Positions 1 to 64,000 of a DNA stretch of 64,000 bases are shown here, one piece after another. The stretch is from a phage. How positions within the stretch are numbered: the stretch's first letter is position 1; each line of letters opens with the position of its first letter. Below the pieces are notes generated by a model. It worked only from the letters and a program-made list of their open reading frames with translations. It was not told where the DNA came from and searched no databases. The translations under genes and the position numbers were made by a program. The stretch lies in sequence record PZ445511.1; one strand, 5' to 3'.

Positions 1-62
1 CACATATTTATTATATCTTGTTGTAATTACGGAATAATCACCTTCCTGCTCAATTGATACAA

Positions 63-86
63 ATGCCCGTAAAGCATATACGGGCA
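63..86 (-). terminator. Possible hairpin terminator downstream of DNA polymerase gene
   Basis: Inverted repeat tgcccgta...tacgggca just past the polymerase stop; weak U-tract. Confidence 0.3.
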
Positions 87-94
87 ATTTGAAA

Positions 95-2662
95 TCAAGC
101 ACCTAAAATCCTTTTCACATTATCCAGATCTTTACATACAGCAATAAACTTATCATCCTTGTACTTGCTGTGGTCTGGATGCTCTTTATCCATTGCAGCT
201 AACTTCTTATACTCGAAATCTGCATCGAGTAATACACCCTTAACATAACGAGTATATTCATCATCATCAATACAAGCGATTGATGGGTGTTGCTTCTTCA
301 TTTTACCACAAGAGTAGTCACGAGAACCACCTTTTTCAGAGTCAGAATCAATACCGATTGGGCAGCCAGGGATACTAATACCACGATCCTTCTGGATGTT
401 ACGAATCAGAATCTCGTTATACTGATCGATCAGATCTTCACGTACAATGGCAACCACGGAGTCGTGAACCAACATGACGATCTTCATCTCTTTTCCTAGA
501 CCCAAGGACAGGATTTCTTCATCAGCATCAATAGCCCCTAACAGGAGACTATCAGAAGATGCAGACTGAATGATTGCGTTAAATCCAGAACGGATTTCTT
601 CACCCTGAACACCACGATCTTCGGAATGGATGTTATGCAGACGACGCTTACGACCAAAGTGACTATAGATGAATCCAAAGTTCTTGATCTGATCGTGGCA
701 CTTATCAATCCAACGCTTAAGCTGAGGGAACTGACCGAAGTAAGTTTCGATATAGTCCTTCGCATCTGCAACGGTACATTCAACAAACGGTTCGCCTGTC
801 TTAGCGGCCTGTTCCAGAAGAGCTTCGTTAACAGAGTGAGCTACTTTCGCTGGGCCAGAACCATACAGAATACCGAAGGTAATTGCCTTAGCAGCCTGAC
901 GCAGAGCTGGGAACAGCTTCTTAACATCACGTGGTTCACAAGTCAGTTTAAATACCATGTGCGCGATGTTTGAGTGGAAGTCAGGATATTTATCAGGCTC
1001 ATTCTTCATGTTGATAAATACTTGTTGCATATTTCTGTCACCAGACAGAACAGCAGCATAGTAAACTTCCGCAGTTGTTAAGTCCCATGCGATTACACGG
1101 TATCCAGGAGGAGCTACTACACAACCCTTGATAATAGACTCATCACGTGGTAACTGTTGCAGGTTCAGCTTACCAGAAGAACTCAGACGACCAGAAGTAG
1201 TCATGTGTTCGTGGAAGCCGGTACGAATGCAACCATCTGCATCGATGCTCAGAAGAATCTTCTCAACATAAGTAGAGATCAGCTTAGTCAGCTTACGAAT
1301 CTCTAGCAGAGTTTTAGCAATCGGGTGCTGAGTTGCTAGTTCGTTCAGAGCTTCTGCGTTTGTAGAATCTGCACCTGTATCCGTCAGTTTACCAGTTGGA
1401 GTCAAACCAACATAATCAAACAGAAGAACACGGAGTTGCTTAACAGAGTTCGGGTTAAACGCTTCGTTCTGATCCTTCTCCAGCTGAACGACTTCTGGAT
1501 AAGTATACAGCTTCTCACGAGCCATATTTAATCGATGTGTCAACTGATACTGAGCTTCTTTCAAGCGATCAACGGAAATCGGTACACCACGATCTTCAAC
1601 ACGTTGCAGGAATACACAACCAGGCATCAGAACTTCGTAGTATAGACTGCAAAGCTTTTCGTTCTTCTCAATTTTTGGTAAGAAGAAGTTATGCAGACGC
1701 AGAGTAGCATCGGTATCTTTTGCAGCATATGGCCACATAATATCAAAAGGAATCAGATCATAGCTGAAATCCTCTTTTTTGATCTTATGTGCCTTGCAAT
1801 AATCATCCTTGAACTTATCCAGTTCAAAGTCATAGTCACCCATGTCAGTGTACTTCATAGCCAGAGATTTCAAGCCGTGAGTACCACGACGTTCATCGAG
1901 AACATAGTGTTGTAACATGGTATCGTGAAGTCTACGCTCTTTATGCGCTTTCTCAAAGGAAAGTCCTAGATGATAGGAATAAAAGTGCATATCGAACTTC
2001 AAGTTATGAAAAACGATCTGATGATTCTTGCTATCCAGAATTTTCTGGAGATAATGTACAGCTACTTCGGTGATGCTGTCAGAGTCAATATAGACACCCT
2101 GATACTCTTGGTGAGACATAGAAACACCAAGAAGATAACCATCACGAGCATACAGAGCTGAGGTTTCGGAGTCGAATGCGATAGGTCCGATAACCATGTT
2201 ATACACCATCTTGATGTATTCTTCAGCTTCGTCTGGATCAGTAATAGGACGATAATCACCAGCTTTTGCAATCTTCTCACGACCATTAATAATGTCGTGA
2301 ATACTTTCAACAGTAGCATCGAAAACTGGTTTCATTTCAGGTTTAAAGTGTAGCTGAGCTGGACTAATACTTGCAATCCAGTTGGCATAGCCACCATGCT
2401 CTACACGTTTACCAGTATAATCACCGATACCTTTCTTACCTGCGAAATACAGGAAAGGTTCAGCACCGACTAGCACAACAAAATCGTAATCGTTCGGATC
2501 GAACGGGTTATCTGGAGTTCCGATTGTAATATGCTTTTTCAGCAAACGACCAGATAACTTCTCGTTACACATATGGAATACATCAACTTCCTCACCATAA
2601 AGCTGGAAGTGTTTATCATAACGAGTGTTATTTAGAGCTTTATCAACTACTGCAATTTTCAA
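95..2662 (-). CDS. Family A DNA polymerase with 3'-5' exonuclease domain (T5-type replicative polymerase)
   Basis: 855 aa; Exo I motif FDSETSAL, motif B KAITFGILYGSG, motif C LVHDSVV; strong SD aaggag before ATG. Confidence 0.95.
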   Translation of the reverse strand: MKIAVVDKALNNTRYDKHFQLYGEEVDVFHMCNEKLSGRLLKKHITIGTPDNPFDPNDYDFVVLVGAEPFLYFAGKKGIGDYTGKRVEHGGYANWIASISPAQLHFKPEMKPVFDATVESIHDIINGREKIAKAGDYRPITDPDEAEEYIKMVYNMVIGPIAFDSETSALYARDGYLLGVSMSHQEYQGVYIDSDSITEVAVHYLQKILDSKNHQIVFHNLKFDMHFYSYHLGLSFEKAHKERRLHDTMLQHYVLDERRGTHGLKSLAMKYTDMGDYDFELDKFKDDYCKAHKIKKEDFSYDLIPFDIMWPYAAKDTDATLRLHNFFLPKIEKNEKLCSLYYEVLMPGCVFLQRVEDRGVPISVDRLKEAQYQLTHRLNMAREKLYTYPEVVQLEKDQNEAFNPNSVKQLRVLLFDYVGLTPTGKLTDTGADSTNAEALNELATQHPIAKTLLEIRKLTKLISTYVEKILLSIDADGCIRTGFHEHMTTSGRLSSSGKLNLQQLPRDESIIKGCVVAPPGYRVIAWDLTTAEVYYAAVLSGDRNMQQVFINMKNEPDKYPDFHSNIAHMVFKLTCEPRDVKKLFPALRQAAKAITFGILYGSGPAKVAHSVNEALLEQAAKTGEPFVECTVADAKDYIETYFGQFPQLKRWIDKCHDQIKNFGFIYSHFGRKRRLHNIHSEDRGVQGEEIRSGFNAIIQSASSDSLLLGAIDADEEILSLGLGKEMKIVMLVHDSVVAIVREDLIDQYNEILIRNIQKDRGISIPGCPIGIDSDSEKGGSRDYSCGKMKKQHPSIACIDDDEYTRYVKGVLLDADFEYKKLAAMDKEHPDHSKYKDDKFIAVCKDLDNVKRILGA

Positions 2663-2724
2663 ATTTAGTCTCCTTTTGGTAAGTAAGTATAACTTCAGTG
2701 TTTCTTCTCTAACTTACCAATATA

Positions 2725-3615
2725 TTATACCAAATCTTTGAGCGATTCGGCAACTAAAATTTCAATACGTTGAGCCAACATATCGATCTCTTCTTTATTT
2801 AAATCACCTGGGTCTTTGCCTTCTGGAAGAAGGAAGTTACCAACTATAGGTGTTAAACGTGTTTTTGTACGAATTAGCTTCGCTAGTGCTTGGGCAGCTT
2901 TATTACCAGAGGCATCATTATCTAGCAAGATAACAACTACTCTTACTCCAGCAATAATGTAAGGACTAAACTTATCCGCAATGTTATCAGATGTAAACTG
3001 ATGTGTACCAAAGCAGCAAGAAGCATAATCTACACCATTGTCTTCTAGATTTAACATATCAAAGATACCTTCAACTAGAACAAGAACTGGTGTATTATAT
3101 CGTACAGGGAAAATCGGTGGTGAAACTTGTTTTGGTTTTACTAAGTATTTAGGAGGGGCAGAACTGTTTATAGAACGTCCCAGGAATAGGATATTGCGTC
3201 CAACAGCATCTGTTATTGGGAATACAATTCTGCCTTCCCAGTCTGCTTGATGTTGGAAAGCAAAATATTTCTTCAAGGTCTTAGAACTGATACCTCGGAA
3301 ATCACCTTCGAAAAGGTAAGCAGATTCAGGAATTGCAAGATTCGTAGATCCATTCCTAATCTCTGAAATCTTTTTACGTACTTGTGACAATCTTGGGGAC
3401 TGTCTGTACTGAGTCTCATTAAAATAATGGTAAATGCTCGGTATTCCTCTACCGAAGCCACAGCTCAAGCAATGCATAATACCTGATTCAGGATCAATAC
3501 GCAAGCTTGGGTGTTTATCATCATGATCTGGATTGAGACAACAGATGAGGATGTCCCCACCTGTGTCTTTGTATTCAATGCCTTTCAGATCAAGTAGTTC
3601 TGTTATTCTACTCAT
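2725..3615 (-). CDS. DnaG-like DNA primase
   Basis: 296 aa; N-terminal zinc-binding CxxH...CxxC region, TOPRIM-like EGxxD and DxD motifs (VLVEGIFDML, LLDNDASG). Confidence 0.8.
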   Translation of the reverse strand: MSRITELLDLKGIEYKDTGGDILICCLNPDHDDKHPSLRIDPESGIMHCLSCGFGRGIPSIYHYFNETQYRQSPRLSQVRKKISEIRNGSTNLAIPESAYLFEGDFRGISSKTLKKYFAFQHQADWEGRIVFPITDAVGRNILFLGRSINSSAPPKYLVKPKQVSPPIFPVRYNTPVLVLVEGIFDMLNLEDNGVDYASCCFGTHQFTSDNIADKFSPYIIAGVRVVVILLDNDASGNKAAQALAKLIRTKTRLTPIVGNFLLPEGKDPGDLNKEEIDMLAQRIEILVAESLKDLV

Positions 3616-5135
3616 ATATCGCTGGCCTGTTCACCTGTTGAATTTTCAGCTTTGTCTTTCTTAGCACGTTTAGGTTGAGCTGGTTTATCCTTTTCAATAG
3701 GAATAACGAACTCAGCTTCCATTTGCGCAATATCTTCCATTGCTAGGTTGGTAGTGTTATCCATTCGCAGAGTTTCCCAGTTCATCTTAGGCATAAACTT
3801 CACACTATCAGAGGAACGAGTCTTAACGAAGTCAAACATAATAGCACCTTGACCATTATCAGCTTTTGCAGCATTAAGATTAGCAGCCATATCTGCGGAA
3901 TCAAGAATCCCTTTAGACATACGCGTTCTACCATCTTGGTCAATCTGATAAGGAGCAACACCAGCCACGTTATGTTTCTGGCAGATAGATTTGAAAGACG
4001 AACTAACAACCATCTGTTCTTTCCAGTCATACATGTCAATGGTCTTTGAATCTGGAAGTCTTGTTTGGTTAATATAGTCTAGAAGAGCTACAGTAACCTT
4101 ATCACCATACTTAGCAACTAGTTTATTTAATTCTACGTCAACCGTCGTAATAGACAGTTCAGGATCGTAAACGATGATCATAGGAGTGTGAAGTTCATAG
4201 CTTTCAAGGAGTTTACTTTCCATATCATAGAAGTCACTCATTTTAGCCATAGTGTACTGCTTAACGAAACTATCGAAAAGCTCTTCACCACCATTAAACA
4301 TTCTAGCCCTAGTTCTGGCTAATCTCAACAGAGCAGCACCTTCAAGAGTGTTATTACGCATTGCTAATGCAGATACTCCAGCTAACATAGCCAGATTACG
4401 TCTAAACACTTCGTGCTCTTTCATCTCAATTGAGAAATATGGAGCAATGTCTCCATTCAAATATTGCTGAACCTGTATGTTTGAACAGATAATGGATTTA
4501 CCAGTACCACGCCAACCACCAAGCAGTAACGTTTCTGTGCGAGCTAAACCAATTTGAGCGTCGAACTCATTACAAATACCAAGAGCGATCAAGTTCAGTT
4601 TGGTATCTTCTTCTCTCTGGAAAATACGCATTGTGTCCGCGTTGAATACCTTTCCAGTATTCGTTACTTTCTCTTCTAATTTTAAGTGAAGGGAGGCAAC
4701 TCGATTGAGAATTTCTCCCTGATCCAGCATTGTTAAATCTTGAAGCACGTCTGTTTCTAGAAGTTTCAGGAATAGATCCTGTGTATATTCAGCTTCTAGG
4801 ACTTCAAGTGCCTGTTCCATGCTCACTTCTGGAATTTGAGTGTTAGCTAAGACGACAAGAGCTTGAGAAAGGCGGGCGTTCCTATTGGCCTCAAGCATCA
4901 GTGCGTCAATGGACGGCATTGCGTTATATTTCTTATAATAATTCTGGACGGCTTGGTAAATTGAGGAGAAAGCGTCATTAAAATGATCTTTATGCAGTTT
5001 TGAGAATGTTTCCAATGCTATTTGCTTCTGTTCAGAAGCGAGAAGCATCTTCAACACTACAGCTTGCACGTTAAACAAGGTCATTCTCCTTTGCACGCTT
5101 TCGTGCCTTCTAAATGCAAAAAGGGGAAGGAGCAT
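3612..5135 (-). CDS. DnaB-like replicative DNA helicase
   Basis: 507 aa; Walker A-like GGWRGTGKS; 4-nt overlap (ATGA) with primase gene; start could instead be the internal Met at 5084. Confidence 0.8.
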   Translation of the reverse strand: MLLPLFAFRRHESVQRRMTLFNVQAVVLKMLLASEQKQIALETFSKLHKDHFNDAFSSIYQAVQNYYKKYNAMPSIDALMLEANRNARLSQALVVLANTQIPEVSMEQALEVLEAEYTQDLFLKLLETDVLQDLTMLDQGEILNRVASLHLKLEEKVTNTGKVFNADTMRIFQREEDTKLNLIALGICNEFDAQIGLARTETLLLGGWRGTGKSIICSNIQVQQYLNGDIAPYFSIEMKEHEVFRRNLAMLAGVSALAMRNNTLEGAALLRLARTRARMFNGGEELFDSFVKQYTMAKMSDFYDMESKLLESYELHTPMIIVYDPELSITTVDVELNKLVAKYGDKVTVALLDYINQTRLPDSKTIDMYDWKEQMVVSSSFKSICQKHNVAGVAPYQIDQDGRTRMSKGILDSADMAANLNAAKADNGQGAIMFDFVKTRSSDSVKFMPKMNWETLRMDNTTNLAMEDIAQMEAEFVIPIEKDKPAQPKRAKKDKAENSTGEQASDI

Positions 5136-5148
5136 AGCCCCCTCCCCT
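5118..5148 (-). terminator. Rho-independent terminator after the 255-aa gene; helicase ATG sits in its loop
   Basis: On minus transcript a 9-bp GC-rich stem (aggggaggg/ccttcccct) followed by UUUU. Confidence 0.5.
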
Positions 5149-5166
5149 TAGGTTTAATTTACCAGA

Positions 5167-5934
5167 TTATTCAGCAGCCGCAGCTTTTGCATCCAGTTTA
5201 GCACGCTTAGCGGCACCATCATAGTCCTTAGCAACCAGACCACGACGAGACAGCATAGATTTAACACCGCGCTCAGACTTACCAGTTTTCTCAGCGATCT
5301 CAGCAACAGTCATGTTAGCCAGATCCAGACCTTCTAACAGATCTTCACGAGTTTTAGCACTTGAAGTTTCCTGTACCGGCATAGCAGCGATACGACCTTC
5401 ACGAAGCAGGCTCAGAGCTTTACCACGGATCTGCTTAATATTGCGACCGAAGTGAGCAGCGATAGCTTCAATAGTAGCACCAGCAACAACCTGATTAACG
5501 AAATCAGTTTCTTCGTCAGGAGTGAAGGAACGAACAGCAGCAGTTTTTTCAGTTGGCTTAACAGAAGCAGTCATTTCCAGACTCAGGATCTTACCCTGTA
5601 CCTGCTTAGCACCGAACTGACCACCAGCTACAGCAGCAGCGATTTCAGCGTAAGTATACTGACCAGCATGAGCGTTCAGGAAATCAACCAGTTCAGCTTC
5701 CTGTTCAGGAGTCCACGGGGATTTCTGTACTTCGTTAGCTTTCTGTACTTCGAAACCTTCTTTACGCAGCTTAGAGCCAACAGAGCGAGCGGTAACGTCT
5801 TTACCAGTCTCGGTAGCCAGTTCAGCAGCGATAGCAGCTACTTGTTCTTGAGAGATTACAGCAACACCCAGAGCAGTGGCTTTTGCTTTCAGAGACTCGG
5901 TTACACCTTCTACGTTCCAGTTCAGTTTAGACAT
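5167..5934 (-). CDS. Putative DNA-binding replication protein (possible T5 D5-like)
   Basis: 255 aa, Ala/Lys/Glu-rich with internal repeats; sits between ligase and helicase genes; identity inferred from position only. Confidence 0.4.
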   Translation of the reverse strand: MSKLNWNVEGVTESLKAKATALGVAVISQEQVAAIAAELATETGKDVTARSVGSKLRKEGFEVQKANEVQKSPWTPEQEAELVDFLNAHAGQYTYAEIAAAVAGGQFGAKQVQGKILSLEMTASVKPTEKTAAVRSFTPDEETDFVNQVVAGATIEAIAAHFGRNIKQIRGKALSLLREGRIAAMPVQETSSAKTREDLLEGLDLANMTVAEIAEKTGKSERGVKSMLSRRGLVAKDYDGAAKRAKLDAKAAAAE

Positions 5935-6709
5935 TATTATTTTTCTCCAATAGTTCTTTAATCGACAGGATTTCTATCCCATTCGTTTCGGCTTTCTTAT
6001 AAGATGAGGAAGAACGTTTTGATTCATCCTCACAGATTAGGTATTTGACGTCTTTGGTAACGGACTTCTTGACCGTATATCCTAGACTTTCTAAATAGTT
6101 TGTTGCATCCGTTCGATTTGCAAAATCTTGCAAAGATCCGGTAATACAGATCGTGATTCCATTTGGCTGGGCAACTAAATCATCTGTAATGATGATGTCA
6201 GCTTTAGCACCTCGGATACCAGTTGAGAATTTCCACGGTAATTCAATAACATCCTTGCCTTGTGGGGAATTTAGCCAGGTTTTGTAATTTTCTCCAGCCT
6301 TGCCGTCAGCCTTCACATCGTGGAAGCTAGTGCAATTTTGGGACAGTTTCTTTGCTGCAACCTCTCCAATAAGAGGAATTCCTAAAGAACCGAGAACTGA
6401 ACCAAAGTCAATGTCTCCGCGAACCTTAGTATTTAACTCGCTAATCAATTTAGCGGCAACCTTGCTACCCACAGCTCCGACCAAATCTTCTTCGGTCAGG
6501 TAAAACAGTTCTGAGATCTTAGTCAGCTCCAGCTTCTCAATAGTTTTCGGGCCAAAGCCCTTTAACTTCATTTTTGTGCAGAAGTTCTCGATTAACTTAC
6601 TTGATTGCGCTGGACAGTTGGACTTATTCCTACAGAATAATTGCCCGTTGACAAGATCTAGCTTAGAACCACAAGAGGGACATTGTGTTGGAATTTCGAT
6701 TTTCATCAA
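5927..6709 (-). CDS. ligB: NAD-dependent DNA ligase, C-terminal subunit (Zn finger, HhH, BRCT)
   Basis: 260 aa; zinc-finger CPSCGSKL...CRNKSNC at N-terminus, HhH-like and BRCT-like C-terminus; separate ORF from adenylation domain. Confidence 0.8.
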   Translation of the reverse strand: MMKIEIPTQCPSCGSKLDLVNGQLFCRNKSNCPAQSSKLIENFCTKMKLKGFGPKTIEKLELTKISELFYLTEEDLVGAVGSKVAAKLISELNTKVRGDIDFGSVLGSLGIPLIGEVAAKKLSQNCTSFHDVKADGKAGENYKTWLNSPQGKDVIELPWKFSTGIRGAKADIIITDDLVAQPNGITICITGSLQDFANRTDATNYLESLGYTVKKSVTKDVKYLICEDESKRSSSSYKKAETNGIEILSIKELLEKNNNV

Positions 6710-6736
6710 ATTTCTTCCTTATCAATTTATATAAAT

Positions 6737-6765
6737 ATTATAGCAAGTATTTAAGCATTTAGCAA
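6737..6765 (-). promoter_or_regulatory. Sigma70 promoter for ligB (minus strand)
   Basis: Reverse complement reads ttgcta-17bp-tataat followed by conserved atttatataaattga leader. Confidence 0.6.
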
Positions 6766-6908
6766 CTACAATTTTAACTAACTTTGCTTACCCTCGCCAT
6801 AACTTTCTATCCCTCAACTGAATGATAATAGTATATACCTAAGCGGCGAAAATGTCAATAACCACTTTATAATTCCGACATGGTAAATGGGTAGCAAAGG
6901 GTTACGAA

Positions 6909-7880
6909 TTAGTCGTATACTCGCTCTACTATACAAGGGATTACACCACCAGCACGAATCACTCGAATCTGGCAACCGATCTCTAAATCGAGAGCGTTAA
7001 TATAATCAACGTTATTAAGAGTTGCTTTAACGATTGTGGCATCATCAATAATCACCGGTTCGAAATAACCAACTGGAGTTACTTTACCAGAAGCCCCTAC
7101 TTGCCATTCAACTTTAACAAGTGTGGTAATTTCGCCTTCTTCATCCTCTTTAATAGCAAATGCACCACGAGGAAATTTATTAGTCCAACCTTCACGGAAG
7201 AATTTATTGTTGTCGTTAATGCGAACAACTTTACCATCTGTCGGAATCCATTTAAAGAAGGAACGAACATTAACAACTGTCAAGAAGTTCTCATTCTCTA
7301 GCCAAAGCATATCTTTTAAATAGGCTTCTGTAATACCGACTGTTTCCGCTGAACACTGGATACCATATGCAACGAAGATTAAACCACCTTCACCAATACG
7401 TTGGATGAAATCATCGCTGTCTTTCAGGTTAATAGCACCCGAAGCGTAGTTACGTTTGTTCTCTACTTCTTTAGTAATTAGAACTTCACCAGTGATTTGA
7501 GTTGGTACTTTTTGGGAAATAGTTTTGGGGATGTTCAGCATTTTAACATTATGCGTTACATCATTCCCTAGAATACCGTTACCACGAGTTAACGCTTGAA
7601 CAAACTCACCATTAATATATAATAGAGAAATCGCACAACCATCTAACTTATCAGTTTCAACCTGACCAAGTGGGTTGAATGGAGCTTTATCACCACGATC
7701 GTAATAGACTTTCTGCAAAGAATACATACGATACAAATGAGGGATATCACCTTTCGGTCCGATTTCTTCCTCTAGTGGGAATCTTTTAATCAGACGATCA
7801 TATTCTTCGTCAGAGATTAAAGACATACCTTGATAATATGCTTCTTGACAGCGTTTAATAAATTCTTTTACATTAGTCAT
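6909..7880 (-). CDS. ligA: NAD-dependent DNA ligase, adenylation-domain subunit
   Basis: 323 aa; KxDG adenylation motif (ETDKLDGCAISL); N-terminal Ia-like region. Confidence 0.85.
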   Translation of the reverse strand: MTNVKEFIKRCQEAYYQGMSLISDEEYDRLIKRFPLEEEIGPKGDIPHLYRMYSLQKVYYDRGDKAPFNPLGQVETDKLDGCAISLLYINGEFVQALTRGNGILGNDVTHNVKMLNIPKTISQKVPTQITGEVLITKEVENKRNYASGAINLKDSDDFIQRIGEGGLIFVAYGIQCSAETVGITEAYLKDMLWLENENFLTVVNVRSFFKWIPTDGKVVRINDNNKFFREGWTNKFPRGAFAIKEDEEGEITTLVKVEWQVGASGKVTPVGYFEPVIIDDATIVKATLNNVDYINALDLEIGCQIRVIRAGGVIPCIVERVYD

Positions 7881-7911
7881 TTATTTATATCTCTCATCAA
7901 TTTATATAAAT

Positions 7912-7940
7912 ATTATATAACAAAACTGAGTCGAAAGCAA
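7912..7940 (-). promoter_or_regulatory. Sigma70 promoter for ligA (minus strand)
   Basis: Reverse complement ttgctt-17bp-tataat plus atttatataaattgatgagag leader. Confidence 0.6.
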
Positions 7941-7950
7941 GTACATTTAT

Positions 7951-7985
7951 AAAGAAAAAGCCAAGAATGCCTAGTTCTTGGCTTT
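7951..7985 (-). terminator. Rho-independent terminator (minus strand)
   Basis: Minus transcript hairpin gccaagaa...ttcttggc followed by UUUUU. Confidence 0.6.
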
Positions 7986-8276
7986 GAGTTCTTCAGCTCG
8001 TTTCTGTACTTCATGCAATACCTCGGATTCACTGAGGATTTGCGTAAAAGCGTAAAATAGCTGTGATGTAGTTTCTAGGGTATAAGGAAAAGAGAAGCCG
8101 GATTTCGTTGGAAACCACTCTCCAGTAATATCTTGGAGCCAGTAACGAATTCCCATGTATAGATTCCCACGAAATTCAGATACGGTTAGTCTTACTTGTT
8201 CCCCCTCCTTCTCCCAAAGCATGATGGACTGGTCGTCAACGTGTCCTTCATAGTTTTGATTTACCTGATCGCTCAT
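7971..8276 (-). CDS. Hypothetical protein
   Basis: 101-aa ORF in operon context; no recognisable motif. Confidence 0.5.
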   Translation of the reverse strand: MSDQVNQNYEGHVDDQSIMLWEKEGEQVRLTVSEFRGNLYMGIRYWLQDITGEWFPTKSGFSFPYTLETTSQLFYAFTQILSESEVLHEVQKRAEELKAKN

Positions 8277-8292
8277 TTACATATCCCAAATA

Positions 8293-8318
8293 CACAAAAA
8301 GCCCCATATAGGGGCTAA
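8293..8318 (-). terminator. Rho-independent terminator (minus strand)
   Basis: agcccc-tata-ggggct hairpin followed by U-run on minus transcript. Confidence 0.55.
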
Positions 8319-8326
8319 TTGGTTTC

Positions 8327-8623
8327 TTATCGGCCTACTGGAGAAGCACGATCTAACTCTGACTGGAGGCTCGTCACACGGCGAACTTTCGCAACAGGAA
8401 TAAAACGGAAGCTATCATTAGTACGAGAGAAAACGAGGATTTCATCTTCTTTCGGCTTACGGATGCGCTCACGTTTAATACGCTCAGCCAGGTATTTATC
8501 CTGAGCTGGATCAAATTCCATCGTACCCTGAAGGTACGTGGTTCCTTTCTGACGAAGTTTTTCGTAATGAAGATAAAACTCACCAAATTTTTCGCATTGA
8601 GCAATAATTTCAGCTTTGTTCAT
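8327..8623 (-). CDS. Hypothetical protein
   Basis: 98-aa ORF with SD aggaa upstream. Confidence 0.5.
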   Translation of the reverse strand: MNKAEIIAQCEKFGEFYLHYEKLRQKGTTYLQGTMEFDPAQDKYLAERIKRERIRKPKEDEILVFSRTNDSFRFIPVAKVRRVTSLQSELDRASPVGR

Positions 8624-8659
8624 AACTGTATTCCTTGTATTGGTGGATTTATCTAAGAT

Positions 8660-9070
8660 TTACTTAGTGATAGCTCGGATAGCTTCTGCCAGATGAGCAG
8701 CTGCTTTACCGGTCAGCTTGTCGATGATTGCGTCGTCCAGGAAGTCCGGTGCTAAGCCAGCATCAGAGAATGCAGAGCGAAGATCGGAGTGAGCCTGAGC
8801 TTTGGAAGTACGAGAACCACCAGAAGCTTTTTCTCCAGTAGATGCGCTTGATTTAGAAGTAGAGCCAGCAGCTTTCTTGATATACAGACCTGCTTTGGTC
8901 AGCTTCATACGAAAACCGTTCGGAGTTACACCATTTTCCTGAGCAATTTCGCTAACAATTTCCATGCTAACGCCCGGACGTTCATCTTCTGGGAATTGCT
9001 CCATACGAGCGACGTAGTCGGAAGACATTTTTTCGAACAGTTCATCAGTCCACTGAGTTGGAGTAGTCAT
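8660..9070 (-). CDS. Hypothetical protein
   Basis: 136-aa ORF directly downstream of a minus-strand promoter. Confidence 0.55.
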   Translation of the reverse strand: MTTPTQWTDELFEKMSSDYVARMEQFPEDERPGVSMEIVSEIAQENGVTPNGFRMKLTKAGLYIKKAAGSTSKSSASTGEKASGGSRTSKAQAHSDLRSAFSDAGLAPDFLDDAIIDKLTGKAAAHLAEAIRAITK

Positions 9071-9128
9071 ATTTTTCGATTTCCTTAATTAAGAATTAAA
9101 CAGAATAGTTCTTTCAAACTATGAGAAT

Positions 9129-9157
9129 ATTATATCAAGAATTACAGGATTAAGCAA
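9129..9157 (-). promoter_or_regulatory. Sigma70 promoter (minus strand)
   Basis: Reverse complement ttgctt-17bp-tataat. Confidence 0.55.
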
Positions 9158-9177
9158 CTGAAATTTTTCAGTAACTG

Positions 9178-9411
9178 CTACACATCTAGTTCAACGATCT
9201 CCCAATCGTCGGCCAGAGCTTCTTCTAGACTAAGATTAACTACTGTTACTATCGGGCGTACGCAGTGTATACTAGGCCACTCATATAGCTTAACAGTGTC
9301 ACTATCTACATCAAATTTTAACAAGAATGTAAAGTCTCGGGTGTTCTTCCAGCTATCTCGCTGGAGATATTTTACGTCTCCAGCTTTTAACAGATCAGTT
9401 AGTTTACTCAC
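9178..9411 (-). CDS. Hypothetical protein
   Basis: 77-aa ORF, 8-nt overlap with upstream gene. Confidence 0.45.
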   Translation of the reverse strand: MSKLTDLLKAGDVKYLQRDSWKNTRDFTFLLKFDVDSDTVKLYEWPSIHCVRPIVTVVNLSLEEALADDWEIVELDV

Positions 9412-10108
9412 GGCGTTTTCCTTTCTCTTTATCGAGTTTCAGTGCAGCTTTAACAGCTTCATTAACCAACGTGATAACTTCTTCACGGCCCCATTTAAAG
9501 CCAAGAGCTTTAACATCAACTCCCAGCTTTTCCAGATGTTTAACAGAAGCTAATTCGTAGTGCATATAGTGAACGTTCTGTTGTTTACCTTCTGATAACA
9601 ACCAAACACGATAGCAACCAACTGGGTTAGTCATTGCTTTCTTGATTTCACCAATACACTGATAGCCAGGAACCCAAACAAGTTCACCAACTTCAAATTC
9701 CTCTGCCATTGCATCATCAGGAATCAACGGAGGATTCAATGGATCAACAATATCATTTAAACGAAGCAGAGCACCATAACGTTCCAGAACAGATTTAATC
9801 ATCGCTACAGAACGATAGTTACGATCTGCGATTTCTTCAAAAGAATCACCAGAAAGATACTGTTCAATTACGTTTGCAAGCTCAACACCTTCAATCAGTG
9901 TTCCGCGCTTCTTCTTTTTCATTTCCGCAACCTGAACCTGACGATCCCTCCATTCCTCGATCATTCGTTCCATAGTTGGGTTAGAAGAAACACCGAGCAT
10001 TTCACATGCTGCTTTCTTAGTACCACCGTTCTCCAGATGTTCAATGACCTTTTTAAAGGTTTCATCAGGGATTTCATGGATAAGTTTCTTTCTACGAGAA
10101 CCAGCCAT
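9404..10108 (-). CDS. Putative DNA-binding protein with helix-turn-helix
   Basis: 234 aa; HTH-like segment KKAACEMLGVSSNPTMERMI near N-terminus. Confidence 0.5.
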   Translation of the reverse strand: MAGSRRKKLIHEIPDETFKKVIEHLENGGTKKAACEMLGVSSNPTMERMIEEWRDRQVQVAEMKKKKRGTLIEGVELANVIEQYLSGDSFEEIADRNYRSVAMIKSVLERYGALLRLNDIVDPLNPPLIPDDAMAEEFEVGELVWVPGYQCIGEIKKAMTNPVGCYRVWLLSEGKQQNVHYMHYELASVKHLEKLGVDVKALGFKWGREEVITLVNEAVKAALKLDKEKGKRRE

Positions 10109-10139
10109 ATTTAAACTCCTCTCTCAAATTTATGAATCT

Positions 10140-10168
10140 ATTATACAGAAAATTTTTCCTGAAAGCAA
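10140..10168 (-). promoter_or_regulatory. Sigma70 promoter (minus strand)
   Basis: Reverse complement ttgctt-17bp-tataat plus agattcataaatttgagag leader. Confidence 0.55.
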
Positions 10169-10176
10169 ATAAATTT

Positions 10177-10431
10177 TTACGATTCTTTGAGCAAAGAAGC
10201 AAGTTCAGCATAGACTTTATCTAACTCAAAGCCAATGCGAAGAGACACACGAGTCTTCCGTTGTTTAAGTAACCATATGGAGACGTTAGGGATGCCAGCG
10301 AGACGAGGTGGTACAACCCTACATAGTTTCTCCGCAGTATCGTAAACAGAAGTTTTACGTTCTTTTACGGGAAACTTCCTTGTTTCCCACTTTTTATTCT
10401 TCACTATCATTTCTAGCTCCCAATTCAGCAA
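10177..10431 (-). CDS. Hypothetical protein
   Basis: 84-aa ORF. Confidence 0.4.
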   Translation of the reverse strand: MLNWELEMIVKNKKWETRKFPVKERKTSVYDTAEKLCRVVPPRLAGIPNVSIWLLKQRKTRVSLRIGFELDKVYAELASLLKES

Positions 10432-13306
10432 GAGCTTCCTCGTGCATCTGACGTTCTTCGTCTGTCATAAACTTAACTGGAATCGGCATACATTCGATCT
10501 TACAGTAAGTTCTGTACCAGTCCACAATCTTTTCCGTATCCAGATCTTTACCGATACCCATCATGCCAAGATACATACGAGCATATTTTGGGTTAGCACT
10601 CTGACCTGTCTTAAGGAAGAAATCCTTCTTCTTATTCTTAAGAGCTTCAATAAACGGTTTGATTGTTACGTTTGAACACTTCTTGATATCTTCCCAGAAC
10701 ATATCGTGCATCTTATGGAAAAATGCAGCTCGATCATTCGGTTTATCCTTGATATACTGTTCAACATGTTCCACTGTTACATCTTTAATAGAATCCAGAT
10801 GATAATAGCGAACCAGAAGTAACTTGGCTTCATATGCATCTGCATGACGTGGTGCGCAGTATTCAGGAGTTGAGTGCAAAATAGCTTTGATTCGCTCTTC
10901 TGTATACTCTTTGCCTGCACCTTCGATAGTTCCCCAGCTTTCACTGAAAATATCAATAGTTGCACCTTGATCGAGAAGATAATAACGCAAAGTACTGGTA
11001 TAGTTTCTAGATTCCAGCTCACGACGACGTGCGTACAGTTGCTGAGCTAACTCAATCCAACCCTCGTCAATATTATATTGCTCGGAACCCGCAGAGAATC
11101 CACTCGTAGATTTATCAATAAAATAATAAATGTTCTGAGCACCACGGTCGCGCCTGATTGCTTGGAAACGCATGTTTGGCGCTTGGTTTGAGGTTCTAGT
11201 GATTACGAATACGTTATCAAAATAGTTAAAGTCAACACCACTCGTTACAGATGGACTACATAACAAACAATCAATCTGTTGATCAATTAGCTCATTAGTT
11301 GTATAATCCAGAATACGTCGAATATCTACGTCTGATGTAGAGTTTGAGTGAATTTCTTTAACTAACGCACCAGTATTACGACGTAATGCCATTCCCTTTT
11401 CATTCAGTTCATCCGGTCCACAGTCAGATACTAGGATTGATTTCTCACCCATCTCTAGAGATGTTTGAAGTGCGACCCAAATACTGGATTCATCAGGGAA
11501 TTCATAAGCATGAGCTTTCGCCAGCATTTTACGGTGATGATTATAGAATGCAACTGGTTTATCAAAATCAATCAAAGAACCATAGGCTTCAATCGTTTCT
11601 GCACTGATATCACCATCAGATAAGATCACCGTTTTAGCAGTAATAAGAATATCGCGAAGGACCTGTATACATTCACGACGGTTTTTAACAACCGGAGCGA
11701 ATAACAGATCATTCATTACTGCGTCACATTCATCAATAAAGATCGTATCAATCTGACCCACAAAGCTCTTGAACTTATGGATAGAGTGAATAGTTGAAGA
11801 CATACGATCAATGGCACCACGTTTGAAGTTCAGCATATCAACTGACTTATCATACTGACCAGCACCGAATTTCTTCGCGTTTGAAGATACAAGTGCCCTA
11901 GTATTCGTGATTGCAATAAAGTTTCCTGGAAGAACACCTGCATCTAGCCACTTAGTTACTGCTGTGGTTTTACCTGTACCAAGACTTGCCTTAACAAATG
12001 TTAAATGTCCTTTTGGTGGTACAATGTTAATTTTCAGGTATGGAACTTCTGGCGGTGAATCTGTGTCCAGACGCTTTAGTGGTACACCTTTTAAGTTGGG
12101 TGGAATCTCACGTTTGGAGTTATTCACAAAGGCTTTTAGAGCCTGCTTACGACCGTTATTAAAGTAATCTTGAATATTACGACTATTATCTTTAGTTGCA
12201 ATATATTCAGATAAAGCTGGTTTAATCTCACGTTCTAACCACGTAAAGTCAACACCATCTTCTAACGCTCTGTGATAAAGTTTTGGGATAATACGCAGGT
12301 ACACCCCATCCTCAGCTTCTTCTAGTTCGCTGATGGTTTCTTCCACTTTATCAGATGCAGCTTTCTTGCCTTTAATTTGGTCAAGTAAGGAGTAGAATTC
12401 TTCTTTAAACTCACCTCTAGTTGTTTCAAAGTCAACTAGGTTATTGGGTAGATTCACTTTCGAACCCTTAACATACACAAGACGTGGTTTATTCTCCGCT
12501 TTAAACGGATCGACTATACCATCATCAAACAAGGGATCTGCGAAATAGTGAAGCTGAACAGAAGAATAATAAGCTAAGTCAGCAATATCAAAGCCATACT
12601 TTTGCTTACTACTGTCATTGATAGATGTAAATAAGAACTTTAACTGTCCCTGCGTTACCTTGACATTAGATTCTAGCATTAAGTGCATTCGGATACCTGG
12701 TTTTAATCCAGCCGAAGACGATGCATGGGCAATAAACCCTGCATCAAGAGGAAACATATCCTCACTAATACTATTCAACATCTTAATAATATGACGTGCC
12801 ATGCCAACAAGATTAAACTTGTCATAGCCACCAGTATCTACAATACCATCCACGTCCATAGCGATAATATGACTAGGATTGGATACGTTAAAGTTTCCTC
12901 TGGTACGACGCACATTATCTTTTGGAGCTAGACATTTACCACGAATAGCTACAATATGCGGGTCTTTGGTAAGACGACGCATGATAGGTAACATTTCAGC
13001 AAGGTTTTGCGGGTCAAGTTCTTCAAGTACATCAAATTTGAAGGGCATGGAAGCTGGTTTACCTTCTGGATGCTCTTTAGAGAATCGCTTTGCAAAGGTA
13101 TAATCTTCCACTTTGATCTCTTTCCAGATGCCAGTGGCTTTATCTCTGGAAAATCCTGCGTGACCTTGTAGGATTGAGAACACAACAATACTCCTATGTT
13201 GGTTATTCGAATATCTTTCTTTAGGACTATTCAAAAGAATAGAACAACTATTACTACCATTTACACAAACATTAATCATCATCAAGCAGTATGAATAAGT
13301 TATCAT
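10394..13306 (-). CDS. Large SF2 helicase-domain protein (possible replication-origin-binding / initiator helicase)
   Basis: 970 aa; Walker A ASLGTGKTT and DExD-like FIDECDAV; N-terminal approx 90 aa low complexity, so true start may be the internal Met at 13048. Confidence 0.6.
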   Translation of the reverse strand: MITYSYCLMMINVCVNGSNSCSILLNSPKERYSNNQHRSIVVFSILQGHAGFSRDKATGIWKEIKVEDYTFAKRFSKEHPEGKPASMPFKFDVLEELDPQNLAEMLPIMRRLTKDPHIVAIRGKCLAPKDNVRRTRGNFNVSNPSHIIAMDVDGIVDTGGYDKFNLVGMARHIIKMLNSISEDMFPLDAGFIAHASSSAGLKPGIRMHLMLESNVKVTQGQLKFLFTSINDSSKQKYGFDIADLAYYSSVQLHYFADPLFDDGIVDPFKAENKPRLVYVKGSKVNLPNNLVDFETTRGEFKEEFYSLLDQIKGKKAASDKVEETISELEEAEDGVYLRIIPKLYHRALEDGVDFTWLEREIKPALSEYIATKDNSRNIQDYFNNGRKQALKAFVNNSKREIPPNLKGVPLKRLDTDSPPEVPYLKINIVPPKGHLTFVKASLGTGKTTAVTKWLDAGVLPGNFIAITNTRALVSSNAKKFGAGQYDKSVDMLNFKRGAIDRMSSTIHSIHKFKSFVGQIDTIFIDECDAVMNDLLFAPVVKNRRECIQVLRDILITAKTVILSDGDISAETIEAYGSLIDFDKPVAFYNHHRKMLAKAHAYEFPDESSIWVALQTSLEMGEKSILVSDCGPDELNEKGMALRRNTGALVKEIHSNSTSDVDIRRILDYTTNELIDQQIDCLLCSPSVTSGVDFNYFDNVFVITRTSNQAPNMRFQAIRRDRGAQNIYYFIDKSTSGFSAGSEQYNIDEGWIELAQQLYARRRELESRNYTSTLRYYLLDQGATIDIFSESWGTIEGAGKEYTEERIKAILHSTPEYCAPRHADAYEAKLLLVRYYHLDSIKDVTVEHVEQYIKDKPNDRAAFFHKMHDMFWEDIKKCSNVTIKPFIEALKNKKKDFFLKTGQSANPKYARMYLGMMGIGKDLDTEKIVDWYRTYCKIECMPIPVKFMTDEERQMHEEALAELGARNDSEE

Positions 13307-13678
13307 ACCTCAGTGCTGCGCTCTCTTAACTCTTATCCAGATCAGAACCTAGGTCATTGGCCGCTAAGCCAATTCTGATTGCCCTCACTATCCTATTGGT
13401 AGGTGGCTACTGGACGTGTCACCATTCGCTGCTCTTTTCGTTCGCACCCCCATATAAAGCTCTGCCTATATAACGAGCTAAATATGCACGGTTTGGATTT
13501 ACCTTTCCGAATTCAGGGTACGCAGATCACTTAATTGATAATTAACTAATGCAGTATAAACACTAGTAATAGTTAAAACAACCCTTAATGGGGCAGCCTA
13601 ACTGTTCCGTATTGCGGACTGTAAACAAGAAAAATTAGCAAAATCAATTTTTACTAATGTCTCTCAATTCAATATAAA

Positions 13679-13707
13679 TATTATATCAAGATTTTGAGCA
13701 TCCTGCA
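13679..13707 (-). promoter_or_regulatory. Sigma70 promoter (minus strand) giving approx 365-nt leader before the 970-aa ORF
   Basis: Reverse complement ttgcag-17bp-tataat. Confidence 0.5.
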
Positions 13708-13799
13708 AGTAAAATTTTTCCGAAGGTGCTATCAGTGTCTTTGAGCACAGAGAAAACCGAGCCAAAATGACTCGGTAATCAGGATTGGGCTAACGAAAA

Positions 13800-14195
13800 T
13801 CAATCATCATTTAGACCTGGGACATAGATCCCAATGCGATTTAATTGACCTTTAGCTTCTTCGAGAATATCTTCGGTGTACTCCCAAATATCATCTTCTA
13901 CTTGCAAAAGATAAGGGGATTCACCAGTTTCGGGGTCACGTGTAATGGCTAAGCCACGTGGATGGAATATAGAGAAGTTGAGGGCAACAATCAAGCCCAT
14001 GCTGGACAATTCATTCCAGTCAGCTTCCCAACCATCATCTTCATCTTCGTCCACAAAGACACCTACACTAGGGTCTGTTACAGAAGTAAACGGAAATGTT
14101 ACACTAACCTTGTCAACCCCCAACCAACGTGCAAGGAGCCCCTCAGCACGCTCTACCAAACTAGGATCTATCTGACGCCAAAATACTTGTTCCAT
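13800..14195 (-). CDS. Hypothetical protein, paralog of adjacent 142-aa gene
   Basis: 131 aa; shares GLxxALN, acidic WExxWxEL and C-terminal G(Y/I)xxPGL blocks with neighbour. Confidence 0.55.
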   Translation of the reverse strand: MEQVFWRQIDPSLVERAEGLLARWLGVDKVSVTFPFTSVTDPSVGVFVDEDEDDGWEADWNELSSMGLIVALNFSIFHPRGLAITRDPETGESPYLLQVEDDIWEYTEDILEEAKGQLNRIGIYVPGLNDD

Positions 14196-14204
14196 TCTGC
14201 CTCC

Positions 14205-14633
14205 TTAAGCAGTTAAACCTGGGATCATATACCCGAAACGACGAAGTTTCTGAATCCCCTCATTTACTTCCTCGGGCGAATATGACCAGCCCTCACTTTC
14301 ATTTACCTGGAAAGCAGGAGCTTCACCAGTGCGATAATTTACAATAAGACGGTGATTTGCAGGCATAAACAGCTTATGGTTCAAGGCAAAAACCAGACCC
14401 ATTTCATCGAGTTCTTTCCAGTCTACAATCTCTTCTACTCCCTCCCCTAAATCCACGCTAACTCCAATACACGGAGCTTCCTCTAGTGGGCCTTTAAAAG
14501 ACAGGAAGATATCGTTATTCTCACACCAAATCTTAAGCAGATTGATGGTTTCATTGTACATACCATTAGGGAGAGAACGCCAGAAGTTGAGGAGCATAGG
14601 ATTTACCTCTTTCATGAAAATATTATTGAACAT
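14205..14633 (-). CDS. Hypothetical protein, paralog of adjacent 131-aa gene
   Basis: 142 aa; tandem duplicate pair. Confidence 0.55.
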   Translation of the reverse strand: MFNNIFMKEVNPMLLNFWRSLPNGMYNETINLLKIWCENNDIFLSFKGPLEEAPCIGVSVDLGEGVEEIVDWKELDEMGLVFALNHKLFMPANHRLIVNYRTGEAPAFQVNESEGWSYSPEEVNEGIQKLRRFGYMIPGLTA

Positions 14634-14635
14634 GC

Positions 14636-15176
14636 TTATACCTTAAGTTTCTGAAGAGCCTTACACATTTCAAGATCTGGACTAAATTCCAGCATATAGC
14701 TTATAGCATTTAAATCTTGAAGGTTTATTCCAGTCCTGCCATTTACAATAACAGTAGGAAATTGGTACATCATAGCACCAGCATCATCTAGGACACACCA
14801 ATGCTTGAGCTTATATTTTTTCGACGAAACGTAAAACAGAATTACCCCGAGATAAACCACCTCCAGTAAAATCTGTTGTACCAAGGAAACGATCGATCAA
14901 ACCGAGCCCGGTCATAATCTGAACGTTCTCCATCTCATTTCGTACAGAAAACCATGAAGATACCCCAACAATCATTATTGGGGATGGCTTAAGAAAGTTC
15001 TGAAAAGCCTGGAGTAATGGCTTGTAAACCCAATCACCACCAAAGAATAGCTTCTCACTATCTGGAGCATGATGGTGAGAGATGCTCGAATTGAGCACCC
15101 CATCAATATCCAGGAAAATCACAGGAGTATTACTTATTTCCACCAGTAGCATCCCACGTCCAGACTTTAACTTCAT
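14636..15176 (-). pseudogene. HAD-superfamily hydrolase-like gene split across two frames (frameshift near 14811-14896)
   Basis: N-terminal ORF carries HAD motif I FLDIDGVLN; downstream overlapping ORF in another frame carries K...VLDD (motifs III/IV). Confidence 0.45.
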
Positions 15177-15296
15177 CAGTAAAAGGAACTGGAACCTTCA
15201 ATTCACCCTTACCCCCACATAACAGATAGGAACAGAGAATAAATGGTAATCATACCGATTAGGTTGACAAACCGTACTAGACCTTTCCAGATACCC

Positions 15297-15479
15297 TTAA
15301 AAATCTTCTTCACCATATTCTCCCTCCTTAATAAGGAACTCTTTCCATTCTGCTGTATCCTCATAGATAACGCAGAAATCATCACTCTTCCATGAGAAGT
15401 CATCAGTAGCAAATTCAAAACGGTAGCACCAACTACCGTCTGGCCATACTAAAAGATCACACATGCTTTTCTGGGACAT
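15297..15479 (-). CDS. Hypothetical small protein
   Basis: 60-aa ORF from internal Met (MSQKS...), overlaps end of Sir2-like gene. Confidence 0.3.
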   Translation of the reverse strand: MSQKSMCDLLVWPDGSWCYRFEFATDDFSWKSDDFCVIYEDTAEWKEFLIKEGEYGEEDF

Positions 15480-16308
15480 AAATATTTCCCTCCATAAAAG
15501 CTTCAACTTGATCAATAAAGTGTTTATTACCAAAAACTTCGGCAGCTCCAGCACGCCATACAGTAACACCACGTTTCTCATATTCAAGCTGTTCATCATA
15601 GCGAACTTGAGGGTTAACAACCATCATCTTAGTTCCACGACATACAGCAGGGAATAGTTCCCAGTTGAAGTCAATCACTTGGTTGCTACAACCTACTACA
15701 ATAACCATATCATTGCTAGTAAGTGTATCAAACAGGTTAATCTGACCCATATACCACGGAGCCGTCTCACCAAAGAATGTTACGTTTGGTTTTACCCATT
15801 CGTAATCTTCAGGAACAATTGCAGTGTATCCAACATCTTCGATGATTTGATTGCGACCCCGACGATAGATCACCTCTTTCAAGTACCCGTGAGCGTGAAT
15901 GATTTCATCACGAGGGATACCAGCACGTTCCAGAAGGTCATCAACGTTAGTAGTGAAGTTCTTCACGCTATCCGCACCATAACGCTGGAACCATTCTGCA
16001 ATTCGCAGATGGGCAATGTTAGGCTCAACAGTCTGTAATTCCTGACGACGCATGTTGTAGAACTCATGAGTCTTGAGATACAGATCGTTACCCTCTTCAT
16101 CAATGCCAGGGAAACGAGCACTGAAGTAGTTAGGATCATCTTCACCACAGAAGCGACGGAAGCCAGCTTCAAAGTTAGGCAAGCTACATACTTCCTCTAG
16201 ATCGTACTCATCCCACAAAGATTTTCCACTAGCAGTATCAGTACGGAAAGCACGAACACCACTATCAACACTTAAACCAGCACCACTAACAATGATTAGT
16301 CTACGCAT
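15457..16308 (-). CDS. Sir2-family (sirtuin-like) NAD-dependent protein
   Basis: 283 aa; N-terminal GAGLSxxSGxxxFR sirtuin NAD-binding motif and HG catalytic motif; no CxxC zinc module. Confidence 0.6.
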   Translation of the reverse strand: MRRLIIVSGAGLSVDSGVRAFRTDTASGKSLWDEYDLEEVCSLPNFEAGFRRFCGEDDPNYFSARFPGIDEEGNDLYLKTHEFYNMRRQELQTVEPNIAHLRIAEWFQRYGADSVKNFTTNVDDLLERAGIPRDEIIHAHGYLKEVIYRRGRNQIIEDVGYTAIVPEDYEWVKPNVTFFGETAPWYMGQINLFDTLTSNDMVIVVGCSNQVIDFNWELFPAVCRGTKMMVVNPQVRYDEQLEYEKRGVTVWRAGAAEVFGNKHFIDQVEAFMEGNIYVPEKHV

Positions 16309-16502
16309 TATACGATTCCTTGCTTGAATCCTTCGATGATATTTTGGAGCAGAATTGCTTCTTCTGGGCGAACCTTCTCTTGCTTAATAAGCATATCCAA
16401 ACCAGCAATACAGGTAGCTACTCCAGCATTATACCCAGCATTCCACTGCTCCATGAGCATATTTTCTAAATTACTTTTTAGATTCTGATTCAAGAAGTCC
16501 AT
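16308..16502 (-). CDS. Hypothetical protein
   Basis: 65-aa ORF from Met with SD ggagg; stop overlaps Sir2-like start (TAATG). Confidence 0.4.
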   Translation of the reverse strand: MDFLNQNLKSNLENMLMEQWNAGYNAGVATCIAGLDMLIKQEKVRPEEAILLQNIIEGFKQGIV

Positions 16503-16674
16503 AAAGTTTTTCCTCCAATTCCATAATACGATTTTCGTAAGAAGCACGCAGCTTCTCGATGGACAAAGCACGAACTGTAACTTCATCTGAATTGATCGCT
16601 AGCTGAGCTAGATCTTCTGTTTCCATACGTCCGTTGTAAATTAAGCGATATTTAAGATGTTTTACGTTTTTCAT
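16471..16674 (-). CDS. Hypothetical protein
   Basis: 67-aa ORF. Confidence 0.4.
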   Translation of the reverse strand: MKNVKHLKYRLIYNGRMETEDLAQLAINSDEVTVRALSIEKLRASYENRIMELEEKLYGLLESESKK

Positions 16675-16683
16675 TCTTGTTCC

Positions 16684-16965
16684 TTAGTTCTGTACTGTAA
16701 ATTCATTCTTATCACAGTGAGCATAATAATACCCATACATACGATAAATTTTCACAGCCTTAGTAGACCCCTTCGATTCTTCATAATCAATCCAGAGCCA
16801 CTTGTCTTTACCTACATAATGTACCCGAAACTTCTTAACTTTCTTATCATTCCATGTTGCAACAACACGACGATAATCAAATCCGCCCAACCAATCTAGA
16901 GCCTTACGTTCTTCACTAGGCTCTCCAAGATGGGAAACATCTACTTTCGGAAGCAATTCGCTCAT
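16684..16965 (-). CDS. Hypothetical protein
   Basis: 93-aa ORF directly downstream of minus-strand promoter. Confidence 0.5.
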   Translation of the reverse strand: MSELLPKVDVSHLGEPSEERKALDWLGGFDYRRVVATWNDKKVKKFRVHYVGKDKWLWIDYEESKGSTKAVKIYRMYGYYYAHCDKNEFTVQN

Positions 16966-16993
16966 AGCTTTCTCCTCTCAAATTTATAAATCA

Positions 16994-17022
16994 ATTATAC
17001 ATAAGTTTTAGCTCGAAAGCAA
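16994..17022 (-). promoter_or_regulatory. Sigma70 promoter (minus strand)
   Basis: Reverse complement ttgctt-17bp-tataat plus tgatttataaatttgagag leader. Confidence 0.55.
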
Positions 17023-17025
17023 ATA

Positions 17026-17058
17026 AAATAAAAGCCAGGTCGACTAGCAACCTGGCTG
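17026..17058 (-). terminator. Rho-independent terminator after nrdD
   Basis: Minus transcript hairpin agccaggt...acctggct followed by UUUUAUUUU. Confidence 0.6.
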
Positions 17059-17063
17059 ATTCA

Positions 17064-18938
17064 TTATTTAGCGCGAATGTCTTGATGTTTCACTCGACCC
17101 ATAACCTCATGTTGTTTACCTGGGTTAAACGGACGAGCACCTGGATTTCCAAGATATCCACAAACTCGACGAGTTACCTCAAGAGTCTCAGGATCATGAT
17201 TGCCACAAATTGGGCATTTGAAACCATCCTCAGAAGCTATAGTTTCACCCAAGAACCCACATTCCCCACAAGAGTCTACTGGAGTATTAATACCGAAGTA
17301 ATGAACTTTACTTGCAGCATAGTTAATAACCCATTCCAGTGCATCAGGGAATCGTTTCATATCAGGCAATTCCACATAGGAAATGCACCCACCAGAAGCA
17401 ATTGGGGTAAAGTTAGACTCATAATCGAACTTCACGTTCGGAGCAACCTTACGCTCCACATCAAGGTGATGAGAGTTAGTGTAATATCCTTTAACCAGAA
17501 TATCTTCATGCTCTGGGAAATACTCACGATCTAGACGACAGAAGCGATCACATAGAGATTCAGATGGTGTAGCATACAGACTATACCCTAATTGAGTCTC
17601 TTCCTTCTTCTGATCAGCACGATCACGCATGTATTGTAGCACACGTTGAACGAACTTGATACAGGATTCAGACATTGTATCTACATCTTTACCAAACATG
17701 AACTGTAACATTTCGTGGCAGCCAATATATCCTAGAGATACAGAAGCACGCTTGTAGAAATGATCAAATACATATTCATCTGGCCCCAGACGTAATCCAA
17801 AGGCTCCTGACATATAGAGGATGGGCGCAGCTTTAGCTTGAATGTACTTTAAGCGATCAACCCTCCACTCCAATGCTTTTAACGCGGTATCCACACGCAG
17901 CTCAAGCAGATCGAAGAATAGATCAATATTACCTTCCGCTTCGATAGCAATTCGAGGTAGGTTTACAGAAACAACGCCTAAGTTGTTACGACCAGAAGTT
18001 TCACCATCTTCCGCAGCAGCCAGGAATGAACGACAGCCCATAGAGACTTTGTAGTCTCCCGTAACTTCTACAACCTTATCATAACTGATGTAGTCAGGAT
18101 ACATACGTTCAGCAGTACATTTCATAGCTAACTTCTTGATATCATAGTTAACATCACCAGGTTTCATGTTTACGCCATCACGCAAAACAAATACCAGTTT
18201 AGGGAAGATAGCTGTACGTTTATTGATACCCAAACCATCCATACGCACTTCTAGGATTGCTTTCTGTACAAGACGTGCTTCCCAAGAAGTTCCTAGACCA
18301 AACCCAAAGGTAATAAACGGACTTTGACCATTAGAGTTGAACATCGTATTGATTTCATACTCCAGGCCCTGACAGGCATCGTAAACTTCTTTCTCAGTCA
18401 TTTCCGTAGCCATTACAGATGCTTTAGCTTCATCCTTAGTCCAACGCTTTGCAAACGCATGATTCTTATCATAAGACTTACGAACATAAGGAGCCAATAC
18501 TTCATCTAATCGGTCTACAGAAGTACCCCCATATTGATGTGAACTAACCTGAGTGATAATCTGAGCTGTGATAGCAGCCGCAGTAGTAATAGAGTTTGGT
18601 GTACTGATTTCAGCATTACCAACCTTCATACCATTCTTCAACATATCTTCCAAAGCAACCAGGCAACAGTTAGTCATACCTAACGCAGCGTAATCAGCAT
18701 CATGGAAGTGAATATCACCAATCATGTGAGCATTTCGAATCTGGATTGGCATTTCTTCCAGAATCAGATGTTTACTCAATTCCCCTGCAAGCATGTCCCT
18801 TTGTGTAGGGAAACGTTCGCTTGGTTTGTTCGCATTATTAAAGAGTAGCTCTTCATCTGCTGATCCTTCGATAATTTCTTTGCAGTTTCGAATTAAGGAC
18901 TGCACTCCTTTATACTTTAGTTCTTCATTGAGATTCAT
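17064..18938 (-). CDS. nrdD: Anaerobic ribonucleoside-triphosphate reductase (class III RNR)
   Basis: 624 aa; C-terminal glycyl-radical motif RVCGYLG and Cys-rich zinc ribbon CGECG...CPICG; strong SD AAGGAGG. Confidence 0.9.
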   Translation of the reverse strand: MNLNEELKYKGVQSLIRNCKEIIEGSADEELLFNNANKPSERFPTQRDMLAGELSKHLILEEMPIQIRNAHMIGDIHFHDADYAALGMTNCCLVALEDMLKNGMKVGNAEISTPNSITTAAAITAQIITQVSSHQYGGTSVDRLDEVLAPYVRKSYDKNHAFAKRWTKDEAKASVMATEMTEKEVYDACQGLEYEINTMFNSNGQSPFITFGFGLGTSWEARLVQKAILEVRMDGLGINKRTAIFPKLVFVLRDGVNMKPGDVNYDIKKLAMKCTAERMYPDYISYDKVVEVTGDYKVSMGCRSFLAAAEDGETSGRNNLGVVSVNLPRIAIEAEGNIDLFFDLLELRVDTALKALEWRVDRLKYIQAKAAPILYMSGAFGLRLGPDEYVFDHFYKRASVSLGYIGCHEMLQFMFGKDVDTMSESCIKFVQRVLQYMRDRADQKKEETQLGYSLYATPSESLCDRFCRLDREYFPEHEDILVKGYYTNSHHLDVERKVAPNVKFDYESNFTPIASGGCISYVELPDMKRFPDALEWVINYAASKVHYFGINTPVDSCGECGFLGETIASEDGFKCPICGNHDPETLEVTRRVCGYLGNPGARPFNPGKQHEVMGRVKHQDIRAK

Positions 18939-18967
18939 TACACCCTCCTTCTCTAATTAAGACTACT

Positions 18968-18996
18968 ATTATAACTCATTCGAAGGCGGATGTCAA
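18968..18996 (-). promoter_or_regulatory. Consensus sigma70 promoter for nrdD
   Basis: Reverse complement is exact ttgaca-17bp-tataat. Confidence 0.65.
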
Positions 18997-19188
18997 CAAT
19001 ATTTTACCATAAAGTTCTGTAACATGATCTGAGTCAAAAAATTTTATTTGCCAACCTCTATTAAAAATAGTATAATCACACGCCCGTGTACGCGATATAA
19101 AATGATTATCTAGTACCATACATCTCCCAATAAAAGCAAGTAAATTTTTTATTTAAAAGCAATATCATGGGTTTATTTAAAATTATAC

Positions 19189-19217
19189 TTGCTTTTTGCT
19201 GTAAACCTTGTTATAAT
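19189..19217 (+). promoter_or_regulatory. Sigma70 promoter for phoH operon
   Basis: ttgctt-17bp-tataat with A/T-rich upstream region. Confidence 0.6.
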
Positions 19218-19293
19218 ATATTTGTAAGTTGATAAACAAGATCTCTTTGTTGATCCTCTGTTAGAAGCGAAGTACACTATAGGAGTGTTATTT

Positions 19294-20046
19294 ATGGGAA
19301 AAGCACGTCAAAAAAGAGAGAACCGCAATGGTTCAAGAAAGCGTGGCAACAAGTATGAGAGTAACGTAATTCAAGCAGATTTCTCTGGTGATTACGCCAA
19401 TCCAGTTGCTAAATCCCTAGTTGGTAAAAACCGTGAGCAAAAATCATATATCAATATGATCAAGAACAACACAGTGACTGTGGGTATTGGTGAACCAGGT
19501 ACTGGTAAAACCTTTATTCCGTCCGTTCTTGCAGCTCAGGAACTCGTAGACATTCACTCAGATATTGAGCAAGTGATCCTCGTGCGTCCGAACGAACCTC
19601 TAGGTAAATCTCTTGGTATGCTCCCAGGTGATCTGGCAGAAAAGCTAGAGCCTTGGTTGGAACCAATAGCCGATGGCATGAAATGGGCAATCGGTGATCA
19701 CGCCTACAAAGGATATGTCGAACGTCAGAAAATTAAATTCCTGGCTATCGAACATGCCCGTGGCCGAACTTTCAACAACTCCTATGTAATTGTCGATGAA
19801 GCTCAGAATATCTCCGTTGAAGCAATGATCTGTCTCCTGACTCGTGTAGGACAAGATTGTCGTTTAATTATCTGTGGGGATATAGCGCAGAAAGACATCA
19901 AGGGTGATTCAGGTCTAGCACTTCTTATGGAAGTCTATGAGAAGTATGAAAACTCTCCTTTCTCTATGATCGAACTGATCGACAACGTTCGCTCACCAGA
20001 GTCTAAAGCATTCTACGATATCTTTAAGGATATGGGGAAGGTGTAA
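19294..20046 (+). CDS. phoH: PhoH-like ATPase
   Basis: P-loop GEPGTGKTF and DEAQN motif; start set to ATG 8 nt after aggag (track GTG start overlaps the RBS). Confidence 0.85.
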   Translation: MGKARQKRENRNGSRKRGNKYESNVIQADFSGDYANPVAKSLVGKNREQKSYINMIKNNTVTVGIGEPGTGKTFIPSVLAAQELVDIHSDIEQVILVRPNEPLGKSLGMLPGDLAEKLEPWLEPIADGMKWAIGDHAYKGYVERQKIKFLAIEHARGRTFNNSYVIVDEAQNISVEAMICLLTRVGQDCRLIICGDIAQKDIKGDSGLALLMEVYEKYENSPFSMIELIDNVRSPESKAFYDIFKDMGKV

Positions 20047-20047
20047 T

Positions 20048-20290
20048 ATGGGAAACGTCGTACATCTGCACCGCAAAACTAAGATTCACCGTACTTCACT
20101 GAGTGCTGCTAATATGATTACACGTAAGGAAGGGGAAGAAAGTCCTAAGACTACCCTAGCGTGGAAAATTGTAGCCTCTAATCCAAATCGGCCTTTTAAT
20201 TATAACGAATTGAGTACTTCTATAGACATTCTTATGGCTAAGGAAATACGACAGAAACTAACTGATATGACCGATAAACTTAAATGGTAA
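20048..20290 (+). CDS. Hypothetical protein
   Basis: 80-aa ORF translationally coupled to phoH. Confidence 0.5.
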   Translation: MGNVVHLHRKTKIHRTSLSAANMITRKEGEESPKTTLAWKIVASNPNRPFNYNELSTSIDILMAKEIRQKLTDMTDKLKW

Positions 20291-20297
20291 GACAGAC

Positions 20298-20330
20298 GAG
20301 CCTGGGTATGAAAATATCCGGGCTCTTTTT
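20298..20330 (+). terminator. Rho-independent terminator
   Basis: gagcc...ggctc hairpin followed by TTTTT. Confidence 0.6.
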
Positions 20331-20346
20331 ATCTGTAAAATTGTAC

Positions 20347-20375
20347 TTGCAAAATGACCCAAAACAAAGTAGAAT
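20347..20375 (+). promoter_or_regulatory. Sigma70 promoter for nrdA
   Basis: ttgcaa-17bp-tagaat. Confidence 0.5.
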
Positions 20376-20413
20376 ATTTCCTAAATCCTGATAACTACAA
20401 AAAGGAAAGCCAA

Positions 20414-22744
20414 ATGAGCCATCGCATCGAAAAAGTAATTAAACGTGACGGTACTGTTCAGGACTTTGCTCCTGAAAAACTCAATGATTGGGCTGCATGG
20501 GCATGTAAAGATACTGACGTAAGTTGGTCTGCCGTAGTTATGGCTGCCCTGAAAAATCTACCCAAAGGTGTTGTAGACTCCGATACACTCCAAGATGTGT
20601 TAATTAAAGCCGCTGAAGGTCTTATCAAAGACAACCCAGCATATGATACTGTAGCAAAGGAATTACGTCTTGCGCAGATGCGTAAACGCCTATATGATTC
20701 CTTTGAACCTCCTTCTCTGCGTTTCTTCCACGATCATATGATTCGTGTTGGCGCCTGGGAAGACATGAGTGCATGGATTAGCGATGATCAGTTTGATGCT
20801 CTGAATCAAGTTATTGATCATGATCGCGATCGTTTATTCACCAGTGGTGGACTGAAACAGTTCTTCGACAAGTATTCCCGTCGTAATATTGCAACTGGTG
20901 AAATTTATGAAACCCCGCAGTTTGCCTACATGGGTATGGCAATGGCGATGTTATCTCAACCTAACTGGACAATTCTCGATGCAATCGACCTCTACAACGC
21001 AATGTCACTCCATAAAATCAACGTGCCGACTCCACCTCTCGTGGGTCTTAGGAGCAGCGACCGCGGTTTTGCTTCTTGTTGTCTTGTTGATAGTACTGAT
21101 ACCCTCGATTCAATCGACACAGCCGAGCACATCGTCTTCAAAATGGTCGCAGCCAGAGCGGGAATCGGGTATCATCTTGAAAGCCGATCAATTGCTGATC
21201 CGGTGCGAAATGGGGCATTCCCGCATTCCGGAAAACTGCCATATTATCGACACATTGACCGATCAGTAAAAGCTAACACTCAGCAAACCCGTGGTGGTTC
21301 TGCTACTGTGTCTTACCCATACTTCGATCCTGAAATCATTCAGTTGATGCAGGTTAAGCAGCAACGTGCTACAGACGAGAATAAAATCGATAAGATGGAT
21401 TACTCTCTGAGCTTTAACAACCTTCTGTTAAAACGTTACCTGAAAAATGAAGATATTACGCTAATGTCCTACTTCTACGCACCAGAAGTTCATGAAGCGT
21501 TTTATGGCGAAGATGAGGCTAAGTTTGAAGAAATCTACGTGGCAGCGGAGAAACGTGTGGCATCTCTTACAAAGATCGACCACGAAGGAAAAACAATTCC
21601 AGCAGCTCCTAGAATCTCTGCAAAAGAAATCCTAGATACTTGGTTACGTATCCGTATGGAAACAGGGCGTATGTATGCTCATCACATTGGTGAATCTAAC
21701 CGTCATGGTAACTTCCTTGACCCGATTCGTATGACCAACCTTTGTGTTGAAATTACTCAGCCAACCCGTCCATTCCATCACATTACGGAGCTGTATAAGA
21801 CCCAAGATCAGTTAGACGATATGCGTCCAGAAGATATTGGTGAAGTATCTCTGTGTAACTTAGGTGGTGTTGTACTAGGTCGTATGGAATCTCTGGCTGA
21901 ATGGGAGAAAACTTGCTACATTCTTCTGAAATTCGTTGATACAATCATCGAGATTCAGGATTACCCATTCCCAACTATGGAGTACACGGCTAAGAAACGT
22001 CGTAACGTTGGTATTGGTCTGATGAACGCAGCAGGTGCAATGGCAGCCGAAGGTTTGGCTTACGAAGGTGTTGAAGCCCGTAACTGGATTCACCGTGAAG
22101 CTGAAAAGCTGTCCTACTTCCTACATAAAGCCTCTGTACGTCTGGCTAAAGAACAAGGTGCATGTGACTGGTTTAATCGTACTAAACCATCCAAAGGAAC
22201 TCTGGTAATCGACACGTACAAGAAAACTGTTGATGAACTGGTAACTGTAGGTCTAGAAATGGATTGGGAATCTCTGCGTGCAGATATTCTGAAATATGGT
22301 ATGCGCAACTCTGTTCTGACTGCTCAGATGCCGGGTGAAAGTTCCTCTGTACTGCTAGGTGTTACTAACTCTATCGAGCCGCCTCGTAAGATTGTATCTA
22401 TCAAGGGTAGTGCAGTTAATAAAGTAATTGCAATTGCTCCAGGTGCAACCGATTGGGATACATTAATGAGTTATAAACTGGCTTATGATGTAGATCGTAT
22501 CGAGTGGATCAAATGGGTAGCAACCATGCAGAAATTCTTCAGTCAGTCTATCAGTACGAATATGTACTATGACTACACCAAGTTTGAGAATGAAATCATT
22601 CCTGGTCCAGTAGTAGTTCGTGATTTCATGACTGCTGTTAAGTACGGCTGGAAAACTTGGTACTACGCTAACTTCAACACTGAAAATGGTGGTGGAGCTG
22701 GTGAAGAAGCAGCAGGTTGTGCATCAGGTGGTTGTAACCTATAA
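20414..22744 (+). CDS. nrdA: Ribonucleoside-diphosphate reductase large subunit (class Ia)
   Basis: ATP-cone at N-terminus, catalytic NLCVEI motif, C-terminal Cys pair; start moved to ATG after aaaggaaag RBS (track start lies inside the promoter). Confidence 0.9.
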   Translation: MSHRIEKVIKRDGTVQDFAPEKLNDWAAWACKDTDVSWSAVVMAALKNLPKGVVDSDTLQDVLIKAAEGLIKDNPAYDTVAKELRLAQMRKRLYDSFEPPSLRFFHDHMIRVGAWEDMSAWISDDQFDALNQVIDHDRDRLFTSGGLKQFFDKYSRRNIATGEIYETPQFAYMGMAMAMLSQPNWTILDAIDLYNAMSLHKINVPTPPLVGLRSSDRGFASCCLVDSTDTLDSIDTAEHIVFKMVAARAGIGYHLESRSIADPVRNGAFPHSGKLPYYRHIDRSVKANTQQTRGGSATVSYPYFDPEIIQLMQVKQQRATDENKIDKMDYSLSFNNLLLKRYLKNEDITLMSYFYAPEVHEAFYGEDEAKFEEIYVAAEKRVASLTKIDHEGKTIPAAPRISAKEILDTWLRIRMETGRMYAHHIGESNRHGNFLDPIRMTNLCVEITQPTRPFHHITELYKTQDQLDDMRPEDIGEVSLCNLGGVVLGRMESLAEWEKTCYILLKFVDTIIEIQDYPFPTMEYTAKKRRNVGIGLMNAAGAMAAEGLAYEGVEARNWIHREAEKLSYFLHKASVRLAKEQGACDWFNRTKPSKGTLVIDTYKKTVDELVTVGLEMDWESLRADILKYGMRNSVLTAQMPGESSSVLLGVTNSIEPPRKIVSIKGSAVNKVIAIAPGATDWDTLMSYKLAYDVDRIEWIKWVATMQKFFSQSISTNMYYDYTKFENEIIPGPVVVRDFMTAVKYGWKTWYYANFNTENGGGAGEEAAGCASGGCNL

Positions 22745-22751
22745 TAAAAAC

Positions 22752-22777
22752 AAGGAGATCTTCGGGTCTCCTTTTTT
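22752..22777 (+). terminator. Rho-independent terminator after nrdA
   Basis: ggagatc-UUCG-ggtctcc hairpin followed by TTTTTT. Confidence 0.65.
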
Positions 22778-22791
22778 CTTTGAAATTTTAC

Positions 22792-22820
22792 TTGCTAATC
22801 GCTACCAGATTTGCTATAAT
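22792..22820 (+). promoter_or_regulatory. Sigma70 promoter for nrdB
   Basis: ttgcta-17bp-tataat. Confidence 0.6.
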
Positions 22821-22851
22821 ATTCCTGAAATAGTGAGAAAGAGGAAAATCA

Positions 22852-23997
22852 ATGACTACTTTACTAAACCTGAATTGGGATCATACTAACGCTGACCTTT
22901 TCCTGGGCGATTCTCTTGGTATCGCAGATTACGTTCGTGTAGCACATCCTGAACTTGAGCGTCTAGCACTTCTGCAACGTTCTCAATTTTGGACTGAAAC
23001 TGAAATCAGTCTGGAAGCTGATAAGAAACAATGGCCAAACCTCCCGCGTGATATCCAGGAAATTACTCTCCTGAACTTAGCATGGCAAACTCAAACAGAT
23101 TCTTTCATTAGTCGTGCTCCTGAGGCAGCTATTATGCCACTTGTAAGCCGTCCTGAATTGGAAGGTATGCTCAAGCAGTGGAGCTACTTCGAAGATCTAC
23201 ATAGCCGTGCGTATAGTAACATTATTCGTAACGTTCTGACTGACCCAGCAGAATTTATTGATTCTGTAACTAAAAACCAAGAAGCATTTGCACGTATCGC
23301 AGATTCTGTTGAACTGTTTGATGAATTGTATCTGTTAGGTCAGTATTTCCTTGCAGTACGTGATCATCAGGGTGATAATACTTATCCAGAAACTGAGTTC
23401 CCTGAAGTTAAACGTGAAACTCAGGCTAAACTGTTAGACGCTTACTTTGCAATCTACGGTCTGGAAGCAATGCAGTTCTACGCATCCTTTGCATGTACCT
23501 TTGCTCTAGCAGAGAACGATATTCTGCAAGGTATTGCTAAGAACCTGCAATTAATCGCTAAAGATGAAGCTCTACATACTCAAATGTCTAAAGCTATCAT
23601 CCAGATTATGTTCCAGCAGTTTGATAAAGATCTGGTAGATGAAGCATTAGCTAAAGCACCAGCACAACTCCTAAAAACTCTGAAAACTGAGATTGAATGG
23701 GGCCACTTTATCTTTAAAGGCCGCAGTCTGATTGGTTTGAACGCAGAATTGCTTGAAGAATACCTTTACTTTGTAGGACGTAACGCATTTATGCACATTG
23801 GTGTAGAATGGCCAAGCCACTTACCTGTAATTACTAAGAACCCTATTCCGTGGATTATGAACTGGTTGGATACTACATCTTTACAACCTGCTCCACAAGA
23901 GATTCAGATTGGTGCAGCGTACCGTGTAGGTCAAGTAACTGAAACCTCTGCTGATACTCTGAAAGATCTTGGCAACGAATTTGAGGATATGTTCTAA
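22852..23997 (+). CDS. nrdB: Ribonucleoside-diphosphate reductase small subunit
   Basis: 381 aa; ferritin-like di-iron ligands (E..H pairs) and radical-site Tyr region. Confidence 0.85.
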   Translation: MTTLLNLNWDHTNADLFLGDSLGIADYVRVAHPELERLALLQRSQFWTETEISLEADKKQWPNLPRDIQEITLLNLAWQTQTDSFISRAPEAAIMPLVSRPELEGMLKQWSYFEDLHSRAYSNIIRNVLTDPAEFIDSVTKNQEAFARIADSVELFDELYLLGQYFLAVRDHQGDNTYPETEFPEVKRETQAKLLDAYFAIYGLEAMQFYASFACTFALAENDILQGIAKNLQLIAKDEALHTQMSKAIIQIMFQQFDKDLVDEALAKAPAQLLKTLKTEIEWGHFIFKGRSLIGLNAELLEEYLYFVGRNAFMHIGVEWPSHLPVITKNPIPWIMNWLDTTSLQPAPQEIQIGAAYRVGQVTETSADTLKDLGNEFEDMF

Positions 23998-24527
23998 TGA
24001 TAGCAGCAATCTATGCAACTGGGCCGAATGGGGAGTTCGGCCTCAATGGTAAGCTCCCCTGGGGTTCTTTCAAAGAAGAACTAGATATCTTCTATGCTAC
24101 ATTGGATTCTCTGGCACCTGACAATATTATTGTAGGAGCAGGAACTTGGTTAGCATTCCCTGAGACTCTGCAAAAAAGAATACTAGGAGATTCTGACCTA
24201 TTTATTTATGCAAATAGACCACTACCGAACTCTATAAGATCAGCTACACGCATAAGCAACATTGGATACCGTCTGCCTGATTTTCTCAAGGAAGAGGTAA
24301 CTGTAGTATTAGGGGGAGCAACTCTGCTTCTTGAAATGTATGTCAAAAATCATCTAGATATGGCGTATATCTCTACTGTTACTTCAGCCACACCATTATC
24401 TGCTGATGTACATCTGCATCATCATATTACTTTAACTAATTCAATGGCAACTAGAATGGACTATGTGGCAGGACAGAATGCAGATAAAACGCTTTCATTC
24501 TTACAAGAATTGGTGATATTTAAATGA
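23997..24527 (+). CDS. Dihydrofolate reductase
   Basis: 176 aa; N-terminal [14 protein letters not shown]...LPW motif typical of DHFR; overlaps nrdB stop. Confidence 0.75.
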
Positions 24528-25378
24528 AGCAATATATTGAAACTGGAAAACGTATTCTTGAAGAGGGTGTATGGGTAACGAATCCTAGAACAGGGGTTCG
24601 TTGCCTAACCATTATTGATGCAGACTTTACCTTTAACGTAGGAGCAGGAGAACTGCCGCTAGTAACTACTCGTAAAGCATTTGCTAAACAAGCAATAATG
24701 GAAATGATCGGATATCTACGTGGGTACGACTCAGCAGCACAATTCCGCACTATTGGTGTTAATACATGGAATGCTAATGCAAATGAAAATATTGCCTGGC
24801 TAGGTAATCCATTCCGTAAAGGCGAGGATGATATGGGACGAGTCTATGGTGTTCAAGGACGTCATTGGACTAATTCTGATGGTATGGTATTTGATCAGTT
24901 AGCCAAAGTCTACCATAATTTGAAAAGAGGGATTGACGATCGTGGAGAAATTTTAACTTTTTGGAACCCTGGGGAATTTCGTAAAGGATGCCTACGTCCG
25001 TGTATGCATACCCATCAATTCTCTATTTTAGGTGATACACTATACCTAAACTCTTTCCAGAGGTCTAATGATTTCTTGCTGGGCCAAGTATTTAATATGG
25101 TGCAATGCTATGCACTTCTAGCTATTATGGCACAGATTACAGGTCTTAAGCCAGGTATTGCTCGTCAAAAGATTATTAATCTTCATATCTATGAAGATCA
25201 GTATAATGTTCTGATGGAGCACAAGCAATTCGATCGTGAACCTTTTGCACCTCCTACTTTAGAAATCAATCCAAATATTAGAACTTTGGATGATGTATTA
25301 ACGTGGGTAAGTAAGGATGATTTTACTGTTCGTGGCTATGAACACCATCCTGCTATTGCATATCCATTTACGGTGTAA
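24524..25378 (+). CDS. thyA: Thymidylate synthase
   Basis: 284 aa; catalytic Cys region [10 protein letters not shown] and conserved C-terminal blocks; ATGA overlap with DHFR gene. Confidence 0.85.
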
Positions 25379-25381
25379 CAT

Positions 25382-25735
25382 ATGTTAATTATACTATTAT
25401 TTGTCATATTCTTTCTAAAACATTTTATGGCCGATTATCCACTCCAAACACCATATATGCTAAGAAAGACGCATAAAATAGGGTGGAAACTTCCATTATT
25501 AACCCATTCGCTAGTACATGCTGGATTAACATTTGCAATTCTAATCCTATTCACATCACCAGGAATGTCTATAGCTTTAGCTATTATGGAATTAATTCTA
25601 CACTTTATTATAGATTATTGGAAAGCACAACGCTGTAAATACGCTATAAGCGATGCTAAGTTTTGGATAGCTTTAGGATTTGATCAGTTACTGCATTATC
25701 TGACATACGCCCTAATAATCTTGATTATAATCTAA
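25382..25735 (+). CDS. Hypothetical integral membrane protein
   Basis: 117 aa with multiple hydrophobic helices. Confidence 0.5.
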   Translation: MLIILLFVIFFLKHFMADYPLQTPYMLRKTHKIGWKLPLLTHSLVHAGLTFAILILFTSPGMSIALAIMELILHFIIDYWKAQRCKYAISDAKFWIALGFDQLLHYLTYALIILIII

Positions 25736-25740
25736 TTCAA

Positions 25741-25767
25741 ATAGCCCTTCGGGGCTATTATATTTAA
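25741..25767 (+). terminator. Rho-independent terminator
   Basis: tagccc-TTCG-gggcta hairpin then T-rich run. Confidence 0.55.
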
Positions 25768-25774
25768 ATTTCAT

Positions 25775-25803
25775 TTGCTTACTGAGTGAAATTCAAATAT
25801 AAT
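25775..25803 (+). promoter_or_regulatory. Sigma70 promoter
   Basis: ttgctt-17bp-tataat. Confidence 0.55.
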
Positions 25804-25827
25804 ATATTTTATAAATTGGAGACACTT

Positions 25828-26082
25828 ATGGGACTCTTTAAAAAGAAAGTTTATTTAACACAAAGTCAAGAACGCAGGTTCTTAGCTCTGTCTCAGTATT
25901 ACCATTTACCTTTCGATCATTTCATAGAACGGGCGTTAGAACAATTCCTAGAAAAGGAATTAAGGGCAATTAGACCTGAACCGCCAAGAGCACCAAATGA
26001 TGCACAGAGAGGTCATCCACATATCCCACCTATGCCGCCAGTTCCACCAGCGACTAGGGTCATTATAGAAGGTGAAAAATAA
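25828..26082 (+). CDS. Hypothetical protein
   Basis: 85 aa from ATG after ggagac; Pro-rich C-terminus. Confidence 0.5.
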   Translation: MGLFKKKVYLTQSQERRFLALSQYYHLPFDHFIERALEQFLEKELRAIRPEPPRAPNDAQRGHPHIPPMPPVPPATRVIIEGEK

Positions 26083-26351
26083 TGTCTATTCTTTTATCTG
26101 CTTTAGAAGCAAAACAAAATACTATTGCTAGTATTAAAAAGGAAGTAATTGACTTAGAGTCACTTATTGCCGTAGAGATTGACAAAGCCATCAAAGATAA
26201 AGAATTTAACTGTCACATCCAGGGATTGACTGAATATTCAGAAAATGCTAGAAATAGCGTCATGCAAAAACTTAGCAAACTAGGTTATGTTGTGGAAGCT
26301 AAGTATGAGCAACGTGAAGGTTTTTGGCTTGAAATTGATTGGAGCAAATAA
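26082..26351 (+). CDS. Hypothetical protein
   Basis: 89-aa ORF translationally coupled. Confidence 0.5.
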   Translation: MSILLSALEAKQNTIASIKKEVIDLESLIAVEIDKAIKDKEFNCHIQGLTEYSENARNSVMQKLSKLGYVVEAKYEQREGFWLEIDWSK

Positions 26352-26827
26352 TGTCGGTTTTCCACATATATACAGATGGTGCATGTAAGGGCAATCCTGG
26401 TTTAGGTGCGTGGGGATTCGTTGTCTATAATGATAATGATGATCGTATTGGCTCTAAATCTGGCTTCAGCCATAAAACTACTAATAACGAAATGGAACTT
26501 ACTGCAATTGTTGAAGTTCTTCGTTGGTCTACTAAGAAAGATAATCGTCCAGTAATTATCTACACTGATTCTGCTTACTGCAAAAATGGTATGGAGAGTT
26601 GGGTATTTGCCTGGCAAAAGAAAGGATGGAAAAAAGCAGATGGTGAGGCCCCTCTTAATCTAGAACTATGGAAAGAGGCATTTTCTTTACTACAGAAATA
26701 TATAAACTTCCATGACACTACGCCTACTTTTATAAAAGTCAAAGGTCACTCAGGGGACCCTAGAAATGATGAAGTAGATGCTCTATGTAACACAGTTATA
26801 ACAGAGCAAGAATTAGCTGATATATAA
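26339..26827 (+). CDS. Ribonuclease H
   Basis: 162 aa; RNase H1 motifs YTDGAC...GxGxAxWG and TDSxY. Confidence 0.8.
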   Translation: MEQIMSVFHIYTDGACKGNPGLGAWGFVVYNDNDDRIGSKSGFSHKTTNNEMELTAIVEVLRWSTKKDNRPVIIYTDSAYCKNGMESWVFAWQKKGWKKADGEAPLNLELWKEAFSLLQKYINFHDTTPTFIKVKGHSGDPRNDEVDALCNTVITEQELADI

Positions 26828-26829
26828 TT

Positions 26830-27342
26830 ATGCTAACACAAGAAATTCTCAAGCAATTGCTAGATTATGATCCACTATCCGGTATTTTTACATGGAAAAC
26901 TAGAGATCCCGATAAGGGAGGATTTAATAAGCAATTTGCAGGTAAAGTAGCTGGAACCAAAAAATCTGGATATATCAGAATACAGATTAACGGAAAACCA
27001 TACGATGCCCATAGACTAGCCTTCTTATTTATGGAGGGCTATATACCAGAGCTGATAGACCATAAAGACAGAGTGGGAACAAACAACGCTTGGGACAATC
27101 TTAGAAAAGCTACTGATAGTCAAAATGCTGCAAACCAATCCGTCCGATCTACTAATATTTCTGGATATAAAAATGTATCCTGGGATAAGGCTAGAAATAA
27201 ATGGTTAGTTAATATCATGAAGGATGGTAAAACTATATATGGTGGTAGATTCTCTGAATTAGAGGATGCAGTAAATGCTGCCAATACTCTACGTTTGTCT
27301 TTATTTGGTAGCTTTGCTCTTTACGAAGAATTTATAAAATAA
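26830..27342 (+). CDS. HNH homing endonuclease (HNH_3 plus AP2-like DNA-binding domain)
   Basis: 170 aa; AHRLAFLF...DHKDR...NN..NLR motif followed by SGYKNVSW AP2-like region. Confidence 0.75.
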   Translation: MLTQEILKQLLDYDPLSGIFTWKTRDPDKGGFNKQFAGKVAGTKKSGYIRIQINGKPYDAHRLAFLFMEGYIPELIDHKDRVGTNNAWDNLRKATDSQNAANQSVRSTNISGYKNVSWDKARNKWLVNIMKDGKTIYGGRFSELEDAVNAANTLRLSLFGSFALYEEFIK

Positions 27343-27355
27343 ATTAAAAATTCAC

Positions 27356-27384
27356 TTGCTTAAAGCCCTCGAATTTAGTATAAT
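27356..27384 (+). promoter_or_regulatory. Sigma70 promoter
   Basis: ttgctt-17bp-tataat. Confidence 0.55.
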
Positions 27385-27411
27385 ATTCGTATTGAAAGTG
27401 AGGAGGGCTTT

Positions 27412-27690
27412 ATGCGAATTTACAACTCAAATTCATTAGGATTTAAACCTTTGAGAAAACGCGCACAATCTCCGCGTCAGATCAGAAAGGCAAATATTGG
27501 TGAGCCAGAAACTAGGCTTCCACCACCTCCGGAGCAACGTCTAGTTTACTTAGACGAAGAATTAGCCGAAAGGGAACGTAAAGCTCAAGAAGAAATTGAG
27601 CGCAAGAAACTGTGTACTGCTCCTGCATATAACAAGGGTGGTTATCAGTACGTTTCCAGTGAGGAACAAGCTAAGATGATCGGCAGATAA
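27412..27690 (+). CDS. Hypothetical protein
   Basis: 92-aa ORF after SD gaggagg. Confidence 0.55.
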   Translation: MRIYNSNSLGFKPLRKRAQSPRQIRKANIGEPETRLPPPPEQRLVYLDEELAERERKAQEEIERKKLCTAPAYNKGGYQYVSSEEQAKMIGR

Positions 27691-27706
27691 TTTTTAAAAA
27701 ATTCAT

Positions 27707-27735
27707 TTGCTAAACGCTTCAAAATTTCGTATAAT
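27707..27735 (+). promoter_or_regulatory. Sigma70 promoter
   Basis: ttgcta-17bp-tataat with A-rich UP-like region. Confidence 0.6.
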
Positions 27736-27773
27736 ATATCTCATAAATTGATCAACAAAAAGGAAAACAAATA

Positions 27774-28289
27774 ATGGCTAAGCAGAAAAACGCAAAAACT
27801 CAGGCAGCTCCGGCAGTTAAAACTTTCGCTCAGACCGAAGCCAATCGTAAGGCTCGTCTGGAACGTCATCTGCGTGAGCATCCTACTGATGCTCAGGCTC
27901 AGACTGCCCTGAAGTCTGCGGCTCCGGTTCGCCAGAAGCCGAAGGCCAAGAACTCTACTCGCGCAACTGCTAAGCAGGTTGTGTTCATCAAGGGTGAAGG
28001 TCATAAGTCTGTACCTGTAACTCTGAGCTTTAATGGCGGTGCTGAGATGTTCGCCCGCAACGGTATGGCTCTGAAAGACTACGAAAAAGCAGTCAATCAG
28101 AAGCGTAAGCCAATGGCTGACGTAATGCGTGAATCCCGTGGACAGTTTGGCTCCGTTAAACCGAATATTTTCGGTGTAGAGTATAGCCGTGACAACGTTC
28201 GCGCTCTGTGCTACGGTATAGGTATTAAGTTTACTGGTGCTTCTGATCGTAAATCCGCTAAACCTACTCGTAAGCGTAAAGCGAAGTAA
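27774..28289 (+). CDS. Basic Lys/Ala-rich protein of unknown function
   Basis: 171 aa; codon usage enriched in gct/cgt/ctg unlike neighbours; antisense 190-aa ORF judged spurious. Confidence 0.6.
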   Translation: MAKQKNAKTQAAPAVKTFAQTEANRKARLERHLREHPTDAQAQTALKSAAPVRQKPKAKNSTRATAKQVVFIKGEGHKSVPVTLSFNGGAEMFARNGMALKDYEKAVNQKRKPMADVMRESRGQFGSVKPNIFGVEYSRDNVRALCYGIGIKFTGASDRKSAKPTRKRKAK

Positions 28290-28350
28290 TGATTGATGGG
28301 GCGAAAGCCCCATATACTAACTCTTTCTCTGACTAATCAAGGATATTTTT

Positions 28351-28566
28351 ATGTTCTCTAAGAAACCACGTTCCGTTACTGAAATCGTTGCTTCCTTTAC
28401 CACTATTACTGATGAACTTCAAGCTCGTATTGAAGCTGACCAGAAAACTGCTGCTGATATTCAGAAACAGCAGGAAGAACTCGCTCTGAAACTGGCTGAA
28501 ACCAATAAGAGTGAAAAATCTGCTCAAACTATTAAGGAAAATATCCTTAAACTGCTGGGCAAGTAA
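28351..28566 (+). CDS. Hypothetical coiled-coil protein
   Basis: 71-aa ORF. Confidence 0.5.
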   Translation: MFSKKPRSVTEIVASFTTITDELQARIEADQKTAADIQKQQEELALKLAETNKSEKSAQTIKENILKLLGK

Positions 28567-28607
28567 TTTAAATCAGGGGGCGAAAGCCCCTCTTATTTGG
28601 AGAAACT

Positions 28608-28820
28608 ATGCGTAACTTCGTTGCAAAGAATGATTTTAACCGTGCTAGCACTCACAAGTCTGCTAGAGACTACACTCGTCTTTCTAAACATGAGCTTCTA
28701 GAAGAAATCATGGAAGAAAACTGGGATGTTAGTGAAAATGGAACAGACCTGTTTGAAGAAGAGGAACTTCCTCTGAAAGACCCCAAACAGTGGGAGTCTA
28801 TTAAAGAGACAGCTCTTTAA
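28608..28820 (+). CDS. Hypothetical protein
   Basis: 70-aa ORF with SD ggag. Confidence 0.5.
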   Translation: MRNFVAKNDFNRASTHKSARDYTRLSKHELLEEIMEENWDVSENGTDLFEEEELPLKDPKQWESIKETAL

Positions 28821-28850
28821 TAGTTTTCTACAACAATAAAGGACATAATT

Positions 28851-29552
28851 ATGAAATTCAAGCCCTTTGGTATGCTGGACATTGAATCTCTAGGTACTCC
28901 AGGAAATTGCGGTACTACTCATATTGCAATGCCTTCTTTCGCTTTTGTAGCGATGCACGGAATTGATAAAGATCCTGATCTGGTATTCGTTACTCTAGAC
29001 GTTCAAGATCAGCTTAATGCGGGTGCTAAGGTAACTGCCTCTACTATTGCATTCTGGATGGATCAAGCTAAAAACAGTCCATCTGCGCTCCATATTATGG
29101 AGGCTCTAAATGGTCGTAATCCTAAACTGATTGCCTTCCGTGATGGTAAGCATCACTGCACTAATGACGTAGGCTCTAATTATGCTGCCTTCTCTATGGC
29201 TCAGAACATTATGGAATTGTCTCTAGGAGATAATGCTCTGTATTATGGCAATGGCCCAGAGTTTGATATGACAATCTACTCTGCAAATACGTTCCATGCC
29301 GGAACCCATGAAGAAATAGTTCCGTGGAAATTCTGGAACTTAGGTAACGTTCGATCTTTCCGTAATCAGTGGATGCAAGCTGGTTATAGCTATAAAGATC
29401 TAGAAGCCGAAGGTGCTAGCTGGGCAAAAGCTAAAATGGAAAAGATGGACACCATTCGTTATGGAATCTATCCTGTGAAGCATGATCCAGCATTCGATGC
29501 TTTAGTTGAAAGTTATTGTGTAGCCGTCATGATCGAAAAAATCAAAATTTGA
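28851..29552 (+). CDS. DEDDh-family 3'-5' exonuclease (DnaQ-like)
   Basis: 233 aa; Exo I-like LDIESLG near N-terminus and Exo III-like H..D (VKHDPAFDA) near C-terminus. Confidence 0.55.
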   Translation: MKFKPFGMLDIESLGTPGNCGTTHIAMPSFAFVAMHGIDKDPDLVFVTLDVQDQLNAGAKVTASTIAFWMDQAKNSPSALHIMEALNGRNPKLIAFRDGKHHCTNDVGSNYAAFSMAQNIMELSLGDNALYYGNGPEFDMTIYSANTFHAGTHEEIVPWKFWNLGNVRSFRNQWMQAGYSYKDLEAEGASWAKAKMEKMDTIRYGIYPVKHDPAFDALVESYCVAVMIEKIKI

Positions 29553-29553
29553 T

Positions 29554-29582
29554 TTGCTTTCAGCTCCAAAATTCTGTATAAT
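29554..29582 (+). promoter_or_regulatory. Sigma70 promoter
   Basis: ttgctt-17bp-tataat. Confidence 0.55.
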
Positions 29583-29622
29583 ATATTCATAAATTTGAGA
29601 GAACAACAAAAGGAAAATAATT

Positions 29623-29805
29623 ATGCCAGTATCTAAAAACGTCCGTAAAAATGGTAAAGTAGCAAAACGTAACCTGGGTCTGCGTCGTATGGCTGAGCGT
29701 CAGTCCGGCATCCAGAAAATCTTTAATGTGCTGAATCGCGCCAACCCGAATATTGATAACAGTTCTGATACTGTTCTGCGCACTCTGCTAGCAATCGGTC
29801 TGTAA
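29623..29805 (+). CDS. Hypothetical small basic protein
   Basis: 60-aa ORF with SD aaggaaa. Confidence 0.5.
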   Translation: MPVSKNVRKNGKVAKRNLGLRRMAERQSGIQKIFNVLNRANPNIDNSSDTVLRTLLAIGL

Positions 29806-29858
29806 TAGACCATTTTTAAAACAAATTCAAATCTCAAACTTCATATAAGGAAGAAATA

Positions 29859-30497
29859 ATGACTACTCGTATCTCTAAAACTCGTGCTCTGGCAACTATC
29901 AAGTCTCTAGAAGCTAAAATCCGTAAAGCTACTGAACAACAGCTTTTGATTGCTGTTGGTGAAGGTAAGGATAAGAACCAAGTTGTAGTTGGCGCTGCAA
30001 TCGAAGTAGATGCTCTGTCTACTCGTATTAAGACTGATTTCCAGTCTCTGTTGGATATGATGTCCCAGCGTGATCATCTGAAAGCAGCGCTGATCAAGAG
30101 CAATGCTGAAACTGTTGTAGAGATCGGTTCCCGATCTATGACTGTTGCGGAAGCAATCGAAGCTAAGCGTTCTATGGAACTCAAAGCTCAGTTGCTGGCT
30201 AACATGCGTAAGCAGTTCCATGCTGCTACTGTTAAGTTTAACACTCAGAAGGCTCAGTTTGATAACAAGTATGAGCGTTTGCAGGATACCATGGCTACCC
30301 GCGACAAGAAGACTTCTGAGGATGAAGTTAAGATGCAGCTTAACCTGCTGGAACTCAAGAACACTCCGTTCCTGATCGATCCGCTGGAGCTGGAAAAGCT
30401 GATCAAGCAACACGACGAAGAATACCAGGATTTTGCAACCAACGTTGACTTTGTTCTGTCTGAGTCCAACGCCTCTACTTTTATCGAAGTAGAGTAA
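29859..30497 (+). CDS. Hypothetical protein
   Basis: 212-aa ORF with SD aaggaag; high-expression-like codon usage. Confidence 0.6.
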   Translation: MTTRISKTRALATIKSLEAKIRKATEQQLLIAVGEGKDKNQVVVGAAIEVDALSTRIKTDFQSLLDMMSQRDHLKAALIKSNAETVVEIGSRSMTVAEAIEAKRSMELKAQLLANMRKQFHAATVKFNTQKAQFDNKYERLQDTMATRDKKTSEDEVKMQLNLLELKNTPFLIDPLELEKLIKQHDEEYQDFATNVDFVLSESNASTFIEVE

Positions 30498-30887
30498 TGA
30501 TTTAAAAGACTAGTAAATCGGTAGACGAAAGCCCAAGCATCTTACCTCGCAGCAGCGGTTGAAATACGAGGTTAAATAAGACCGCTGACCATACTATAAA
30601 GTATAATCTATTGGAGATTATCTTAATTTATTTTTCGGCAGATGTTGCATCTGTCAAAATAAAACAAGACGTCGTTGGTAGTACCAACACAACTTCAAAG
30701 ATCAACGCTCAAGTATGAAAGCTGAAAAGTTAAAAGCACTCAAACTTCTAACCTTCTAAAGCTAAAAGATGCAAAGTATTCGTTGATGATTCAAACCCTA
30801 GATCAAAGGTACATGGCTCATAAGATATGGCCTGTGGCGCCTCTAGGCTGTTTATCGGTTTACTAGTTTCACAATTTAAAAATGTAT

Positions 30888-30916
30888 TTGCTAATTAGTT
30901 TAGTTTTCTGTATAAT
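30888..30916 (+). promoter_or_regulatory. Sigma70 promoter
   Basis: ttgcta-17bp-tataat. Confidence 0.55.
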
Positions 30917-30946
30917 ATATTTTTAAATTGATGAGACGAGGCTATT

Positions 30947-31210
30947 ATGATTTTTCATATTCTTATTGATGATGTGCGTAACCTTCATGGAATGGACATT
31001 ATAATTCGAACCCCCGAAGCCGCTGTTGAGTTTCTGAATAAAACCGATACCACAGGTCATTTCGTTTATATGGATAACGATCTGGCTGTAGATGATATGG
31101 AAGGTTATCAAATTCTTCGTTTACTCCTAGAATTTGGTCAGAGACCCAAGAAAGTGGTACTAGTAACCTCGAACCCTTCGTCTAAGAGACCATGCGTAAT
31201 GATCTCTTAG
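30947..31210 (+). CDS. Hypothetical protein
   Basis: 87-aa ORF after promoter and gagacgagg RBS. Confidence 0.5.
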   Translation: MIFHILIDDVRNLHGMDIIIRTPEAAVEFLNKTDTTGHFVYMDNDLAVDDMEGYQILRLLLEFGQRPKKVVLVTSNPSSKRPCVMIS

Positions 31211-31268
31211 ACGAAGGGTATCAAGAAAGCCCTAATCGTATTGAGTACGATTGGCCGGAGTAAATAAA

Positions 31269-31718
31269 ATGAAGGCAGCTTTGCTTTTAATAGCTGCCCT
31301 AACCTATAGCTTCAATAGTCATGCTACCTACGACGCTAAACAGATTGATTGCATTGCAAAAAATGTCTATTTTGAGAGCCGAGGTGAGGGCACGAAGGGA
31401 ATGGTTGCAGTTGCACAGGTCACCAAAAACCGTGTTAACTCTGGTACATTCCCGGATTCTTACTGTAAAGTAGTATATCAGTCTAACCAGTTCTCTTGGG
31501 TATCTAAGAGACCAAAAGTTGATAAAACCGATGCGGCTTGGCAAACTGCTAAGAATGTAGCTAGAGTGATATACTACGTTGATTTACCCCATGATCCAAC
31601 ATATGGAGCGTTATACTTCCATAGTGGTAAAGAAAAGCCGTACTGGACGAAAACGTTCAAGAAAACAACTAAAATTCAAGGCCACACGTTCTATAAGCCT
31701 GTGACTAAGAAAATTTAA
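31269..31718 (+). CDS. Secreted SleB-like cell-wall hydrolase
   Basis: Signal peptide MKAALLLIAALTYSFNSHA; conserved SleB/Hydrolase_2-like block NVYFESRGEG...VTKNRV...FP...C...QFSW. Confidence 0.6.
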   Translation: MKAALLLIAALTYSFNSHATYDAKQIDCIAKNVYFESRGEGTKGMVAVAQVTKNRVNSGTFPDSYCKVVYQSNQFSWVSKRPKVDKTDAAWQTAKNVARVIYYVDLPHDPTYGALYFHSGKEKPYWTKTFKKTTKIQGHTFYKPVTKKI

Positions 31719-31726
31719 AAATTCAA

Positions 31727-31755
31727 TTGCTTTAAGCCTTAAAATTCTGTATAAT
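31727..31755 (+). promoter_or_regulatory. Sigma70 promoter
   Basis: ttgctt-17bp-tataat. Confidence 0.55.
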
Positions 31756-31787
31756 AACTGTATAAATTGATGAGAGGAAAGCGAACA

Positions 31788-31958
31788 ATGAAAACCTTAG
31801 TAATTATTGGTGTTAATACTCATGGTATTCGTACTACGAAAACAGTTAAAACTACTAACATTGCTGAAATTACTACAAATCCTAAGAAGTTTGATTTCGC
31901 CAAAGTCTCAGCAGTTATGACAGAACAATCTTTTAACCAAGCACTGGGAATTAAATAA
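31788..31958 (+). CDS. Hypothetical protein
   Basis: 56 aa from ATG after gagagg RBS. Confidence 0.45.
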   Translation: MKTLVIIGVNTHGIRTTKTVKTTNIAEITTNPKKFDFAKVSAVMTEQSFNQALGIK

Positions 31959-32401
31959 TGGAAGAGAATATTCTAGATGTTTTGCGTAGGGCTTTGCAGG
32001 AATCCAAGTTTGATGGTTCTGATAAAGAAGTAGCTAAAAGCTACCAGACCATAATCGGAGATCTTCAGCGTGTTGATAAAGACTTCATTACTTCTGAACA
32101 GTTTATATCTTATCTAAAAGCTCAACTGAAAAGCATTAATCAGACGAAAGCTAAACTTCACAGTCAAGATCTTGATAATTATAGCTTGCAGTCTGCTCAG
32201 TATGAATATATACTGAACAAATGGTTACAGCAGTATTTGCCTCCTCAGCTATCTGATTCTGAGATTCGCAAATACTTCGCAGAATTAGTTAAGCTGAATC
32301 CTGGGATTACAAAGGGTATGCTGATGAAAGCGATTAAGGAAGAGTTTCCTGGTCGTTACGACGGTGGCATTGCTGCTCAGGTTGCTGGCGAATTTAATTA
32401 A
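31958..32401 (+). CDS. GatB/YqeY-domain protein
   Basis: 147 aa; C-terminal YqeY-like block NPGITKGMLMKAIKEEFPGRYDG. Confidence 0.55.
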   Translation: MEENILDVLRRALQESKFDGSDKEVAKSYQTIIGDLQRVDKDFITSEQFISYLKAQLKSINQTKAKLHSQDLDNYSLQSAQYEYILNKWLQQYLPPQLSDSEIRKYFAELVKLNPGITKGMLMKAIKEEFPGRYDGGIAAQVAGEFN

Positions 32402-32409
32402 AAATTAAT

Positions 32410-32438
32410 TTGCTAAACGCTTCAAAATTCTGTATAAT
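32410..32438 (+). promoter_or_regulatory. Sigma70 promoter; downstream HNH ATG sits 7 nt after the -10
   Basis: ttgcta-17bp-tataat; ATG at 32445 with no Shine-Dalgarno. Confidence 0.5.
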
Positions 32439-32444
32439 ATATTC

Positions 32445-32927
32445 ATGAAAAGGAAAGAATACCCTACTAAAGAAATACTTGAAAAATATTTTGTAGCTGA
32501 TCCTGATAATGGGATACTATATAGGAAAACAAAGAAAGGTTTGAAAGAGTGTTGTGCCAATAATAAGAAATCACATCCAGATGTGGGATTTCAGGGCGAC
32601 ACCTATCAACTGCATGTCTTATTATTTATTATGTACTATGGATATAGGCCTGAAGAAGTAGATCATAAGGATACTAATCCTAGAAATAATAGGAAAAATA
32701 ATCTAAGGGACGCCTCTAGATCGCAAAATAATGCGAATAGAAACCAACAATGCAATAATACTTCTGGGTACAAAGGAGTAAGTTGGGAAGGCTCTTCCTG
32801 GAGATACCAAGTAAGACATGAAGGAAAAAATTACAGTAAAAGAGGGTTTAAAACTGCGGAAGAGGCTTTCGAGGCCTCTAAGATATTAAGAGAATCCTTA
32901 CATAAAGAATTTACTAACTTTGGTTAG
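32445..32927 (+). CDS. HNH homing endonuclease (HNH_3 plus AP2-like domain)
   Basis: 160 aa; VDHKDTNPRNN...NLR and SGYKGVSW motifs; paralog of 26830 and 37805 genes. Confidence 0.7.
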   Translation: MKRKEYPTKEILEKYFVADPDNGILYRKTKKGLKECCANNKKSHPDVGFQGDTYQLHVLLFIMYYGYRPEEVDHKDTNPRNNRKNNLRDASRSQNNANRNQQCNNTSGYKGVSWEGSSWRYQVRHEGKNYSKRGFKTAEEAFEASKILRESLHKEFTNFG

Positions 32928-32965
32928 TAATAGTGGGGTGCCGAAACCACTTATGTAACAACACT

Positions 32966-33037
32966 GCCGTCCTAGTATAATAGGTATTATTAGGGCTTCA
33001 CCGCCTGAAGATGTGGGTTCGAGTCCCACGGTCGGAA
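32966..33037 (+). other. tRNA-like element (canonical T-arm, non-canonical anticodon arm, no CCA)
   Basis: gtgggTTCGAGTcccac T-arm plus 6-of-7 acceptor pairing; 5-nt loop where anticodon loop should be. Confidence 0.3.
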
Positions 33038-33499
33038 AGAGTTGGATAACTGGTGCTTCTAATGGCGAAGCAATCGCAGGCAGTTGCGCACTGCCAAAAC
33101 CACGCGGTAGTTGGTTCCAGGCTAACCAACCACTCTTGAAAAGTATATACTACGGTTTTGCTTGTTCAGGAAGCTTCGCATCGAAAATCGGAGGTGCGAT
33201 TTTATCAGACCGCGTGGAGGACGTCTCTCCGTTAAGTGACGAAAAGTGGGACGATTCAGGTAGAGCTGGATATGGAACACCTATACATATGCGGAGTGCG
33301 CACAAAGCATATTGCGGTGGTACTAAACGAAATTAGGAGTCATGACCTGCACAAGTTTAGTATGTCATAACCGATGTACATTCAGTACAAAAACCACTGA
33401 AGCTAAGATAGATAGTCACCTTGACTTAAACTGGAAGATATTGTCTGACGGAAGGGCTGCAGAGCTTAATCTGAGGGGGCTGACCCTACCTACCGTCGG

Positions 33500-33539
33500 G
33501 TATCTTTAAGAGTTCTTACGAGAACTCTTAAAGATACCT
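33500..33539 (+). other. Perfect 18-bp inverted repeat hairpin with TACG loop
   Basis: ggtatctttaagagttct / agaactcttaaagatacc, exact complement, 18 nt upstream of the next ORF. Confidence 0.8.
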
Positions 33540-33557
33540 AAACATTAAGGAATACTG

Positions 33558-34067
33558 ATGAATCTAGGAACTACTTGTATATTTGATCACAGAGAAATGT
33601 GTTGCCCACATATTCTGTATGTAGTTCACTTTGCAGAACGTCTTACTCTGGATGAAGCTCGTGAGAAAATGGGTGGAATTACTGGATATGATTTCCGTGA
33701 AGGTGAATACTTTAGCATTGCTCTTGATTACATTGACAATACCCGTCTCTATCATCTAGTGCAGCTAGGGGAAGAAACTGATGAAGTGAAAATGGCGAAA
33801 GATACTCTACGTCGTTATCGTCCTCAGATTCTAGAACGTACACTTCGTGGAGAACGTAGTGACCCATTGTTCTTGAAGTGCTATGACGCAGATGTTAATG
33901 AGTATCTAGGACAGCAACGGTTTTACACTGAAATCAAAGAGTTTGTTCGTGAAAAATACGACGCTCTACTAATTGATTCCAGAGCACGACGTGCAGCTAA
34001 AAATGCTGAGAAATCTGCTAAAGCAGCACTAGAAAGCCAAACCAAACTGAACGAAATCGTTAAGTGA
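33558..34067 (+). CDS. Hypothetical protein
   Basis: 169-aa ORF after aaggaa RBS. Confidence 0.55.
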   Translation: MNLGTTCIFDHREMCCPHILYVVHFAERLTLDEAREKMGGITGYDFREGEYFSIALDYIDNTRLYHLVQLGEETDEVKMAKDTLRRYRPQILERTLRGERSDPLFLKCYDADVNEYLGQQRFYTEIKEFVREKYDALLIDSRARRAAKNAEKSAKAALESQTKLNEIVK

Positions 34068-34075
34068 TCTAATTT

Positions 34076-34150
34076 CGGGGTGTAGTCTAAGGGATAGGCA
34101 GGAGTCTTCTAAATTCCTTTATGCAGGTTCGAATCCTGTCACCTCGGCCA
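34076..34150 (+). tRNA. tRNA-Arg (anticodon TCT)
   Basis: Acceptor cggggtg/cacctcg, anticodon loop cttctaa, T-arm gcaggTTCGAATcctgt, CCA encoded. Confidence 0.8.
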
Positions 34151-34176
34151 ATCTTATTACCTGTTAGGAAAATAAA

Positions 34177-34377
34177 ATGAAAACACGATATATAGTAAAA
34201 GTAGTAGGTGAACATTCGCAAGTAAATACCACGGATGTTACAGCACTAGCATTTGAGGTAGTCTCCGGTATAGTCATATTTCATAATGGGGATATCAAAG
34301 CTCCTGAATTTGCTGTGGATGCTGGCCTGTTTATTTCTGCAACTAAAGTAACTGTAGTAGCTAACTCTTCTAAATAA
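34177..34377 (+). CDS. Hypothetical protein
   Basis: 66-aa ORF just upstream of SPFH gene. Confidence 0.45.
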   Translation: MKTRYIVKVVGEHSQVNTTDVTALAFEVVSGIVIFHNGDIKAPEFAVDAGLFISATKVTVVANSSK

Positions 34378-34388
34378 TAAGGAAATAT

Positions 34389-35333
34389 ATGTTTACTAAA
34401 AACACTAAAGAACTGACTTCTGAGCAAAAAGTAATTCGTACTATTAAACGTTGGGGTGTTGGTGCTGCTATTAGTCTTGGTGCTCTTATTCTGGCTCTCA
34501 ATTCCTATACAGTTGTTCAGGATGGTACTGTTAAGACCCAAACCTTCCTGGGTAAAGTTAGCCCTAATCCTGTATTGCCAGGCTTCCATATTGTTAACCC
34601 ATTTGCTTCTTTTGATACTTTTAGTACGAAAGATATTTCCATGAAACTGGATAAACTTCAGGTTCCTAGCCAGGATAAGTTTAAGTCCACTGTTGACATT
34701 ACCGTTATGTTGCAGTTTGATGGTGCTAAAGCTCCTATGAACCGTGTTAACGCAGGTACTCAGGATCAAGCTCTGAACAAGTACGTTGAAGAGAAGATGC
34801 TGTCTACGATTCGTGAGTTTGGTAAGTCTGTACCAAAAGCACAAGATCTGTTCGACGCTAAGATTCAGGCTCAACTGCAAACCGCTATTCAGCAAGAAGT
34901 AGAAGAGTATGCGCGTCCTTATGGTTACACCGTTAAGCAAGTATTCCTTCAGGATATTACTCTGCCACCGGTAATCATGGAACAGGTACAGAACACCAAA
35001 GTTCGTGAAGAACAAGTTAACGCTGCAAAAGCTGAACTGGCTCGTGTTGAACAAGAAGCACAGCAGAAAGTTAAGCAAGCTGAGGCGGATCGTTCCGCTC
35101 GTGAAAACATGGCAGTAGCTAACGAACGTGACGCAGATGCTAAACTGTACGCAGCTAAGAAAGAAGCTGAAGCTAACGCCGCTCTGCAACGTACCATTAC
35201 TCCTGAAATGATTCGTTGGAAGCAGCTGGAAGTTGAAATGCTTCGTGCTGAAAAATACCAAGGTGGTGTACCACAGACTGTTGTCGGTACTGGCTACGAT
35301 GGTCAAATGATCATGGATATGCGTAACAAGTAA
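34389..35333 (+). CDS. SPFH/band-7 (stomatin/prohibitin-like) membrane protein
   Basis: 314 aa; N-terminal TM helix, SPFH core, long Ala/Gln/Glu coiled-coil C-terminus. Confidence 0.7.
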   Translation: MFTKNTKELTSEQKVIRTIKRWGVGAAISLGALILALNSYTVVQDGTVKTQTFLGKVSPNPVLPGFHIVNPFASFDTFSTKDISMKLDKLQVPSQDKFKSTVDITVMLQFDGAKAPMNRVNAGTQDQALNKYVEEKMLSTIREFGKSVPKAQDLFDAKIQAQLQTAIQQEVEEYARPYGYTVKQVFLQDITLPPVIMEQVQNTKVREEQVNAAKAELARVEQEAQQKVKQAEADRSARENMAVANERDADAKLYAAKKEAEANAALQRTITPEMIRWKQLEVEMLRAEKYQGGVPQTVVGTGYDGQMIMDMRNK

Positions 35334-35346
35334 TAGTTACACGTAA

Positions 35347-35383
35347 TCTTCGAACCAAGCCCGCGTTTCCTTCGAGAGCGCGG
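35347..35383 (+). terminator. Rho-independent terminator
   Basis: aagcccgcg...cgcgggctt hairpin then TTTCTATATTT. Confidence 0.6.
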
Positions 35384-35537
35384 GCTTTTCTATATTTAAG
35401 GCAAAAGAAAAAGCCCATAAGTTATTCAACTAAGGTCTTTAGTATTTAATTCTTTAGAATCATATACTATTATTGCAGCAACAACGTGCTAACCTTAAGT
35501 GCCCTGCGATTTTCCTCTAAAAAGTTAAAAAATTCGA

Positions 35538-35566
35538 TTGCTTGAATGCTAAATTCTCTGTATAAT
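35538..35566 (+). promoter_or_regulatory. Sigma70 promoter for nadR-pnuC
   Basis: ttgctt-17bp-tataat; leader identical to the one at 37402-37437. Confidence 0.6.
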
Positions 35567-35596
35567 ATATTTATAAATTTGAGAGAGGAATCAAAT

Positions 35597-36652
35597 ATGA
35601 TTAAGACTGGTCTAGTAATTGGTAAGTTCGCACCATTAACGCGTGGTCATATTAACCTAATAAACACAGCAGCAACTATGTGTGAACGAGTTATTGTTGT
35701 AGTTAGTCATGATAATCGTTGGCTGGATAAGCAGAACACACGTGATAAGGAAGTATTACAGTTAAAGAATCGACTTCGTTGGTTAGAACAAACTTACGCG
35801 GATATTGAGCACATTTCGGTAGAGTACATTATTGAAGATGATATTCCTGAATATCCGAATGGTTGGCCGGAATATGCTAGAATCCTTAATGAAAATTACG
35901 GACATTTGCCTGAGATCACCGTTTTCTCTAGCGAACTAGACTATGATGCAGAATATAAGAAATATCTGCCGAAGTTTGGTCATTATATTGTAGATTCTGA
36001 TCGGACTCGTGTTCCAATCTCAGCTACAATGATTCGTAATGATCTTATGAAGTATTGGGAGTTTCTTCCTAGCGTAGTTCGTAAAGATTACGTGCGTAAG
36101 GTTGTAATCATTGGGACTGAAAGCTCGGGAAAGACTACTTTAACAAAATACCTTGCGAAGCTATACAACACTTCGTGGGTAGAAGAATATGGTCGAACGT
36201 ATTGTGAAGTTGATCTAGTTGGTAACGAAAATCTGCTTACCAGCGAAGATTATAGTAAAATTGCGTTCAGACACAAAGAGCTAGAGTTTGAAGCAGAACG
36301 TACTGCAAATAAGATCATGTTTGTGGATACAAATGCTTTTATTACTGAGTTCTACCACAGACTTTATGAACATAGTAAGAATCCTGTGGTTACAGCAATT
36401 GCAAAAGAAGAACATTATGATTTAGTAATTGTTCTAGCGCCTACTGTCAAGTGGGTAGATGATGGTTTACGTATTAACTCCGATCGTTCAATTACTTCTG
36501 AACTATTCGAGCAGATGAAGAAAGAATTTCCAAATCAGTTCCCTGAAGGGCGTACTGTTTACATCGACTCTCCGGACTACAAAGTTCGTATGGACGAAGC
36601 AGTAAACGCAGTAGACTGGCTGATTCATCACTTTAACGTTGGAGAGTTTTAA
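35597..36652 (+). CDS. nadR: NadR-type bifunctional NMN adenylyltransferase / ribosylnicotinamide kinase
   Basis: N-terminal nucleotidyltransferase GKFAPLTRGH (HxGH-class), C-terminal P-loop GTESSGKTTL kinase; start set after gagagagg RBS. Confidence 0.75.
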   Translation: MIKTGLVIGKFAPLTRGHINLINTAATMCERVIVVVSHDNRWLDKQNTRDKEVLQLKNRLRWLEQTYADIEHISVEYIIEDDIPEYPNGWPEYARILNENYGHLPEITVFSSELDYDAEYKKYLPKFGHYIVDSDRTRVPISATMIRNDLMKYWEFLPSVVRKDYVRKVVIIGTESSGKTTLTKYLAKLYNTSWVEEYGRTYCEVDLVGNENLLTSEDYSKIAFRHKELEFEAERTANKIMFVDTNAFITEFYHRLYEHSKNPVVTAIAKEEHYDLVIVLAPTVKWVDDGLRINSDRSITSELFEQMKKEFPNQFPEGRTVYIDSPDYKVRMDEAVNAVDWLIHHFNVGEF

Positions 36653-36653
36653 T

Positions 36654-37331
36654 ATGACTAACTATCTCGTAAATGACTTTAAAAACTGGAAACCTCTGGA
36701 ATATCTGTGGCTGTTCATAGCGGTTGTCTTCATTAGTTTAGCAAACTATAATGGTACAGCTCTAGATTGGGCTACTGCAATAACCAATGTGGTTTGTGTT
36801 ATTCTGGTTGCAAAAGGACGTATTTCCAACTATATTTGGGGCTTAGTGGGTGTTCTTACATATGGTATTACAGCTTTAAACGCAGATCTTTATGGTAACG
36901 CTGCACTAAACCTGCTATACTACGTTCCTATGCAGTTTTATGGAATGTACTTATGGCATAAAAATAAGCCAAGTAATCTGCCAGATGTTCCAACTAAGGT
37001 TCTGACTAAAGCCCAAGCTCTGCTGACTCTAGGGATTCTAGCAGTAGCCACGTTAGGGTATGGTAGTTTCTTAGCTACTACGGCTGATCCATTTCCAATG
37101 TTGGATGCATTTACTGCTGTAGGTAGTGTGATCGCTATGTGGCTTATGGTTAAGCAATATGCCGAGCAGTGGCTGATCTGGATTGCTATTAACATTGGTA
37201 CTGTGTACATTTGGCTTGTAACTGCTCAATCTACAGGTGCATCTTATGCAATCCTAGCAATGTGGCTAGTATTCTTAGGTAACTCTATTATAGGAGCCTA
37301 TAAAGGATACTTTGTACGCGTTAACAAATAA
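36654..37331 (+). CDS. pnuC: PnuC-like nicotinamide riboside transporter
   Basis: Multi-helix membrane protein with conserved W/Y-rich PnuC-like blocks; coupled to nadR. Confidence 0.65.
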   Translation: MTNYLVNDFKNWKPLEYLWLFIAVVFISLANYNGTALDWATAITNVVCVILVAKGRISNYIWGLVGVLTYGITALNADLYGNAALNLLYYVPMQFYGMYLWHKNKPSNLPDVPTKVLTKAQALLTLGILAVATLGYGSFLATTADPFPMLDAFTAVGSVIAMWLMVKQYAEQWLIWIAINIGTVYIWLVTAQSTGASYAILAMWLVFLGNSIIGAYKGYFVRVNK

Positions 37332-37338
37332 AGTAGTT

Positions 37339-37364
37339 ATAGCCCTCGCTTAGAGGGCTATTAT
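37339..37364 (+). terminator. Hairpin terminator after pnuC
   Basis: atagccctc-gctta-gagggctat, weak U-tract. Confidence 0.45.
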
Positions 37365-37378
37365 ACAGAAATTTTCAC

Positions 37379-37407
37379 TTGCTTAATATAGAAAATTTCT
37401 GTATAAT
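37379..37407 (+). promoter_or_regulatory. Sigma70 promoter
   Basis: ttgctt-17bp-tataat; -10 plus leader plus RBS duplicated from nadR promoter. Confidence 0.6.
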
Positions 37408-37437
37408 ATATTTATAAATTTGAGAGAGGAATCAAAT

Positions 37438-37734
37438 ATGAAACGCATTGTACTTGCATTGACTCTAGTATCTACTTCTGTATTTGCTGCTCCACAACAG
37501 GAACTTTGTCAAGTTCAAGTTTGTAATAAGCTAGAACGATTTACTCTAGACATTTGGTCCCACATTAAAGATAATATGGGTGAACAGTGTTTTGATATTG
37601 TTCTGCCAAAAGAACAAGCTGTTCCTGGGGCTGTTCTCAGCTCAGAATCACGTTGGTGGCAAGGTTCTTCTATCAACCCAACTAAGAAGTCAGTGACACG
37701 TATCAAACAAGTATATCAGTGCAACGTTCAGTAA
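37438..37734 (+). CDS. Secreted Cys-containing protein
   Basis: Signal peptide MKRIVLALTLVSTSVFA then mature domain with 4 Cys. Confidence 0.55.
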   Translation: MKRIVLALTLVSTSVFAAPQQELCQVQVCNKLERFTLDIWSHIKDNMGEQCFDIVLPKEQAVPGAVLSSESRWWQGSSINPTKKSVTRIKQVYQCNVQ

Positions 37735-37742
37735 AATTTCAC

Positions 37743-37771
37743 TTGCTTAATGCCGAAATTTTCTGTATAAT
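37743..37771 (+). promoter_or_regulatory. Sigma70 promoter
   Basis: ttgctt-17bp-tataat. Confidence 0.55.
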
Positions 37772-37804
37772 ATATTCATAAATTTGGAAGATTAGGAACT
37801 ATTT

Positions 37805-38314
37805 ATGTTAGACTATGAGTCTATACTTTATAGATTCCGTTTAGAAGATGGTGTACTGGTGTGGAATCCGCTCTCCGGAAACTCCAGAGAGGAGAAGATA
37901 TTTAATACTAAGTTTGCCAATAAACCTGCGGGATCTTTGCACAAAAGCTCTGGGTATATCAGAGTTAACGTTGATCACCAAGATTACTTAGCTCATATCA
38001 TAGTATTTATACTATGATATGGGTATAGGCCGGAAATGGTTGATCATAAAGACTGCAATAAGTTAAATATACATCCTTTAAATTTAAGAGCAGCGGATAG
38101 TACCACTAATACTCATAATGCTAGTAAATCTTCTAGGAATACTAGCGGATTTAAGGGAGTATCCTACCACAAAGCATCTGGTCAGTGGCAGGGTAGAATA
38201 ATGTTTAAAGGTAAGTCATACTCCGCAGGGCTGCACAGTACTCCTGAAGCAGCAAATGAAGCTCTAATTCAACTGAGAGAGAAACTTCATGGGGAATATG
38301 CCCGAAATAATTAA
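37805..38314 (+). pseudogene. HNH homing endonuclease interrupted by in-frame TGA at 38015-38017
   Basis: Reading continues in the same frame across TGA: ...AHIIVFIL-stop-YGYRPEMVDHKDC..., matching the paralog sequence FIMYYGYRPEEVDHKD. Confidence 0.55.
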
Positions 38315-38403
38315 GGAAGAATAGCATAACGGTATTGCAGCAGATTGCTAATCTGTCGGTTTGAAACATAGCCTTGTGGGTTCGATTCCCACTTCTTCCG
38401 CCA
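38315..38403 (+). tRNA. tRNA-Ser (anticodon GCT), class II
   Basis: Acceptor ggaagaa/ttcttcc, anticodon loop ttgctaa, long variable arm, T-arm gtgggTTCGATTcccac, CCA. Confidence 0.75.
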
Positions 38404-38408
38404 AATTT

Positions 38409-38486
38409 GGTTCTCAAGCTCATTTGGTATGAGCCGTCGCCTCATAAGCGAAAGGTAGGTAGGTTCGAATCCTCCGGGAGCCACCA
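38409..38486 (+). tRNA. tRNA with CAT anticodon (Met or Ile2)
   Basis: Acceptor ggttctc/gggagcc (two G-U), D-arm gctc...gagc, anticodon loop ctcataa, T-loop TTCGAAT, CCA; A at position 8. Confidence 0.65.
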
Positions 38487-38635
38487 GATAACTAGGAGAC
38501 TTTATGTCACGCTTTCACGAAATTAAGCAAGAACTAGAAGAATGTATGTGTACTGAATGTTGGGGTTCTGGCACTTAATGTTCCAGTGACTGGATTCCCT
38601 GATTGGCTGCAAGGTTACGAACTCTAACAAAATTT

Positions 38636-38721
38636 GGATCTGTGGTGGAATTGGCAATACACACCATGCTTAAAACGTGGCGCTTAAATGATTGAGGGTT
38701 CGAGCCCCTCCAGATCCACCA
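38636..38721 (+). tRNA. tRNA-Leu (anticodon TAA), class II
   Basis: Acceptor ggatctg/cagatcc, anticodon loop cttaaaa, 13-nt variable arm, T-arm gagggTTCGAGCccctc, CCA. Confidence 0.75.
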
Positions 38722-38737
38722 AATTAAGGAAGTAAAA

Positions 38738-38860
38738 ATGAAATCTATTAAGAAAGCTATTCGTGAACTTATCCGTTGTCGCTTCCATAACATCAAGGCT
38801 TCAACTAATGGTACTACTTACGATCGCTATGATCCTAAGTTTGGCTTACATTCTAAATAA
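38738..38860 (+). CDS. Hypothetical small protein
   Basis: 40-aa ORF with aaggaag RBS. Confidence 0.35.
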   Translation: MKSIKKAIRELIRCRFHNIKASTNGTTYDRYDPKFGLHSK

Positions 38861-38873
38861 CTGGAGAAAACAA

Positions 38874-39080
38874 ATGGCTAATCCTGAAATTACGGCACAA
38901 CGTTTTATGCTGAAAGGAATTATTGCTGAAGCAGGCGTGACACAAGAAGTGGAAGATTTCCATAAGCAGTTCCTAAATATTCTCACTCAAGCCAAAGAGC
39001 TAGGAGAGAAAGAACATGGCGCGGCTATTATGGCAATCACATTGGTTGGGCTTGATCTGGCAGAAGAATCAGGAGTTTAA
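38874..39080 (+). CDS. Hypothetical protein
   Basis: 68 aa from ATG after ggagaaa RBS. Confidence 0.45.
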   Translation: MANPEITAQRFMLKGIIAEAGVTQEVEDFHKQFLNILTQAKELGEKEHGAAIMAITLVGLDLAEESGV

Positions 39081-39110
39081 CTTCTCCAAGCAGAAATTTT
39101 AAAAATGTAC

Positions 39111-39140
39111 TTGCTTTTTACTTAAGATTTCTGCTATAAT
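39111..39140 (+). promoter_or_regulatory. Sigma70 promoter
   Basis: ttgctt-18bp-tataat. Confidence 0.5.
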
Positions 39141-39169
39141 AGTTATATAAGTTGATGAGAGGAATCAGA

Positions 39170-39445
39170 ATGTTAAAACGTTTTGCAGCAACTGGTATTG
39201 AAAGCTCAGTATGTAAATCCTGGGGTGGTTGGGAAGGTGAGATCGAGTGGCTTTATTTCTACAATGTAGAACTTCTTCCAGAGATCAAAGCTCAATGTAT
39301 TGAGGCTGGTATGGCTCCTGATGCTACGGCTGATGTTGAAATCAGCATGAATAAGCTAGAGGGTCGAGTAGTCACTGTTACTGATGAAGGTGAAGAGGTA
39401 TTCGAACTTCCATTCACTTTGAAAGTCACTCCTTCATTTGATTAA
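39170..39445 (+). CDS. Hypothetical protein
   Basis: 91 aa from ATG after gagagg RBS. Confidence 0.5.
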   Translation: MLKRFAATGIESSVCKSWGGWEGEIEWLYFYNVELLPEIKAQCIEAGMAPDATADVEISMNKLEGRVVTVTDEGEEVFELPFTLKVTPSFD

Positions 39446-39483
39446 CTGATACAGCACTTGAGCAAGTTCTTTAAAATTTGACT

Positions 39484-39512
39484 TGCTCAAGTGCCTTAAA
39501 ACTTGATATAAT
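39484..39512 (+). promoter_or_regulatory. Sigma70 promoter for tRNA transcription unit; -35 lies inside a 13-bp inverted repeat
   Basis: ttgctc-17bp-tataat; approx 124-nt leader before tRNA-Tyr. Confidence 0.55.
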
Positions 39513-39636
39513 AGTTACCTAATTTGGAAACATATCTGAATGAGAAGTAATTAAGCGAGTTGCTTTGAGGGATAAAGTCAGGATAGCCGGAAATATTCCA
39601 CCTTGAGTTTAACCGACTTACTTTTCATTCAAATAT

Positions 39637-39717
39637 GGGGGATTGGCTCAGTGGCGACGGCGCCTGGCTGTAGACCGGGTATATCACGCGGAGGTTCGAG
39701 TCCTCCATCCCCCACCA
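39637..39717 (+). tRNA. tRNA-Tyr (anticodon GTA)
   Basis: Acceptor gggggat/atccccc, anticodon stem cctgg/ccggg with loop ctgtaga, extended variable region, T-arm ggaggTTCGAGTcctcc, CCA. Confidence 0.7.
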
Positions 39718-39725
39718 AAATTAAT

Positions 39726-39800
39726 GCACCTATCGTCTAATGGTTAGGACATCAGGATTTCAATCTGAGAATTGAACTCCGATTCTCCGTGGGTGTGCCA
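39726..39800 (+). tRNA. tRNA-Glu-like (anticodon TTC) with degenerate T-arm
   Basis: Good acceptor, D- and anticodon arms (loop atttcaa); T-arm tgaac/tccgatt/ctccg pairs poorly; CCA encoded. Confidence 0.45.
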
Positions 39801-39809
39801 ATTAATAAT

Positions 39810-39880
39810 TGGGGTACACATAGGTTGCTAGTGGGCCTCCAAAACCCATGAAAAGGTTTCGAATACCTTTACCCCTGCCA
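39810..39880 (+). tRNA. tRNA-Trp-like (anticodon CCA) with truncated D-arm
   Basis: Canonical T-arm aaggtTTCGAATacctt and CCA; anticodon loop ctccaaa with C31-A39 mismatch; U1-U72 mismatch; only 15 nt for the D region. Confidence 0.35.
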
Positions 39881-39886
39881 ATATTT

Positions 39887-39961
39887 GCACCTTTAGCTGA
39901 GATGGATTAGCGCTTGCCTGAAGAGCTTGAGAGGTTCGTTCAATTCGAACAGGGTGCACCA
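39887..39961 (+). tRNA. tRNA-Phe (anticodon GAA), weak anticodon stem
   Basis: Acceptor gcacctt/agggtgc, D-arm gctg...tagc, anticodon loop ctgaaga, T-arm gttcgTTCAATTcgaac, CCA. Confidence 0.55.
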
Positions 39962-39978
39962 ATTTGAAGGAGATGCTG

Positions 39979-40251
39979 ATGCATCCTGAAAACTTCTTTA
40001 TATACTGTACTAGTCCTTTGCTTAAACGCCGGATTAATAAAGTATATCACTACAGAGCTAGTCAACAGCCTTATGTTTATGATTCTAGTGGAGATCATAT
40101 TCCACTTGAGCAACTAGGGACTGATTATATGGTTTTGAAGCACTTTAATGAGGCGAAGATCTCTAGCGTTCATAACCGACAAAACTCTAAAACGTGGTGG
40201 CATAAGAAGCGTAAGAAAGGCATCAAATTTCTTAAAAATGTAGTTGCTTAA
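39979..40251 (+). CDS. Hypothetical protein
   Basis: Track ORF begins at TTG 39964 abutting the tRNA; ATG at 39979 has aggag at proper spacing. Confidence 0.45.
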   Translation: MHPENFFIYCTSPLLKRRINKVYHYRASQQPYVYDSSGDHIPLEQLGTDYMVLKHFNEAKISSVHNRQNSKTWWHKKRKKGIKFLKNVVA

Positions 40252-40272
40252 ATCCTTAAAGTTCTGTATAAT
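40244..40272 (+). promoter_or_regulatory. Sigma70 promoter
   Basis: ttgctt-17bp-tataat overlapping upstream stop codon. Confidence 0.55.
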
Positions 40273-40300
40273 TATTACATAAATTGAACTGGAGAACTAG

Positions 40301-40489
40301 ATGAAAGCACCTAAACCGAAATTAGTTAAGTTCGACTGCTGTGATACTGAAATCTTATTTACTAAGTTTGGTGAATTTAAGATGTGTGAATGTGGAACAT
40401 GTGGTTACGATCATGGTGATGGATATTATTGCAGAACCCTAGGGCCTTCTGAACTAATCCACTTCTCATGGCCGGAAAGTAAAGAATAA
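40301..40489 (+). CDS. Hypothetical Cys-rich small protein
   Basis: 62 aa with CC...CxC...CxxC pattern; ggagaa RBS. Confidence 0.5.
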   Translation: MKAPKPKLVKFDCCDTEILFTKFGEFKMCECGTCGYDHGDGYYCRTLGPSELIHFSWPESKE

Positions 40490-40491
40490 TA

Positions 40492-40567
40492 CGACCGTTG
40501 GCTGAATGGCTTAGGCGGAGGCCTGCAAAACCTCCTTATGTGAGTTCGAATCTCATGCGGTCGTCCA
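40492..40567 (+). tRNA. tRNA-Cys (anticodon GCA)
   Basis: Acceptor cgaccgt/gcggtcg, anticodon loop ctgcaaa (C31-A39), T-arm gtgagTTCGAATctcat, CCA. Confidence 0.65.
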
Positions 40568-40719
40568 ATTTGCTGAAAGAATTGTTAAATCAATTCAGGC
40601 ACGCGTAGGAACACTGCCTCAGTAATTGAAAGATGAGGCACGGTTTGGAGAGGTATGCCGCTACACGCTACGGTGCTAACTCCGTCTAGGTGAAAATCCT
40701 AGTCAGCAATATAAATTTA

Positions 40720-40802
40720 GGGTCGTTAGCCAAGCGGTTTGGCGGTGGACTGTTAATCCATGTCGAAAGACAACGTAGGTTCGAATCCTACACGGCCCGC
40801 CA
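40720..40802 (+). tRNA. tRNA with GTT anticodon (Asn) and unusual 13-nt variable arm
   Basis: Acceptor gggtcgt/acggccc, D-arm gcca...tggc, anticodon loop ctgttaa, variable gtcgaaagacaac, T-arm gtaggTTCGAATcctac, CCA. Confidence 0.65.
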
Positions 40803-40905
40803 TATTCTATGTAGGATTAAGTAAACCGGTAGCCAACCAGCTATCATTACTGATATCGAATTCAGTCACAGATACCATTTTTCACTAACAACTGAGGAAA
40901 TAGAT

Positions 40906-41091
40906 ATGACAACTCGTGCAATTGCTCGACTAGAAGCTGATCGTGATAATCTGATTAATAATATTAAGGTTCGTGGTAATATTATTAAGGCTCTGAAAGC
41001 TGAACTTCTTGAAGAACTTCAAGGTCAAGTAGAGCGTCGTGAAGCTCTAAAAGAGGTTGAGGAAGCTATCGAAAAACTCAAGGCTGAATAA
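40906..41091 (+). CDS. Hypothetical coiled-coil protein
   Basis: 61-aa ORF with gaggaaa RBS. Confidence 0.5.
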   Translation: MTTRAIARLEADRDNLINNIKVRGNIIKALKAELLEELQGQVERREALKEVEEAIEKLKAE

Positions 41092-41094
41092 ATT

Positions 41095-41676
41095 ATGCAC
41101 GGAATATCCTTACCCATTCCAGGGTTTGAGGAGTACTTAGTAAGTTTGGATGGGTTAGTATTTAGTATCAAATCAAACAAAATACTAACCCCAATAACCA
41201 GTAATTATGGATACTTATCTATACGTCTCCATAAAAATGGTCAACAGAGAAATACCGGTGTACATAGGATTTTAGCATGTGCATTTAAGAAATTACCAAG
41301 TCTAGACTCTGAACTAGAAGTTGACCATATTAACACAGACATTACTTATTGGGGTCTTAATAACTTACAAGTGCTCACAAAAGAGCAGCATCTAGAAAAG
41401 ACTTTAAAAGATAAAGGATTTAGTAAACTAAATCATGATAATTGTTGTAAGGATTGTGGTAAAGCTATTTCTTTAAAAGCTGAAAAATGTCAGGAGTGCT
41501 CTTCACATAAACCAAAAGATATCTCTATAACTAAAGAAATAATCGAGGTTACAGTAAGAGAGCTAGGCTGGTCAGGTGCAGGGAGAAAGTTAAATTATTC
41601 AGATAATGGGTTGCGTAAAAGATACACTTCTTTAGGAGGCAATCCTAAAGAACTTAAAAAGTTAAAGGTACTATAG
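41095..41676 (+). CDS. HNH homing endonuclease (NUMOD4-like N-terminus, HNH core, C-terminal zinc ribbon)
   Basis: 193 aa; GFEEYLVSLDG, VHRILA...VDHINTD...NL, CCKDCGK...CQEC. Confidence 0.7.
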   Translation: MHGISLPIPGFEEYLVSLDGLVFSIKSNKILTPITSNYGYLSIRLHKNGQQRNTGVHRILACAFKKLPSLDSELEVDHINTDITYWGLNNLQVLTKEQHLEKTLKDKGFSKLNHDNCCKDCGKAISLKAEKCQECSSHKPKDISITKEIIEVTVRELGWSGAGRKLNYSDNGLRKRYTSLGGNPKELKKLKVL

Positions 41677-41741
41677 TCTAACGGTTAGGATACTCCCCTG
41701 TCACGGGAGAGGTAGGGTTTCGATTACCCTTAGTACCGCCA
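41667..41741 (+). tRNA. tRNA-Asp (anticodon GTC)
   Basis: Acceptor ggtacta/tagtacc, anticodon stem ctccc/gggag loop ctgtcac, T-arm agggtTTCGATTaccct, CCA; 5' end overlaps HNH gene stop. Confidence 0.8.
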
Positions 41742-41747
41742 AATTAT

Positions 41748-41824
41748 ACATCCATAGCTCAACTGGTCAGAGCTACCGCCTCTTAAGCGGAGGGTTGAAG
41801 GTTCAAGTCCTTCTGGGAGTACCA
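41748..41824 (+). tRNA. tRNA-Lys (anticodon CTT)
   Basis: D-arm gctc...gagc, anticodon loop ctcttaa, T-arm gaaggTTCAAGTccttc, CCA; one acceptor mismatch. Confidence 0.65.
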
Positions 41825-42027
41825 AACAAATAGAGTAAAGGCTACAGTAGGTGCACCCTTACGGACTGCTACACCGGACTCTATTCATTAACAAACATTC
41901 TAGCGTGGTGGAGAGGGGACACCAGCTGTGCGAGGGTAGAAGCTTGTTCGATTCAAGTGAAAGAATGGTTCTCGTAAATCCGCAGCAGTGATAGTAGGTT
42001 CAAGTCCTACCTAGATTGACTTATTAT

Positions 42028-42101
42028 GCGTTCGTAGTTAAAAGGTATAATTTTTGGTTGCCAACCAGAAGTTGAGGGTTCGATTCCCTCCGACCGCACC
42101 A
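42028..42101 (+). tRNA. tRNA-Gly (anticodon GCC)
   Basis: Acceptor gcgttcg/cgaccgc (one mismatch), anticodon loop ttgccaa, T-arm gagggTTCGATTccctc, CCA. Confidence 0.7.
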
Positions 42102-42351
42102 AATTTAGGGTTCTGCTTCCTAGAGAACGGACTCCTAGATAAACAAGGCGATGAGTTTCCGGCCGGTTCTAGTCGCTGAAAATCCTCCCGACCAGGTAGG
42201 TGTAGGTAAACGAAAGTTTACTTATTGAGTAGGTTCCGATAGATCGGCGGATCTATTCTGGCATTTAAGAGAAGTCTCGCAAACTTCTTTGTCAGCAGAG
42301 CGTTTGAAGCGTGAGGTGGCCTACACAATAAGTAAATTTATTAAAAACTCA

Positions 42352-42381
42352 TTTGCTATTTCACTTAATTCTCTTTATAAT
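42352..42381 (+). promoter_or_regulatory. Sigma70 promoter for tRNA transcription unit
   Basis: ttgcta-18bp-tataat directly upstream of tRNA-Pro. Confidence 0.55.
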
Positions 42382-42413
42382 ATATCTTATAAAGTGAGTT
42401 AACAAAGAATATT

Positions 42414-42491
42414 CTCCGTGTAGCTCAGTTTGGCCAGAGCGTTCCGTTTGGGGCGGTAGGGTCGGGGGTTCAAATCCTCCCACGGAGACCA
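42414..42491 (+). tRNA. tRNA-Pro (anticodon TGG)
   Basis: Acceptor ctccgtg/cacggag, D-arm gctc...gagc, anticodon loop tttgggg (G37), T-arm gggggTTCAAATcctcc, CCA. Confidence 0.75.
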
Positions 42492-42497
42492 AACAAT

Positions 42498-42575
42498 TGC
42501 GGGTTAGATCTCTGGTAGAGATCGCTAGTCTCATAAGCTAGAAAGAGGTAGGTTCGATTCCTACACCCGCTTCCA
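42498..42575 (+). tRNA. tRNA with CAT anticodon (Met-type; unpaired 1-72, possibly initiator-like)
   Basis: Anticodon stem ctagt/gctag loop ctcataa, T-arm gtaggTTCGATTcctac, CCA; position 1 U opposite U72. Confidence 0.6.
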
Positions 42576-42594
42576 ATTTAATAGAGGATACGAA

Positions 42595-42759
42595 ATGAAA
42601 TTATTTCGATTGGTAGTAAGTGATAGACGGTCTAGCAAAGATCGTTCGAAGTATACCTTAGCCCATTATGGGAAAGATGAAAATGAAGTAATGGCTGAAT
42701 TTGGTATTAATCATCGCTACTTAGAAGTTTACTCTATTAAGGAAGTTTATCCGTATTAA
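42595..42759 (+). CDS. Hypothetical small protein
   Basis: 54-aa ORF with agagga RBS between two tRNAs. Confidence 0.4.
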   Translation: MKLFRLVVSDRRSSKDRSKYTLAHYGKDENEVMAEFGINHRYLEVYSIKEVYPY

Positions 42760-42837
42760 GGGTCGTTAGCTCAATTGGTTAGTAGCACTTGCCTTTTAAG
42801 CAATAGGTTGAAGGTTCGAGTCCTTCACGACCCACCA
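42760..42837 (+). tRNA. tRNA-Lys (anticodon TTT)
   Basis: Acceptor gggtcgt/acgaccc, anticodon loop cttttaa, T-arm gaaggTTCGAGTccttc, CCA. Confidence 0.75.
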
Positions 42838-42846
42838 AATTACTTT

Positions 42847-42920
42847 GCTCGGTTAGTTTAATGGGAGAACCCCGTCTTTACACGGCGGTTGCGATAGTTC
42901 GATTCTATCACCGAGTACCA
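42847..42920 (+). tRNA. tRNA-Val (anticodon TAC)
   Basis: Acceptor gctcggt/accgagt, anticodon stem ccgtc/ggcgg loop tttacac, T-arm gatagTTCGATTctatc, CCA. Confidence 0.75.
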
Positions 42921-42939
42921 ATTAACTCAAAATAAGGAA

Positions 42940-43299
42940 TTGCAAATGCAATTATCAAGCAAGATTCAAGGCTATTTTGGTCATGTAACAATGGAGTTCG
43001 CTATCTCTAAAGGTTGGGATTTCGAGCAAGATCTAGCTGAGTTCTACAAAGATATTGATCTGAACGTACCATACATGGGACTCTCCACTGGTCAAGAGAT
43101 CACAGAAGGCGATGTGTTCAAGGCAAGTCAAGGTGAGGTAACACCTAATTTTGCCAAGTTCTGGTTAGGACTTACTTTGAAGGAAGATGCACCAGAGGAT
43201 GGTGTGGTTATGCAGAGTATGCACTCTGGAAGCTCTGATTACCTTTTCGTTAGCGACGTTAAGGAACTACAAGAAATCGCTAAAAATGTACTTGCTTGA
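42940..43299 (+). CDS. Hypothetical protein
   Basis: 119-aa ORF (TTG start per track; internal ATG 6 nt later) after aaggaa RBS. Confidence 0.5.
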   Translation: MQMQLSSKIQGYFGHVTMEFAISKGWDFEQDLAEFYKDIDLNVPYMGLSTGQEITEGDVFKASQGEVTPNFAKFWLGLTLKEDAPEDGVVMQSMHSGSSDYLFVSDVKELQEIAKNVLA

Positions 43300-43320
43300 T
43301 GCTTAATTTCTTGTTATAAT
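43292..43320 (+). promoter_or_regulatory. Sigma70 promoter overlapping upstream stop codon
   Basis: ttgctt-17bp-tataat then gatgagga-GAAA-tcctcatc hairpin in leader. Confidence 0.55.
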
Positions 43321-43582
43321 ATTTATATAAATTGATGAGGAGAAATCCTCATCAAAGTTCACTAAGGTATTAGCTCGACCTAGGGCTGGCTGCCAAAAAG
43401 CACAATTGCAATTAGACCCCTAATGGCGGGGGATACTTTGCAATAAGTTCTAGATTAGTCCACTAGATTCAGTGGCAACTGAATAGTGTATCGGGTTTGT
43501 GAAGAGCGGTTATCCTCTACTGGCTAATGTCTGAGGGTAATACGCACACCGAGCTAATAGCCTTAGTAAACTTAAAGATTTT

Positions 43583-43661
43583 GGGGAATGGGTCTGCTTG
43601 GAGTGGACACCTCGCTTGCACCGAGGATATCAGAAGAGTTCGAATCTCTTATTCTCCACCA
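43583..43661 (+). tRNA. tRNA-Ala-like (anticodon TGC), G3-U70 present, 7-nt variable loop
   Basis: Acceptor ggggaat/attctcc with G3-U70, anticodon stem cctcg/cgagg loop cttgcac, T-arm aagagTTCGAATctctt, CCA. Confidence 0.55.
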
Positions 43662-43666
43662 AATTC

Positions 43667-43742
43667 GGGGTCATAGGTTATTTGGTTAAACTTACTGCCT
43701 TGCAAGCAGTGGAACTCAGTTCAATTCTGAGTGACTCCACCA
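43667..43742 (+). tRNA. tRNA-Ala (anticodon TGC)
   Basis: Acceptor ggggtca/tgactcc with G3-U70, anticodon stem actgc/gcagt loop cttgcaa, T-arm ctcagTTCAATTctgag, CCA. Confidence 0.7.
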
Positions 43743-43761
43743 AACAAATTAAGGAAATAAT

Positions 43762-43980
43762 ATGGTATTCTTAGCAGCCTCTGTAGTTCTTGCAGCTTTA
43801 GCACTAGCTATCTATTTTAGAACTATTAAAGATTTAGCTAAAGAAAAGAAAACTTTCTTTACTGATTATTCTTGGGGCGCTCCATATAACGTCCGCTTTA
43901 TCAGCTTAGAAGCTATGCTGATAATGGTATTCAGTGGCATAGGTTCCATTGTTGCAGGGTTACTATTTATTTCTAACTAA
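43762..43980 (+). CDS. Hypothetical small membrane protein
   Basis: 72 aa with two hydrophobic helices; aaggaaa RBS. Confidence 0.5.
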   Translation: MVFLAASVVLAALALAIYFRTIKDLAKEKKTFFTDYSWGAPYNVRFISLEAMLIMVFSGIGSIVAGLLFISN

Positions 43981-43987
43981 ATAAAAT

Positions 43988-44068
43988 GGGGATGTGGCGA
44001 AATTGGCAGACGCGCTAGATTTAGGTTCTAGTCTTCGGGTGTGGGTTCGAGTCCCTCCATCCCTACCA
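43988..44068 (+). tRNA. tRNA-Leu (anticodon TAG), class II
   Basis: Acceptor ggggatg/catccct, anticodon stem ctaga/tctag loop tttaggt, long variable arm, T-loop TTCGAGT, CCA. Confidence 0.7.
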
Positions 44069-44084
44069 AACATTGGATTAACTC

Positions 44085-44261
44085 ATGATGAAAACTCCTA
44101 TAACTGATATCTGGTTAGCTGTTAATACATCAACTAAAGAGTATGTGTTTATAGAGTATGGTCAGAGGTATGACCAAAAGATGTATAATCTCATACTTCC
44201 AGTATCTGCTAATGAAGTTTATGATTTAATCCTGAGATCTACGGAAGAGCAAATCGATTAG
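44085..44261 (+). CDS. Hypothetical small protein
   Basis: 58-aa ORF; 3' end overlaps tRNA-Ser(GGA). Confidence 0.35.
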   Translation: MMKTPITDIWLAVNTSTKEYVFIEYGQRYDQKMYNLILPVSANEVYDLILRSTEEQID

Positions 44262-44335
44262 GTGACGAAAACCGCTTGGAAAGTGGCTGACTTGTTAAAG
44301 CAGGCTTGAGAGTTCGAATCTCTCTTCTTCCGCCA
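44243..44335 (+). tRNA. tRNA-Ser (anticodon GGA), class II
   Basis: Acceptor ggaagag/ttcttcc, anticodon loop ttggaaa, approx 20-nt variable arm, T-arm gagagTTCGAATctctc, CCA. Confidence 0.55.
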
Positions 44336-44356
44336 AACAACTAATAGGGAATATAA

Positions 44357-44599
44357 ATGAAAGTCAAGATTATGATGTTGGATTTAGCTAATGATAAGTT
44401 TTTCTTGCGTCATACATTCCCTAGTAAGCAAGCTTTAGAGTTTCATATCAAGTACGCAATGGGCATGAAACTTCCTGAGCGAGAAATATTTGATAAAGCA
44501 TGTGATACTGGAGTTATTTATGTATGGCAAACAACCTATCATGATAATCCAGAAGATCTTCGAAAAGAAGTAGAACAAATACTAGAAGATAGTACGTAG
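44357..44599 (+). CDS. Hypothetical protein
   Basis: 80-aa ORF; 3' end overlaps tRNA-Ser(TGA). Confidence 0.45.
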   Translation: MKVKIMMLDLANDKFFLRHTFPSKQALEFHIKYAMGMKLPEREIFDKACDTGVIYVWQTTYHDNPEDLRKEVEQILEDST

Positions 44600-44673
44600 T
44601 GGTATGTAACCGGTCTTGAAAACCGGCCCGCTGTAGTGATACGGTGATGGTTCGACTCCATTATCTTCTGCCA
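44584..44673 (+). tRNA. tRNA-Ser (anticodon TGA), class II
   Basis: Acceptor agaagat/atcttct, anticodon stem ccggt/accgg loop cttgaaa, long variable arm, T-arm gatggTTCGACTccatt, CCA. Confidence 0.7.
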
Positions 44674-44998
44674 AATCTTGAAGTATGCCGGAATCGGTAG
44701 ACGGGGCTTCCTAAAGGGCGTAAGGGGAACATCCACTCCTCATAAGATACCCGAAAACGAGGCTGAGATAACTGGTCTATCTCGTGAAGGTTCGAGTCCT
44801 TCTGCTTCTTGATATTCATCAATGGCTCAAAGTGTAACGGTGCTATTTGATGCTCTTAGTAAGACTTTCCCGACATGCGTTCGGGAGTAAGCTGCTAAGG
44901 CTAGAGTAGAAGAGTTTCGGAGAGCCGCCACAATTGAAGTCTTTAGAATGGGTATCGCCCTTTAGCCCCTCCGAAAGGGATAACTAGAGATTTCAATT

Positions 44999-45075
44999 GT
45001 GGCTATATCATAATTGGTTAATGATCCTGATTGTGAATCAGGCCTATGTGGATTCGAATTCCACTAGCCACCCCA
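44999..45075 (+). tRNA. tRNA-His (anticodon GTG)
   Basis: Acceptor gtggcta/tagccac, discriminator C, anticodon stem cctga/tcagg loop ttgtgaa, T-arm gtggaTTCGAATtccac, CCA. Confidence 0.75.
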
Positions 45076-45081
45076 AATATT

Positions 45082-45156
45082 GCGTCCTTATTTCAACGGA
45101 AAGAATGTAAAGCTACGAACTTTACGATCGGGGTTCGATTCCCTGAGGATGCACCA
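45082..45156 (+). tRNA. tRNA-Arg (anticodon ACG)
   Basis: Acceptor gcgtcct/aggatgc, anticodon stem taaag/cttta loop ctacgaa, T-arm cggggTTCGATTccctg, CCA. Confidence 0.75.
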
Positions 45157-45180
45157 ATTAACTTAAACAGGAAATAAAAT

Positions 45181-45381
45181 ATGGCTGATTTCTGCAAAGA
45201 ATGCTCTATTGATATGTGGGGCAGAGATACTGGTGATCTTTCTGGTCTGATTACAGAAGCCGAAGTTAAAGAAGGCTATGGTGCTGTTGTAATCTGTGAA
45301 GGTTGTGGCATTATCCGTGTTGATCATAATGGTAAACGTCTAGAAGAACCTGATCCAATCGCCACGGTTCCTGTAGAATAA
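45181..45381 (+). CDS. Hypothetical zinc-ribbon-like small protein
   Basis: 66 aa with CxxC...CxxC; ggaaataaaat upstream. Confidence 0.5.
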   Translation: MADFCKECSIDMWGRDTGDLSGLITEAEVKEGYGAVVICEGCGIIRVDHNGKRLEEPDPIATVPVE

Positions 45382-45388
45382 AAATTAT

Positions 45389-45464
45389 TGGGATGTAGAT
45401 CAATTGGTAGATCGTCGGCCTCTGACTCCGAAGGTTCCACGTTCGATCCGTGGCATCCCAGCCA
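45389..45464 (+). tRNA. tRNA-Gln (anticodon CTG)
   Basis: U1-A72 acceptor tgggatg/catccca, D-arm gatc...gatc, anticodon loop ctctgac, T-arm ccacgTTCGATCcgtgg, CCA. Confidence 0.7.
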
Positions 45465-45470
45465 AACAAT

Positions 45471-45546
45471 TGGAGAGTAGTGTAACGGTTAGCACAACGG
45501 CCTTTGACTCCGTTAATGGTAGGTTCGATTCCTCCTTCTCCAGCCA
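45471..45546 (+). tRNA. tRNA-Gln (anticodon TTG)
   Basis: U1-A72 acceptor tggagag/ttctcca, anticodon loop ctttgac, T-loop TTCGATT, CCA. Confidence 0.7.
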
Positions 45547-45552
45547 ATTTAT

Positions 45553-45627
45553 GCGTGATTAGTTCAGTGGCTAGAATAACTGGCTTCCAACCAGTAGACA
45601 CGAGTTCGACTCTCGTATCCCGCACCA
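45553..45627 (+). tRNA. tRNA-Gly (anticodon TCC)
   Basis: Anticodon stem actgg/ccagt loop cttccaa, T-arm acgagTTCGACTctcgt, CCA; one acceptor mismatch. Confidence 0.7.
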
Positions 45628-45643
45628 AATATAAGGAAACGTT

Positions 45644-45865
45644 ATGGACGTTTTTGAGTTTCGTAATAAAAATCCTAATAGACGAGTTTTAATTATTGGT
45701 GAAACATACCGAGCTTATGAACAGGAAGACGGTTCGGTTTTATTAAATGATGAAAAGCAAGGCTATAGCTTTCATCCAGAAGAAACATATGAAGAATTTC
45801 GTACTAAGTTTCTTTTACCAGACTGGCTAGCAATAGCTGAGCAAAGAGAACCCGAAGAGGGCTGA
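45644..45865 (+). CDS. Hypothetical protein
   Basis: 73-aa ORF with aaggaaa RBS. Confidence 0.5.
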   Translation: MDVFEFRNKNPNRRVLIIGETYRAYEQEDGSVLLNDEKQGYSFHPEETYEEFRTKFLLPDWLAIAEQREPEEG

Positions 45866-46032
45866 TAATCTAAAGCTAAAGGTTGATAAGCAAATGAAGT
45901 GTGTTGAGGTTGAGTTGGGTGAAGAACGTTTAAAACTCTCATTCGAATTTCTACAGCAGTTGGCTATGACAGTAATGTCTGATAAGTCCCTTATATTTGA
46001 AAAAGAAATCCCGTTGAAATAATGGGTTTATT

Positions 46033-46107
46033 GCTCCTAAAGCATTGCTGGCGATGCAGTTGCCTTGTAAGCATCTGAACCGGGTTCGATTCCAGGTGGG
46101 AGCACCA
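46033..46107 (+). tRNA. tRNA-Thr (anticodon TGT)
   Basis: Acceptor gctccta/tgggagc, D-arm gcat...atgc, anticodon loop cttgtaa, T-loop TTCGATT, CCA. Confidence 0.65.
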
Positions 46108-46123
46108 AATTTAAAAAATTCAT

Positions 46124-46152
46124 TTGCCTTCTCTCTTATTTCTTGTTATAAT
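46124..46152 (+). promoter_or_regulatory. Sigma70 promoter
   Basis: ttgcct-17bp-tataat. Confidence 0.5.
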
Positions 46153-46182
46153 ATTTATATAAATTAATTAGAGGGAAACCAA

Positions 46183-46476
46183 ATGAAACGTTATCTTTCT
46201 GTCGTGTTCCAAACTGGTGGTCAACGCTACACTTATGAATTTCCTGAGTCCTGGAAAATTAAAGAAGGTGATCAAGTTGTTGTATTAACACCTCGTGAAG
46301 GCTTCAAAGTAGTAACGGTTAAACAAGTATTTCCAAAAGATCACGAACCATCTAAGTCTATTCAGTACAAGATGATTCACGGTCTGGTACGAAAAGTACC
46401 TAGAACAGAAGTCGAAGTAGATAAAACTGGGGGAGTTAAGTATCAATATACATCCTACTTAGACGAGATGATGTAA
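46183..46476 (+). CDS. Hypothetical protein
   Basis: 97-aa ORF with gagggaaa RBS. Confidence 0.55.
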   Translation: MKRYLSVVFQTGGQRYTYEFPESWKIKEGDQVVVLTPREGFKVVTVKQVFPKDHEPSKSIQYKMIHGLVRKVPRTEVEVDKTGGVKYQYTSYLDEMM

Positions 46477-46676
46477 TGAGAATTACTTTCACAGAAAAGA
46501 TTATGTGTAATGGTGTTATGATCATTACAGCGTGGGACGGTAAATTGTGGTGTAACGTATCTGGTCTAAAGCCAGAAGATCAAACACCTGAAAACATCCG
46601 CAAAGTAAAGCGAAAAATGGCGGAACGTGCCCAACTTCCAGGTGCTCCAAGAAATGGAGGCTATTTTTCAACCTAA
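46476..46676 (+). CDS. Hypothetical protein
   Basis: 66-aa ORF, ATGA-coupled. Confidence 0.45.
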   Translation: MRITFTEKIMCNGVMIITAWDGKLWCNVSGLKPEDQTPENIRKVKRKMAERAQLPGAPRNGGYFST

Positions 46677-46677
46677 T

Positions 46678-46753
46678 GCTCCGATAGTTCAACAGGTTAG
46701 AACAGGCGACCGATAATCGTCAAATCTTGGTTCGATCCCAAGTCGGAGTACCA
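46678..46753 (+). tRNA. tRNA-Ile (anticodon GAT)
   Basis: Acceptor gctccga/tcggagt, D-arm gttc...gaac, anticodon stem ggcga/tcgtc loop ccgataa (C33), T-arm cttggTTCGATCccaag, CCA. Confidence 0.65.
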
Positions 46754-46759
46754 AATTAT

Positions 46760-46835
46760 AGTTAGTTGGCAGAACGGTTATGCACCTCCTTCATACGGAG
46801 CGACTACAGTGGTTCAACTCCACTACTAACTACCA
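46760..46835 (+). tRNA. tRNA with CAT anticodon (Met or Ile2)
   Basis: Acceptor agttagt/actaact, anticodon loop ttcatac, T-arm agtggTTCAACTccact, CCA. Confidence 0.6.
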
Positions 46836-47018
46836 AAGATAAGATCAGGCCTTTGTGCCAGATCTCTGTGTTTATTAAACTGAATGGGACTATCAATCCA
46901 CAAGCCGGACTACGAGCGATTATCGGGTATTCACTTAATAAACAGCCTGCCTCCCAGTTTTTATCTTGCTTCTGGGTTAACAAAAAGCTGAGCCAAATTC
47001 TAACATCAGGGAGATCTA

Positions 47019-47387
47019 ATGAAAGCATATCAAAGTCTTAAGTCTGGCGTAATTAACATTGTTCATAACAATCAGATCATTCAACTATATTCTAAAGATG
47101 GTAAACTTAAACAGAAAGTTCTAGTCGAAGATCTAGAAGGTATCACACCTCACTTTGACCCTGAGGCCTTTCGCATTGTAGATGTGGAAGTGGTTCCTCA
47201 AGTCGAGGGTGGTCAGCACCTAAATGTCAATGTGTTAAGCCGTGATCAGCTTTTGGATGCACAGAAACATCCTGAAAAATATCCTCAGTTGACCATCCGT
47301 GTCTCTGGCTATGCTGTTCGATTTAACGCATTGACGCGTGAACAACAGAACGACGTTATTAGTCGTACATTTACTCAGGCGATATAA
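47019..47387 (+). CDS. grcA: Autonomous glycyl-radical cofactor (GrcA/YfiD-like)
   Basis: 122 aa; C-terminus [12 protein letters not shown]...[28 protein letters not shown] closely resembles the glycyl-radical domain (RVSGY). Confidence 0.75.
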
Positions 47388-47468
47388 TGGGGTTTGGATA
47401 CGATTTCTCCCAGCTACGCAAGGTAGTCGAGCAAACTCCATTTATCTCCCAAGTTTTAGGAGAAATGT

Positions 47469-47768
47469 GTGGATCGAGCATTAAGACGCCATCACCGGCA
47501 ACGTGTGAAAAACAATCGCAAAAAGTATTGGACAGTCTTCCCACATGAAGAAAGTCCTAAGCGGTTAGGCATTATCACTACCACTCCTTGCATCTGTTCT
47601 TGTTGGATGTGTGGGAATCCTCGCAAATACTATAAGAATAGTAAAGCAGGTATGAAAATCTCGGAGATTAAAAAGATGGGTGCAATGATTATGGGCATCA
47701 CCTTTACAGGCGGTATCTCTGATGAATTCGACGGTTTTGTAACTCAGGATATTGTCGAAATTATCTAA
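47469..47768 (+). CDS. Hypothetical Cys-rich basic protein
   Basis: 99 aa (GTG start after aggag); CICSCWMCGNP cluster. Confidence 0.45.
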   Translation: MDRALRRHHRQRVKNNRKKYWTVFPHEESPKRLGIITTTPCICSCWMCGNPRKYYKNSKAGMKISEIKKMGAMIMGITFTGGISDEFDGFVTQDIVEII

Positions 47769-47778
47769 TTAATAATAA

Positions 47779-47815
47779 ACCCCAGCTATTGAATAGGTAG
47801 TCTGGGGTTTTCTTG
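47779..47815 (+). terminator. Rho-independent terminator
   Basis: accccag...ctggggt hairpin followed by TTTCTTGT. Confidence 0.6.
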
Positions 47816-47832
47816 TATGTAGGATTTTCGAA

Positions 47833-48018
47833 ATGAAAATTTTTAAAGTGAACTATAGCGGCCTGTGGTTAGGTGGTAAAGCTATTGTCGTTGCAGAAAC
47901 TGCAGAAGAAGCAATCGAACTGGCTAGAAACCATAGAAGTTCTATAGAATTCGAGGATGTGACAGTAGAAGAACTCCCGAGCAGTGGGGTAGTATACAAC
48001 GACAACGGAGATTACTGA
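47833..48018 (+). CDS. Hypothetical protein
   Basis: 61-aa ORF. Confidence 0.45.
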   Translation: MKIFKVNYSGLWLGGKAIVVAETAEEAIELARNHRSSIEFEDVTVEELPSSGVVYNDNGDY

Positions 48019-48076
48019 TGTTATATTTTGAAGTTCGCCCACATTAAGTTAATTTAAAAGACTTAATGGAGGTAAT

Positions 48077-48472
48077 ATGAGCCGTACATATCGTAAACAA
48101 TCTGGTGATCGTCACTGGCGTGATGCACATCGTTCTACTTATAATTTTCATAGCACTAATATCCGTATTCCGTATATCTACACGGATAGGGATGGTAAGC
48201 AGTGGAAGTATTATCAAGTTCGATCCAATGAAGCATGGGCTAAAACTTGGGATGAAATTGAGAAGGAGATTCAGGAAAATATCATCCGTAACGAGAAGAA
48301 AGATGGGCACTGGTGGGATTCTGTTAGTAGGAATGTTAAGTGGCATTCTAACAAAATGGTTCGTCATGGAAACCGTCGTGAACTTCACCGTGTGATGAAA
48401 GATCCAGAAAATTACGACTATAATCGTGATCATGACCTGCGTAAGCGTGGGTTATGGTGGGTTTACGACTAA
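48077..48472 (+). CDS. Hypothetical Trp/Arg-rich protein
   Basis: 131-aa ORF with ggaggtaat RBS. Confidence 0.55.
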   Translation: MSRTYRKQSGDRHWRDAHRSTYNFHSTNIRIPYIYTDRDGKQWKYYQVRSNEAWAKTWDEIEKEIQENIIRNEKKDGHWWDSVSRNVKWHSNKMVRHGNRRELHRVMKDPENYDYNRDHDLRKRGLWWVYD

Positions 48473-48489
48473 TTTCATAAATAATTCAT

Positions 48490-48518
48490 TTGCTAAAACC
48501 CTCTCCTTTTGATATAAT
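48490..48518 (+). promoter_or_regulatory. Sigma70 promoter
   Basis: ttgcta-17bp-tataat. Confidence 0.55.
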
Positions 48519-48548
48519 ATTTATATAAATTGATGAGAGGGCTTTGAA

Positions 48549-48821
48549 ATGAAAGAAGCAGAAATTAATGAAATGGCTAGAATATTCATCGTTTCCTATA
48601 TGCAAGGCAGTTGCAATAGTTTATTCGAGTCTGCTATAGTATTTCAGGAAATGTTAGCCGAGAAAGGCGTACATATGGAAGATACTGAAATTGAAGATCT
48701 TCTAATGGAAACTTGTAGTAGTGCTGAAGTCTTCCAGTGTGGTAACTGTAATTGGTGGTGTCCAGAGCATGATCGTTCTGAAGAAGGTTCCTACTGTTCC
48801 GATTGTGAAGGAGAAGAATAA
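48549..48821 (+). CDS. Hypothetical Cys-rich acidic protein
   Basis: 90 aa; CGNCNWWCPEH and CSDC motifs. Confidence 0.55.
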   Translation: MKEAEINEMARIFIVSYMQGSCNSLFESAIVFQEMLAEKGVHMEDTEIEDLLMETCSSAEVFQCGNCNWWCPEHDRSEEGSYCSDCEGEE

Positions 48822-49120
48822 TGAATAAGTTTATTATTGCTCTAGTAATTTCAGCAGTTAGTTTCGGTTCTCTGGCATCTACCAAAGTTTCTATGAAAAA
48901 TGGTAATGTTAAAGTTCAGCAGAATGGCATTACCACCGAATATGGTAAAGTACGTGATGTAAAAGAACGTAATGGCAAAGTAGAAATATATACTAATAAA
49001 AACTTCTCTACTCCGGCTGTTACTGTTAGTAAACGTGGTGAAATCACTACTCAACGTACTAATAGTTCTGATTCTTTTACTTGCCGTTATGACTGCGGCT
49101 TTGAAGGTGAAGATGAGTAA
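48821..49120 (+). CDS. Hypothetical secreted protein
   Basis: 99 aa with N-terminal signal peptide MNKFIIALVISAVSFGSLA. Confidence 0.5.
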   Translation: MNKFIIALVISAVSFGSLASTKVSMKNGNVKVQQNGITTEYGKVRDVKERNGKVEIYTNKNFSTPAVTVSKRGEITTQRTNSSDSFTCRYDCGFEGEDE

Positions 49121-49532
49121 TTTAGACCCTAGAATTAAACATGCAGTTGAAGAAATCCAAGATCAAATCGATGAGGATTTCACTGTTTGGTCAAGATTTG
49201 GTAATGGTGAAGGTTGTCAGCTTTATAACATGAAAATGGGTATCTCGATTGAACTTAGTATCAATCCCGAGGGTAACGTAGAAGCCCAACCCATGTTCAG
49301 TGTTCCAGGCTTCTCTGGATTTGTTATGGGCATGAAACTATGTCTACCAAATAAACATCTTTACCGTGTTATCTGTCAGCTAGAAACAATTAAACATTTC
49401 TTGCCAGAAGATAACATTAATGACTACTATCATGAAGTTGTAGCAGCTTACATGATGAAAGAACGCAAACGTCGGAGAGCAGAACGTGAAAGAGCTAAAT
49501 CTCAACAGTCTAGTACAGATTCCAGCAACTGA
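49113..49532 (+). CDS. Hypothetical protein
   Basis: 139 aa from ATG overlapping upstream stop. Confidence 0.45.
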   Translation: MSNLDPRIKHAVEEIQDQIDEDFTVWSRFGNGEGCQLYNMKMGISIELSINPEGNVEAQPMFSVPGFSGFVMGMKLCLPNKHLYRVICQLETIKHFLPEDNINDYYHEVVAAYMMKERKRRRAERERAKSQQSSTDSSN

Positions 49533-49782
49533 TGCTGTACTAGACTTCCCCAAGCAGGAACATATTAAGTTCTGGACTAACTATGCAGAACAGTACGAAG
49601 AAACTTCTAGTGCAATAACATTCGCGGATAAACGAATAGCTGAGTATACAGATCCTAGAGTTAAAAATGGTATGATTACCTTACCACTTTGGGATGTAAT
49701 GGAAAAGTTTGGTAAAGATTTGTGCCCAGGTTGTATACCATTGTTTGTTACTATTCTAATTGACGAAAAGGATCTTAAATGA
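49486..49782 (+). CDS. Hypothetical protein
   Basis: 98-aa ORF, GTG start, overlaps upstream gene; start uncertain. Confidence 0.35.
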   Translation: MKELNLNSLVQIPATDAVLDFPKQEHIKFWTNYAEQYEETSSAITFADKRIAEYTDPRVKNGMITLPLWDVMEKFGKDLCPGCIPLFVTILIDEKDLK

Positions 49783-50063
49783 TTATCTCTCCATTTGCTT
49801 TGTGGTTTGTTATTGGTGCAGTTGTCGCGATTTACAGTCTGATTGATGATCTGTATATCTCTAAAAATAAAGATGTTATTCTTTATGTTATAAACAAATA
49901 TCGTCCGCCAGAATTAACAGAATTTGACGATGAAAAGATGTTCAAATTCATTATGTCAGGTATGCTTATTATGGACACCTTGTTCGGGCCAGTAGCTACT
50001 TATTTCTTCTTACGTAAAACTCGTAAGATGAAAAAGTTCCGTGCTGAAATGCAGAGCAAGTAA
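49779..50063 (+). CDS. Hypothetical membrane protein
   Basis: 94 aa with two hydrophobic segments. Confidence 0.5.
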   Translation: MIISPFALWFVIGAVVAIYSLIDDLYISKNKDVILYVINKYRPPELTEFDDEKMFKFIMSGMLIMDTLFGPVATYFFLRKTRKMKKFRAEMQSK

Positions 50064-50179
50064 AGAACTCGCGTAGGACCGAGTTGCGTCACCTGCAACT
50101 GTTACGGATAAGGGAGTCGTGCCCCTTAGTGCGGTAAGTGGTGAGTTGGTCGCTGACCTCAACTTTAACTGGAGATATC

Positions 50180-50527
50180 ATGAGCTTTATTTTATTCATT
50201 GTAGCAGCATGGTTTATTATTGGTTTAGGCTATGCTATTGCAGTTATTCGTCATCTGGATGAATATTCTGCTGAATGGTTTATTAAGTACCTACGTTTAG
50301 ACGATCAAGAACACGAGTTCGACAGTGCTGAGGAAAGACAGGCTGTCCAGTCAATGACTCCCAAAGAATGCTTGCTTTACATGCGTGTAATTGGTTTCTT
50401 TGGACTGTTGGTAGCGGGGCCGTTAGGTCTTACTATTGCTCCCTACAAAGAAGTTGTTGACGACATTAAACTATGGAGAACCGCTGGATCGCTACGTCGT
50501 GCTAGAGAATTAAGTAAACAAGAGTGA
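50180..50527 (+). CDS. Hypothetical membrane protein
   Basis: Start moved to ATG after ggagat RBS; two TM helices. Confidence 0.5.
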   Translation: MSFILFIVAAWFIIGLGYAIAVIRHLDEYSAEWFIKYLRLDDQEHEFDSAEERQAVQSMTPKECLLYMRVIGFFGLLVAGPLGLTIAPYKEVVDDIKLWRTAGSLRRARELSKQE

Positions 50528-50561
50528 TGATAATCACCTCCTAGCAAGAATAATAATGACA

Positions 50562-50597
50562 AAGCCCAGCCTGCAATTTTGCGACTGGGCTATTTTT
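50562..50597 (+). terminator. Rho-independent terminator
   Basis: gcccag...ctgggc hairpin followed by TATTTTT. Confidence 0.6.
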
Positions 50598-50612
50598 GTA
50601 ATAAAATTTCAG

Positions 50613-50641
50613 TTGCTCAGATGCCACAAGTATTGTATAAT
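50613..50641 (+). promoter_or_regulatory. Sigma70 promoter
   Basis: ttgctc-17bp-tataat. Confidence 0.55.
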
Positions 50642-50672
50642 ATGTTTATAGATTGAGGCAAAAGGATAATTT

Positions 50673-51371
50673 ATGAGAATCATTTCAAAGTTCAATGATG
50701 TATACGATTTGCAGAATAGTTTATTTGATCCAGATCGTGTCTGGGAGCGTAAAACTGAAGAGCTGCTAGTAAAAGTAACTGACGATGTAGAAAAGAATAT
50801 CGTTCATAATCGTCAGGTGTTTCGTGAGGGTTCCTTATCCTTCCGTGGTGACTTCGAATACTCAGTAAATCCACTGTTTATTGCAGGTGAAGTTTACTGG
50901 TTACATGAACTGTCCTGCTGGCATCCAGCATTCAGTTTCAAAACGTTCAACATCGATGCTGTGTTCGATAAAATGGAAGAAATGGGATTACATGCCCGTT
51001 CTTACTTACTAGATAAGAATCGTGGTGATGTTCGTGAAACCATGCGAGATATGTTGGTTGAAGCAAAACCTAAAGCAGAACGTATCTTATCTGAACTGCG
51101 CGTACCAATTGCATATGTGAAAGGTATTAAGAAGAACGATAACGATGATGTTCGTAACTTCGTAATTCAGACAAACATTCGTTTCCATCAGTCAGGTATT
51201 CCGTGGCAGGAAATTGAAAGTAACTTATACCGTTTACACCAAGTTCTCGAACAGTATATTTTCGGTGTACTAGGAACTGGTGAGCCTGATATGATTACCG
51301 TATCAGATAAAGACAGGTTAGCAGCACATGGATTTGATACAAAAACTTCTTTCAGGAATATGGCAAGGTAA
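50673..51371 (+). CDS. Hypothetical protein
   Basis: 232-aa ORF with aaaagga RBS. Confidence 0.6.
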   Translation: MRIISKFNDVYDLQNSLFDPDRVWERKTEELLVKVTDDVEKNIVHNRQVFREGSLSFRGDFEYSVNPLFIAGEVYWLHELSCWHPAFSFKTFNIDAVFDKMEEMGLHARSYLLDKNRGDVRETMRDMLVEAKPKAERILSELRVPIAYVKGIKKNDNDDVRNFVIQTNIRFHQSGIPWQEIESNLYRLHQVLEQYIFGVLGTGEPDMITVSDKDRLAAHGFDTKTSFRNMAR

Positions 51372-51777
51372 GTGGTATATCCTGGGAGCTGGTCTTGCGA
51401 TAGGTATCGGATTCGGTGCTTATCACTTAGTAAATAAGGTTGAAACTCTAGCTGGGGATCTTGCAGTTGCGGCTAAAAAGATCTCCACTCTAGAGACTTC
51501 CCTTAATAAGGTGAAAACTGAAAGTGAACTTCGGGAGACTCGAATGAACCAGTATTTCACAATGAATAATATTTCGCAAGCAGATCTAGACAAAAAGATT
51601 AAGCAGTTAGATAAAGCTCTTAATCGTCAAGATGTTATCGCTGCAAAGCCTGGATTGGTAACATTAATTGCTAAAAAGCAGAATAAAGAGTTCGAGGAAA
51701 GATTAGCGTGTTTAACTGGAAACTTGGAGTACTGCTCGCAGCCGCAATCACAATCACAGGCTGTGCAGAAGAAATAA
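51328..51777 (+). CDS. Putative i-spanin-like type II membrane protein
   Basis: 149 aa; N-terminal TM helix then coiled-coil periplasmic region; next gene starts inside its 3' end. Confidence 0.4.
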   Translation: MDLIQKLLSGIWQGKWYILGAGLAIGIGFGAYHLVNKVETLAGDLAVAAKKISTLETSLNKVKTESELRETRMNQYFTMNNISQADLDKKIKQLDKALNRQDVIAAKPGLVTLIAKKQNKEFEERLACLTGNLEYCSQPQSQSQAVQKK

Positions 51778-52061
51778 AACCAGAGCCATCCCATGAGTTA
51801 AAGCAAGCTCATATCGATTGGCCTAAAGGACTTCAGCCTTGTAGTTTTGATTTCAAATTCGAAAAGAAATTAGCTACAAATGGTGAAGATGGCGTAGTAG
51901 TTGTTGTACCTTACAAAGATTGGAATGCAAAAGCAAAATGCGAGGAAGCAGTTTACTCTTACATTTCACGACTGACCGGTATGGTTTGCTTCTATCGTCA
52001 GGATTTACAAGAAAAACGTTGCTTAGTTTATTATCCACCCATTACAAATAGGAAAGATTAA
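51708..52061 (+). CDS. Putative outer-membrane lipoprotein (o-spanin-like)
   Basis: GTG start after gagga; lipoprotein signal with lipobox ITGC; embedded in another frame in upstream gene. Confidence 0.4.
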   Translation: MFNWKLGVLLAAAITITGCAEEIKPEPSHELKQAHIDWPKGLQPCSFDFKFEKKLATNGEDGVVVVVPYKDWNAKAKCEEAVYSYISRLTGMVCFYRQDLQEKRCLVYYPPITNRKD

Positions 52062-52813
52062 TGTCAGTATTAGTCGGTTTACATGGTGAGGCTGGTGCGG
52101 GAAAAGATACTGTTGCAAAATTAATGATTGACTGGTGTAATGACACGTTCCCAACGTGTTTATCCCGTCGTTATAGTTTTGCTAAACCCGTTTACGAACT
52201 TGCATCCGTAATCCTCGGGGTAACTCCAGAGTTTCTGGGAGAGCGCAGGGGAAAAGAGATTGACCAATGGTTTACGATCACACAATCTCAATTGGAGCGA
52301 GCTAGAGACGTATGGTTTAAGTATGGTATCGATAAGTTTGAGGACTTCTCGTACGTTTGGCCGATTTTTGAAGGAAAATACCTTGATCCTCAGCAGTTAA
52401 TTGGGCAAGCTGATGATGCGCTGTATAGCGTGTTTATCTCCCCAAGAAAAATGCTACAGCTTGTAGGTACTGAGTTAGGAAGGCAGCTGGTGCATGAACG
52501 CATTTGGCTCATAATTCTGGAGCAATCCATCGATAAAGACGACCCAGACGTCGCAATCGTTACCGATGTGCGTTTCCCCAATGAGGGAGAGCTAATCATG
52601 GAAACCAATACTCTAGATATGGATTCCATGCTTATTAAGGTTGAATCTGGTATTACTAATAAGTATCGCATCGAGACAGATCATCCGTCTGAAAGCGGTA
52701 TTCCTGAAAAATACATTTCTCATAAATTTGAGAATACCTTCAACGGACTTGATGCACTTCGTACCGATGTGTACCACTTCTGTGACTTAGAGCTAGAACC
52801 ACTAGTTGGATAA
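52061..52813 (+). CDS. Deoxynucleoside monophosphate kinase
   Basis: 250 aa; P-loop GEAGAGKDT and DVRFPNE block similar to phage dNMP kinases. Confidence 0.6.
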   Translation: MSVLVGLHGEAGAGKDTVAKLMIDWCNDTFPTCLSRRYSFAKPVYELASVILGVTPEFLGERRGKEIDQWFTITQSQLERARDVWFKYGIDKFEDFSYVWPIFEGKYLDPQQLIGQADDALYSVFISPRKMLQLVGTELGRQLVHERIWLIILEQSIDKDDPDVAIVTDVRFPNEGELIMETNTLDMDSMLIKVESGITNKYRIETDHPSESGIPEKYISHKFENTFNGLDALRTDVYHFCDLELEPLVG

Positions 52814-52825
52814 TTAAGGATCACT

Positions 52826-53425
52826 ATGACTAATAAGAAAGAAGAAAAGACTAACTTGTTTCACACTGTTCGCCAATCTAACGAATATACCTTTTTCTTT
52901 GATGAAGAATTAGGCTCACCGGATGAGTATCGTGACCTATCCATGATACTTATGCAGGCTGGTGAAGAAGATGAAATTAATCTGATGATTAATGGGCCTG
53001 GTGGTTACGTTGATACTGCTGCACAACTATCTAACCTAATCGCTAACTGTCGTGGAACGGTTATTGGACACCTGCTCGGTCCTAGTGCTTCTGCTTACTG
53101 TACAATCTTCCTGTCTTGCCACGGTTGGGTTGTACATCCACATGCTACGCTTATGGGACATACGTTCTCTGGCGGATTCTGCGAGAAAGGTCAAGAAATC
53201 AAGAAAGCCTATGAATCCTACAACCAGTTTGTAGAAGATATGATGCTAGATATTTACTTTCCGTTCTTCTCTGTCGACGAAATCGAGGATATGGTAAAAG
53301 AGAATAAGAATATCTATCTCAACAGCAAAGAAATCAATAAGCGTATTGAAATTTTGGCGAATTATCGTAAAGAGCAGTGTAGTAAAGCTCAAGCCCCGCA
53401 TCCAGAAGAACATGGAGAAGTGTAA
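52826..53425 (+). CDS. ClpP-like serine protease
   Basis: 199 aa; INGPGGYV motif resembling ClpP INSPGG. Confidence 0.5.
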   Translation: MTNKKEEKTNLFHTVRQSNEYTFFFDEELGSPDEYRDLSMILMQAGEEDEINLMINGPGGYVDTAAQLSNLIANCRGTVIGHLLGPSASAYCTIFLSCHGWVVHPHATLMGHTFSGGFCEKGQEIKKAYESYNQFVEDMMLDIYFPFFSVDEIEDMVKENKNIYLNSKEINKRIEILANYRKEQCSKAQAPHPEEHGEV

Positions 53426-53434
53426 GTAGTTTTA

Positions 53435-53468
53435 AGCCAGAGTTTAACGACTCTGGCTTTTCTTTTGC
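53435..53468 (+). terminator. Rho-independent terminator
   Basis: agccagag...ctctggct hairpin followed by TTTCTTTT. Confidence 0.6.
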
Positions 53469-53528
53469 CTAAAATTCTTCTTGACAACGACAAAAAATTG
53501 TGCTCCAGAAGTGATCTTAAAAAACACA

Positions 53529-53557
53529 TTGTAATTTTACTCTAGAATTAGTATAAT
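53529..53557 (+). promoter_or_regulatory. Putative sigma70 promoter for lysis genes
   Basis: ttgtaa-17bp-tataat; a ttgaca without matching -10 lies 40 nt upstream. Confidence 0.4.
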
Positions 53558-53581
53558 GGTAGTGGTTAGAGGAGGTTACAA

Positions 53582-54238
53582 GTGGAAAAGTTTATACAAC
53601 TATTAACGATACTGCTACAAGAAGCGAAAGATCCAGCTTCGCTACTAAAACGTCTGCTAACTATCTTAGTTGCTGTCATTATTTTCTTGTTTATAAGTAA
53701 CACTAGCGAGGTGATGTCATTTTTAAAGACTTTCTCCACGTCTTCGGTTTTACAGGATGTTCAAACCCAAAGGATAGATAACTTTCCTAATGTAGCACGA
53801 GAAAAGAGTATGGTTCTTTTCTCCCAGACTGGTGCGGATGCCGTTTTTGTAGTAAAGTATAAACCAGATGCTATAAATGATTATTCAAACATTATTGCAT
53901 GGGAAAGCAATGCGCAATTGGATAGGGCTGACTTGGCCGATAAAGCAGTAAACAAGACGTCTGAACTTTATAGACGTCACCTGGAAGGCTTTAACTATGC
54001 TGCGGATTTAAGTGTAAAAGTAAATAAATATACGGGGTCAAATATACCAGCGTTTAAGAACATTACTTTTAATTACGTCTACACTTGTCCATATTTCAAC
54101 CTAAATAATATCTATGCTGGATACATAGGTATTGCATGGAAGGATAAACCCGTAGATACAGCTGATTCGGAACAATTTAATGAGTACTTAGCAAAGCTCT
54201 GTTCCCCACAACGGAGATCATTAGGTAGATCTATATGA
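53582..54238 (+). CDS. Holin
   Basis: 218 aa; N-terminal TM segment, GTG start with aggagg SD, immediately upstream of and overlapping endolysin gene. Confidence 0.6.
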   Translation: MEKFIQLLTILLQEAKDPASLLKRLLTILVAVIIFLFISNTSEVMSFLKTFSTSSVLQDVQTQRIDNFPNVAREKSMVLFSQTGADAVFVVKYKPDAINDYSNIIAWESNAQLDRADLADKAVNKTSELYRRHLEGFNYAADLSVKVNKYTGSNIPAFKNITFNYVYTCPYFNLNNIYAGYIGIAWKDKPVDTADSEQFNEYLAKLCSPQRRSLGRSI

Positions 54239-54648
54239 GTTTTAAATTTGGTAAAAATAGCGAAAAACAATTAGCAACTGTTAAGCCCGAGCTACAGAAG
54301 GTAGCTCGTAGGGCTTTAGAATTATCTCCATATGATTTCACAATCGTACAGGGTATTCGTACAGTAGCACAAAGTGCCCAAAACATTGCTAATGGTACTT
54401 CATTTTTGAAAGACCCTAGCAAAAGTAAGCATGTAACTGGAGACGCTATCGATTTTGCACCATATATTAATGGTAAGATTGATTGGAAAGATCTGGAAGC
54501 ATTTTGGGCTGTTAAGAAGGCTTTTGAACAAGCTGGTAAGGAACTTGGTGTCAAACTTCGTTTTGGTGCCGACTGGAATAGTTCTGGTGATTATCATGAT
54601 GAGATCGATCGTGGTACTTACGACGGTGGTCACGTAGAATTAGTCTGA
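54235..54648 (+). CDS. Endolysin, zinc-dependent L-alanyl-D-glutamate peptidase (M15-like)
   Basis: 137 aa; H...D...H metal-ligand pattern (SKHVTGDAIDF ... DGGHVE). Confidence 0.75.
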   Translation: MSFKFGKNSEKQLATVKPELQKVARRALELSPYDFTIVQGIRTVAQSAQNIANGTSFLKDPSKSKHVTGDAIDFAPYINGKIDWKDLEAFWAVKKAFEQAGKELGVKLRFGADWNSSGDYHDEIDRGTYDGGHVELV

Positions 54649-54658
54649 TAATAAATCA

Positions 54659-54682
54659 AGGCGGGGTAATTCCCGCCTTTTA
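54659..54682 (+). terminator. Rho-independent terminator after endolysin
   Basis: aggcggg...cccgcct hairpin followed by TTT. Confidence 0.55.
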
Positions 54683-54723
54683 AAGCAAAGGGGGCTTTAA
54701 AAACTTAATGATAGGAGAAAGCC

Positions 54724-55140
54724 ATGTTTGCAGAACTATTCACCATGATATTACTAGGAATATGGAAAATAAGCCTAGTAGTTTTCATCTTAATGATAAT
54801 TCTCACTGTTGTCGCACTAGTTACCCAAAATGATACATTAAAGAAAGTCGTTCATGGGCTAGAGTATATAATTATGGGCACATTCGGCGTTTGCAAATGC
54901 AACTGCCAGAGGAATACGAAATATTGTTGGCTTTGGATGGAGTTAGAGAACTGCATCACAGTAGCCTTGGCTGTCTCATTCGGTATGATTCTTATGGCCC
55001 TTACTCTAGCATTGATACCACTAATGTTAGCTGGGGGAGTCACGGCTTATTTCACCCTTTTCTCCCCTATACTTATGTATTCAATATACCCAATAACTAT
55101 GTACTTAGTTAGGAAGAGATTCCCACATCAAGCACACTAA
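54724..55140 (+). CDS. Hypothetical membrane protein
   Basis: 138 aa with several hydrophobic helices. Confidence 0.5.
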   Translation: MFAELFTMILLGIWKISLVVFILMIILTVVALVTQNDTLKKVVHGLEYIIMGTFGVCKCNCQRNTKYCWLWMELENCITVALAVSFGMILMALTLALIPLMLAGGVTAYFTLFSPILMYSIYPITMYLVRKRFPHQAH

Positions 55141-55153
55141 TATAAAAAAGTAG

Positions 55154-55182
55154 TTGACTTTCCGCTGAAATTTTTATATAAT
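55154..55182 (+). promoter_or_regulatory. Sigma70 promoter
   Basis: ttgact-17bp-tataat. Confidence 0.55.
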
Positions 55183-55215
55183 ATTTGTATAAATTGAATC
55201 AGAGGAGTTTCACAA

Positions 55216-55626
55216 ATGTCAGATCGTTACTATACTCAGATGGCTAACCATTACAATATGGCTCCGTATGAATTGAACATCGCATTACGTGACCTCGATT
55301 CACCAGAGCGTGCAAAACTTGAGAAAAAGGCGGGAATTCGTATGTCTAGCAAGGGCAAGAAACTTACTCGTATTGACTTAAATACCATGCTAATGGAAGA
55401 GCTTGGCGTGAATATTGAAGGTCAGAAGTTGCCTCTCAATGTTCTTGAAACGATGCTGGATAAAGTCAAGAAGAAAACCTATAAGAAAGTACAAGTACCG
55501 GAAGGCAGGCTAAAAGCCCCTTATCAAGCTGCTGTATCCGAGTGCTTAGGTGCTACCTTAGATCTTAGCACTGCAACTGTCAAGGTAATGAAAGGCTTTT
55601 TGGAGGCCATTAATAAACATGAGTAA
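55216..55626 (+). CDS. Hypothetical protein
   Basis: 136-aa ORF with gaggag RBS. Confidence 0.6.
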   Translation: MSDRYYTQMANHYNMAPYELNIALRDLDSPERAKLEKKAGIRMSSKGKKLTRIDLNTMLMEELGVNIEGQKLPLNVLETMLDKVKKKTYKKVQVPEGRLKAPYQAAVSECLGATLDLSTATVKVMKGFLEAINKHE

Positions 55627-55909
55627 ATTAATATATCTATTAAAAGGTTCCACTTGCAACCCATGTAAACTTTTCGAGCCTGTATTCGATAAAGTAGTAC
55701 AGGGCTACAGTCTAGAAGTTCATAAAGAGACTGATAATACAGAACTTATGCAGAAGTTCGGTGTTAGACAAGTTCCTGTAGTAGTTCTAGCAGATCGTCT
55801 ACCGAATGGTCGTGTGGAAGCCAACCACATTCTGATTGGTCGTCAGCTTCGTAAGGAAACTATGCACGATGCAATCAAAAACTTCCTGGAAGATAATCCA
55901 GAAGATTAA
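55619..55909 (+). CDS. Thioredoxin/glutaredoxin-like protein
   Basis: 96 aa; CxxC active site STCNPCK near N-terminus. Confidence 0.55.
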   Translation: MSKLIYLLKGSTCNPCKLFEPVFDKVVQGYSLEVHKETDNTELMQKFGVRQVPVVVLADRLPNGRVEANHILIGRQLRKETMHDAIKNFLEDNPED

Positions 55910-55918
55910 TAAATCCAA

Positions 55919-55946
55919 CCCAGATCTTAGCTGATCTGGGTTTTTC
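55919..55946 (+). terminator. Rho-independent terminator
   Basis: cccagatc-ttagct-gatctggg followed by TTTTT. Confidence 0.65.
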
Positions 55947-55951
55947 TTTAT

Positions 55952-55980
55952 TTGCTAAACGCTTAAAATTTTGATATAAT
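55952..55980 (+). promoter_or_regulatory. Sigma70 promoter
   Basis: ttgcta-17bp-tataat. Confidence 0.6.
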
Positions 55981-56011
55981 ATACCTATAAACTTGAGAAA
56001 GGAACCAGATA

Positions 56012-56875
56012 ATGAAAAAAGAATTTAACCTGCATGAAATGTTAGTAGTACCAGACGATGTTAACCTGTTCTTCGTAGGAGATATTCACGGCTGTAATGA
56101 TATGCTGGAAGATGCTCTTAAACTAGCAGGATATAAAGAGAAGCGTGACTATGTTGTCTGTGTTGGCGACTTAATTGACCGTGGCCCGCAGAACTTACAG
56201 GTTCTAGCCAAATTCTTATATAACCCACGCTTCCGCAGCGTTCGTGGCAACCATGATCAGTTTATGATTGCTGGTGACTACGCCAACTGGATGTATAATG
56301 GTGGAATGTGGGCAATGAATGATCTGGATACCGATACAATTAAAGGTATCGCAGAAGATATGGCAGTTAAAATGCCAGTATTCATGACTGTACTCCATCG
56401 TGGCAAGAAATACGGTGTTGTTCATGGTGGAATACCATTCCAATATAAAGATGCGGGATTCGATGTACATACACCTAATTGGGACGATATTATTGATCAT
56501 ATCGCTGCAAGTGAAAATGATCCTAATGACCATCCTAGTTATTATATTGAACCATATTTGTGGGATCGTGATGTAATTCAGGAAATTGGTTTTCATCTAT
56601 CTAAGCAAGGTGCAGAACATCCTTATTTCCAGCGTTATACAGGCTTTAAAGATGAATTGACGGTGGAAGTACCAGAAGTTGAAAGTGTGGATTTCGTATT
56701 CCACGGCCACACTGGTGTTCCTTACCCGATTCTATATAAGAACCGTGTTTATCTTGATACTGGCGGTGTTTTCAACGGGCAGTTGACGGTTGCGCAAGTT
56801 AATGATGAAGCCGGTAAAATCATGACATTTACCACAGATAAAAATGATAGCTGTGGTGTACAGAGGATTCTATAA
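56012..56875 (+). CDS. Ser/Thr protein phosphatase (calcineurin-like, PPP family)
   Basis: 287 aa; GDIHG, GDLIDRG and RGNHD motifs. Confidence 0.8.
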   Translation: MKKEFNLHEMLVVPDDVNLFFVGDIHGCNDMLEDALKLAGYKEKRDYVVCVGDLIDRGPQNLQVLAKFLYNPRFRSVRGNHDQFMIAGDYANWMYNGGMWAMNDLDTDTIKGIAEDMAVKMPVFMTVLHRGKKYGVVHGGIPFQYKDAGFDVHTPNWDDIIDHIAASENDPNDHPSYYIEPYLWDRDVIQEIGFHLSKQGAEHPYFQRYTGFKDELTVEVPEVESVDFVFHGHTGVPYPILYKNRVYLDTGGVFNGQLTVAQVNDEAGKIMTFTTDKNDSCGVQRIL

Positions 56876-57243
56876 TGGAACGTGAAGAACGTTATGTAGT
56901 AATAAAGTTGTCTGATATTGAGAAAGCCCTAGAATTAGGGCATATCACTCAAAGCAACTTTACCACTTTGGAACATATCTTATCCAAACTGTGGTATAGT
57001 CGAGCACAACGTGGAAAAGAGGATCTCAAAACCGTTGTGGTAGAGCATGACTGGCCAGAGTATGAAGAAGTCTGGAAAATGCTAGAGAATCGTGTTGATT
57101 TTGAGCAAGCACGACAAGAAGAACTTGACAAAGGATATCAAGAAGCAAAAGAACATCATGAGATTCATGATGAAATATTCAAACTTCGTGGTATTAGTAG
57201 TTATTGTCAGGGTTGGAATAAATATGCGGAGGAAGTTCTGTAA
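56875..57243 (+). CDS. Hypothetical protein
   Basis: 122-aa ORF, ATGA-coupled. Confidence 0.5.
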   Translation: MEREERYVVIKLSDIEKALELGHITQSNFTTLEHILSKLWYSRAQRGKEDLKTVVVEHDWPEYEEVWKMLENRVDFEQARQEELDKGYQEAKEHHEIHDEIFKLRGISSYCQGWNKYAEEVL

Positions 57244-57761
57244 TGAAAGTTTATTTTTGGAGCGACCTACACTTAGGGCATGTTAATATCCCTAAGTTTC
57301 GAACTATGTTCTCTAGTATGGAAGAGCACGACGAATTTATCATGGATACTATTACGTCTATGAAGGATAAACGTACTGTATTTTTCATTTTAGGGGACGC
57401 ATTTGTATCTAGAAAGGGTCTGGAGAAGTTTGAAAAACTATTTAGCAATGTTAGGACTACTTTAGTTCTGGGGAACCACGATTTGGAACGAGAAGGCTTA
57501 TCTTTTACAGACTTAGTAGGTGTAGTAGATAATGTGCAGTCTTTAGTTAAATATAAGAACTTCTGGCTTTCTCATGCCCCCGTGCACCCAGGAGAGTTAA
57601 GGGGTAAAAAGAATTTACATGGGCATACTCACTTTGAATTAATGGGAGATCCACGTTACATTAACGTTTGTGTTGAGTATGCAAAGTCGCCTGTACGATT
57701 AGAAGATATTATGAGTGGTAAGTATACTTCTCATGATAAAACTAGCTGGATGTTGGAATGA
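57243..57761 (+). CDS. Calcineurin-like metallophosphoesterase
   Basis: 172 aa; DLHLGH, GDAF and GNHD motifs. Confidence 0.65.
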   Translation: MKVYFWSDLHLGHVNIPKFRTMFSSMEEHDEFIMDTITSMKDKRTVFFILGDAFVSRKGLEKFEKLFSNVRTTLVLGNHDLEREGLSFTDLVGVVDNVQSLVKYKNFWLSHAPVHPGELRGKKNLHGHTHFELMGDPRYINVCVEYAKSPVRLEDIMSGKYTSHDKTSWMLE

Positions 57762-58225
57762 TATGGATACAAATTACAGAATATCCTAACTATGCTGTAT
57801 CAGAAGATGGTGAAGTTAAGAATATATCACGAGGTAGACTTTTAACTCCCCATATAGATAGAGATGGATATGTTATTTATACACTATATAACAAGGGTAA
57901 ACCTAAAAAGTTAAAAGCCCATAGATTAGTCGCGCAATACCATCTAGATTTACCAGATAACTGGGAAAACCTACCTGTTAATCACAAGGATGGGGATAAG
58001 CAGAATAACCATAAATCTAATGTAGAATGGTCTACTATACTGGAAAATAATAGACATGCTAGAATTAATGGGTTAACTACAGATGCGCTTACAGTAGAAC
58101 AAGTATGGGAAATTAGAAGTCTGCTTATACAAGGCAGATCTAATACCGAAATTGCCAAAATCTATAAAGTAGATCAGTCTACTATCAGTAATATAAAGAC
58201 AGGAAGAACGTGGAATTATGTTTGA
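57758..58225 (+). CDS. HNH homing endonuclease with C-terminal HTH
   Basis: 155 aa; NUMOD4-like YPNYAVSEDGEV, HNH AHRLVA...NHKDGDKQNN, C-terminal sigma-r4-like HTH. Confidence 0.7.
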   Translation: MIWIQITEYPNYAVSEDGEVKNISRGRLLTPHIDRDGYVIYTLYNKGKPKKLKAHRLVAQYHLDLPDNWENLPVNHKDGDKQNNHKSNVEWSTILENNRHARINGLTTDALTVEQVWEIRSLLIQGRSNTEIAKIYKVDQSTISNIKTGRTWNYV

Positions 58226-58327
58226 TTTTGATGGCATGGCTCGTGAGATATTTATAGCAATAGGGATAGTAGTTCTTATCTCTTTCTTTACGGGCCTAGG
58301 CTTAGGCCTTTTATTTTAAAACTTCAT

Positions 58328-58356
58328 TTGCTAAAATGCTTAGTTTTCTGTATAAT
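58328..58356 (+). promoter_or_regulatory. Sigma70 promoter
   Basis: ttgcta-17bp-tataat. Confidence 0.55.
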
Positions 58357-58387
58357 TACTTTATAAATTGATGAGAAGGAATCAAAA

Positions 58388-58819
58388 ATGCAAAAGATTG
58401 ATAAAGCACTTTTAATCGCAACAGCAGATAAGTTTGAGCAAGTTAAAACTACTTTTAAGGCAGTCTTTCAGTCCTATGTTCAAGACAAATCGAACCCGAT
58501 TTCTGAGCGTTTGATGATGTGGGAATGTTTTACTTGCAATGCTCTGCTAATTTCCGATTATAGGGGAGAAGTATCTGAGGAATTGCAGGAGATCTTTATT
58601 AATGAAGATACTCCACGCTATCAGTTAGTGAACTTCCAGGATCTAGCCGAGCAAGTTATTCCAGATGATCTTTGGGACAAGTATTACGGTGATCCTGAAG
58701 AAGATGGTATGGAACCTGAGAAGTGCATCGAACTGATCTGTAAGGATTATCCTGAAATTGCTGAGAAATTTGAGTTAGTATTTGCTTCGGAGTTCTCAGG
58801 TTTCGTTAACGATTGGTAA
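58388..58819 (+). CDS. Hypothetical protein
   Basis: 143-aa ORF with gaagga RBS. Confidence 0.55.
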   Translation: MQKIDKALLIATADKFEQVKTTFKAVFQSYVQDKSNPISERLMMWECFTCNALLISDYRGEVSEELQEIFINEDTPRYQLVNFQDLAEQVIPDDLWDKYYGDPEEDGMEPEKCIELICKDYPEIAEKFELVFASEFSGFVNDW

Positions 58820-58832
58820 ATAAATAATTTAC

Positions 58833-58861
58833 TTGCTAAATGTCCAGAAATCTTATATAAT
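58833..58861 (+). promoter_or_regulatory. Sigma70 promoter
   Basis: ttgcta-17bp-tataat. Confidence 0.55.
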
Positions 58862-58893
58862 ATATTTATAAATTAATGAGAGAGGAAGTTCAA

Positions 58894-59154
58894 ATGGAAA
58901 ACATGACTAAAACTGAAATGGCAAACGTATTGGCTATCCTGCTGGACATGCAAGGGTTTGAAGGTCAGCTCATGAAGATGTCTATTCCGGCAATGAAAAA
59001 GATGTATGATTCTCTGAACAAGAATGCTATGGCATTCAACCTAGCAAAACAGGAAGCACGTTTTGCGAAAGAGCATCAGGCAACTGCCGAACGTCGTGCA
59101 GCATCTTTTGAGCGTGAAGTTAAGCAACTGAAAGGTAAGAAAAATGGAAGCTAA
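58894..59154 (+). CDS. Hypothetical protein
   Basis: Start moved to ATG after agaggaag RBS (track start lies in promoter). Confidence 0.5.
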   Translation: MENMTKTEMANVLAILLDMQGFEGQLMKMSIPAMKKMYDSLNKNAMAFNLAKQEARFAKEHQATAERRAASFEREVKQLKGKKNGS

Positions 59155-59286
59155 ACTAGCTATATTAGTAGTATTAGCTTTCCAAGCAATGGTATTAGGA
59201 TTTATTCATGGTAAAGTGTCCCATTTAGAGAATTCAGTGAAGGAATTAAAAGTAGAAATGTGCAAAAATATCCCAGATAATGAAAA

Positions 59287-59583
59287 ATGCAGGAGCACTT
59301 AATGATTACAGAAATTTTAATTGGATTGCTGGTTCTTACTACTTTAGCAGCAATTGGAGGAATCATTGGCATTCTTAATGCTAGTAAAAATATGGAAGCA
59401 ATGAAGGCTACCAACAATGCGCTTTGGGAAAAATATATAGCTGCGGAAAAAGATATCGAGGACACACAAAGACGTTCAGATCTTCTTAAAGAAAAGCTAA
59501 AGAATGTTGAAACTCTTGTTGGTAACACTAAACTTCCTATTAAAGTCCTGCGCGCTCAGGTAATCACGGAGATTAAGAAATGA
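59287..59583 (+). CDS. Hypothetical membrane-anchored coiled-coil protein
   Basis: 98 aa with N-terminal hydrophobic helix. Confidence 0.45.
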   Translation: MQEHLMITEILIGLLVLTTLAAIGGIIGILNASKNMEAMKATNNALWEKYIAAEKDIEDTQRRSDLLKEKLKNVETLVGNTKLPIKVLRAQVITEIKK

Positions 59584-59825
59584 TGTTAATTATCTTAGCT
59601 TTTTATCTGGTTATTGTTGGTGTTCTGGTTACTAAGTATCACACCTGGACTCCGAAGAACGTTGGTAAAGTAGCACTGTTTGTTCTGCCAGTTCCTATCA
59701 TCATCGTTGCAATGCTGTTCACGATGTTGGCCGGTAAAGTGACAAAAACTGACGTTAAACGCATTGTAGACGAACTACAGCAATCTTCTGACATGATCGA
59801 GGATATTCTGAAAGATGAAGCTTAA
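59580..59825 (+). CDS. Hypothetical membrane protein
   Basis: 81 aa, ATGA-coupled. Confidence 0.45.
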   Translation: MMLIILAFYLVIVGVLVTKYHTWTPKNVGKVALFVLPVPIIIVAMLFTMLAGKVTKTDVKRIVDELQQSSDMIEDILKDEA

Positions 59826-60147
59826 TTTTAGTGAATTAACCCTGCTGGACGAGTTTCTAGGTTTTGTTACTGAACGTGGGTTTATTAACGTAGACCACCA
59901 GACACTAGAAGTCCTTCAATCTATCCAGAATAAAACTAAAACAGATCTGGAAGACTTATGGCGACCGCTTTCTGAGTTAACTCCTCTTAATATGAAAGTG
60001 ATTGTTAAAAATATTGAAACTGGTGAAGAACGTGAGATGGTTCGTAAAGAACTGGCTAATAGTTATTCTCCAGAGTCCCTAGTGATGCATCATGACGATG
60101 AACCAGAAACACTTTGGACAGCCCATTATATTTGGCGTCTGCCTTGA
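59815..60147 (+). CDS. Hypothetical protein
   Basis: 110-aa ORF. Confidence 0.45.
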   Translation: MKLNFSELTLLDEFLGFVTERGFINVDHQTLEVLQSIQNKTKTDLEDLWRPLSELTPLNMKVIVKNIETGEEREMVRKELANSYSPESLVMHHDDEPETLWTAHYIWRLP

Positions 60148-60246
60148 TTGATTTAACAACTGTTACGGCAATCTTAATCTTCGGTTTAGTGGTTGCAGTT
60201 TTCATAATCGTTGAGCAGGCCAAAGTAATACGGAGACTTAAAAACA

Positions 60247-60447
60247 ATGCTAAGACTTCTTAGTTCCAAGCTCTCCCAATCCATTTGGGAGTATTTTATA
60301 ATTCTACCAGCTTTTATGTTAAGTTGTGCAATCATTAACATTATGTATCAAGAAGCTGGTTGGACAGTCCAAGATTTCCACATTTCACAAGTTCTTCCCT
60401 TCATGTATGAAGGCGTTATCGCAGCAATAAATGGAGTTCGTAAATGA
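60247..60447 (+). CDS. Hypothetical small membrane protein
   Basis: 66-aa ORF. Confidence 0.4.
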   Translation: MLRLLSSKLSQSIWEYFIILPAFMLSCAIINIMYQEAGWTVQDFHISQVLPFMYEGVIAAINGVRK

Positions 60448-60911
60448 CAGCACTGCAAAGATTACAAAATTACTGGTTTGATGGCCAATTTAATGATTTA
60501 TTCATCCAGTTGTTTGTCGAAACGAATGGACGCTTTAACTACCGCTTCTTTAATACCTTCCATGAAACGAAGTTCTCACATACAGAGATTAATGCGGCGA
60601 TTCAAGATCTCACCGGTTCTAAGGTAGTTCCTTATCGTGATGTAGATTTTGCACCTGACTGTTTTGGTTTTGAACTGTTCAAGAAAGCATATAAGTTCGG
60701 TAAGTTTGAAAATGCACGACATTGGGTTCATGACTTCTGGTATAATACCGATATCGTTCCTAGCCGTGTACTGATCCTCAACTGGATTGCTAAACAACAT
60801 CCGCCGAAAGCACAATCGGCATTCCTTCCAACTGATACAGGAAACCTTTACCATGACACAAAAGAAAAATCCAGTGCTAGAGCAGATGAAGCAGTTGGAG
60901 AAGCAGATTGA
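60444..60911 (+). CDS. Hypothetical protein
   Basis: 155-aa ORF, ATGA-coupled. Confidence 0.5.
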   Translation: MTALQRLQNYWFDGQFNDLFIQLFVETNGRFNYRFFNTFHETKFSHTEINAAIQDLTGSKVVPYRDVDFAPDCFGFELFKKAYKFGKFENARHWVHDFWYNTDIVPSRVLILNWIAKQHPPKAQSAFLPTDTGNLYHDTKEKSSARADEAVGEAD

Positions 60912-61236
60912 GGAAGGAAGCGTTGATGGGCAGTCAATTGTCAATCATGCTTTCGATCTTACAGTAGGATGTGCTAATCCGCTGGTGGCAGGTGAAACAA
61001 CAGATATTCTTGGGCTTTTAATGGCTGTTGGCCAGTTAATTGAGATTACCAAAGAAGAGTTAGACAAGGATGAAGAAGTAACTGTTCATGATGTTCTTGG
61101 TGCTCTAGATCTGATTGTTAATGCTTATGCCTATAAACGCCGCCACTCAATTGATGAATATCTAGTTTCTCGAGAGATTACCGAATCTCTTCTGGAAACT
61201 GCTGATATGGCCTTAAACGGCAAGCAACTTCACTAA
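60853..61236 (+). CDS. Hypothetical protein
   Basis: Overlaps upstream gene; start uncertain (track 60787, internal Met 60853). Confidence 0.35.
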   Translation: MTQKKNPVLEQMKQLEKQIEEGSVDGQSIVNHAFDLTVGCANPLVAGETTDILGLLMAVGQLIEITKEELDKDEEVTVHDVLGALDLIVNAYAYKRRHSIDEYLVSREITESLLETADMALNGKQLH

Positions 61237-61242
61237 TCCTAG

Positions 61243-61272
61243 AGGCCAGGACTTAATTGTTCTGGCCTTTCG
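61243..61272 (+). terminator. Rho-independent terminator
   Basis: ggccag...ctggcc hairpin followed by TTTCGTG. Confidence 0.5.
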
Positions 61273-61290
61273 TGTATACAGGAATATAAC

Positions 61291-61488
61291 ATGAAATCAC
61301 TAGATAATTACTTAAAGGCTAAATACAGTCCTATAGAAGATCAATCTGCTGTAACTTGTGAAATAAGTCGAAATAATACATTACGATTAGCTCAAAAAGG
61401 TGGAGGAGCATCCGCCAGCATTATTTGGCTATCCGAAGAACAAGCAAAAGACTTGTACCATAAGCTAGACAAGTTATTTAATAAGTAA
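61291..61488 (+). CDS. Hypothetical protein
   Basis: 65-aa ORF. Confidence 0.45.
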   Translation: MKSLDNYLKAKYSPIEDQSAVTCEISRNNTLRLAQKGGGASASIIWLSEEQAKDLYHKLDKLFNK

Positions 61489-61489
61489 T

Positions 61490-62008
61490 ATGAGAGATAA
61501 AATAAACGAATTACTTTATGAGGAAGCACTACAATTCCCCATAAATAGATTCACTAAATCAGATGGATCTATTAATAGAACTAAACTCAAACAACTTCAT
61601 CCAGACTTCCAGCAAGATGCACTTAATCTAATCTTTATTAGAAGATCTGTAGAAGCACATGGCAAGTTCTTTGGGTATGAAAGAGTTAAGTATAGAACTA
61701 TGCAACAGCAGGTTGAGATCTATTGTCCAGATCATGACGGTTACTTCCTGCAAACTGCACGATCTCACTTAGAAGGACATGGTTGCCGATTATGTGCTCA
61801 TAAAGTTGTGACACGCTTAACAGAATATGGAGTGTACACCGTACCAGCACCTTTCCACAAATTTGTAGTTGACGGTGAGCATATAATTTGGTATAATAAA
61901 GATCAAAAGTTAAAACAGGAGTTAAAGAAAGATGGAGTACGTAGTCTGGTCAAACCCATTAGCTCTACTCTCCCACAAACTGTTCAAGACGACGTGGGGA
62001 AGGCATGA
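61490..62008 (+). CDS. Hypothetical protein
   Basis: 172 aa; CxxH...CxxC cluster. Confidence 0.5.
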   Translation: MRDKINELLYEEALQFPINRFTKSDGSINRTKLKQLHPDFQQDALNLIFIRRSVEAHGKFFGYERVKYRTMQQQVEIYCPDHDGYFLQTARSHLEGHGCRLCAHKVVTRLTEYGVYTVPAPFHKFVVDGEHIIWYNKDQKLKQELKKDGVRSLVKPISSTLPQTVQDDVGKA

Positions 62009-62217
62009 AGTCTTTATAGATACAAATCCTTATCCAAATAGCCCTCCATTAGTTCCTACATTATTTAAGGTAAAAATTGATGGTAAAGAATATTTACTAG
62101 ATTCTTTTGGGCATGAGTTTGTAATAGAAGCTGTAGAAAATAATAGTATCTCTATGCGTGAAGTAATTAATAGAGCAGCCACCTTTGATAAGAGTTGGAT
62201 GTTAATCTGGGGTTAAT

Positions 62218-62451
62218 ATGGAAATTATAGTAAGTGTCTTAGTAGTTATGTTATTCATCGTAATACTCGTATCTTTCGCTATTATGCGTAGAGCTAGAGA
62301 ACTAGCAGCAGATCTAACAAAGTTACGTGGCGAAGTAGCTGGTTTTAAACTACAACGTGAAGCTCTCAAGTTATTCGTGGCTCAAGGTAGCCTAGAACAT
62401 AAAGCGGAAGACTTTATCGTATATCTTAAACATTACATGGGAATCAAATAA
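62218..62451 (+). CDS. Hypothetical membrane protein
   Basis: 77 aa with N-terminal TM helix. Confidence 0.45.
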   Translation: MEIIVSVLVVMLFIVILVSFAIMRRARELAADLTKLRGEVAGFKLQREALKLFVAQGSLEHKAEDFIVYLKHYMGIK

Positions 62452-62636
62452 TGGAAACATTACTTCTTGTATTACTAGGCGGCTCACTCTTAACCATCCT
62501 AGGCTTGATAATTGTGTGCAGTCGCCTCAATACTAAGAATCTAGAGTTAATCTGTGAGAATGAAATTCTCAATAATGAACTCTTTCAATATAACATCGCA
62601 GCTCATAAACTGTTAGACAAACTGGAGAATATATAA
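62451..62636 (+). CDS. Hypothetical membrane protein
   Basis: 61 aa, ATGA-coupled. Confidence 0.4.
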   Translation: METLLLVLLGGSLLTILGLIIVCSRLNTKNLELICENEILNNELFQYNIAAHKLLDKLENI

Positions 62637-63241
62637 TGTTTACACAACAACCTATTCAAGTAGTACCGGATCATGAACTGAACACATGGGATTATAGCTT
62701 TAAAGATTTAACTGCTACTGTACAATTCAAATCTATGAAGCTAACATTTGCACACAATGACCTTAGAGCATGTAAAGATCTTGAGGGTAAGCTCGAAGAT
62801 GCTCGCAAGATTTTTGGTAAGGCTCGCATCCCGGCGGATAATCTGATTAATGCACTGATCGATGCAGGATACAAACTCGTGAAGACTGAGGTGAACCGCC
62901 CGAGTACTACAACTATTCCTCGTAATGACCCTTGGCATATTACTGCACTGACTAATTCTGATAAAAGATTAATGTCGGATATGCACAATGTTCCTTGTGG
63001 TGGCGTGGTAAGCAATACGCAATCATATAAGTTTGGGGAGGATTGCAGTCCTTCTGTACAATTGAAACATACTCAAGAAGCTCTTGAATCTGATATGCGA
63101 AGCGTAGCACCAGCGGATACTGGAGTTTCTAGGAACTCATACACCATTCATCTGAGTACACCATCTAGTAGAAATGAGAGCTTTGCTGATGCAGTTATGG
63201 AAGCTCTTGTTGATCTGACTAATAGTAAGGGTTTTAATTAA
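62636..63241 (+). CDS. Hypothetical protein
   Basis: 201-aa ORF. Confidence 0.55.
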   Translation: MFTQQPIQVVPDHELNTWDYSFKDLTATVQFKSMKLTFAHNDLRACKDLEGKLEDARKIFGKARIPADNLINALIDAGYKLVKTEVNRPSTTTIPRNDPWHITALTNSDKRLMSDMHNVPCGGVVSNTQSYKFGEDCSPSVQLKHTQEALESDMRSVAPADTGVSRNSYTIHLSTPSSRNESFADAVMEALVDLTNSKGFN

Positions 63242-63591
63242 TGGAACTAGTTACTGAATTTACTATAGGCCACTGCAAGGTGGCTTTTCTTAATGAAAAG
63301 TCTTTTAATAACGAAGAAACTATTGGGATCTTTGAAATTAAGGAGGATGAATATGAACGTGTGGAAAGGCTAGCGTATTTATTCTTTGCTGATGGTCATT
63401 TAATGAATGATCTCAAAGAGCTAGTATTTAGGCTGCCAAAAGATATACCTTTCACAGCTAGAAACATGTCTCATATTGTTGCTCAACTAAATCTAATATG
63501 GATTAAATTAGATCCCGCTATAGATAGAGTCATAACATTAAAAGAAAGACCAGTTAAAAAATTTACAGGTGATCAAGCCTGTGATATCTAG
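63241..63591 (+). CDS. Hypothetical protein
   Basis: 116-aa ORF, ATGA-coupled. Confidence 0.5.
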   Translation: MELVTEFTIGHCKVAFLNEKSFNNEETIGIFEIKEDEYERVERLAYLFFADGHLMNDLKELVFRLPKDIPFTARNMSHIVAQLNLIWIKLDPAIDRVITLKERPVKKFTGDQACDI

Positions 63592-63667
63592 TAATAAAGC
63601 ATGAGCCTCTACGGAGGCTCTAAAATAAAAAGAAGGTCACAATGACCTTAAAAACGAGATATAACTA

Positions 63668-64000
63668 ATGTATAACTTTAAAGATAAACTAAGACAAAAT
63701 GCTGGTAAAGGAAAAGCTAAAGAGAACAATAATATTCCTAGTGCTAAAATATTATCTTTTCCTGAACTAACACAGGAAGAAAAAGATAAACTAGCATTTA
63801 TGTTCGATGCACTTATAGGATTAAGTGGACGCCTATATTCCACTCTTAGTATTAATGAGAAACGTCTAGTAGAGATGTTCTGCAAACGTTATCAAGTTAC
63901 TTCAAAAGGTAACTCTTATAAAGAAGGTGAAAAAGCATTCACAGTCTTAAAAATCAGTGCGTATGCACATCGTTTCTTAGTTTATGGATTACAGATGGAA
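63668..64000 (+). CDS. Hypothetical protein, 3' end beyond window
   Basis: Open frame from ATG 63668 to window end; antisense 82-aa ORF judged less likely. Confidence 0.4.
   Translation, partial: MYNFKDKLRQNAGKGKAKENNNIPSAKILSFPELTQEEKDKLAFMFDALIGLSGRLYSTLSINEKRLVEMFCKRYQVTSKGNSYKEGEKAFTVLKISAYAHRFLVYGLQME

What the first reader, a model, noticed from the sequence alone, without database searches (positions are those of the whole stretch)
32928..33557. About 630-nt GC-enriched region with tRNA-like start and no convincing gene
The region begins with a tRNA-like element (perfect T-arm, aberrant anticodon arm, no CCA). It contains many local hairpins such as gttggtt/aaccaac, ggcagt/actgcc and aaaatcg/cgatttt. 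The only ORF (33013-33336, GTG start, no SD) starts inside the T-arm. It may be a large structured non-coding RNA, or a horizontally acquired gene with atypical composition.
Basis: partly seen in the sequence, partly recalled or inferred. Interest (0 to 1): 0.7.

Follow-up and report, generated by a model that had tools for sequence, protein, structure and literature searches.

The report
T5-type phage "RNAX" structured RNA
This stretch is not a gene for a protein or a working tRNA: it encodes a ~610-base folded RNA, the counterpart of the "RNAX" stable RNA annotated in phage T5, and its function is still unknown.

Summary
The window is a T5-like Salmonella phage, 100% identical to phage bux. 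Bases 32929-33538 are the ortholog of the feature annotated in T5 (NC_005859.1) and DT571/2 as "rnaX / RNAX, stable RNA with unknown functions". In T5 it follows early promoter P16-17 and abuts tRNA-Arg(UCU).

About 525 phage records carry it, all those inspected being Demerecviridae of Enterobacterales. I found none in 5,426 E. coli genomes. No Rfam family matches except a marginal tRNA hit.

Base-pair counts support a multi-helix fold:
- 5' domain: 87% of cells paired versus 29-41% for slid controls, with 27-30 of 48 pairs changed on both sides.
- 3' domain: 92% paired versus 35-55%.

The tRNA-like part is one arm at the tip of a covarying long-range helix. Its acceptor, D and T arms are kept. 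Its "anticodon" arm varies freely, and two lineages replace the whole arm. It has no CCA.

The 107-aa ORF is not conserved and shows no codon signature.

In bux, an HNH endonuclease gene and a 169-aa ORF sit exactly at the two RNA boundaries.

Function is unknown. My best guess is a trans-acting tRNA-island RNA of the GOLLD/ROOL kind. This is a new member of a barely characterised known kind.

The parts
32410..32438 (+). Sigma-70 early promoter TTGCTA-17-TATAAT, counterpart of T5 'promoter P 16-17' that drives RNAX
   Evidence: Consensus scan gives 10/12 matches. The -10 region and downstream sequence ATTCTGTATAATATATTCAT are shared with DT571/2 upstream of RNAX. T5 annotates promoter P 16-17 immediately before rnaX.
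32445..32927 (+). HNH endonuclease ORF (160 aa) lying between the promoter and the RNA. Context, not part of the RNA.
   Evidence: Pfam HNH_3 E=1.2e-11; phrog_99 HNH endonuclease E=2e-47. Absent at this position in T5 and DT571/2, where only 27 nt separate the annotated RNA start from ATAGTGGGG. Its stop codon lies 1-5 nt before the conserved RNA core.
32929..33538 (+). RNAX core: the whole conserved structured non-coding RNA (about 610 nt)
   Evidence: blastn finds 525 phage records. Annotated misc_RNA rnaX in DT571/2 and T5. Boundaries are the first and last blocks conserved in all lineages. z = -6.1.
32929..33106 (+). 5' domain: a four-way junction closed by P1 (32933-32936 with 33100-33103) and containing P2, the tRNA-like arm, Ha and Hb
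   Evidence: Covariance model R1 scores 201.8 bits, the only full-length hit in the window. P1 covaries: GUGG/CCAC becomes ACGG/CCGU in My1 and AUGG/CCAU in YZU-L1; Proteus phage 1 reads AUGGG/CCCAU. Overall 86.8% of cells paired versus 33-41% for slid controls.
32947..32959 (+). P2 5' strand (leader). It pairs with 33041-33053 to form the long-range helix that carries the tRNA-like arm.
   Evidence: 12 pairs, 8 with changes on both sides, 91% of cells paired (helix 2). The four inner pairs take seven different sequence combinations.
33041..33053 (+). P2 3' strand (GTTGGATAACTGG)
   Evidence: Same as above.
32960..32965 (+). Near-invariant internal-loop strand AACACU, opposite AAGA at 33037-33040, between P2 and the tRNA-like acceptor stem
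   Evidence: AAGA is invariant in all 21 aligned lineages; AACACU is invariant except phiR2-01. The loop is kept in Proteus phage 1 and L042, which lack the tRNA-like arm.
32966..33036 (+). tRNA-like arm: acceptor, D and T arms plus a degenerate 'anticodon' arm. No CCA and no free 3' end.
   Evidence: ARAGORN and Rfam. Acceptor and T-arm pairs covary. The anticodon arm has a 6-nt loop here, a 5-nt loop in My1 and a long insertion in Klebsiella phage Shiner. The whole arm is replaced in L042 and Proteus phage 1. Rfam tRNA scores are 26.6-38.3 bits in six homologs, with no hit in two.
33054..33072 (+). Hairpin Ha (UGCUUC-UAAUGGC-GAAGCA)
   Evidence: 3 of 6 pairs change on both sides, 92% paired (helix 9).
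33079..33095 (+). Hairpin Hb (GGCAGU-UGCGC-ACUGCC). Other lineages have a 60-70-nt arm here.
   Evidence: helix 10.
33104..33245 (+). Central variable region: lineage-specific hairpin modules, mosaic between phages
   Evidence: Segment alignment shows module swaps and 222-394 nt length variation. Local hairpins appear in the MFE fold.
33246..33249 (+). GUGG of a second 'GUGGGA' motif. Proposed to pair with CCAC at 33394-33397 and close the 3' half.
   Evidence: Read from the sequences: GUGG/CCAC in most lineages, CACGG/CCGUG in My1 and DU_PP_V. Support rests on essentially one lineage, so this is tentative.
33321..33362 (+). Helix UACUAAAC/GUUUAGUA enclosing a small hairpin. Its 8-nt loop AGUCAUGA (33338-33345) is nearly invariant, is closed by GG/CC, and contains the palindrome UCAUGA.
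   Evidence: GGAGTCATGACC is unchanged in 19 of 21 representatives and occurs once in the window. The enclosing helix differs in sequence but stays complementary: UACUAAAC/GUUUAGUA in bux, UCUAGAC/GUCUAGA in My1, UAGGC/GCCUA in 1Sgal2PP and SE24. AGUCAUGA is also present in Proteus phage 1.
33414..33426 (+). Hairpin AGUCA-CCU-UGACU
   Evidence: Conserved in Markadamsvirinae and Klebsiella phages. Duplicated in T5. Different in My1 and absent in Erwinia phage KEY.
33427..33442 (+). Conserved single-stranded linker UAAACUGGAAGAUAUU
   Evidence: AAC invariant and UGGA nearly so across lineages. Unpaired in the MFE folds of five of the eight lineages folded.
33443..33499 (+). Three-way junction arm: stem CUGACGG/CCGUCGG plus two small hairpins joined by CUUAAU
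   Evidence: The stem differs but stays complementary in four lineages: CUGACGG/CCGUCGG, AGACGUUAC/GGUAUCGUCU, CAGUAG/CUACUG, UGACUAG/CUAGUCA. Pair counts, helices 4-7.
33500..33537 (+). 3'-terminal 17-bp hairpin GUAUCUUUAAGAGUUCU-UACG-AGAACUCUUAAAGAUAC with no U tract
   Evidence: 97.6% of cells paired. 11 of 17 pairs never vary. Two of the pairs are G.U or U.G in 16 of 20 sequences (not in bux), which would be C.A mismatches on the other strand. No terminator-like site on the + strand.
33013..33336 (+). 107-aa GTG ORF. Judged not to be a gene.
33558..34067 (+). 169-aa ORF of unknown function lying between the RNA and tRNA-Arg. Context.
   Evidence: No Pfam or PHROG match. T5 and DT571/2 have no such ORF; there RNAX abuts tRNA-Arg. 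It is present in phage oselot and in E. coli phage 26175I.
34076..34150 (+). tRNA-Arg(UCU), the gene that follows RNAX in every RNAX-carrying lineage inspected, BF23's truncated remnant aside

Best explanation
Window 32929-33538 (+) encodes the phage bux ortholog of T5 'RNAX', a roughly 0.6-0.9-kb structured non-coding RNA of T5-like phages.

Shown:
- It is made of RNA helices that covary. A four-way-junction 5' domain (P1, P2, Ha, Hb) carries, at the tip of the long-range helix P2, a near-invariant internal loop (AACACU/AAGA) and a tRNA-like arm.
- The 3' half carries a small hairpin with an almost invariant 8-nt loop AGUCAUGA, the hairpin AGUCA-CCU-UGACU, a conserved single-stranded stretch UAAACUGGAAGAUA, a three-way junction and a 17-bp terminal hairpin.
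- The tRNA-like arm is an optional module. It keeps the acceptor/T-arm and D/T 'elbow' half of a tRNA but has no conserved anticodon loop, no CCA and no free 3' end. Some lineages replace it with a plain hairpin.

Inferred:
- The RNA is transcribed early from the sigma-70 promoter at 32410-32438, together with tRNA-Arg(UCU).
- In T5 its 3' end would be set by RNase P cutting at the tRNA-Arg 5' end. The terminal hairpin would then block 3' exonucleases, which could explain why the RNA is 'stable'.
- In bux it must be cut out of, or persist within, a longer transcript that also carries the HNH and 169-aa ORFs.
- It acts as RNA, in trans. The invariant junction and loop sequences would be contact sites, and the tRNA-like elbow a handle for host tRNA-recognising factors.

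My split of the functional possibilities:
- about 0.3: a GOLLD/ROOL-like tRNA-island RNA that assembles through loop-loop contacts;
- about 0.3: a decoy or sponge for a host tRNA-binding or defence factor;
- about 0.15: only a cis-acting processing and stability scaffold for tRNA-Arg;
- the rest: something else.
For: Identity:
- 100% match to phage bux, and 525 phage records with similarity.
- The homologous feature is annotated misc_RNA rnaX 'stable RNA with unknown functions' in DT571/2 (636 nt) and T5 (719 nt). It sits after promoter P16-17 and abuts tRNA-Arg.
- All lineages share the ordered core blocks.
- Model R1 finds one full copy in the window at 201.8 bits. It also finds untrained homologs in Erwinia phage KEY (143 bits) and Proteus phage 1 (69 bits). 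True tRNAs match only the tRNA-like columns, at 15-34 bits.

Structure:
- z = -6.1.
- 5' domain: 86.8% paired versus 33-41% slid, 27 pairs changed on both sides versus 4-9, covariation score 0.35 versus at most 0.09.
- 34 distinct sequences aligned to the model: 87.5% versus 29-39%, 30 of 48 pairs changed on both sides.
- 3' region: 91.8% versus 35-55%.
- MFE folds of most of eight lineages give the same 3' layout.
- Abundant G.U pairs on the + strand.

Not coding.

Boundaries: the HNH ORF and the 169-aa ORF abut the core exactly, and other lineages carry different insertions at the same two points.

Promoter.

Context: GOLLD and ROOL are large phage RNAs near tRNA islands, and GOLLD sometimes carries a tRNA in its linker (PMC12286853).
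Against: - No expression data were available. That RNAX is a 'stable RNA' rests on the T5 and DT571/2 record annotations, whose experimental basis I could not read.
- No function is shown.
- BF23 has lost most of RNAX together with tRNA-Arg and is still viable, so the RNA is dispensable in at least one host.
- The central third is mosaic and I could not derive a common fold for it.
- The invariant loops do not vary, so covariation cannot reveal their partners.
- In bux the RNA is embedded between two ORFs on one predicted transcript, so its ends are uncertain.
- Closure of the 3' half by GUGG/CCAC rests essentially on one lineage.
- Alignment A4 was fitted to the model, so its counts lean toward the structure.
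Confidence: 0.85

Rival explanations
1. The RNA matters only in cis. It would be an elaborate 5' leader of the tRNA-Arg(UCU) precursor that guides processing or protects the transcript, with no trans-acting role.
For: RNAX lies upstream of tRNA-Arg(UCU) in every RNAX-carrying lineage inspected: T5, DT571/2, bux, phiR2-01, Klebsiella phages, My1, Proteus phage 1 and Erwinia phage KEY. BF23 lost both together (PMC10644984 via says BF23 lacks tRNA-Arg). The terminal hairpin ends 6 nt before the tRNA in T5.
Against: None of the other 26 tRNA genes in the window has such a leader. 600-900 nt with invariant loops and junctions is far more than processing needs. ORFs of 0.5-1 kb have been inserted between the RNA and the tRNA in several lineages without eroding the RNA.
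Confidence: 0.15
2. It is a working tRNA gene (tRNA-Sec, or the 'other', Ser, Leu or Pro calls seen in GenBank records) followed by meaningless spacer.
For: ARAGORN calls tRNA-SeC(tca). The Rfam tRNA score of 33 bits is just above the gathering score of 29. Many GenBank records annotate a tRNA here.
Against: The anticodon loop has 6 nt here, 5 nt in My1 and a long insertion in Shiner, and the 'anticodon' differs between lineages. No CCA is encoded. The 3' acceptor strand runs straight into the covarying helix P2. The arm is replaced entirely in L042 and Proteus phage 1 while the rest is kept. The acceptor stem has G1.A72 and U5.U68 mismatches. The 'spacer' is conserved and covaries.
Confidence: 0.03
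3. It is a protein-coding gene of foreign origin, either the 107-aa ORF 33013-33336 or the 55-aa ORF 33342-33509.
For: These ORFs exist. G+C is higher than in the flanks. AGGAG lies just before the ATG at 33342. phrog_19105 matches residues 2-41 of the 107-aa ORF.
Against: The ORFs are truncated, shifted or absent in homologs: 45 aa in T5, and MTLA-stop after the ATG in T5-type sequences. No Pfam match. Substitutions are spread over codon positions 1, 2 and 3 (for example 5/6/4 and 6/4/3), and 1-nt indels occur. AGGAG is only 2 nt from the ATG and forms part of the stem and loop of a conserved hairpin.
Confidence: 0.02
4. It is a DNA-level element, such as a replication or recombination site or a homing-endonuclease target, and the inverted repeats act in DNA.
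For: It is flanked by an HNH endonuclease gene. The region is mosaic between phages, which suggests frequent recombination.
Against: Helices whose strands lie 80-170 nt apart covary (P1, P2). G.U pairs are common on the + strand and would be C.A mismatches on the other strand or in a cruciform. The + strand folds better than the - strand. The T5 and DT571/2 records annotate an RNA.
Confidence: 0.02

Closest known systems
T5 RNAX (gene rnaX, T5s08; NC_005859.1 40848-41566) and DT571/2 RNAX (KM979355.1 30288-30923), annotated 'stable RNA with unknown functions'
   Same: Orthologous. Both share the ordered core blocks. The first ~243 nt are about 80% identical. The covariance model scores 186 bits on T5 against 202 bits here. 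Both lie downstream of the YqeY-like gene and promoter P16-17 and upstream of tRNA-Arg(UCU).
   Different: The central third and part of the 3' arm use different hairpin modules. T5 has a duplicated AGUCACCUUGAC module, making it 719 nt. In bux an HNH gene separates the promoter from the RNA, and a 169-aa ORF separates the RNA from the tRNA. Bux is annotated only with 'tRNA-OTHER'.
GOLLD and ROOL, large 'ornate' phage and prophage RNAs
   Same: All are several hundred nucleotides long, phage-encoded and next to tRNA gene islands. All have a conserved core with variable regions and unknown function. GOLLD can carry a tRNA inside its linker (PMC12286853).
   Different: There is no sequence or covariance-model similarity: no Rfam hit at E up to 10 in the window or in eight homologous loci. 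Hosts differ (Enterobacterales, lytic T5-like phages). Oligomer formation is untested here. The tRNA part here is degenerate and embedded in a helix.
RNAs that contain a tRNA-like domain: tmRNA, bacterial Y-RNA-like YrlA, plant-virus tRNA-like structures (comparison from my own knowledge)
   Same: Each has an acceptor/T-arm/D-arm mimic without a decoding anticodon, built into a larger RNA. The 5' domain layout, a stem formed by flanking strands with a tRNA-like tip, resembles what is described for YrlA.
   Different: ARAGORN finds no tmRNA, and there is no tag ORF and no free CCA end. No Rfam family other than tRNA matched. The RNA is 5-8 times longer than YrlA. A short resemblance to the Ro-binding Y RNA sequences (GGUCCGAA, CUUGACU) has the wrong strand arrangement to form the same helix.
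The other small 'stable RNAs' of the T5 tRNA region (RNAI, RNAIII, RNAIV, RNA1, RNA2, RNA2H, RNA3), and, from memory, the two stable RNAs in the T4 tRNA cluster
   Same: All are non-tRNA stable RNAs encoded among phage tRNA genes. Several are described as tRNA-like, and their function is unknown.
   Different: They are 73-172 nt, against 600-900 nt for RNAX. Model R1 gave no full-length match to them in the T5 region searched.

Membership tests
RNAX of T5-like phages | Sequence and structure homology to the annotated T5 and DT571/2 rnaX | tested here: met
   blastn. Shared core blocks. Model R1 scores 201.8 bits in the window, 186.3 on T5 and 184.2 on DT571/2.
RNAX of T5-like phages | Position: after the early promoter (P16-17 in T5) and upstream of tRNA-Arg(UCU) | tested here: met
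   Promoter at 32410-32438. tRNA-Arg(UCU) at 34076-34150. Two ORFs are inserted at the RNA boundaries in bux.
RNAX of T5-like phages | Accumulates as a stable RNA in infected cells | not testable with these tools
   Only the record annotations say so. No paper in the held library describes it.
Functional tRNA (including tRNA-Sec) | Cloverleaf with a 7-nt anticodon loop and a conserved anticodon | tested here: not met
   The loop has 6 nt here and 5 nt in My1, with a long insertion in Shiner. The arm is the least conserved part of the element.
Functional tRNA (including tRNA-Sec) | Free 3' end with CCA, encoded or addable after processing | tested here: not met
   No CCA is encoded. The acceptor 3' strand continues through AAGA into the covarying helix P2.
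Functional tRNA (including tRNA-Sec) | Score above the Rfam tRNA gathering threshold | tested here: inconclusive
   33.0 bits against a threshold of 29 here. Homologs score 26.6-38.3 bits, and two give no hit. True tRNAs nearby score 43-69 bits.
GOLLD / ROOL | Match to the Rfam covariance models | tested here: not met
   No hit at E up to 10 in the window region or in eight homologous loci.
GOLLD / ROOL | Large phage RNA next to a tRNA island | tested here: met
   The RNA is 610 nt, and 27 tRNA genes follow at 34076-46835.
GOLLD / ROOL | Homo-oligomeric RNA-only assembly | not testable with these tools
   The only hint is an invariant loop containing the palindrome UCAUGA.
tmRNA | Split tRNA-like domain with CCA, plus a tag-peptide reading frame | tested here: not met
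   ARAGORN reports no tmRNA. No conserved ORF.
Protein-coding gene | Reading frame conserved among homologs, with a third-position substitution bias | tested here: not met
Self-splicing intron or known ribozyme | Match to Rfam intron or ribozyme models | tested here: not met
   None at E up to 10.

The most novel reading that the evidence does not exclude
RNAX may be a further, unrelated class of large 'ornate' phage RNA. It would self-assemble through its invariant palindromic loop (AGUCAUGA) and other invariant junctions into a homo-oligomer or an RNA-protein particle. That particle would display tRNA-like elbows and act on the host tRNA or translation machinery, or on tRNA-directed defence systems. 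Because it occurs in T5, a model phage of E. coli, this could be tested genetically.
Probability: 0.2. Interest if true: 0.85.

Novelty: new member of a known kind. Interest (0 to 1): 0.6.

Why it matters
Large structured phage RNAs beside tRNA islands (GOLLD, ROOL) have recently been shown to form striking RNA-only cages, yet their function is unknown. They come mostly from uncultured or hard-to-handle hosts.

RNAX is an RNA of similar size in the same genomic setting, and it sits in T5-like phages of E. coli and Salmonella. These are model systems with genetics, defence-system panels and natural deletion variants such as BF23.

It is absent from Rfam and is unannotated or mis-annotated in most genomes, as tRNA-Sec, tRNA-OTHER or short hypothetical proteins. 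The secondary-structure model, boundaries and invariant sites given here make direct experiments possible. They would also correct hundreds of phage annotations.

Tried and rejected
1. IMG/VR pattern scans added only isolate genomes already in GenBank, plus three chance matches inside coding regions.
2. MAFFT plus RNAalifold on whole-length sequences gave an unreliable fold because of large indels. I replaced it with anchored segment alignments and hand-defined helices tested by pair counts.
3. An alternative pairing, 5' GUGG with the distal CCAC and the first CCAC with the internal GUGG, was rejected. YZU-L1 (AUGG/CCAU) and Proteus phage 1 (AUGGG/CCCAU) support local closure of the 5' domain.
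4. Pairing of 5' GGGGUG with CACCUU in the AGUCACCUUGACU hairpin was rejected. It mimics the tRNA-Arg acceptor stem, but the partner is missing in My1 and KEY.
5. Pairing between the junction strand GUGYSGAA and the Ha-Hb linker showed no consistent covariation between bux and T5.
6. A T-box-like 'specifier' reading of GGAAGAUA, which contains the AGA codon of the neighbouring tRNA-Arg, was rejected. T5 has GGAAAAUA and phiR2-01 has GGAAAGUA.
7. Resemblance to the Y RNA Ro-binding sequences has the wrong strand order.
8. Enrichment of Shine-Dalgarno-like GGAG/GAGG: five sites in 610 nt by my own count from the sequence, about what chance gives. Dropped.
9. A YqeY-protein/RNAX partnership is only loosely supported. 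The YqeY-like gene lies upstream in T5, bux, phiR2-01, My1, Proteus phage 1 and KEY. Klebsiella phages have a cell-wall hydrolase there instead, and Vibrio phage Thalassa has YqeY without an RNAX-sized gap.
10. No parental tRNA was found. The best identity to any window tRNA is 72%.
11. Literature searches for RNAX, T5 stable RNA and tRNA-like Tequintavirus found nothing relevant.
Full report
**What the window is**

The finding lies in a T5-like phage genome. Bases 32928-33557 are 100% identical to Salmonella phage bux (NC_092684.1, Epseptimavirus), and 525 phage records show similarity. A run of 27 tRNA genes follows at 34076-46835. In bux the interval is annotated only with a 'tRNA-OTHER'.

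**Checking the observation**

- ARAGORN calls a 'tRNA-SeC(tca)' at 32965-33038.
- Rfam's tRNA model scores 33.0 bits at 32966-33037. The gathering score is 29, and the true tRNA-Arg next door scores 49.3.
- The T arm is perfect. The anticodon loop has six bases. The acceptor stem has two mismatches. No CCA is encoded.
- The three hairpins sit at 33110/33124, 33079/33090 and 33184/33197.
- G+C is 45.7%, against 38.9% in the flanks.
- The 107-aa GTG ORF at 33013-33336 is the longest ORF.
- The + strand folds to -201.5 kcal/mol, z = -6.1 against dinucleotide shuffles. The - strand gives z = -4.2.

**The key lead**

Two carefully annotated relatives annotate the homologous interval as an RNA gene. 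Both call it misc_RNA rnaX, 'RNAX, stable RNA with unknown functions'.
- DT571/2 (KM979355.1): 636 nt.
- T5 reference genome (NC_005859.1, locus tag T5s08): 719 nt.

In both records it follows an early promoter ('P 16-17' in T5) and ends at the first base of tRNA-Arg(UCU). T5 lists eight such 'stable RNAs' in its tRNA region, and RNAX is by far the largest. I found no paper on RNAX in the held library. I therefore could not verify the experimental basis of the word 'stable'.

**Conservation pattern**

I aligned 14 and then 21 diverse copies. They came from Tequintavirus, Epseptimavirus, Yersinia phiR2-01, Citrobacter YZU-L1, Klebsiella Sugarlandvirus, and Pectobacterium My1 and DU_PP_V. The alignments show ordered blocks that are invariant or nearly so:
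- AUAGUGGGGUG..GAA
- AACACU
- AAGA
- GAUAACU
- AAACCAC
- GGAGUCAUGACC
- AGUCACCYUGACU-UWAACUGGAA
- a terminal hairpin

Stretches of very different length and sequence separate these blocks, and the total length runs from 567 to 890 nt. This is the pattern of a structured RNA core decorated with variable hairpins. It is not the pattern of a protein gene.

**The 5' domain (32929-33106)**

From the comparisons I defined these helices.
- P1 (32933-36 with 33100-03) closes the domain.
- P2 (32947-59 with 33041-53) is formed by the leader and the sequence immediately after the tRNA-like part.
- A near-invariant asymmetric internal loop follows: AACACU opposite AAGA.
- The tRNA-like acceptor, D, 'anticodon' and T arms come next.
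- Two hairpins, Ha and Hb, complete the domain.

Pair counts on a plain MAFFT alignment of 21 sequences:

| Measure | This structure | Slid controls |
|---|---|---|
| Cells paired | 86.8% | 33-41% |
| Pairs changed on both sides | 27 | 4-9 |
| Covariation score | 0.35 | at most 0.09 |

None of the 500 shuffles reached the observed covariation score.

Specific examples:
- P1 changes from GUGG/CCAC to ACGG/CCGU in My1 and to AUGG/CCAU in YZU-L1 (via G.U in SB13).
- The four inner pairs of P2 take seven different complementary combinations.

I built a covariance model, R1, from this alignment.
- It finds exactly one full-length copy in the window, at 201.8 bits.
- It finds homologs that were not in its training set: Erwinia phage KEY at 143 bits and Proteus phage 1 at 69 bits.
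- Real tRNAs match only the tRNA-like columns, at 15-34 bits.

On the model-based alignment of 34 distinct sequences, 87.5% of cells pair versus 29-39% for slid controls, and 30 of 48 pairs change on both sides. That alignment was fitted to the structure, so it leans toward it.

**The tRNA-like part is an optional arm, not a tRNA**

- Its acceptor and T-arm pairs covary, and its D loop keeps GG, so the tRNA 'elbow' is probably preserved.
- Its anticodon arm is the least conserved piece: a 6-nt loop here, a 5-nt loop in My1 and a long insertion in Klebsiella phage Shiner.
- One T5-like genome (L042) replaces the whole arm with unrelated sequence of about 45 nt. Proteus phage 1 replaces it with a plain 8-bp hairpin. 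In both, P1, P2, the internal loop, Ha and Hb are kept.
- The acceptor 3' strand has no CCA and runs directly into P2.
- Rfam tRNA scores in homologs are 26.6-38.3 bits, and two homologs give no hit.
- The GenBank calls of tRNA-Sec, -Ser, -Leu, -Pro or -OTHER at this site are therefore best read as mis-annotations of this arm.

**The 3' half**

After a mosaic central region (33104-33245), for which I could not derive a common fold, these features recur.
- A second GUGGGA motif. I propose that it pairs with a second AACCAC (33246-49 with 33394-97). The evidence is that both become CACGG/CCGUG in My1. This rests on essentially one lineage.
- A helix enclosing a small hairpin whose 8-nt loop AGUCAUGA is closed by GG/CC (33336-33347). 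The 12-mer is unchanged in 19 of 21 representatives and also appears in the Proteus phage. The enclosing helix differs in sequence but stays complementary in three lineages.
- The hairpin AGUCA-CCU-UGACU (33414-26).
- A conserved linker UAAACUGGAAGAUA, which is unpaired in most of the per-lineage folds.
- A three-way junction whose stem is complementary in four different sequences.
- A 17-bp terminal hairpin (33500-37).

For this 3'-terminal region, 91.8% of cells pair versus 35-55% for slid controls, with 10 pairs changed on both sides. MFE folds of most of eight lineages give the same layout. In the terminal hairpin 11 of 17 pairs never vary. In most lineages it contains G.U and U.G pairs, which would be C.A mismatches on the other strand. 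No U tract follows it, and the scan found no terminator on the + strand.

**Not a protein gene**

- The 107-aa ORF is 45 aa in T5 and DT571/2 and 85 aa in SE24. No ORF of 40 aa or more starts at its position in phiR2-01 or L016.
- It has no Pfam match.
- Differences between lineages fall on codon positions 1/2/3 as 2/7/10, 5/6/4, 6/4/3 or 3/8/5, and 1-nt indels occur.
- Its only PHROG hit, phrog_19105, is a 45-residue family of unknown function that covers residues 2-41. I read it as the ORF that gene callers place over the conserved RNA 5' domain.
- The ATG inside GGAGUCAUGACC opens a 55-aa frame here. In T5-type sequences that frame stops after 2-4 codons.

**Boundaries and transcription**

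The promoter TTGCTA-17-TATAAT at 32410-32438 shares its -10 region and downstream sequence with the one in front of RNAX in DT571/2.
- In T5 only 27 nt separate the annotated RNA start from AUAGUGGGG. In bux an HNH endonuclease gene (32445-32927) fills that gap and stops 1-5 nt before the core.
- At the other end, T5 has the terminal hairpin, then UUAAAC, then tRNA-Arg. In bux a 169-aa ORF with no detectable family (33558-34067) sits between the same CUAAAC and the tRNA.
- My1, KEY and the Proteus phage instead carry an extra conserved RNA-like module upstream of the core.
- Klebsiella phages carry two small ORFs before the tRNA.

The core is thus a unit whose edges tolerate insertions while its interior blocks are preserved.

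I infer, but have not shown, three things. First, RNAX is co-transcribed with tRNA-Arg. Second, RNase P cleavage at the tRNA defines its 3' end in T5. Third, the terminal hairpin protects it from 3' exonucleases.

**Distribution**

- Hosts in the ~525 GenBank records include Salmonella, Escherichia, Klebsiella, Shigella, Citrobacter, Yersinia and Pectobacterium. Two records each are labelled Campylobacter and Listeria phage. The model-detected Erwinia and Proteus phages add to this.
- Every copy whose taxonomy I inspected is Demerecviridae.
- 5,426 complete E. coli genomes gave no match.
- IMG/VR gave nothing beyond isolate genomes.
- Vibrio phage Thalassa, also Demerecviridae, has the YqeY-like gene but no RNAX-sized gap.
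- BF23 keeps only about 100-140 nt of the 5' domain. A deletion reaching hegA removes the rest together with tRNA-Arg (PMC10644984). RNAX is therefore dispensable on laboratory E. coli.

**How it probably works**

Shown: it is a plus-strand RNA structure under selection, it is modular, and it has invariant unpaired junctions and loops. Everything else is inference.
- The invariant parts are the junction GGNGUGNNGAA/AAACC, the internal loop AACACU/AAGA, the loop AGUCAUGA and the linker AACUGGAA. They look like tertiary-contact or ligand/protein-binding sites.
- AGUCAUGA contains the palindrome UCAUGA. In principle this allows a loop-loop 'kissing' dimer. Because the loop never varies apart from one base in My1, covariation cannot test this.
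- The tRNA-like arm keeps precisely the half of a tRNA recognised by RNase P, the CCA-adding enzyme, T-loop modifiers and other elbow readers. It would serve as a handle for such factors, but lineages without it show it is not the core function.
- By size, phage origin, tRNA-island location and core-plus-variable layout, RNAX is closest in kind to GOLLD and ROOL. Those RNAs form RNA-only cages, and GOLLD sometimes carries a tRNA in its linker (PMC12286853). RNAX is not a member of either family, since no Rfam match appears at E up to 10.
- A decoy role against tRNA-directed host defences is equally plausible. The T5 tRNA region is known to counter such systems (10.1101/2023.03.15.532788).
- A purely cis role for tRNA-Arg is the main conservative rival.

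**Verdict**

The element is already named (RNAX) in two T5-type records, but it is otherwise uncharacterised, absent from Rfam, and unannotated or mis-annotated in most genomes. I rate it a new member of a known but barely studied kind. Interest is moderate to high because it offers a genetically tractable example of a large phage tRNA-island RNA.

Noticed in passing
window 32445-32927: An HNH endonuclease ORF (160 aa, HNH_3 plus a weak Arm-type DNA-binding match). It lies exactly between the RNAX promoter and the RNA core and is absent at this site in T5 and DT571/2. It looks like a mobile homing-endonuclease insertion.
   Followed up: partly
window 33558-34067: A 169-aa ORF with no Pfam or PHROG family. 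It lies between the RNAX terminal hairpin and tRNA-Arg, where T5 has only UUAAAC. It is present in several Epseptimavirus genomes.
   Followed up: partly
window 31958-32401: A YqeY-like (GatB tail, tRNA-binding type) protein gene lies just upstream (phrog_1460 'tRNA amidotransferase', Pfam YqeY 25 bits). The gene precedes RNAX in T5, phiR2-01, My1, Proteus phage 1 and Erwinia KEY. It does not in Klebsiella phages, and Vibrio phage Thalassa has it without RNAX.
   Followed up: partly
window 33013-33140; phrog_19105: PHROG family 19105 (45 residues, unknown function) matches only residues 2-41 of the 107-aa ORF. It appears to be built from spurious ORFs called over the conserved RNAX 5' domain.
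   Followed up: partly
L004 (T5) 1995-2104: T5 carries two copies of the AGUCACCUUGAC-UAAACUGGAA module 87 nt apart. This accounts for its longer RNAX (719 nt).
   Followed up: no
L040 (My1) about 16020-16300 minus strand; L058 (KEY) 3730-3860; L057 (Proteus phage 1) 3960-4150: These three phages share an extra conserved, apparently non-coding module between the promoter and the RNAX core (CAGCAGGCAGACUAUGCUG ... GAAUAGAAUCUGUGRG ... CGUAAACUCU). No copy is found in the bux window.
   Followed up: partly
L057 (Proteus phage 1) 3921-4724: An ~800-nt unannotated gap lies between the YqeY-like gene and tRNA-Arg. It contains the RNAX modules in a different order. The AGUCAUGA hairpin (about 4455) and a separate T-arm-like hairpin (about 4262) lie upstream of the P1/P2 domain (4516-4660), which has a plain hairpin instead of the tRNA-like arm.
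   Followed up: partly
L060 (BF23) 1501-1640: BF23 keeps only a remnant of the RNAX 5' domain (78.6 bits), fused to hegA. The deletion also removes tRNA-Arg and several genes present in T5.
   Followed up: partly
L056 (T5 record 30284-33949): T5 annotates seven further small 'stable RNAs' among its tRNA genes, three of them called tRNA-like. Their counterparts in the bux window were not looked for.
   Followed up: no
window 33079-33095: The loop and closing pair of hairpin Hb read UGCGCA, a palindrome containing GCGC. GCGC is also the core of the T5 DNA nick consensus (Pu-GCGC) quoted in the T5 record. The base before GCGC is not a purine here, so this is probably coincidence.
   Followed up: no

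What the first reader, a model, noticed from the sequence alone, without database searches (positions are those of the whole stretch)
33500..33539. Perfect 18-bp hairpin immediately upstream of a gene
An exact 18-nt inverted repeat with a 4-nt loop lies 18 nt before the ATG at 33558 and is not followed by a U-tract. A perfect helix of this length is unlikely by chance. It could be an RNase III-type processing site, an mRNA 5'-stabiliser, or a DNA cruciform or protein-binding site.
Basis: seen in the sequence. Interest (0 to 1): 0.55.

Follow-up and report, generated by a model that had tools for sequence, protein, structure and literature searches.

The report
End hairpin of phage RNAX RNA
The perfect 18-bp hairpin is real, but it is the conserved closing stem-loop of a long non-coding "stable RNA" (RNAX, already annotated in phage T5, function unknown), not a control element that belongs to the gene next to it.

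Summary
It has an 18-bp perfect stem, a UACG loop and no U-tract, at -25 kcal/mol. Shuffled windows reach only 9-13 bp. The window is a T5-like Salmonella phage, 100% identical to phage bux. In T5 records the homologous stretch is annotated rnaX, "stable RNA with unknown functions". It runs from promoter P16-17 to the first base of tRNA-Arg(UCU), and the hairpin is its last structural element. More than 500 T5-like phage records carry it. Across 18 variants, 95.7% of positions pair on the + strand against 84% on the - strand, through G-U wobbles. Eight pairs show changes on both sides, and no shuffle out of 500 matched that. So it is a selected RNA helix, not a DNA palindrome. The gene at 33558 is facultative. 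T5 and Eps7 lack it and tRNA-Arg follows the hairpin after 5 nt. Other lineages carry different ORFs at that junction. The most likely role is an end-cap that blocks 3' exonucleases and sets the 3' boundary of the RNAX-like RNA. RNase III processing remains a live rival. The kind is known and the function is unknown, so interest is moderate.

The parts
33499..33538 (+). P3: 18-bp perfect hairpin with UACG loop (the finding). It is the last structural element of the RNAX homologue.
   Evidence: covariation
33539..33543 (+). Unpaired spacer UAAAC. In T5 and Eps7 it is the only sequence between the hairpin and the tRNA-Arg 5' end. It is also kept in Pantoea phage AAS21.
33447..33497 (+). P2: branched domain closed by GACGG/CCGUC, abutting P3 with 0-1 nt between them. 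Its inside differs between phage lineages, but the closing stem and an unpaired CUUAAU motif recur.
   Evidence: compensatory G-C to A-U in the closing stem seen by inspection
33414..33436 (+). 5' motif AGUCACCUUGACUUAAACUGGAA, containing the small hairpin P1 (AGUCA-CCU-UGACU). It marks the start of the conserved ~130-nt 3' module, is single-copy in the window, and is duplicated in tandem in T5.
32928..33543 (+). Non-coding body homologous to T5 RNAX. It has 45-51% GC against 33-40% in the flanks and is mosaic between phages.
32965..33038 (+). Degenerate tRNA-like element (anticodon position reads uca) embedded in the RNAX homologue. It is also present inside T5 RNAX.
32410..32438 (+). Sigma-70 promoter TTGCTA-17-TATAAT, homologous to T5 promoter P16-17, which drives RNAX.
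32445..32927 (+). HNH_3 homing-endonuclease ORF inserted in the 5' part of the RNAX region. It is absent from T5 and Eps7.
33558..34067 (+). Facultative 169-aa ORF of unknown function, lying between the hairpin and tRNA-Arg.
34076..34150 (+). tRNA-Arg(UCU). In most T5-like phages this is the immediate downstream neighbour of the hairpin.
35357..35387 (+). Intrinsic terminator closing the transcription unit. It corresponds to the T5 bidirectional terminator ter1.

Best explanation
The hairpin is an RNA helix on the + strand. It is the terminal stem-loop (P3) of the orthologue of bacteriophage T5 RNAX. RNAX is a long, structured, non-coding early transcript annotated in T5 as a stable RNA of unknown function. 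It is made from the P16-17 promoter and, in the ancestral arrangement, ends where tRNA-Arg(UCU) begins.

The most likely mechanism is inferred, not shown. The polycistronic transcript is cut downstream of the hairpin. In T5 and Eps7 that cut would be made by RNase P at the tRNA-Arg 5' end, 5 nt away. In this phage it would be an endonuclease cut in the A/U-rich spacer before the inserted ORF. The long helix, stacked on the adjacent P2 domain, would then stop 3'-to-5' exonucleases. That would fix the 3' boundary of the upstream RNA and make it long-lived.

The gene at 33558 is a later or optional neighbour that sits in a permissive junction. This phage lineage has converted the usual wobble-containing helix into a fully Watson-Crick one, the most stable variant seen.
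For: Identity and context (shown):
- The window is 100% identical to phage bux, genus Epseptimavirus.
- In T5 records NC_005859, AY543070 and AY734508 the homologous segment is misc_RNA rnaX, 'stable RNA with unknown functions', 719 nt. It runs from promoter P16-17 to the base before tRNA-Arg.
- BLAST links window 32924-33170 and 33412-33543 to T5 RNAX. The promoter is conserved.

RNA helix under selection (shown):
- 18 distinct variants come from more than 500 records spanning Tequintavirus, Epseptimavirus, Sugarlandvirus, and Pectobacterium, Enterobacter, Pantoea and Erwinia phages.
- 95.7% of cells pair and 8 of 18 pairs change on both sides, with 0 of 500 shuffles reaching this. Slid registers give 39-61%.
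- There are 45 G-U cells on the + strand against 7 on the - strand.
- In Pantoea AAS21 and Erwinia KEY the tetraloop is replaced by a ~40-nt branch while the arms are kept.

Independence from the downstream gene (shown):
- tRNA-Arg follows after 5 nt in T5 and Eps7, and after 3 nt in Pectobacterium DU_PP_V. Different ORFs follow in other lineages.

Non-coding (shown):
- Module lengths of 120, 124, 126, 130, 134 and 139 nt differ by non-multiples of 3. GC content is elevated.

Exonuclease block (inferred):
- This rests on established knowledge that stable 3' stem-loops with short tails impede PNPase and RNase II, on the T5 annotation of the RNA as 'stable', and on the helix sitting exactly at the annotated 3' end.
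Against: - No transcript-end data were available, so the 3' end and the stability of the RNA in this phage are not shown.
- The T5 RNAX boundaries may have been inferred by the annotators rather than mapped. No paper on RNAX was found in the searchable library.
- A pure exonuclease barrier would not need so conserved a sequence. The upper 3' arm AGAGUUCUUAAA is invariant in 15 of 18 variants. This hints at sequence-specific recognition.
- In T5 the helix is only -12.5 kcal/mol.
- In this phage an ORF follows instead of a tRNA, so the nuclease that would create the 3' end is unknown.
Confidence: 0.5

Rival explanations
1. RNase III processing site. The 18-19 bp helix, possibly extended by coaxial stacking on P2, is cut by host RNase III. 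This separates the non-coding RNAX part from the downstream ORF and tRNA-Arg part of the early transcript, as in the phage T7 early region.
For: The helix is long, A/U-rich and lies between functional units of a polycistronic early transcript, with no U-tract. P2 abuts it with 0-1 nt between them. Helix length of 17-18 bp is conserved while the loop is free to vary. The downstream SD follows within 8-12 nt in three independent ORF insertions. From established knowledge, E. coli RNase III cuts hairpins of about two helical turns, and T4 species 1 RNA and the T7 R sites are precedents.
Against: There are no cleavage data. A fully paired stem would be cut on both strands, which would remove the hairpin from RNAX rather than leave it as a stabiliser, whereas T5 annotation extends RNAX through the hairpin to the tRNA. 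In T5 and Eps7, RNase P already separates RNAX from the tRNA 5 nt away, making a second nuclease site redundant. The stem is shorter than the ~20-22 bp typical of strong sites.
Confidence: 0.25
2. Sequence-specific recognition arm of a functional RNAX ribonucleoprotein or RNA device. The helix binds a phage or host protein, or docks to another RNA element, and is integral to whatever RNAX does, for example in the tRNA and anti-defence island.
For: Sequence conservation is unusually high for a mere barrier. The upper 3' arm is invariant in 15 of 18 variants although several wobble-neutral transitions are available to it. It is part of a conserved three-element module (P1 motif, branched P2 with an unpaired CUUAAU, P3) retained while the P2 interior is swapped. 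The T5 tRNA region is reported to act as an anti-defence island (bioRxiv 10.1101/2023.03.15.532788).
Against: No partner is known. The loop is not conserved and tolerates a 40-nt insert. The variants are few and related, so the arm asymmetry may reflect few independent events. There is no Rfam family.
Confidence: 0.15
3. 5'-UTR element of the gene at 33558. The hairpin acts as a 5' stabiliser or translational modulator of that mRNA.
For: It ends 8 nt before the SD (AAGGA at 33547-33551) and 19 nt before the ATG. Other lineages also place an ORF start 15-25 nt after the hairpin. The perfect Watson-Crick variant is found in the bux group, which carries the ORF.
Against: The hairpin is conserved where no ORF follows. 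ORF169 homologues in L005, L011 and phage 1-23 sit behind the ordinary wobble variant. In Pantoea AAS21 and Erwinia KEY the ORF169 homologue is not preceded by the hairpin, because another ORF intervenes. The SD is not sequestered. No single-stranded site exists just upstream of the helix to create a protected 5' end.
Confidence: 0.07
4. DNA-level element: a cruciform, a palindromic operator, or a recombination or homing target.
For: It is a perfect palindrome in this phage. The junction next to it is a hotspot where different ORFs have been inserted. Homing endonuclease genes are nearby.
Against: In all other variants the palindrome is imperfect at the DNA level, and the mismatches are strand-asymmetric G-U wobbles. 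Compensatory changes preserve pairing, not a half-site sequence. The site is single-copy with no second site.
Confidence: 0.03

Closest known systems
Bacteriophage T5 RNAX (gene rnaX, T5s08; GenBank NC_005859 40848-41566, AY734508)
   Same: It has the same locus, between the YqeY-like gene with promoter P16-17 and tRNA-Arg(UCU) followed by the SPFH/lipoprotein gene. Sequence homology covers the promoter, the tRNA-like block and the 3' module. The terminal hairpin is the same (T5: UGUAUUUUUAAGAGUUUU-UACG-AGAGUUCUUAAAAAUACU).
   Different: Here the region carries an HNH endonuclease gene at its 5' end and a 169-aa ORF between the hairpin and tRNA-Arg. The middle (P2) domain is of a different sequence type. 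T5 has a tandem duplication of the 5' motif. The hairpin here is perfectly Watson-Crick (-25.2 against -12.5 kcal/mol).
Bacteriophage T4 species 1 and 2 RNAs (rnaC, rnaD)
   Same: They are small stable phage RNAs of unknown function, co-transcribed with and directly adjacent to tRNA-Arg in a tRNA cluster that also harbours a homing endonuclease gene. From memory, species 1 RNA is an RNase III substrate.
   Different: They lie downstream of tRNA-Arg, not upstream. They are 119-139 nt, and rnaC is tRNA-like. There is no sequence similarity to the RNAX module beyond a T-loop match to the embedded tRNA-like element.
RNase III processing hairpins of phage T7 early mRNA (R1.1 etc.)
   Same: Both are long intercistronic hairpins without a U-tract in a polycistronic early phage transcript, just upstream of a ribosome-binding site.
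   Different: T7 sites carry an internal loop giving a single-strand cut that leaves a stabilising 3' hairpin. The helix here is continuous, and no cleavage has been shown.
3'-terminal stabiliser stem-loops (REP-type and terminator-like hairpins that block PNPase and RNase II)
   Same: It is a stable helix at the 3' boundary of an RNA that accumulates, followed by only a few unpaired nucleotides in the ancestral arrangement.
   Different: It is a unique sequence rather than a repeat family. It is A/U-rich and unusually conserved in sequence.
Large phage-associated structured ncRNAs found next to tRNAs (ROOL, GOLLD)
   Same: RNAX is a 0.5-1.1 kb structured non-coding RNA of unknown function in a phage tRNA region.
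   Different: There is no Rfam match, even at E up to 10. The architecture is mosaic with inserted genes, and no evidence of relatedness was found.

Membership tests
T5 RNAX orthologue | Location between the YqeY-like gene with the P16-17 promoter and tRNA-Arg(UCU), on the same strand | tested here: met
   same gene order and a conserved promoter at 32410-32438
T5 RNAX orthologue | Sequence homology to the annotated T5 rnaX | tested here: met
   79.6% over 250 nt (tRNA-like block), 72% over 142 nt (3' module) and 100% over the 23-nt 5' motif; the hairpin is shared
T5 RNAX orthologue | Accumulates as a stable RNA in infected cells | not testable with these tools
   This is known only from the T5 GenBank note. 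There are no expression data for this phage.
Intrinsic (rho-independent) terminator | G+C-rich stem followed by a U-tract | tested here: not met
   the stem is 28-33% GC, the following sequence is UAAACAUU, and the scan does not call it
E. coli RNase III substrate | About two turns of near-continuous dsRNA | tested here: inconclusive
   18-19 bp, which is slightly short. It may stack on P2. Antideterminant rules were not evaluated.
E. coli RNase III substrate | Staggered cleavage in the stem that depends on rnc | not testable with these tools
   This needs in vitro cleavage or end mapping in an rnc mutant.
Any Rfam family | Covariance-model score at or near the gathering threshold | tested here: not met
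   only tRNA hits. The hairpin gives chance-level miRNA-model hits (E 3-4, 14-17 bits against thresholds of 65-97).
DNA palindrome, operator or cruciform | Dyad symmetry conserved at the DNA level, equally on both strands | tested here: not met
   17 of 18 variants are imperfect palindromes. Standard pairs are 95.7% on the + strand against 84.0% on the - strand.
Conserved RNA helix (generic) | Pairing maintained through compensatory and wobble substitutions | tested here: met
   8 pairs changed on both sides, covariation score 0.216 against 0.159 +/- 0.012, 0 of 500 shuffles reaching it. One row (AAS21) had its loop insert trimmed by hand.

The most novel reading that the evidence does not exclude
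The hairpin is one arm of a conserved about 130-nt RNA device (P1 motif, branched P2 with an unpaired CUUAAU, P3) at the end of RNAX. RNAX itself would be a large functional phage ncRNA of the tRNA and anti-defence island, for example a decoy or modulator of host tRNA-targeting defences or of RNA processing. It would be comparable in kind to ROOL or GOLLD but unrelated to them and absent from Rfam.
Probability: 0.2. Interest if true: 0.7.

Novelty: new member of a known kind. Interest (0 to 1): 0.38.

Why it matters
It re-assigns a striking hairpin from "regulator of the next gene" to "end structure of a conserved non-coding RNA". It shows that RNAX, annotated in T5 GenBank records (AY-series accessions) and apparently never characterised, has a 3' module under clear structural selection in more than 500 T5-like phage genomes infecting Escherichia, Salmonella, Klebsiella, Yersinia, Pectobacterium, Enterobacter, Pantoea and Erwinia. 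Most genome annotations miss it or overlay it with spurious small ORFs. The locus lies in the T5 tRNA region, which recent work links to anti-defence functions. The element is dispensable in the laboratory, because it is removed by the T5 st0 deletion. A defined, mutable, conserved hairpin therefore gives a handle for testing what RNAX does. As a structure on its own, though, a 3' or intercistronic stem-loop is ordinary.

Tried and rejected
- Rfam at gathering and at E up to 10, on the window and on Eps7, found nothing but tRNAs.
- A search for further copies of the arm or of the 5' motif in the window found none.
- There is no homologue in E. coli genomes. Two chance hits turned up in bacterial genome contigs.
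- Two IMG/VR contigs (L017, L034) carry the 5' motif in front of an ORF but have no hairpin, so this is probably chance.
- L039, L042 and L043 match the degenerate hairpin pattern but are unrelated.
- Comparison with T4 rnaC and rnaD found no similarity.
- Literature searches for RNAX, T5 stable RNAs and T5 transcriptomes found no paper on RNAX in the library. Two searches failed on syntax.
- RNAalifold on a MAFFT alignment recovered only P1 and P3, because the P2 interiors are not alignable. A consensus for P2 could not be fixed. The CUUAAU motif falls in a hairpin loop in some lineages and in a junction in others.
- MAFFT misaligned the AAS21 hairpin with its loop insert, so its loop was trimmed by hand.
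- ORF169 has no Pfam, PHROG or NCBIfam family.
- Intrinsic terminator: rejected.
- Anticodon-loop mimicry and an HK022 put-like antiterminator: considered from memory and dropped. The loop size does not fit the first, and the position at the 3' end of the untranslated stretch does not fit the second.
- Coding potential of the 55-aa ORF at 33342-33509 that overlaps the module: rejected on indel lengths.

Full report
**Observation.** The inverted repeat is real. Its arms are 33499-33516 and 33521-33538, 18 nt, 100% complementary, with the loop TACG. The hairpin is followed by TAAACATTAAGGAATACTG and then the ATG at 33558, so there is no U-tract, and the terminator scan does not call it. In 60 dinucleotide-preserving shuffles of the window, the longest perfect hairpin with a 3-10 nt loop was 9-13 bp. 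As RNA the 40-mer folds at -25.2 kcal/mol, z = -9.3. The arm sequence has no other copy in the window with up to 3 mismatches.

**What the window is.** It holds 28 tRNA genes, all on the + strand. It is 100% identical to Salmonella phage bux, a T5-like phage (Demerecviridae, Epseptimavirus). The hairpin lies at the end of a gap of about 520 nt with no annotated gene. That gap runs between a degenerate tRNA-like element (32965-33038) and a 169-aa hypothetical ORF (33558-34067). The ORF is followed by tRNA-Arg(UCU) at 34076.

**The hairpin does not belong to the downstream gene.**
- A distant blastn with 281 nt around the hairpin showed that window 33414-33543 is a conserved block in about 300 phage records. 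Many of these lack the ORF and have tRNA-Arg directly after the block.
- In phage Eps7 the hairpin is followed by UAAAC and then the first base of tRNA-Arg. Aligned to Eps7, the window has the whole ORF plus its SD between ...CCTAAAC and GGGGTGTAG.
- Klebsiella T5-like phages and Yersinia phage phiR2-01 carry unrelated ORFs at the same junction. Pectobacterium phage DU_PP_V has a different tRNA-Arg 3 nt after the hairpin.
- ORF169 itself has no Pfam, PHROG or NCBIfam family. It occurs in only about 100 phage records.

**Identity.** In T5 records NC_005859, AY543070 and AY734508 the homologous segment is annotated misc_RNA rnaX, "RNAX, stable RNA with unknown functions", 719 nt. It starts at promoter P16-17 and ends at the base before tRNA-Arg. 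It is one of eight stable RNAs annotated in the T5 tRNA region.
- The window keeps the promoter (TTGCTA-17-TATAAT, 32410-32438).
- It keeps the block with the tRNA-like element (79.6% over 250 nt to T5).
- It keeps the 3' module.
- The region is mosaic. This phage has an HNH_3 homing-endonuclease gene (32445-32927) inserted just after the promoter. Eps7 has about 1.1 kb of non-coding sequence at this locus.
- The stretch 32930-33545 has 45-51% GC against 33-40% around it, and it folds better than shuffles, z = -3.3.
- No Rfam family matches, even at E up to 10.
- The annotation of AY734508 shows that rnaX lies inside the segment deleted in the viable T5 st0 mutant. The RNA is therefore dispensable in the laboratory.

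**It is an RNA helix under selection.** Sequences came from GenBank phages and IMG/VR contigs. Among them I found 18 distinct hairpin variants. The 40-nt consensus matches 523 phage records over at least 80% of its length.
- The window's version is the only fully Watson-Crick one. The consensus is GGUAUCUUUAAGAGCUUU-UACG-AGAGUUCUUAAAAAUACC, with two to four G-U pairs and sometimes a C-A.
- Counting the 18 pairs over the 18 variants, 95.7% of cells form standard pairs and 8 pairs change on both sides. The covariation score is 0.216 against 0.159 +/- 0.012 for shuffles, and 0 of 500 shuffles reach it. Slid registers give only 39-61% pairing. One row, Pantoea AAS21, had its loop insert trimmed by hand after MAFFT misaligned it.
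- The wobble pairs make the structure strand-specific. The + strand has 310 of 324 standard pairs, 45 of them G-U. The complement has 272 of 324. This argues against a DNA palindrome.
- Relative to the consensus, the window has four substitutions. All of them convert wobble pairs to Watson-Crick pairs or swap C-G for U-A.
- The loop is not constrained. UACG, CACG, UGCG and UAUA all occur. In Pantoea AAS21 and Erwinia KEY a branch of about 40 nt replaces the loop while the arms persist with compensatory changes.

**The module around it.** The conserved 3' module (window 33414-33543) has three parts.
- A 23-nt motif, AGUCACCUUGACUUAAACUGGAA, contains a 5-bp hairpin (P1).
- A branched domain (P2, 33447-33497) is closed by GACGG/CCGUC.
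- P3, the hairpin of the finding, starts 0-1 nt after P2.
- The interior of P2 comes in at least four unrelated sequence types. A closing stem remains, with G-C to A-U compensatory changes seen by inspection, and usually an unpaired CUUAAU.
- Module lengths differ by non-multiples of three, so the 55-aa ORF at 33342-33509 and the small CDSs some annotators place here are not credible.
- T5 has a tandem duplication of the motif plus a stem domain.

**Mechanism.** What is shown: the helix is transcribed on the + strand within an early unit that runs from the P16-17-like promoter to the terminator at 35357-35387. It is conserved as RNA. It marks the 3' limit of the RNAX homologue. It is independent of what follows.

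What is inferred: in the ancestral arrangement, RNase P cleavage at tRNA-Arg leaves the hairpin with a 5-nt tail. From established knowledge, that is a poor substrate for PNPase and RNase II. This fits the annotation of RNAX as stable, so I favour an end-cap or boundary role (confidence about 0.5).

- **RNase III processing** is the main rival (0.25). The length, position and absence of a U-tract fit. But a continuous stem would be cut through and lost from RNAX, and RNase P already provides separation in T5 and Eps7.
- **Sequence-specific partner binding** is suggested by the near-invariant upper 3' arm (0.15).
- **A 5'-UTR role for ORF169** (0.07) and **a DNA-level role** (0.03) are disfavoured by the comparative data.

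**Comparison with known systems.**
- The element is an orthologue of T5 RNAX. Locus and homology were tested and met. Stability could not be tested.
- It resembles T4 rnaC and rnaD in being a stable RNA next to tRNA-Arg in a tRNA cluster, but it shares no sequence with them.
- It is not an intrinsic terminator and not in Rfam.
- No paper on RNAX was found in the searchable library.
- Recent work treats the T5 tRNA region as an anti-defence island (10.1101/2023.03.15.532788). That is context, not evidence for RNAX function.

**Verdict.** It is wrong about which unit the hairpin belongs to. This is a new member of a known but uncharacterised kind, and interest is moderate (0.38). The most novel reading still open is that the module is part of a functional large phage ncRNA (probability about 0.2).

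Noticed in passing
window 31173-31219: A 21-bp, 95% complementary hairpin with loop GCGTA lies inside the 3' end of the CDS homologous to bux_93 (30435-31256). Its purpose is unknown.
   Followed up: no
window 37359-37408 and 25756-25804: Two 18-bp palindromes whose arms read ...TTCTGTATAATA. Each looks like a pair of back-to-back -10 boxes of divergent early promoters, comparable to T5 P15a/P12.
   Followed up: partly
window 32433-32447: The ATG of the HNH endonuclease ORF (32445) lies only 7 nt after the -10 box of the P16-17-like promoter and has no SD. Its mRNA would be leaderless or translated from read-through transcripts. The gene is absent from T5 and Eps7, so it is an insertion into the RNAX 5' region.
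   Followed up: partly
window 32965-33038: A tRNA-like element is embedded in the RNAX homologue. ARAGORN calls it SeC(uca). Rfam tRNA scores 33 bits, with mismatches in the acceptor stem. It is conserved inside T5 RNAX and called 'tRNA-OTHER' in bux and Pantoea AAS21.
   Followed up: partly
window 33558-34067: The 169-aa ORF has no family in Pfam, PHROGs or NCBIfam. tblastn finds homologues in 104 phage records, including jumbo Erwinia and Yersinia phages (~31% identity). In Pantoea AAS21, Erwinia KEY and Enterobacter KKP_3711 it also sits right next to tRNA-Arg.
   Followed up: partly
L036 2600-2830 (T5 NC_005859, rnaX 3' part): T5 carries two tandem copies of the motif AGTCACCTTGAC(T/A)TAAACTGGAA, each followed by its own stem domain. 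This suggests the 3' module grew by duplication.
   Followed up: partly
window 39726-39797: Rfam finds a tRNA (35.2 bits) that ARAGORN did not report.
   Followed up: no
L037 (AY734508) 1-11 and 323-1041: The annotation places rnaX and tRNA-Arg inside the segment deleted in the viable T5 st0 mutant, so RNAX is dispensable under laboratory conditions.
   Followed up: partly
L054 2510-2600 (Pantoea phage AAS21) and L056 485-570 (Erwinia phage KEY): The tetraloop of the hairpin is replaced by a branched insert of about 40 nt. The arms and the following UAAAC are kept.
   Followed up: yes
L003, L044, L047, L048 (Klebsiella and Salmonella T5-like phages): Automated annotations place small hypothetical CDSs over the RNAX 3' module. 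Indel lengths between lineages show the module is non-coding, so these are probably false gene calls.
   Followed up: partly
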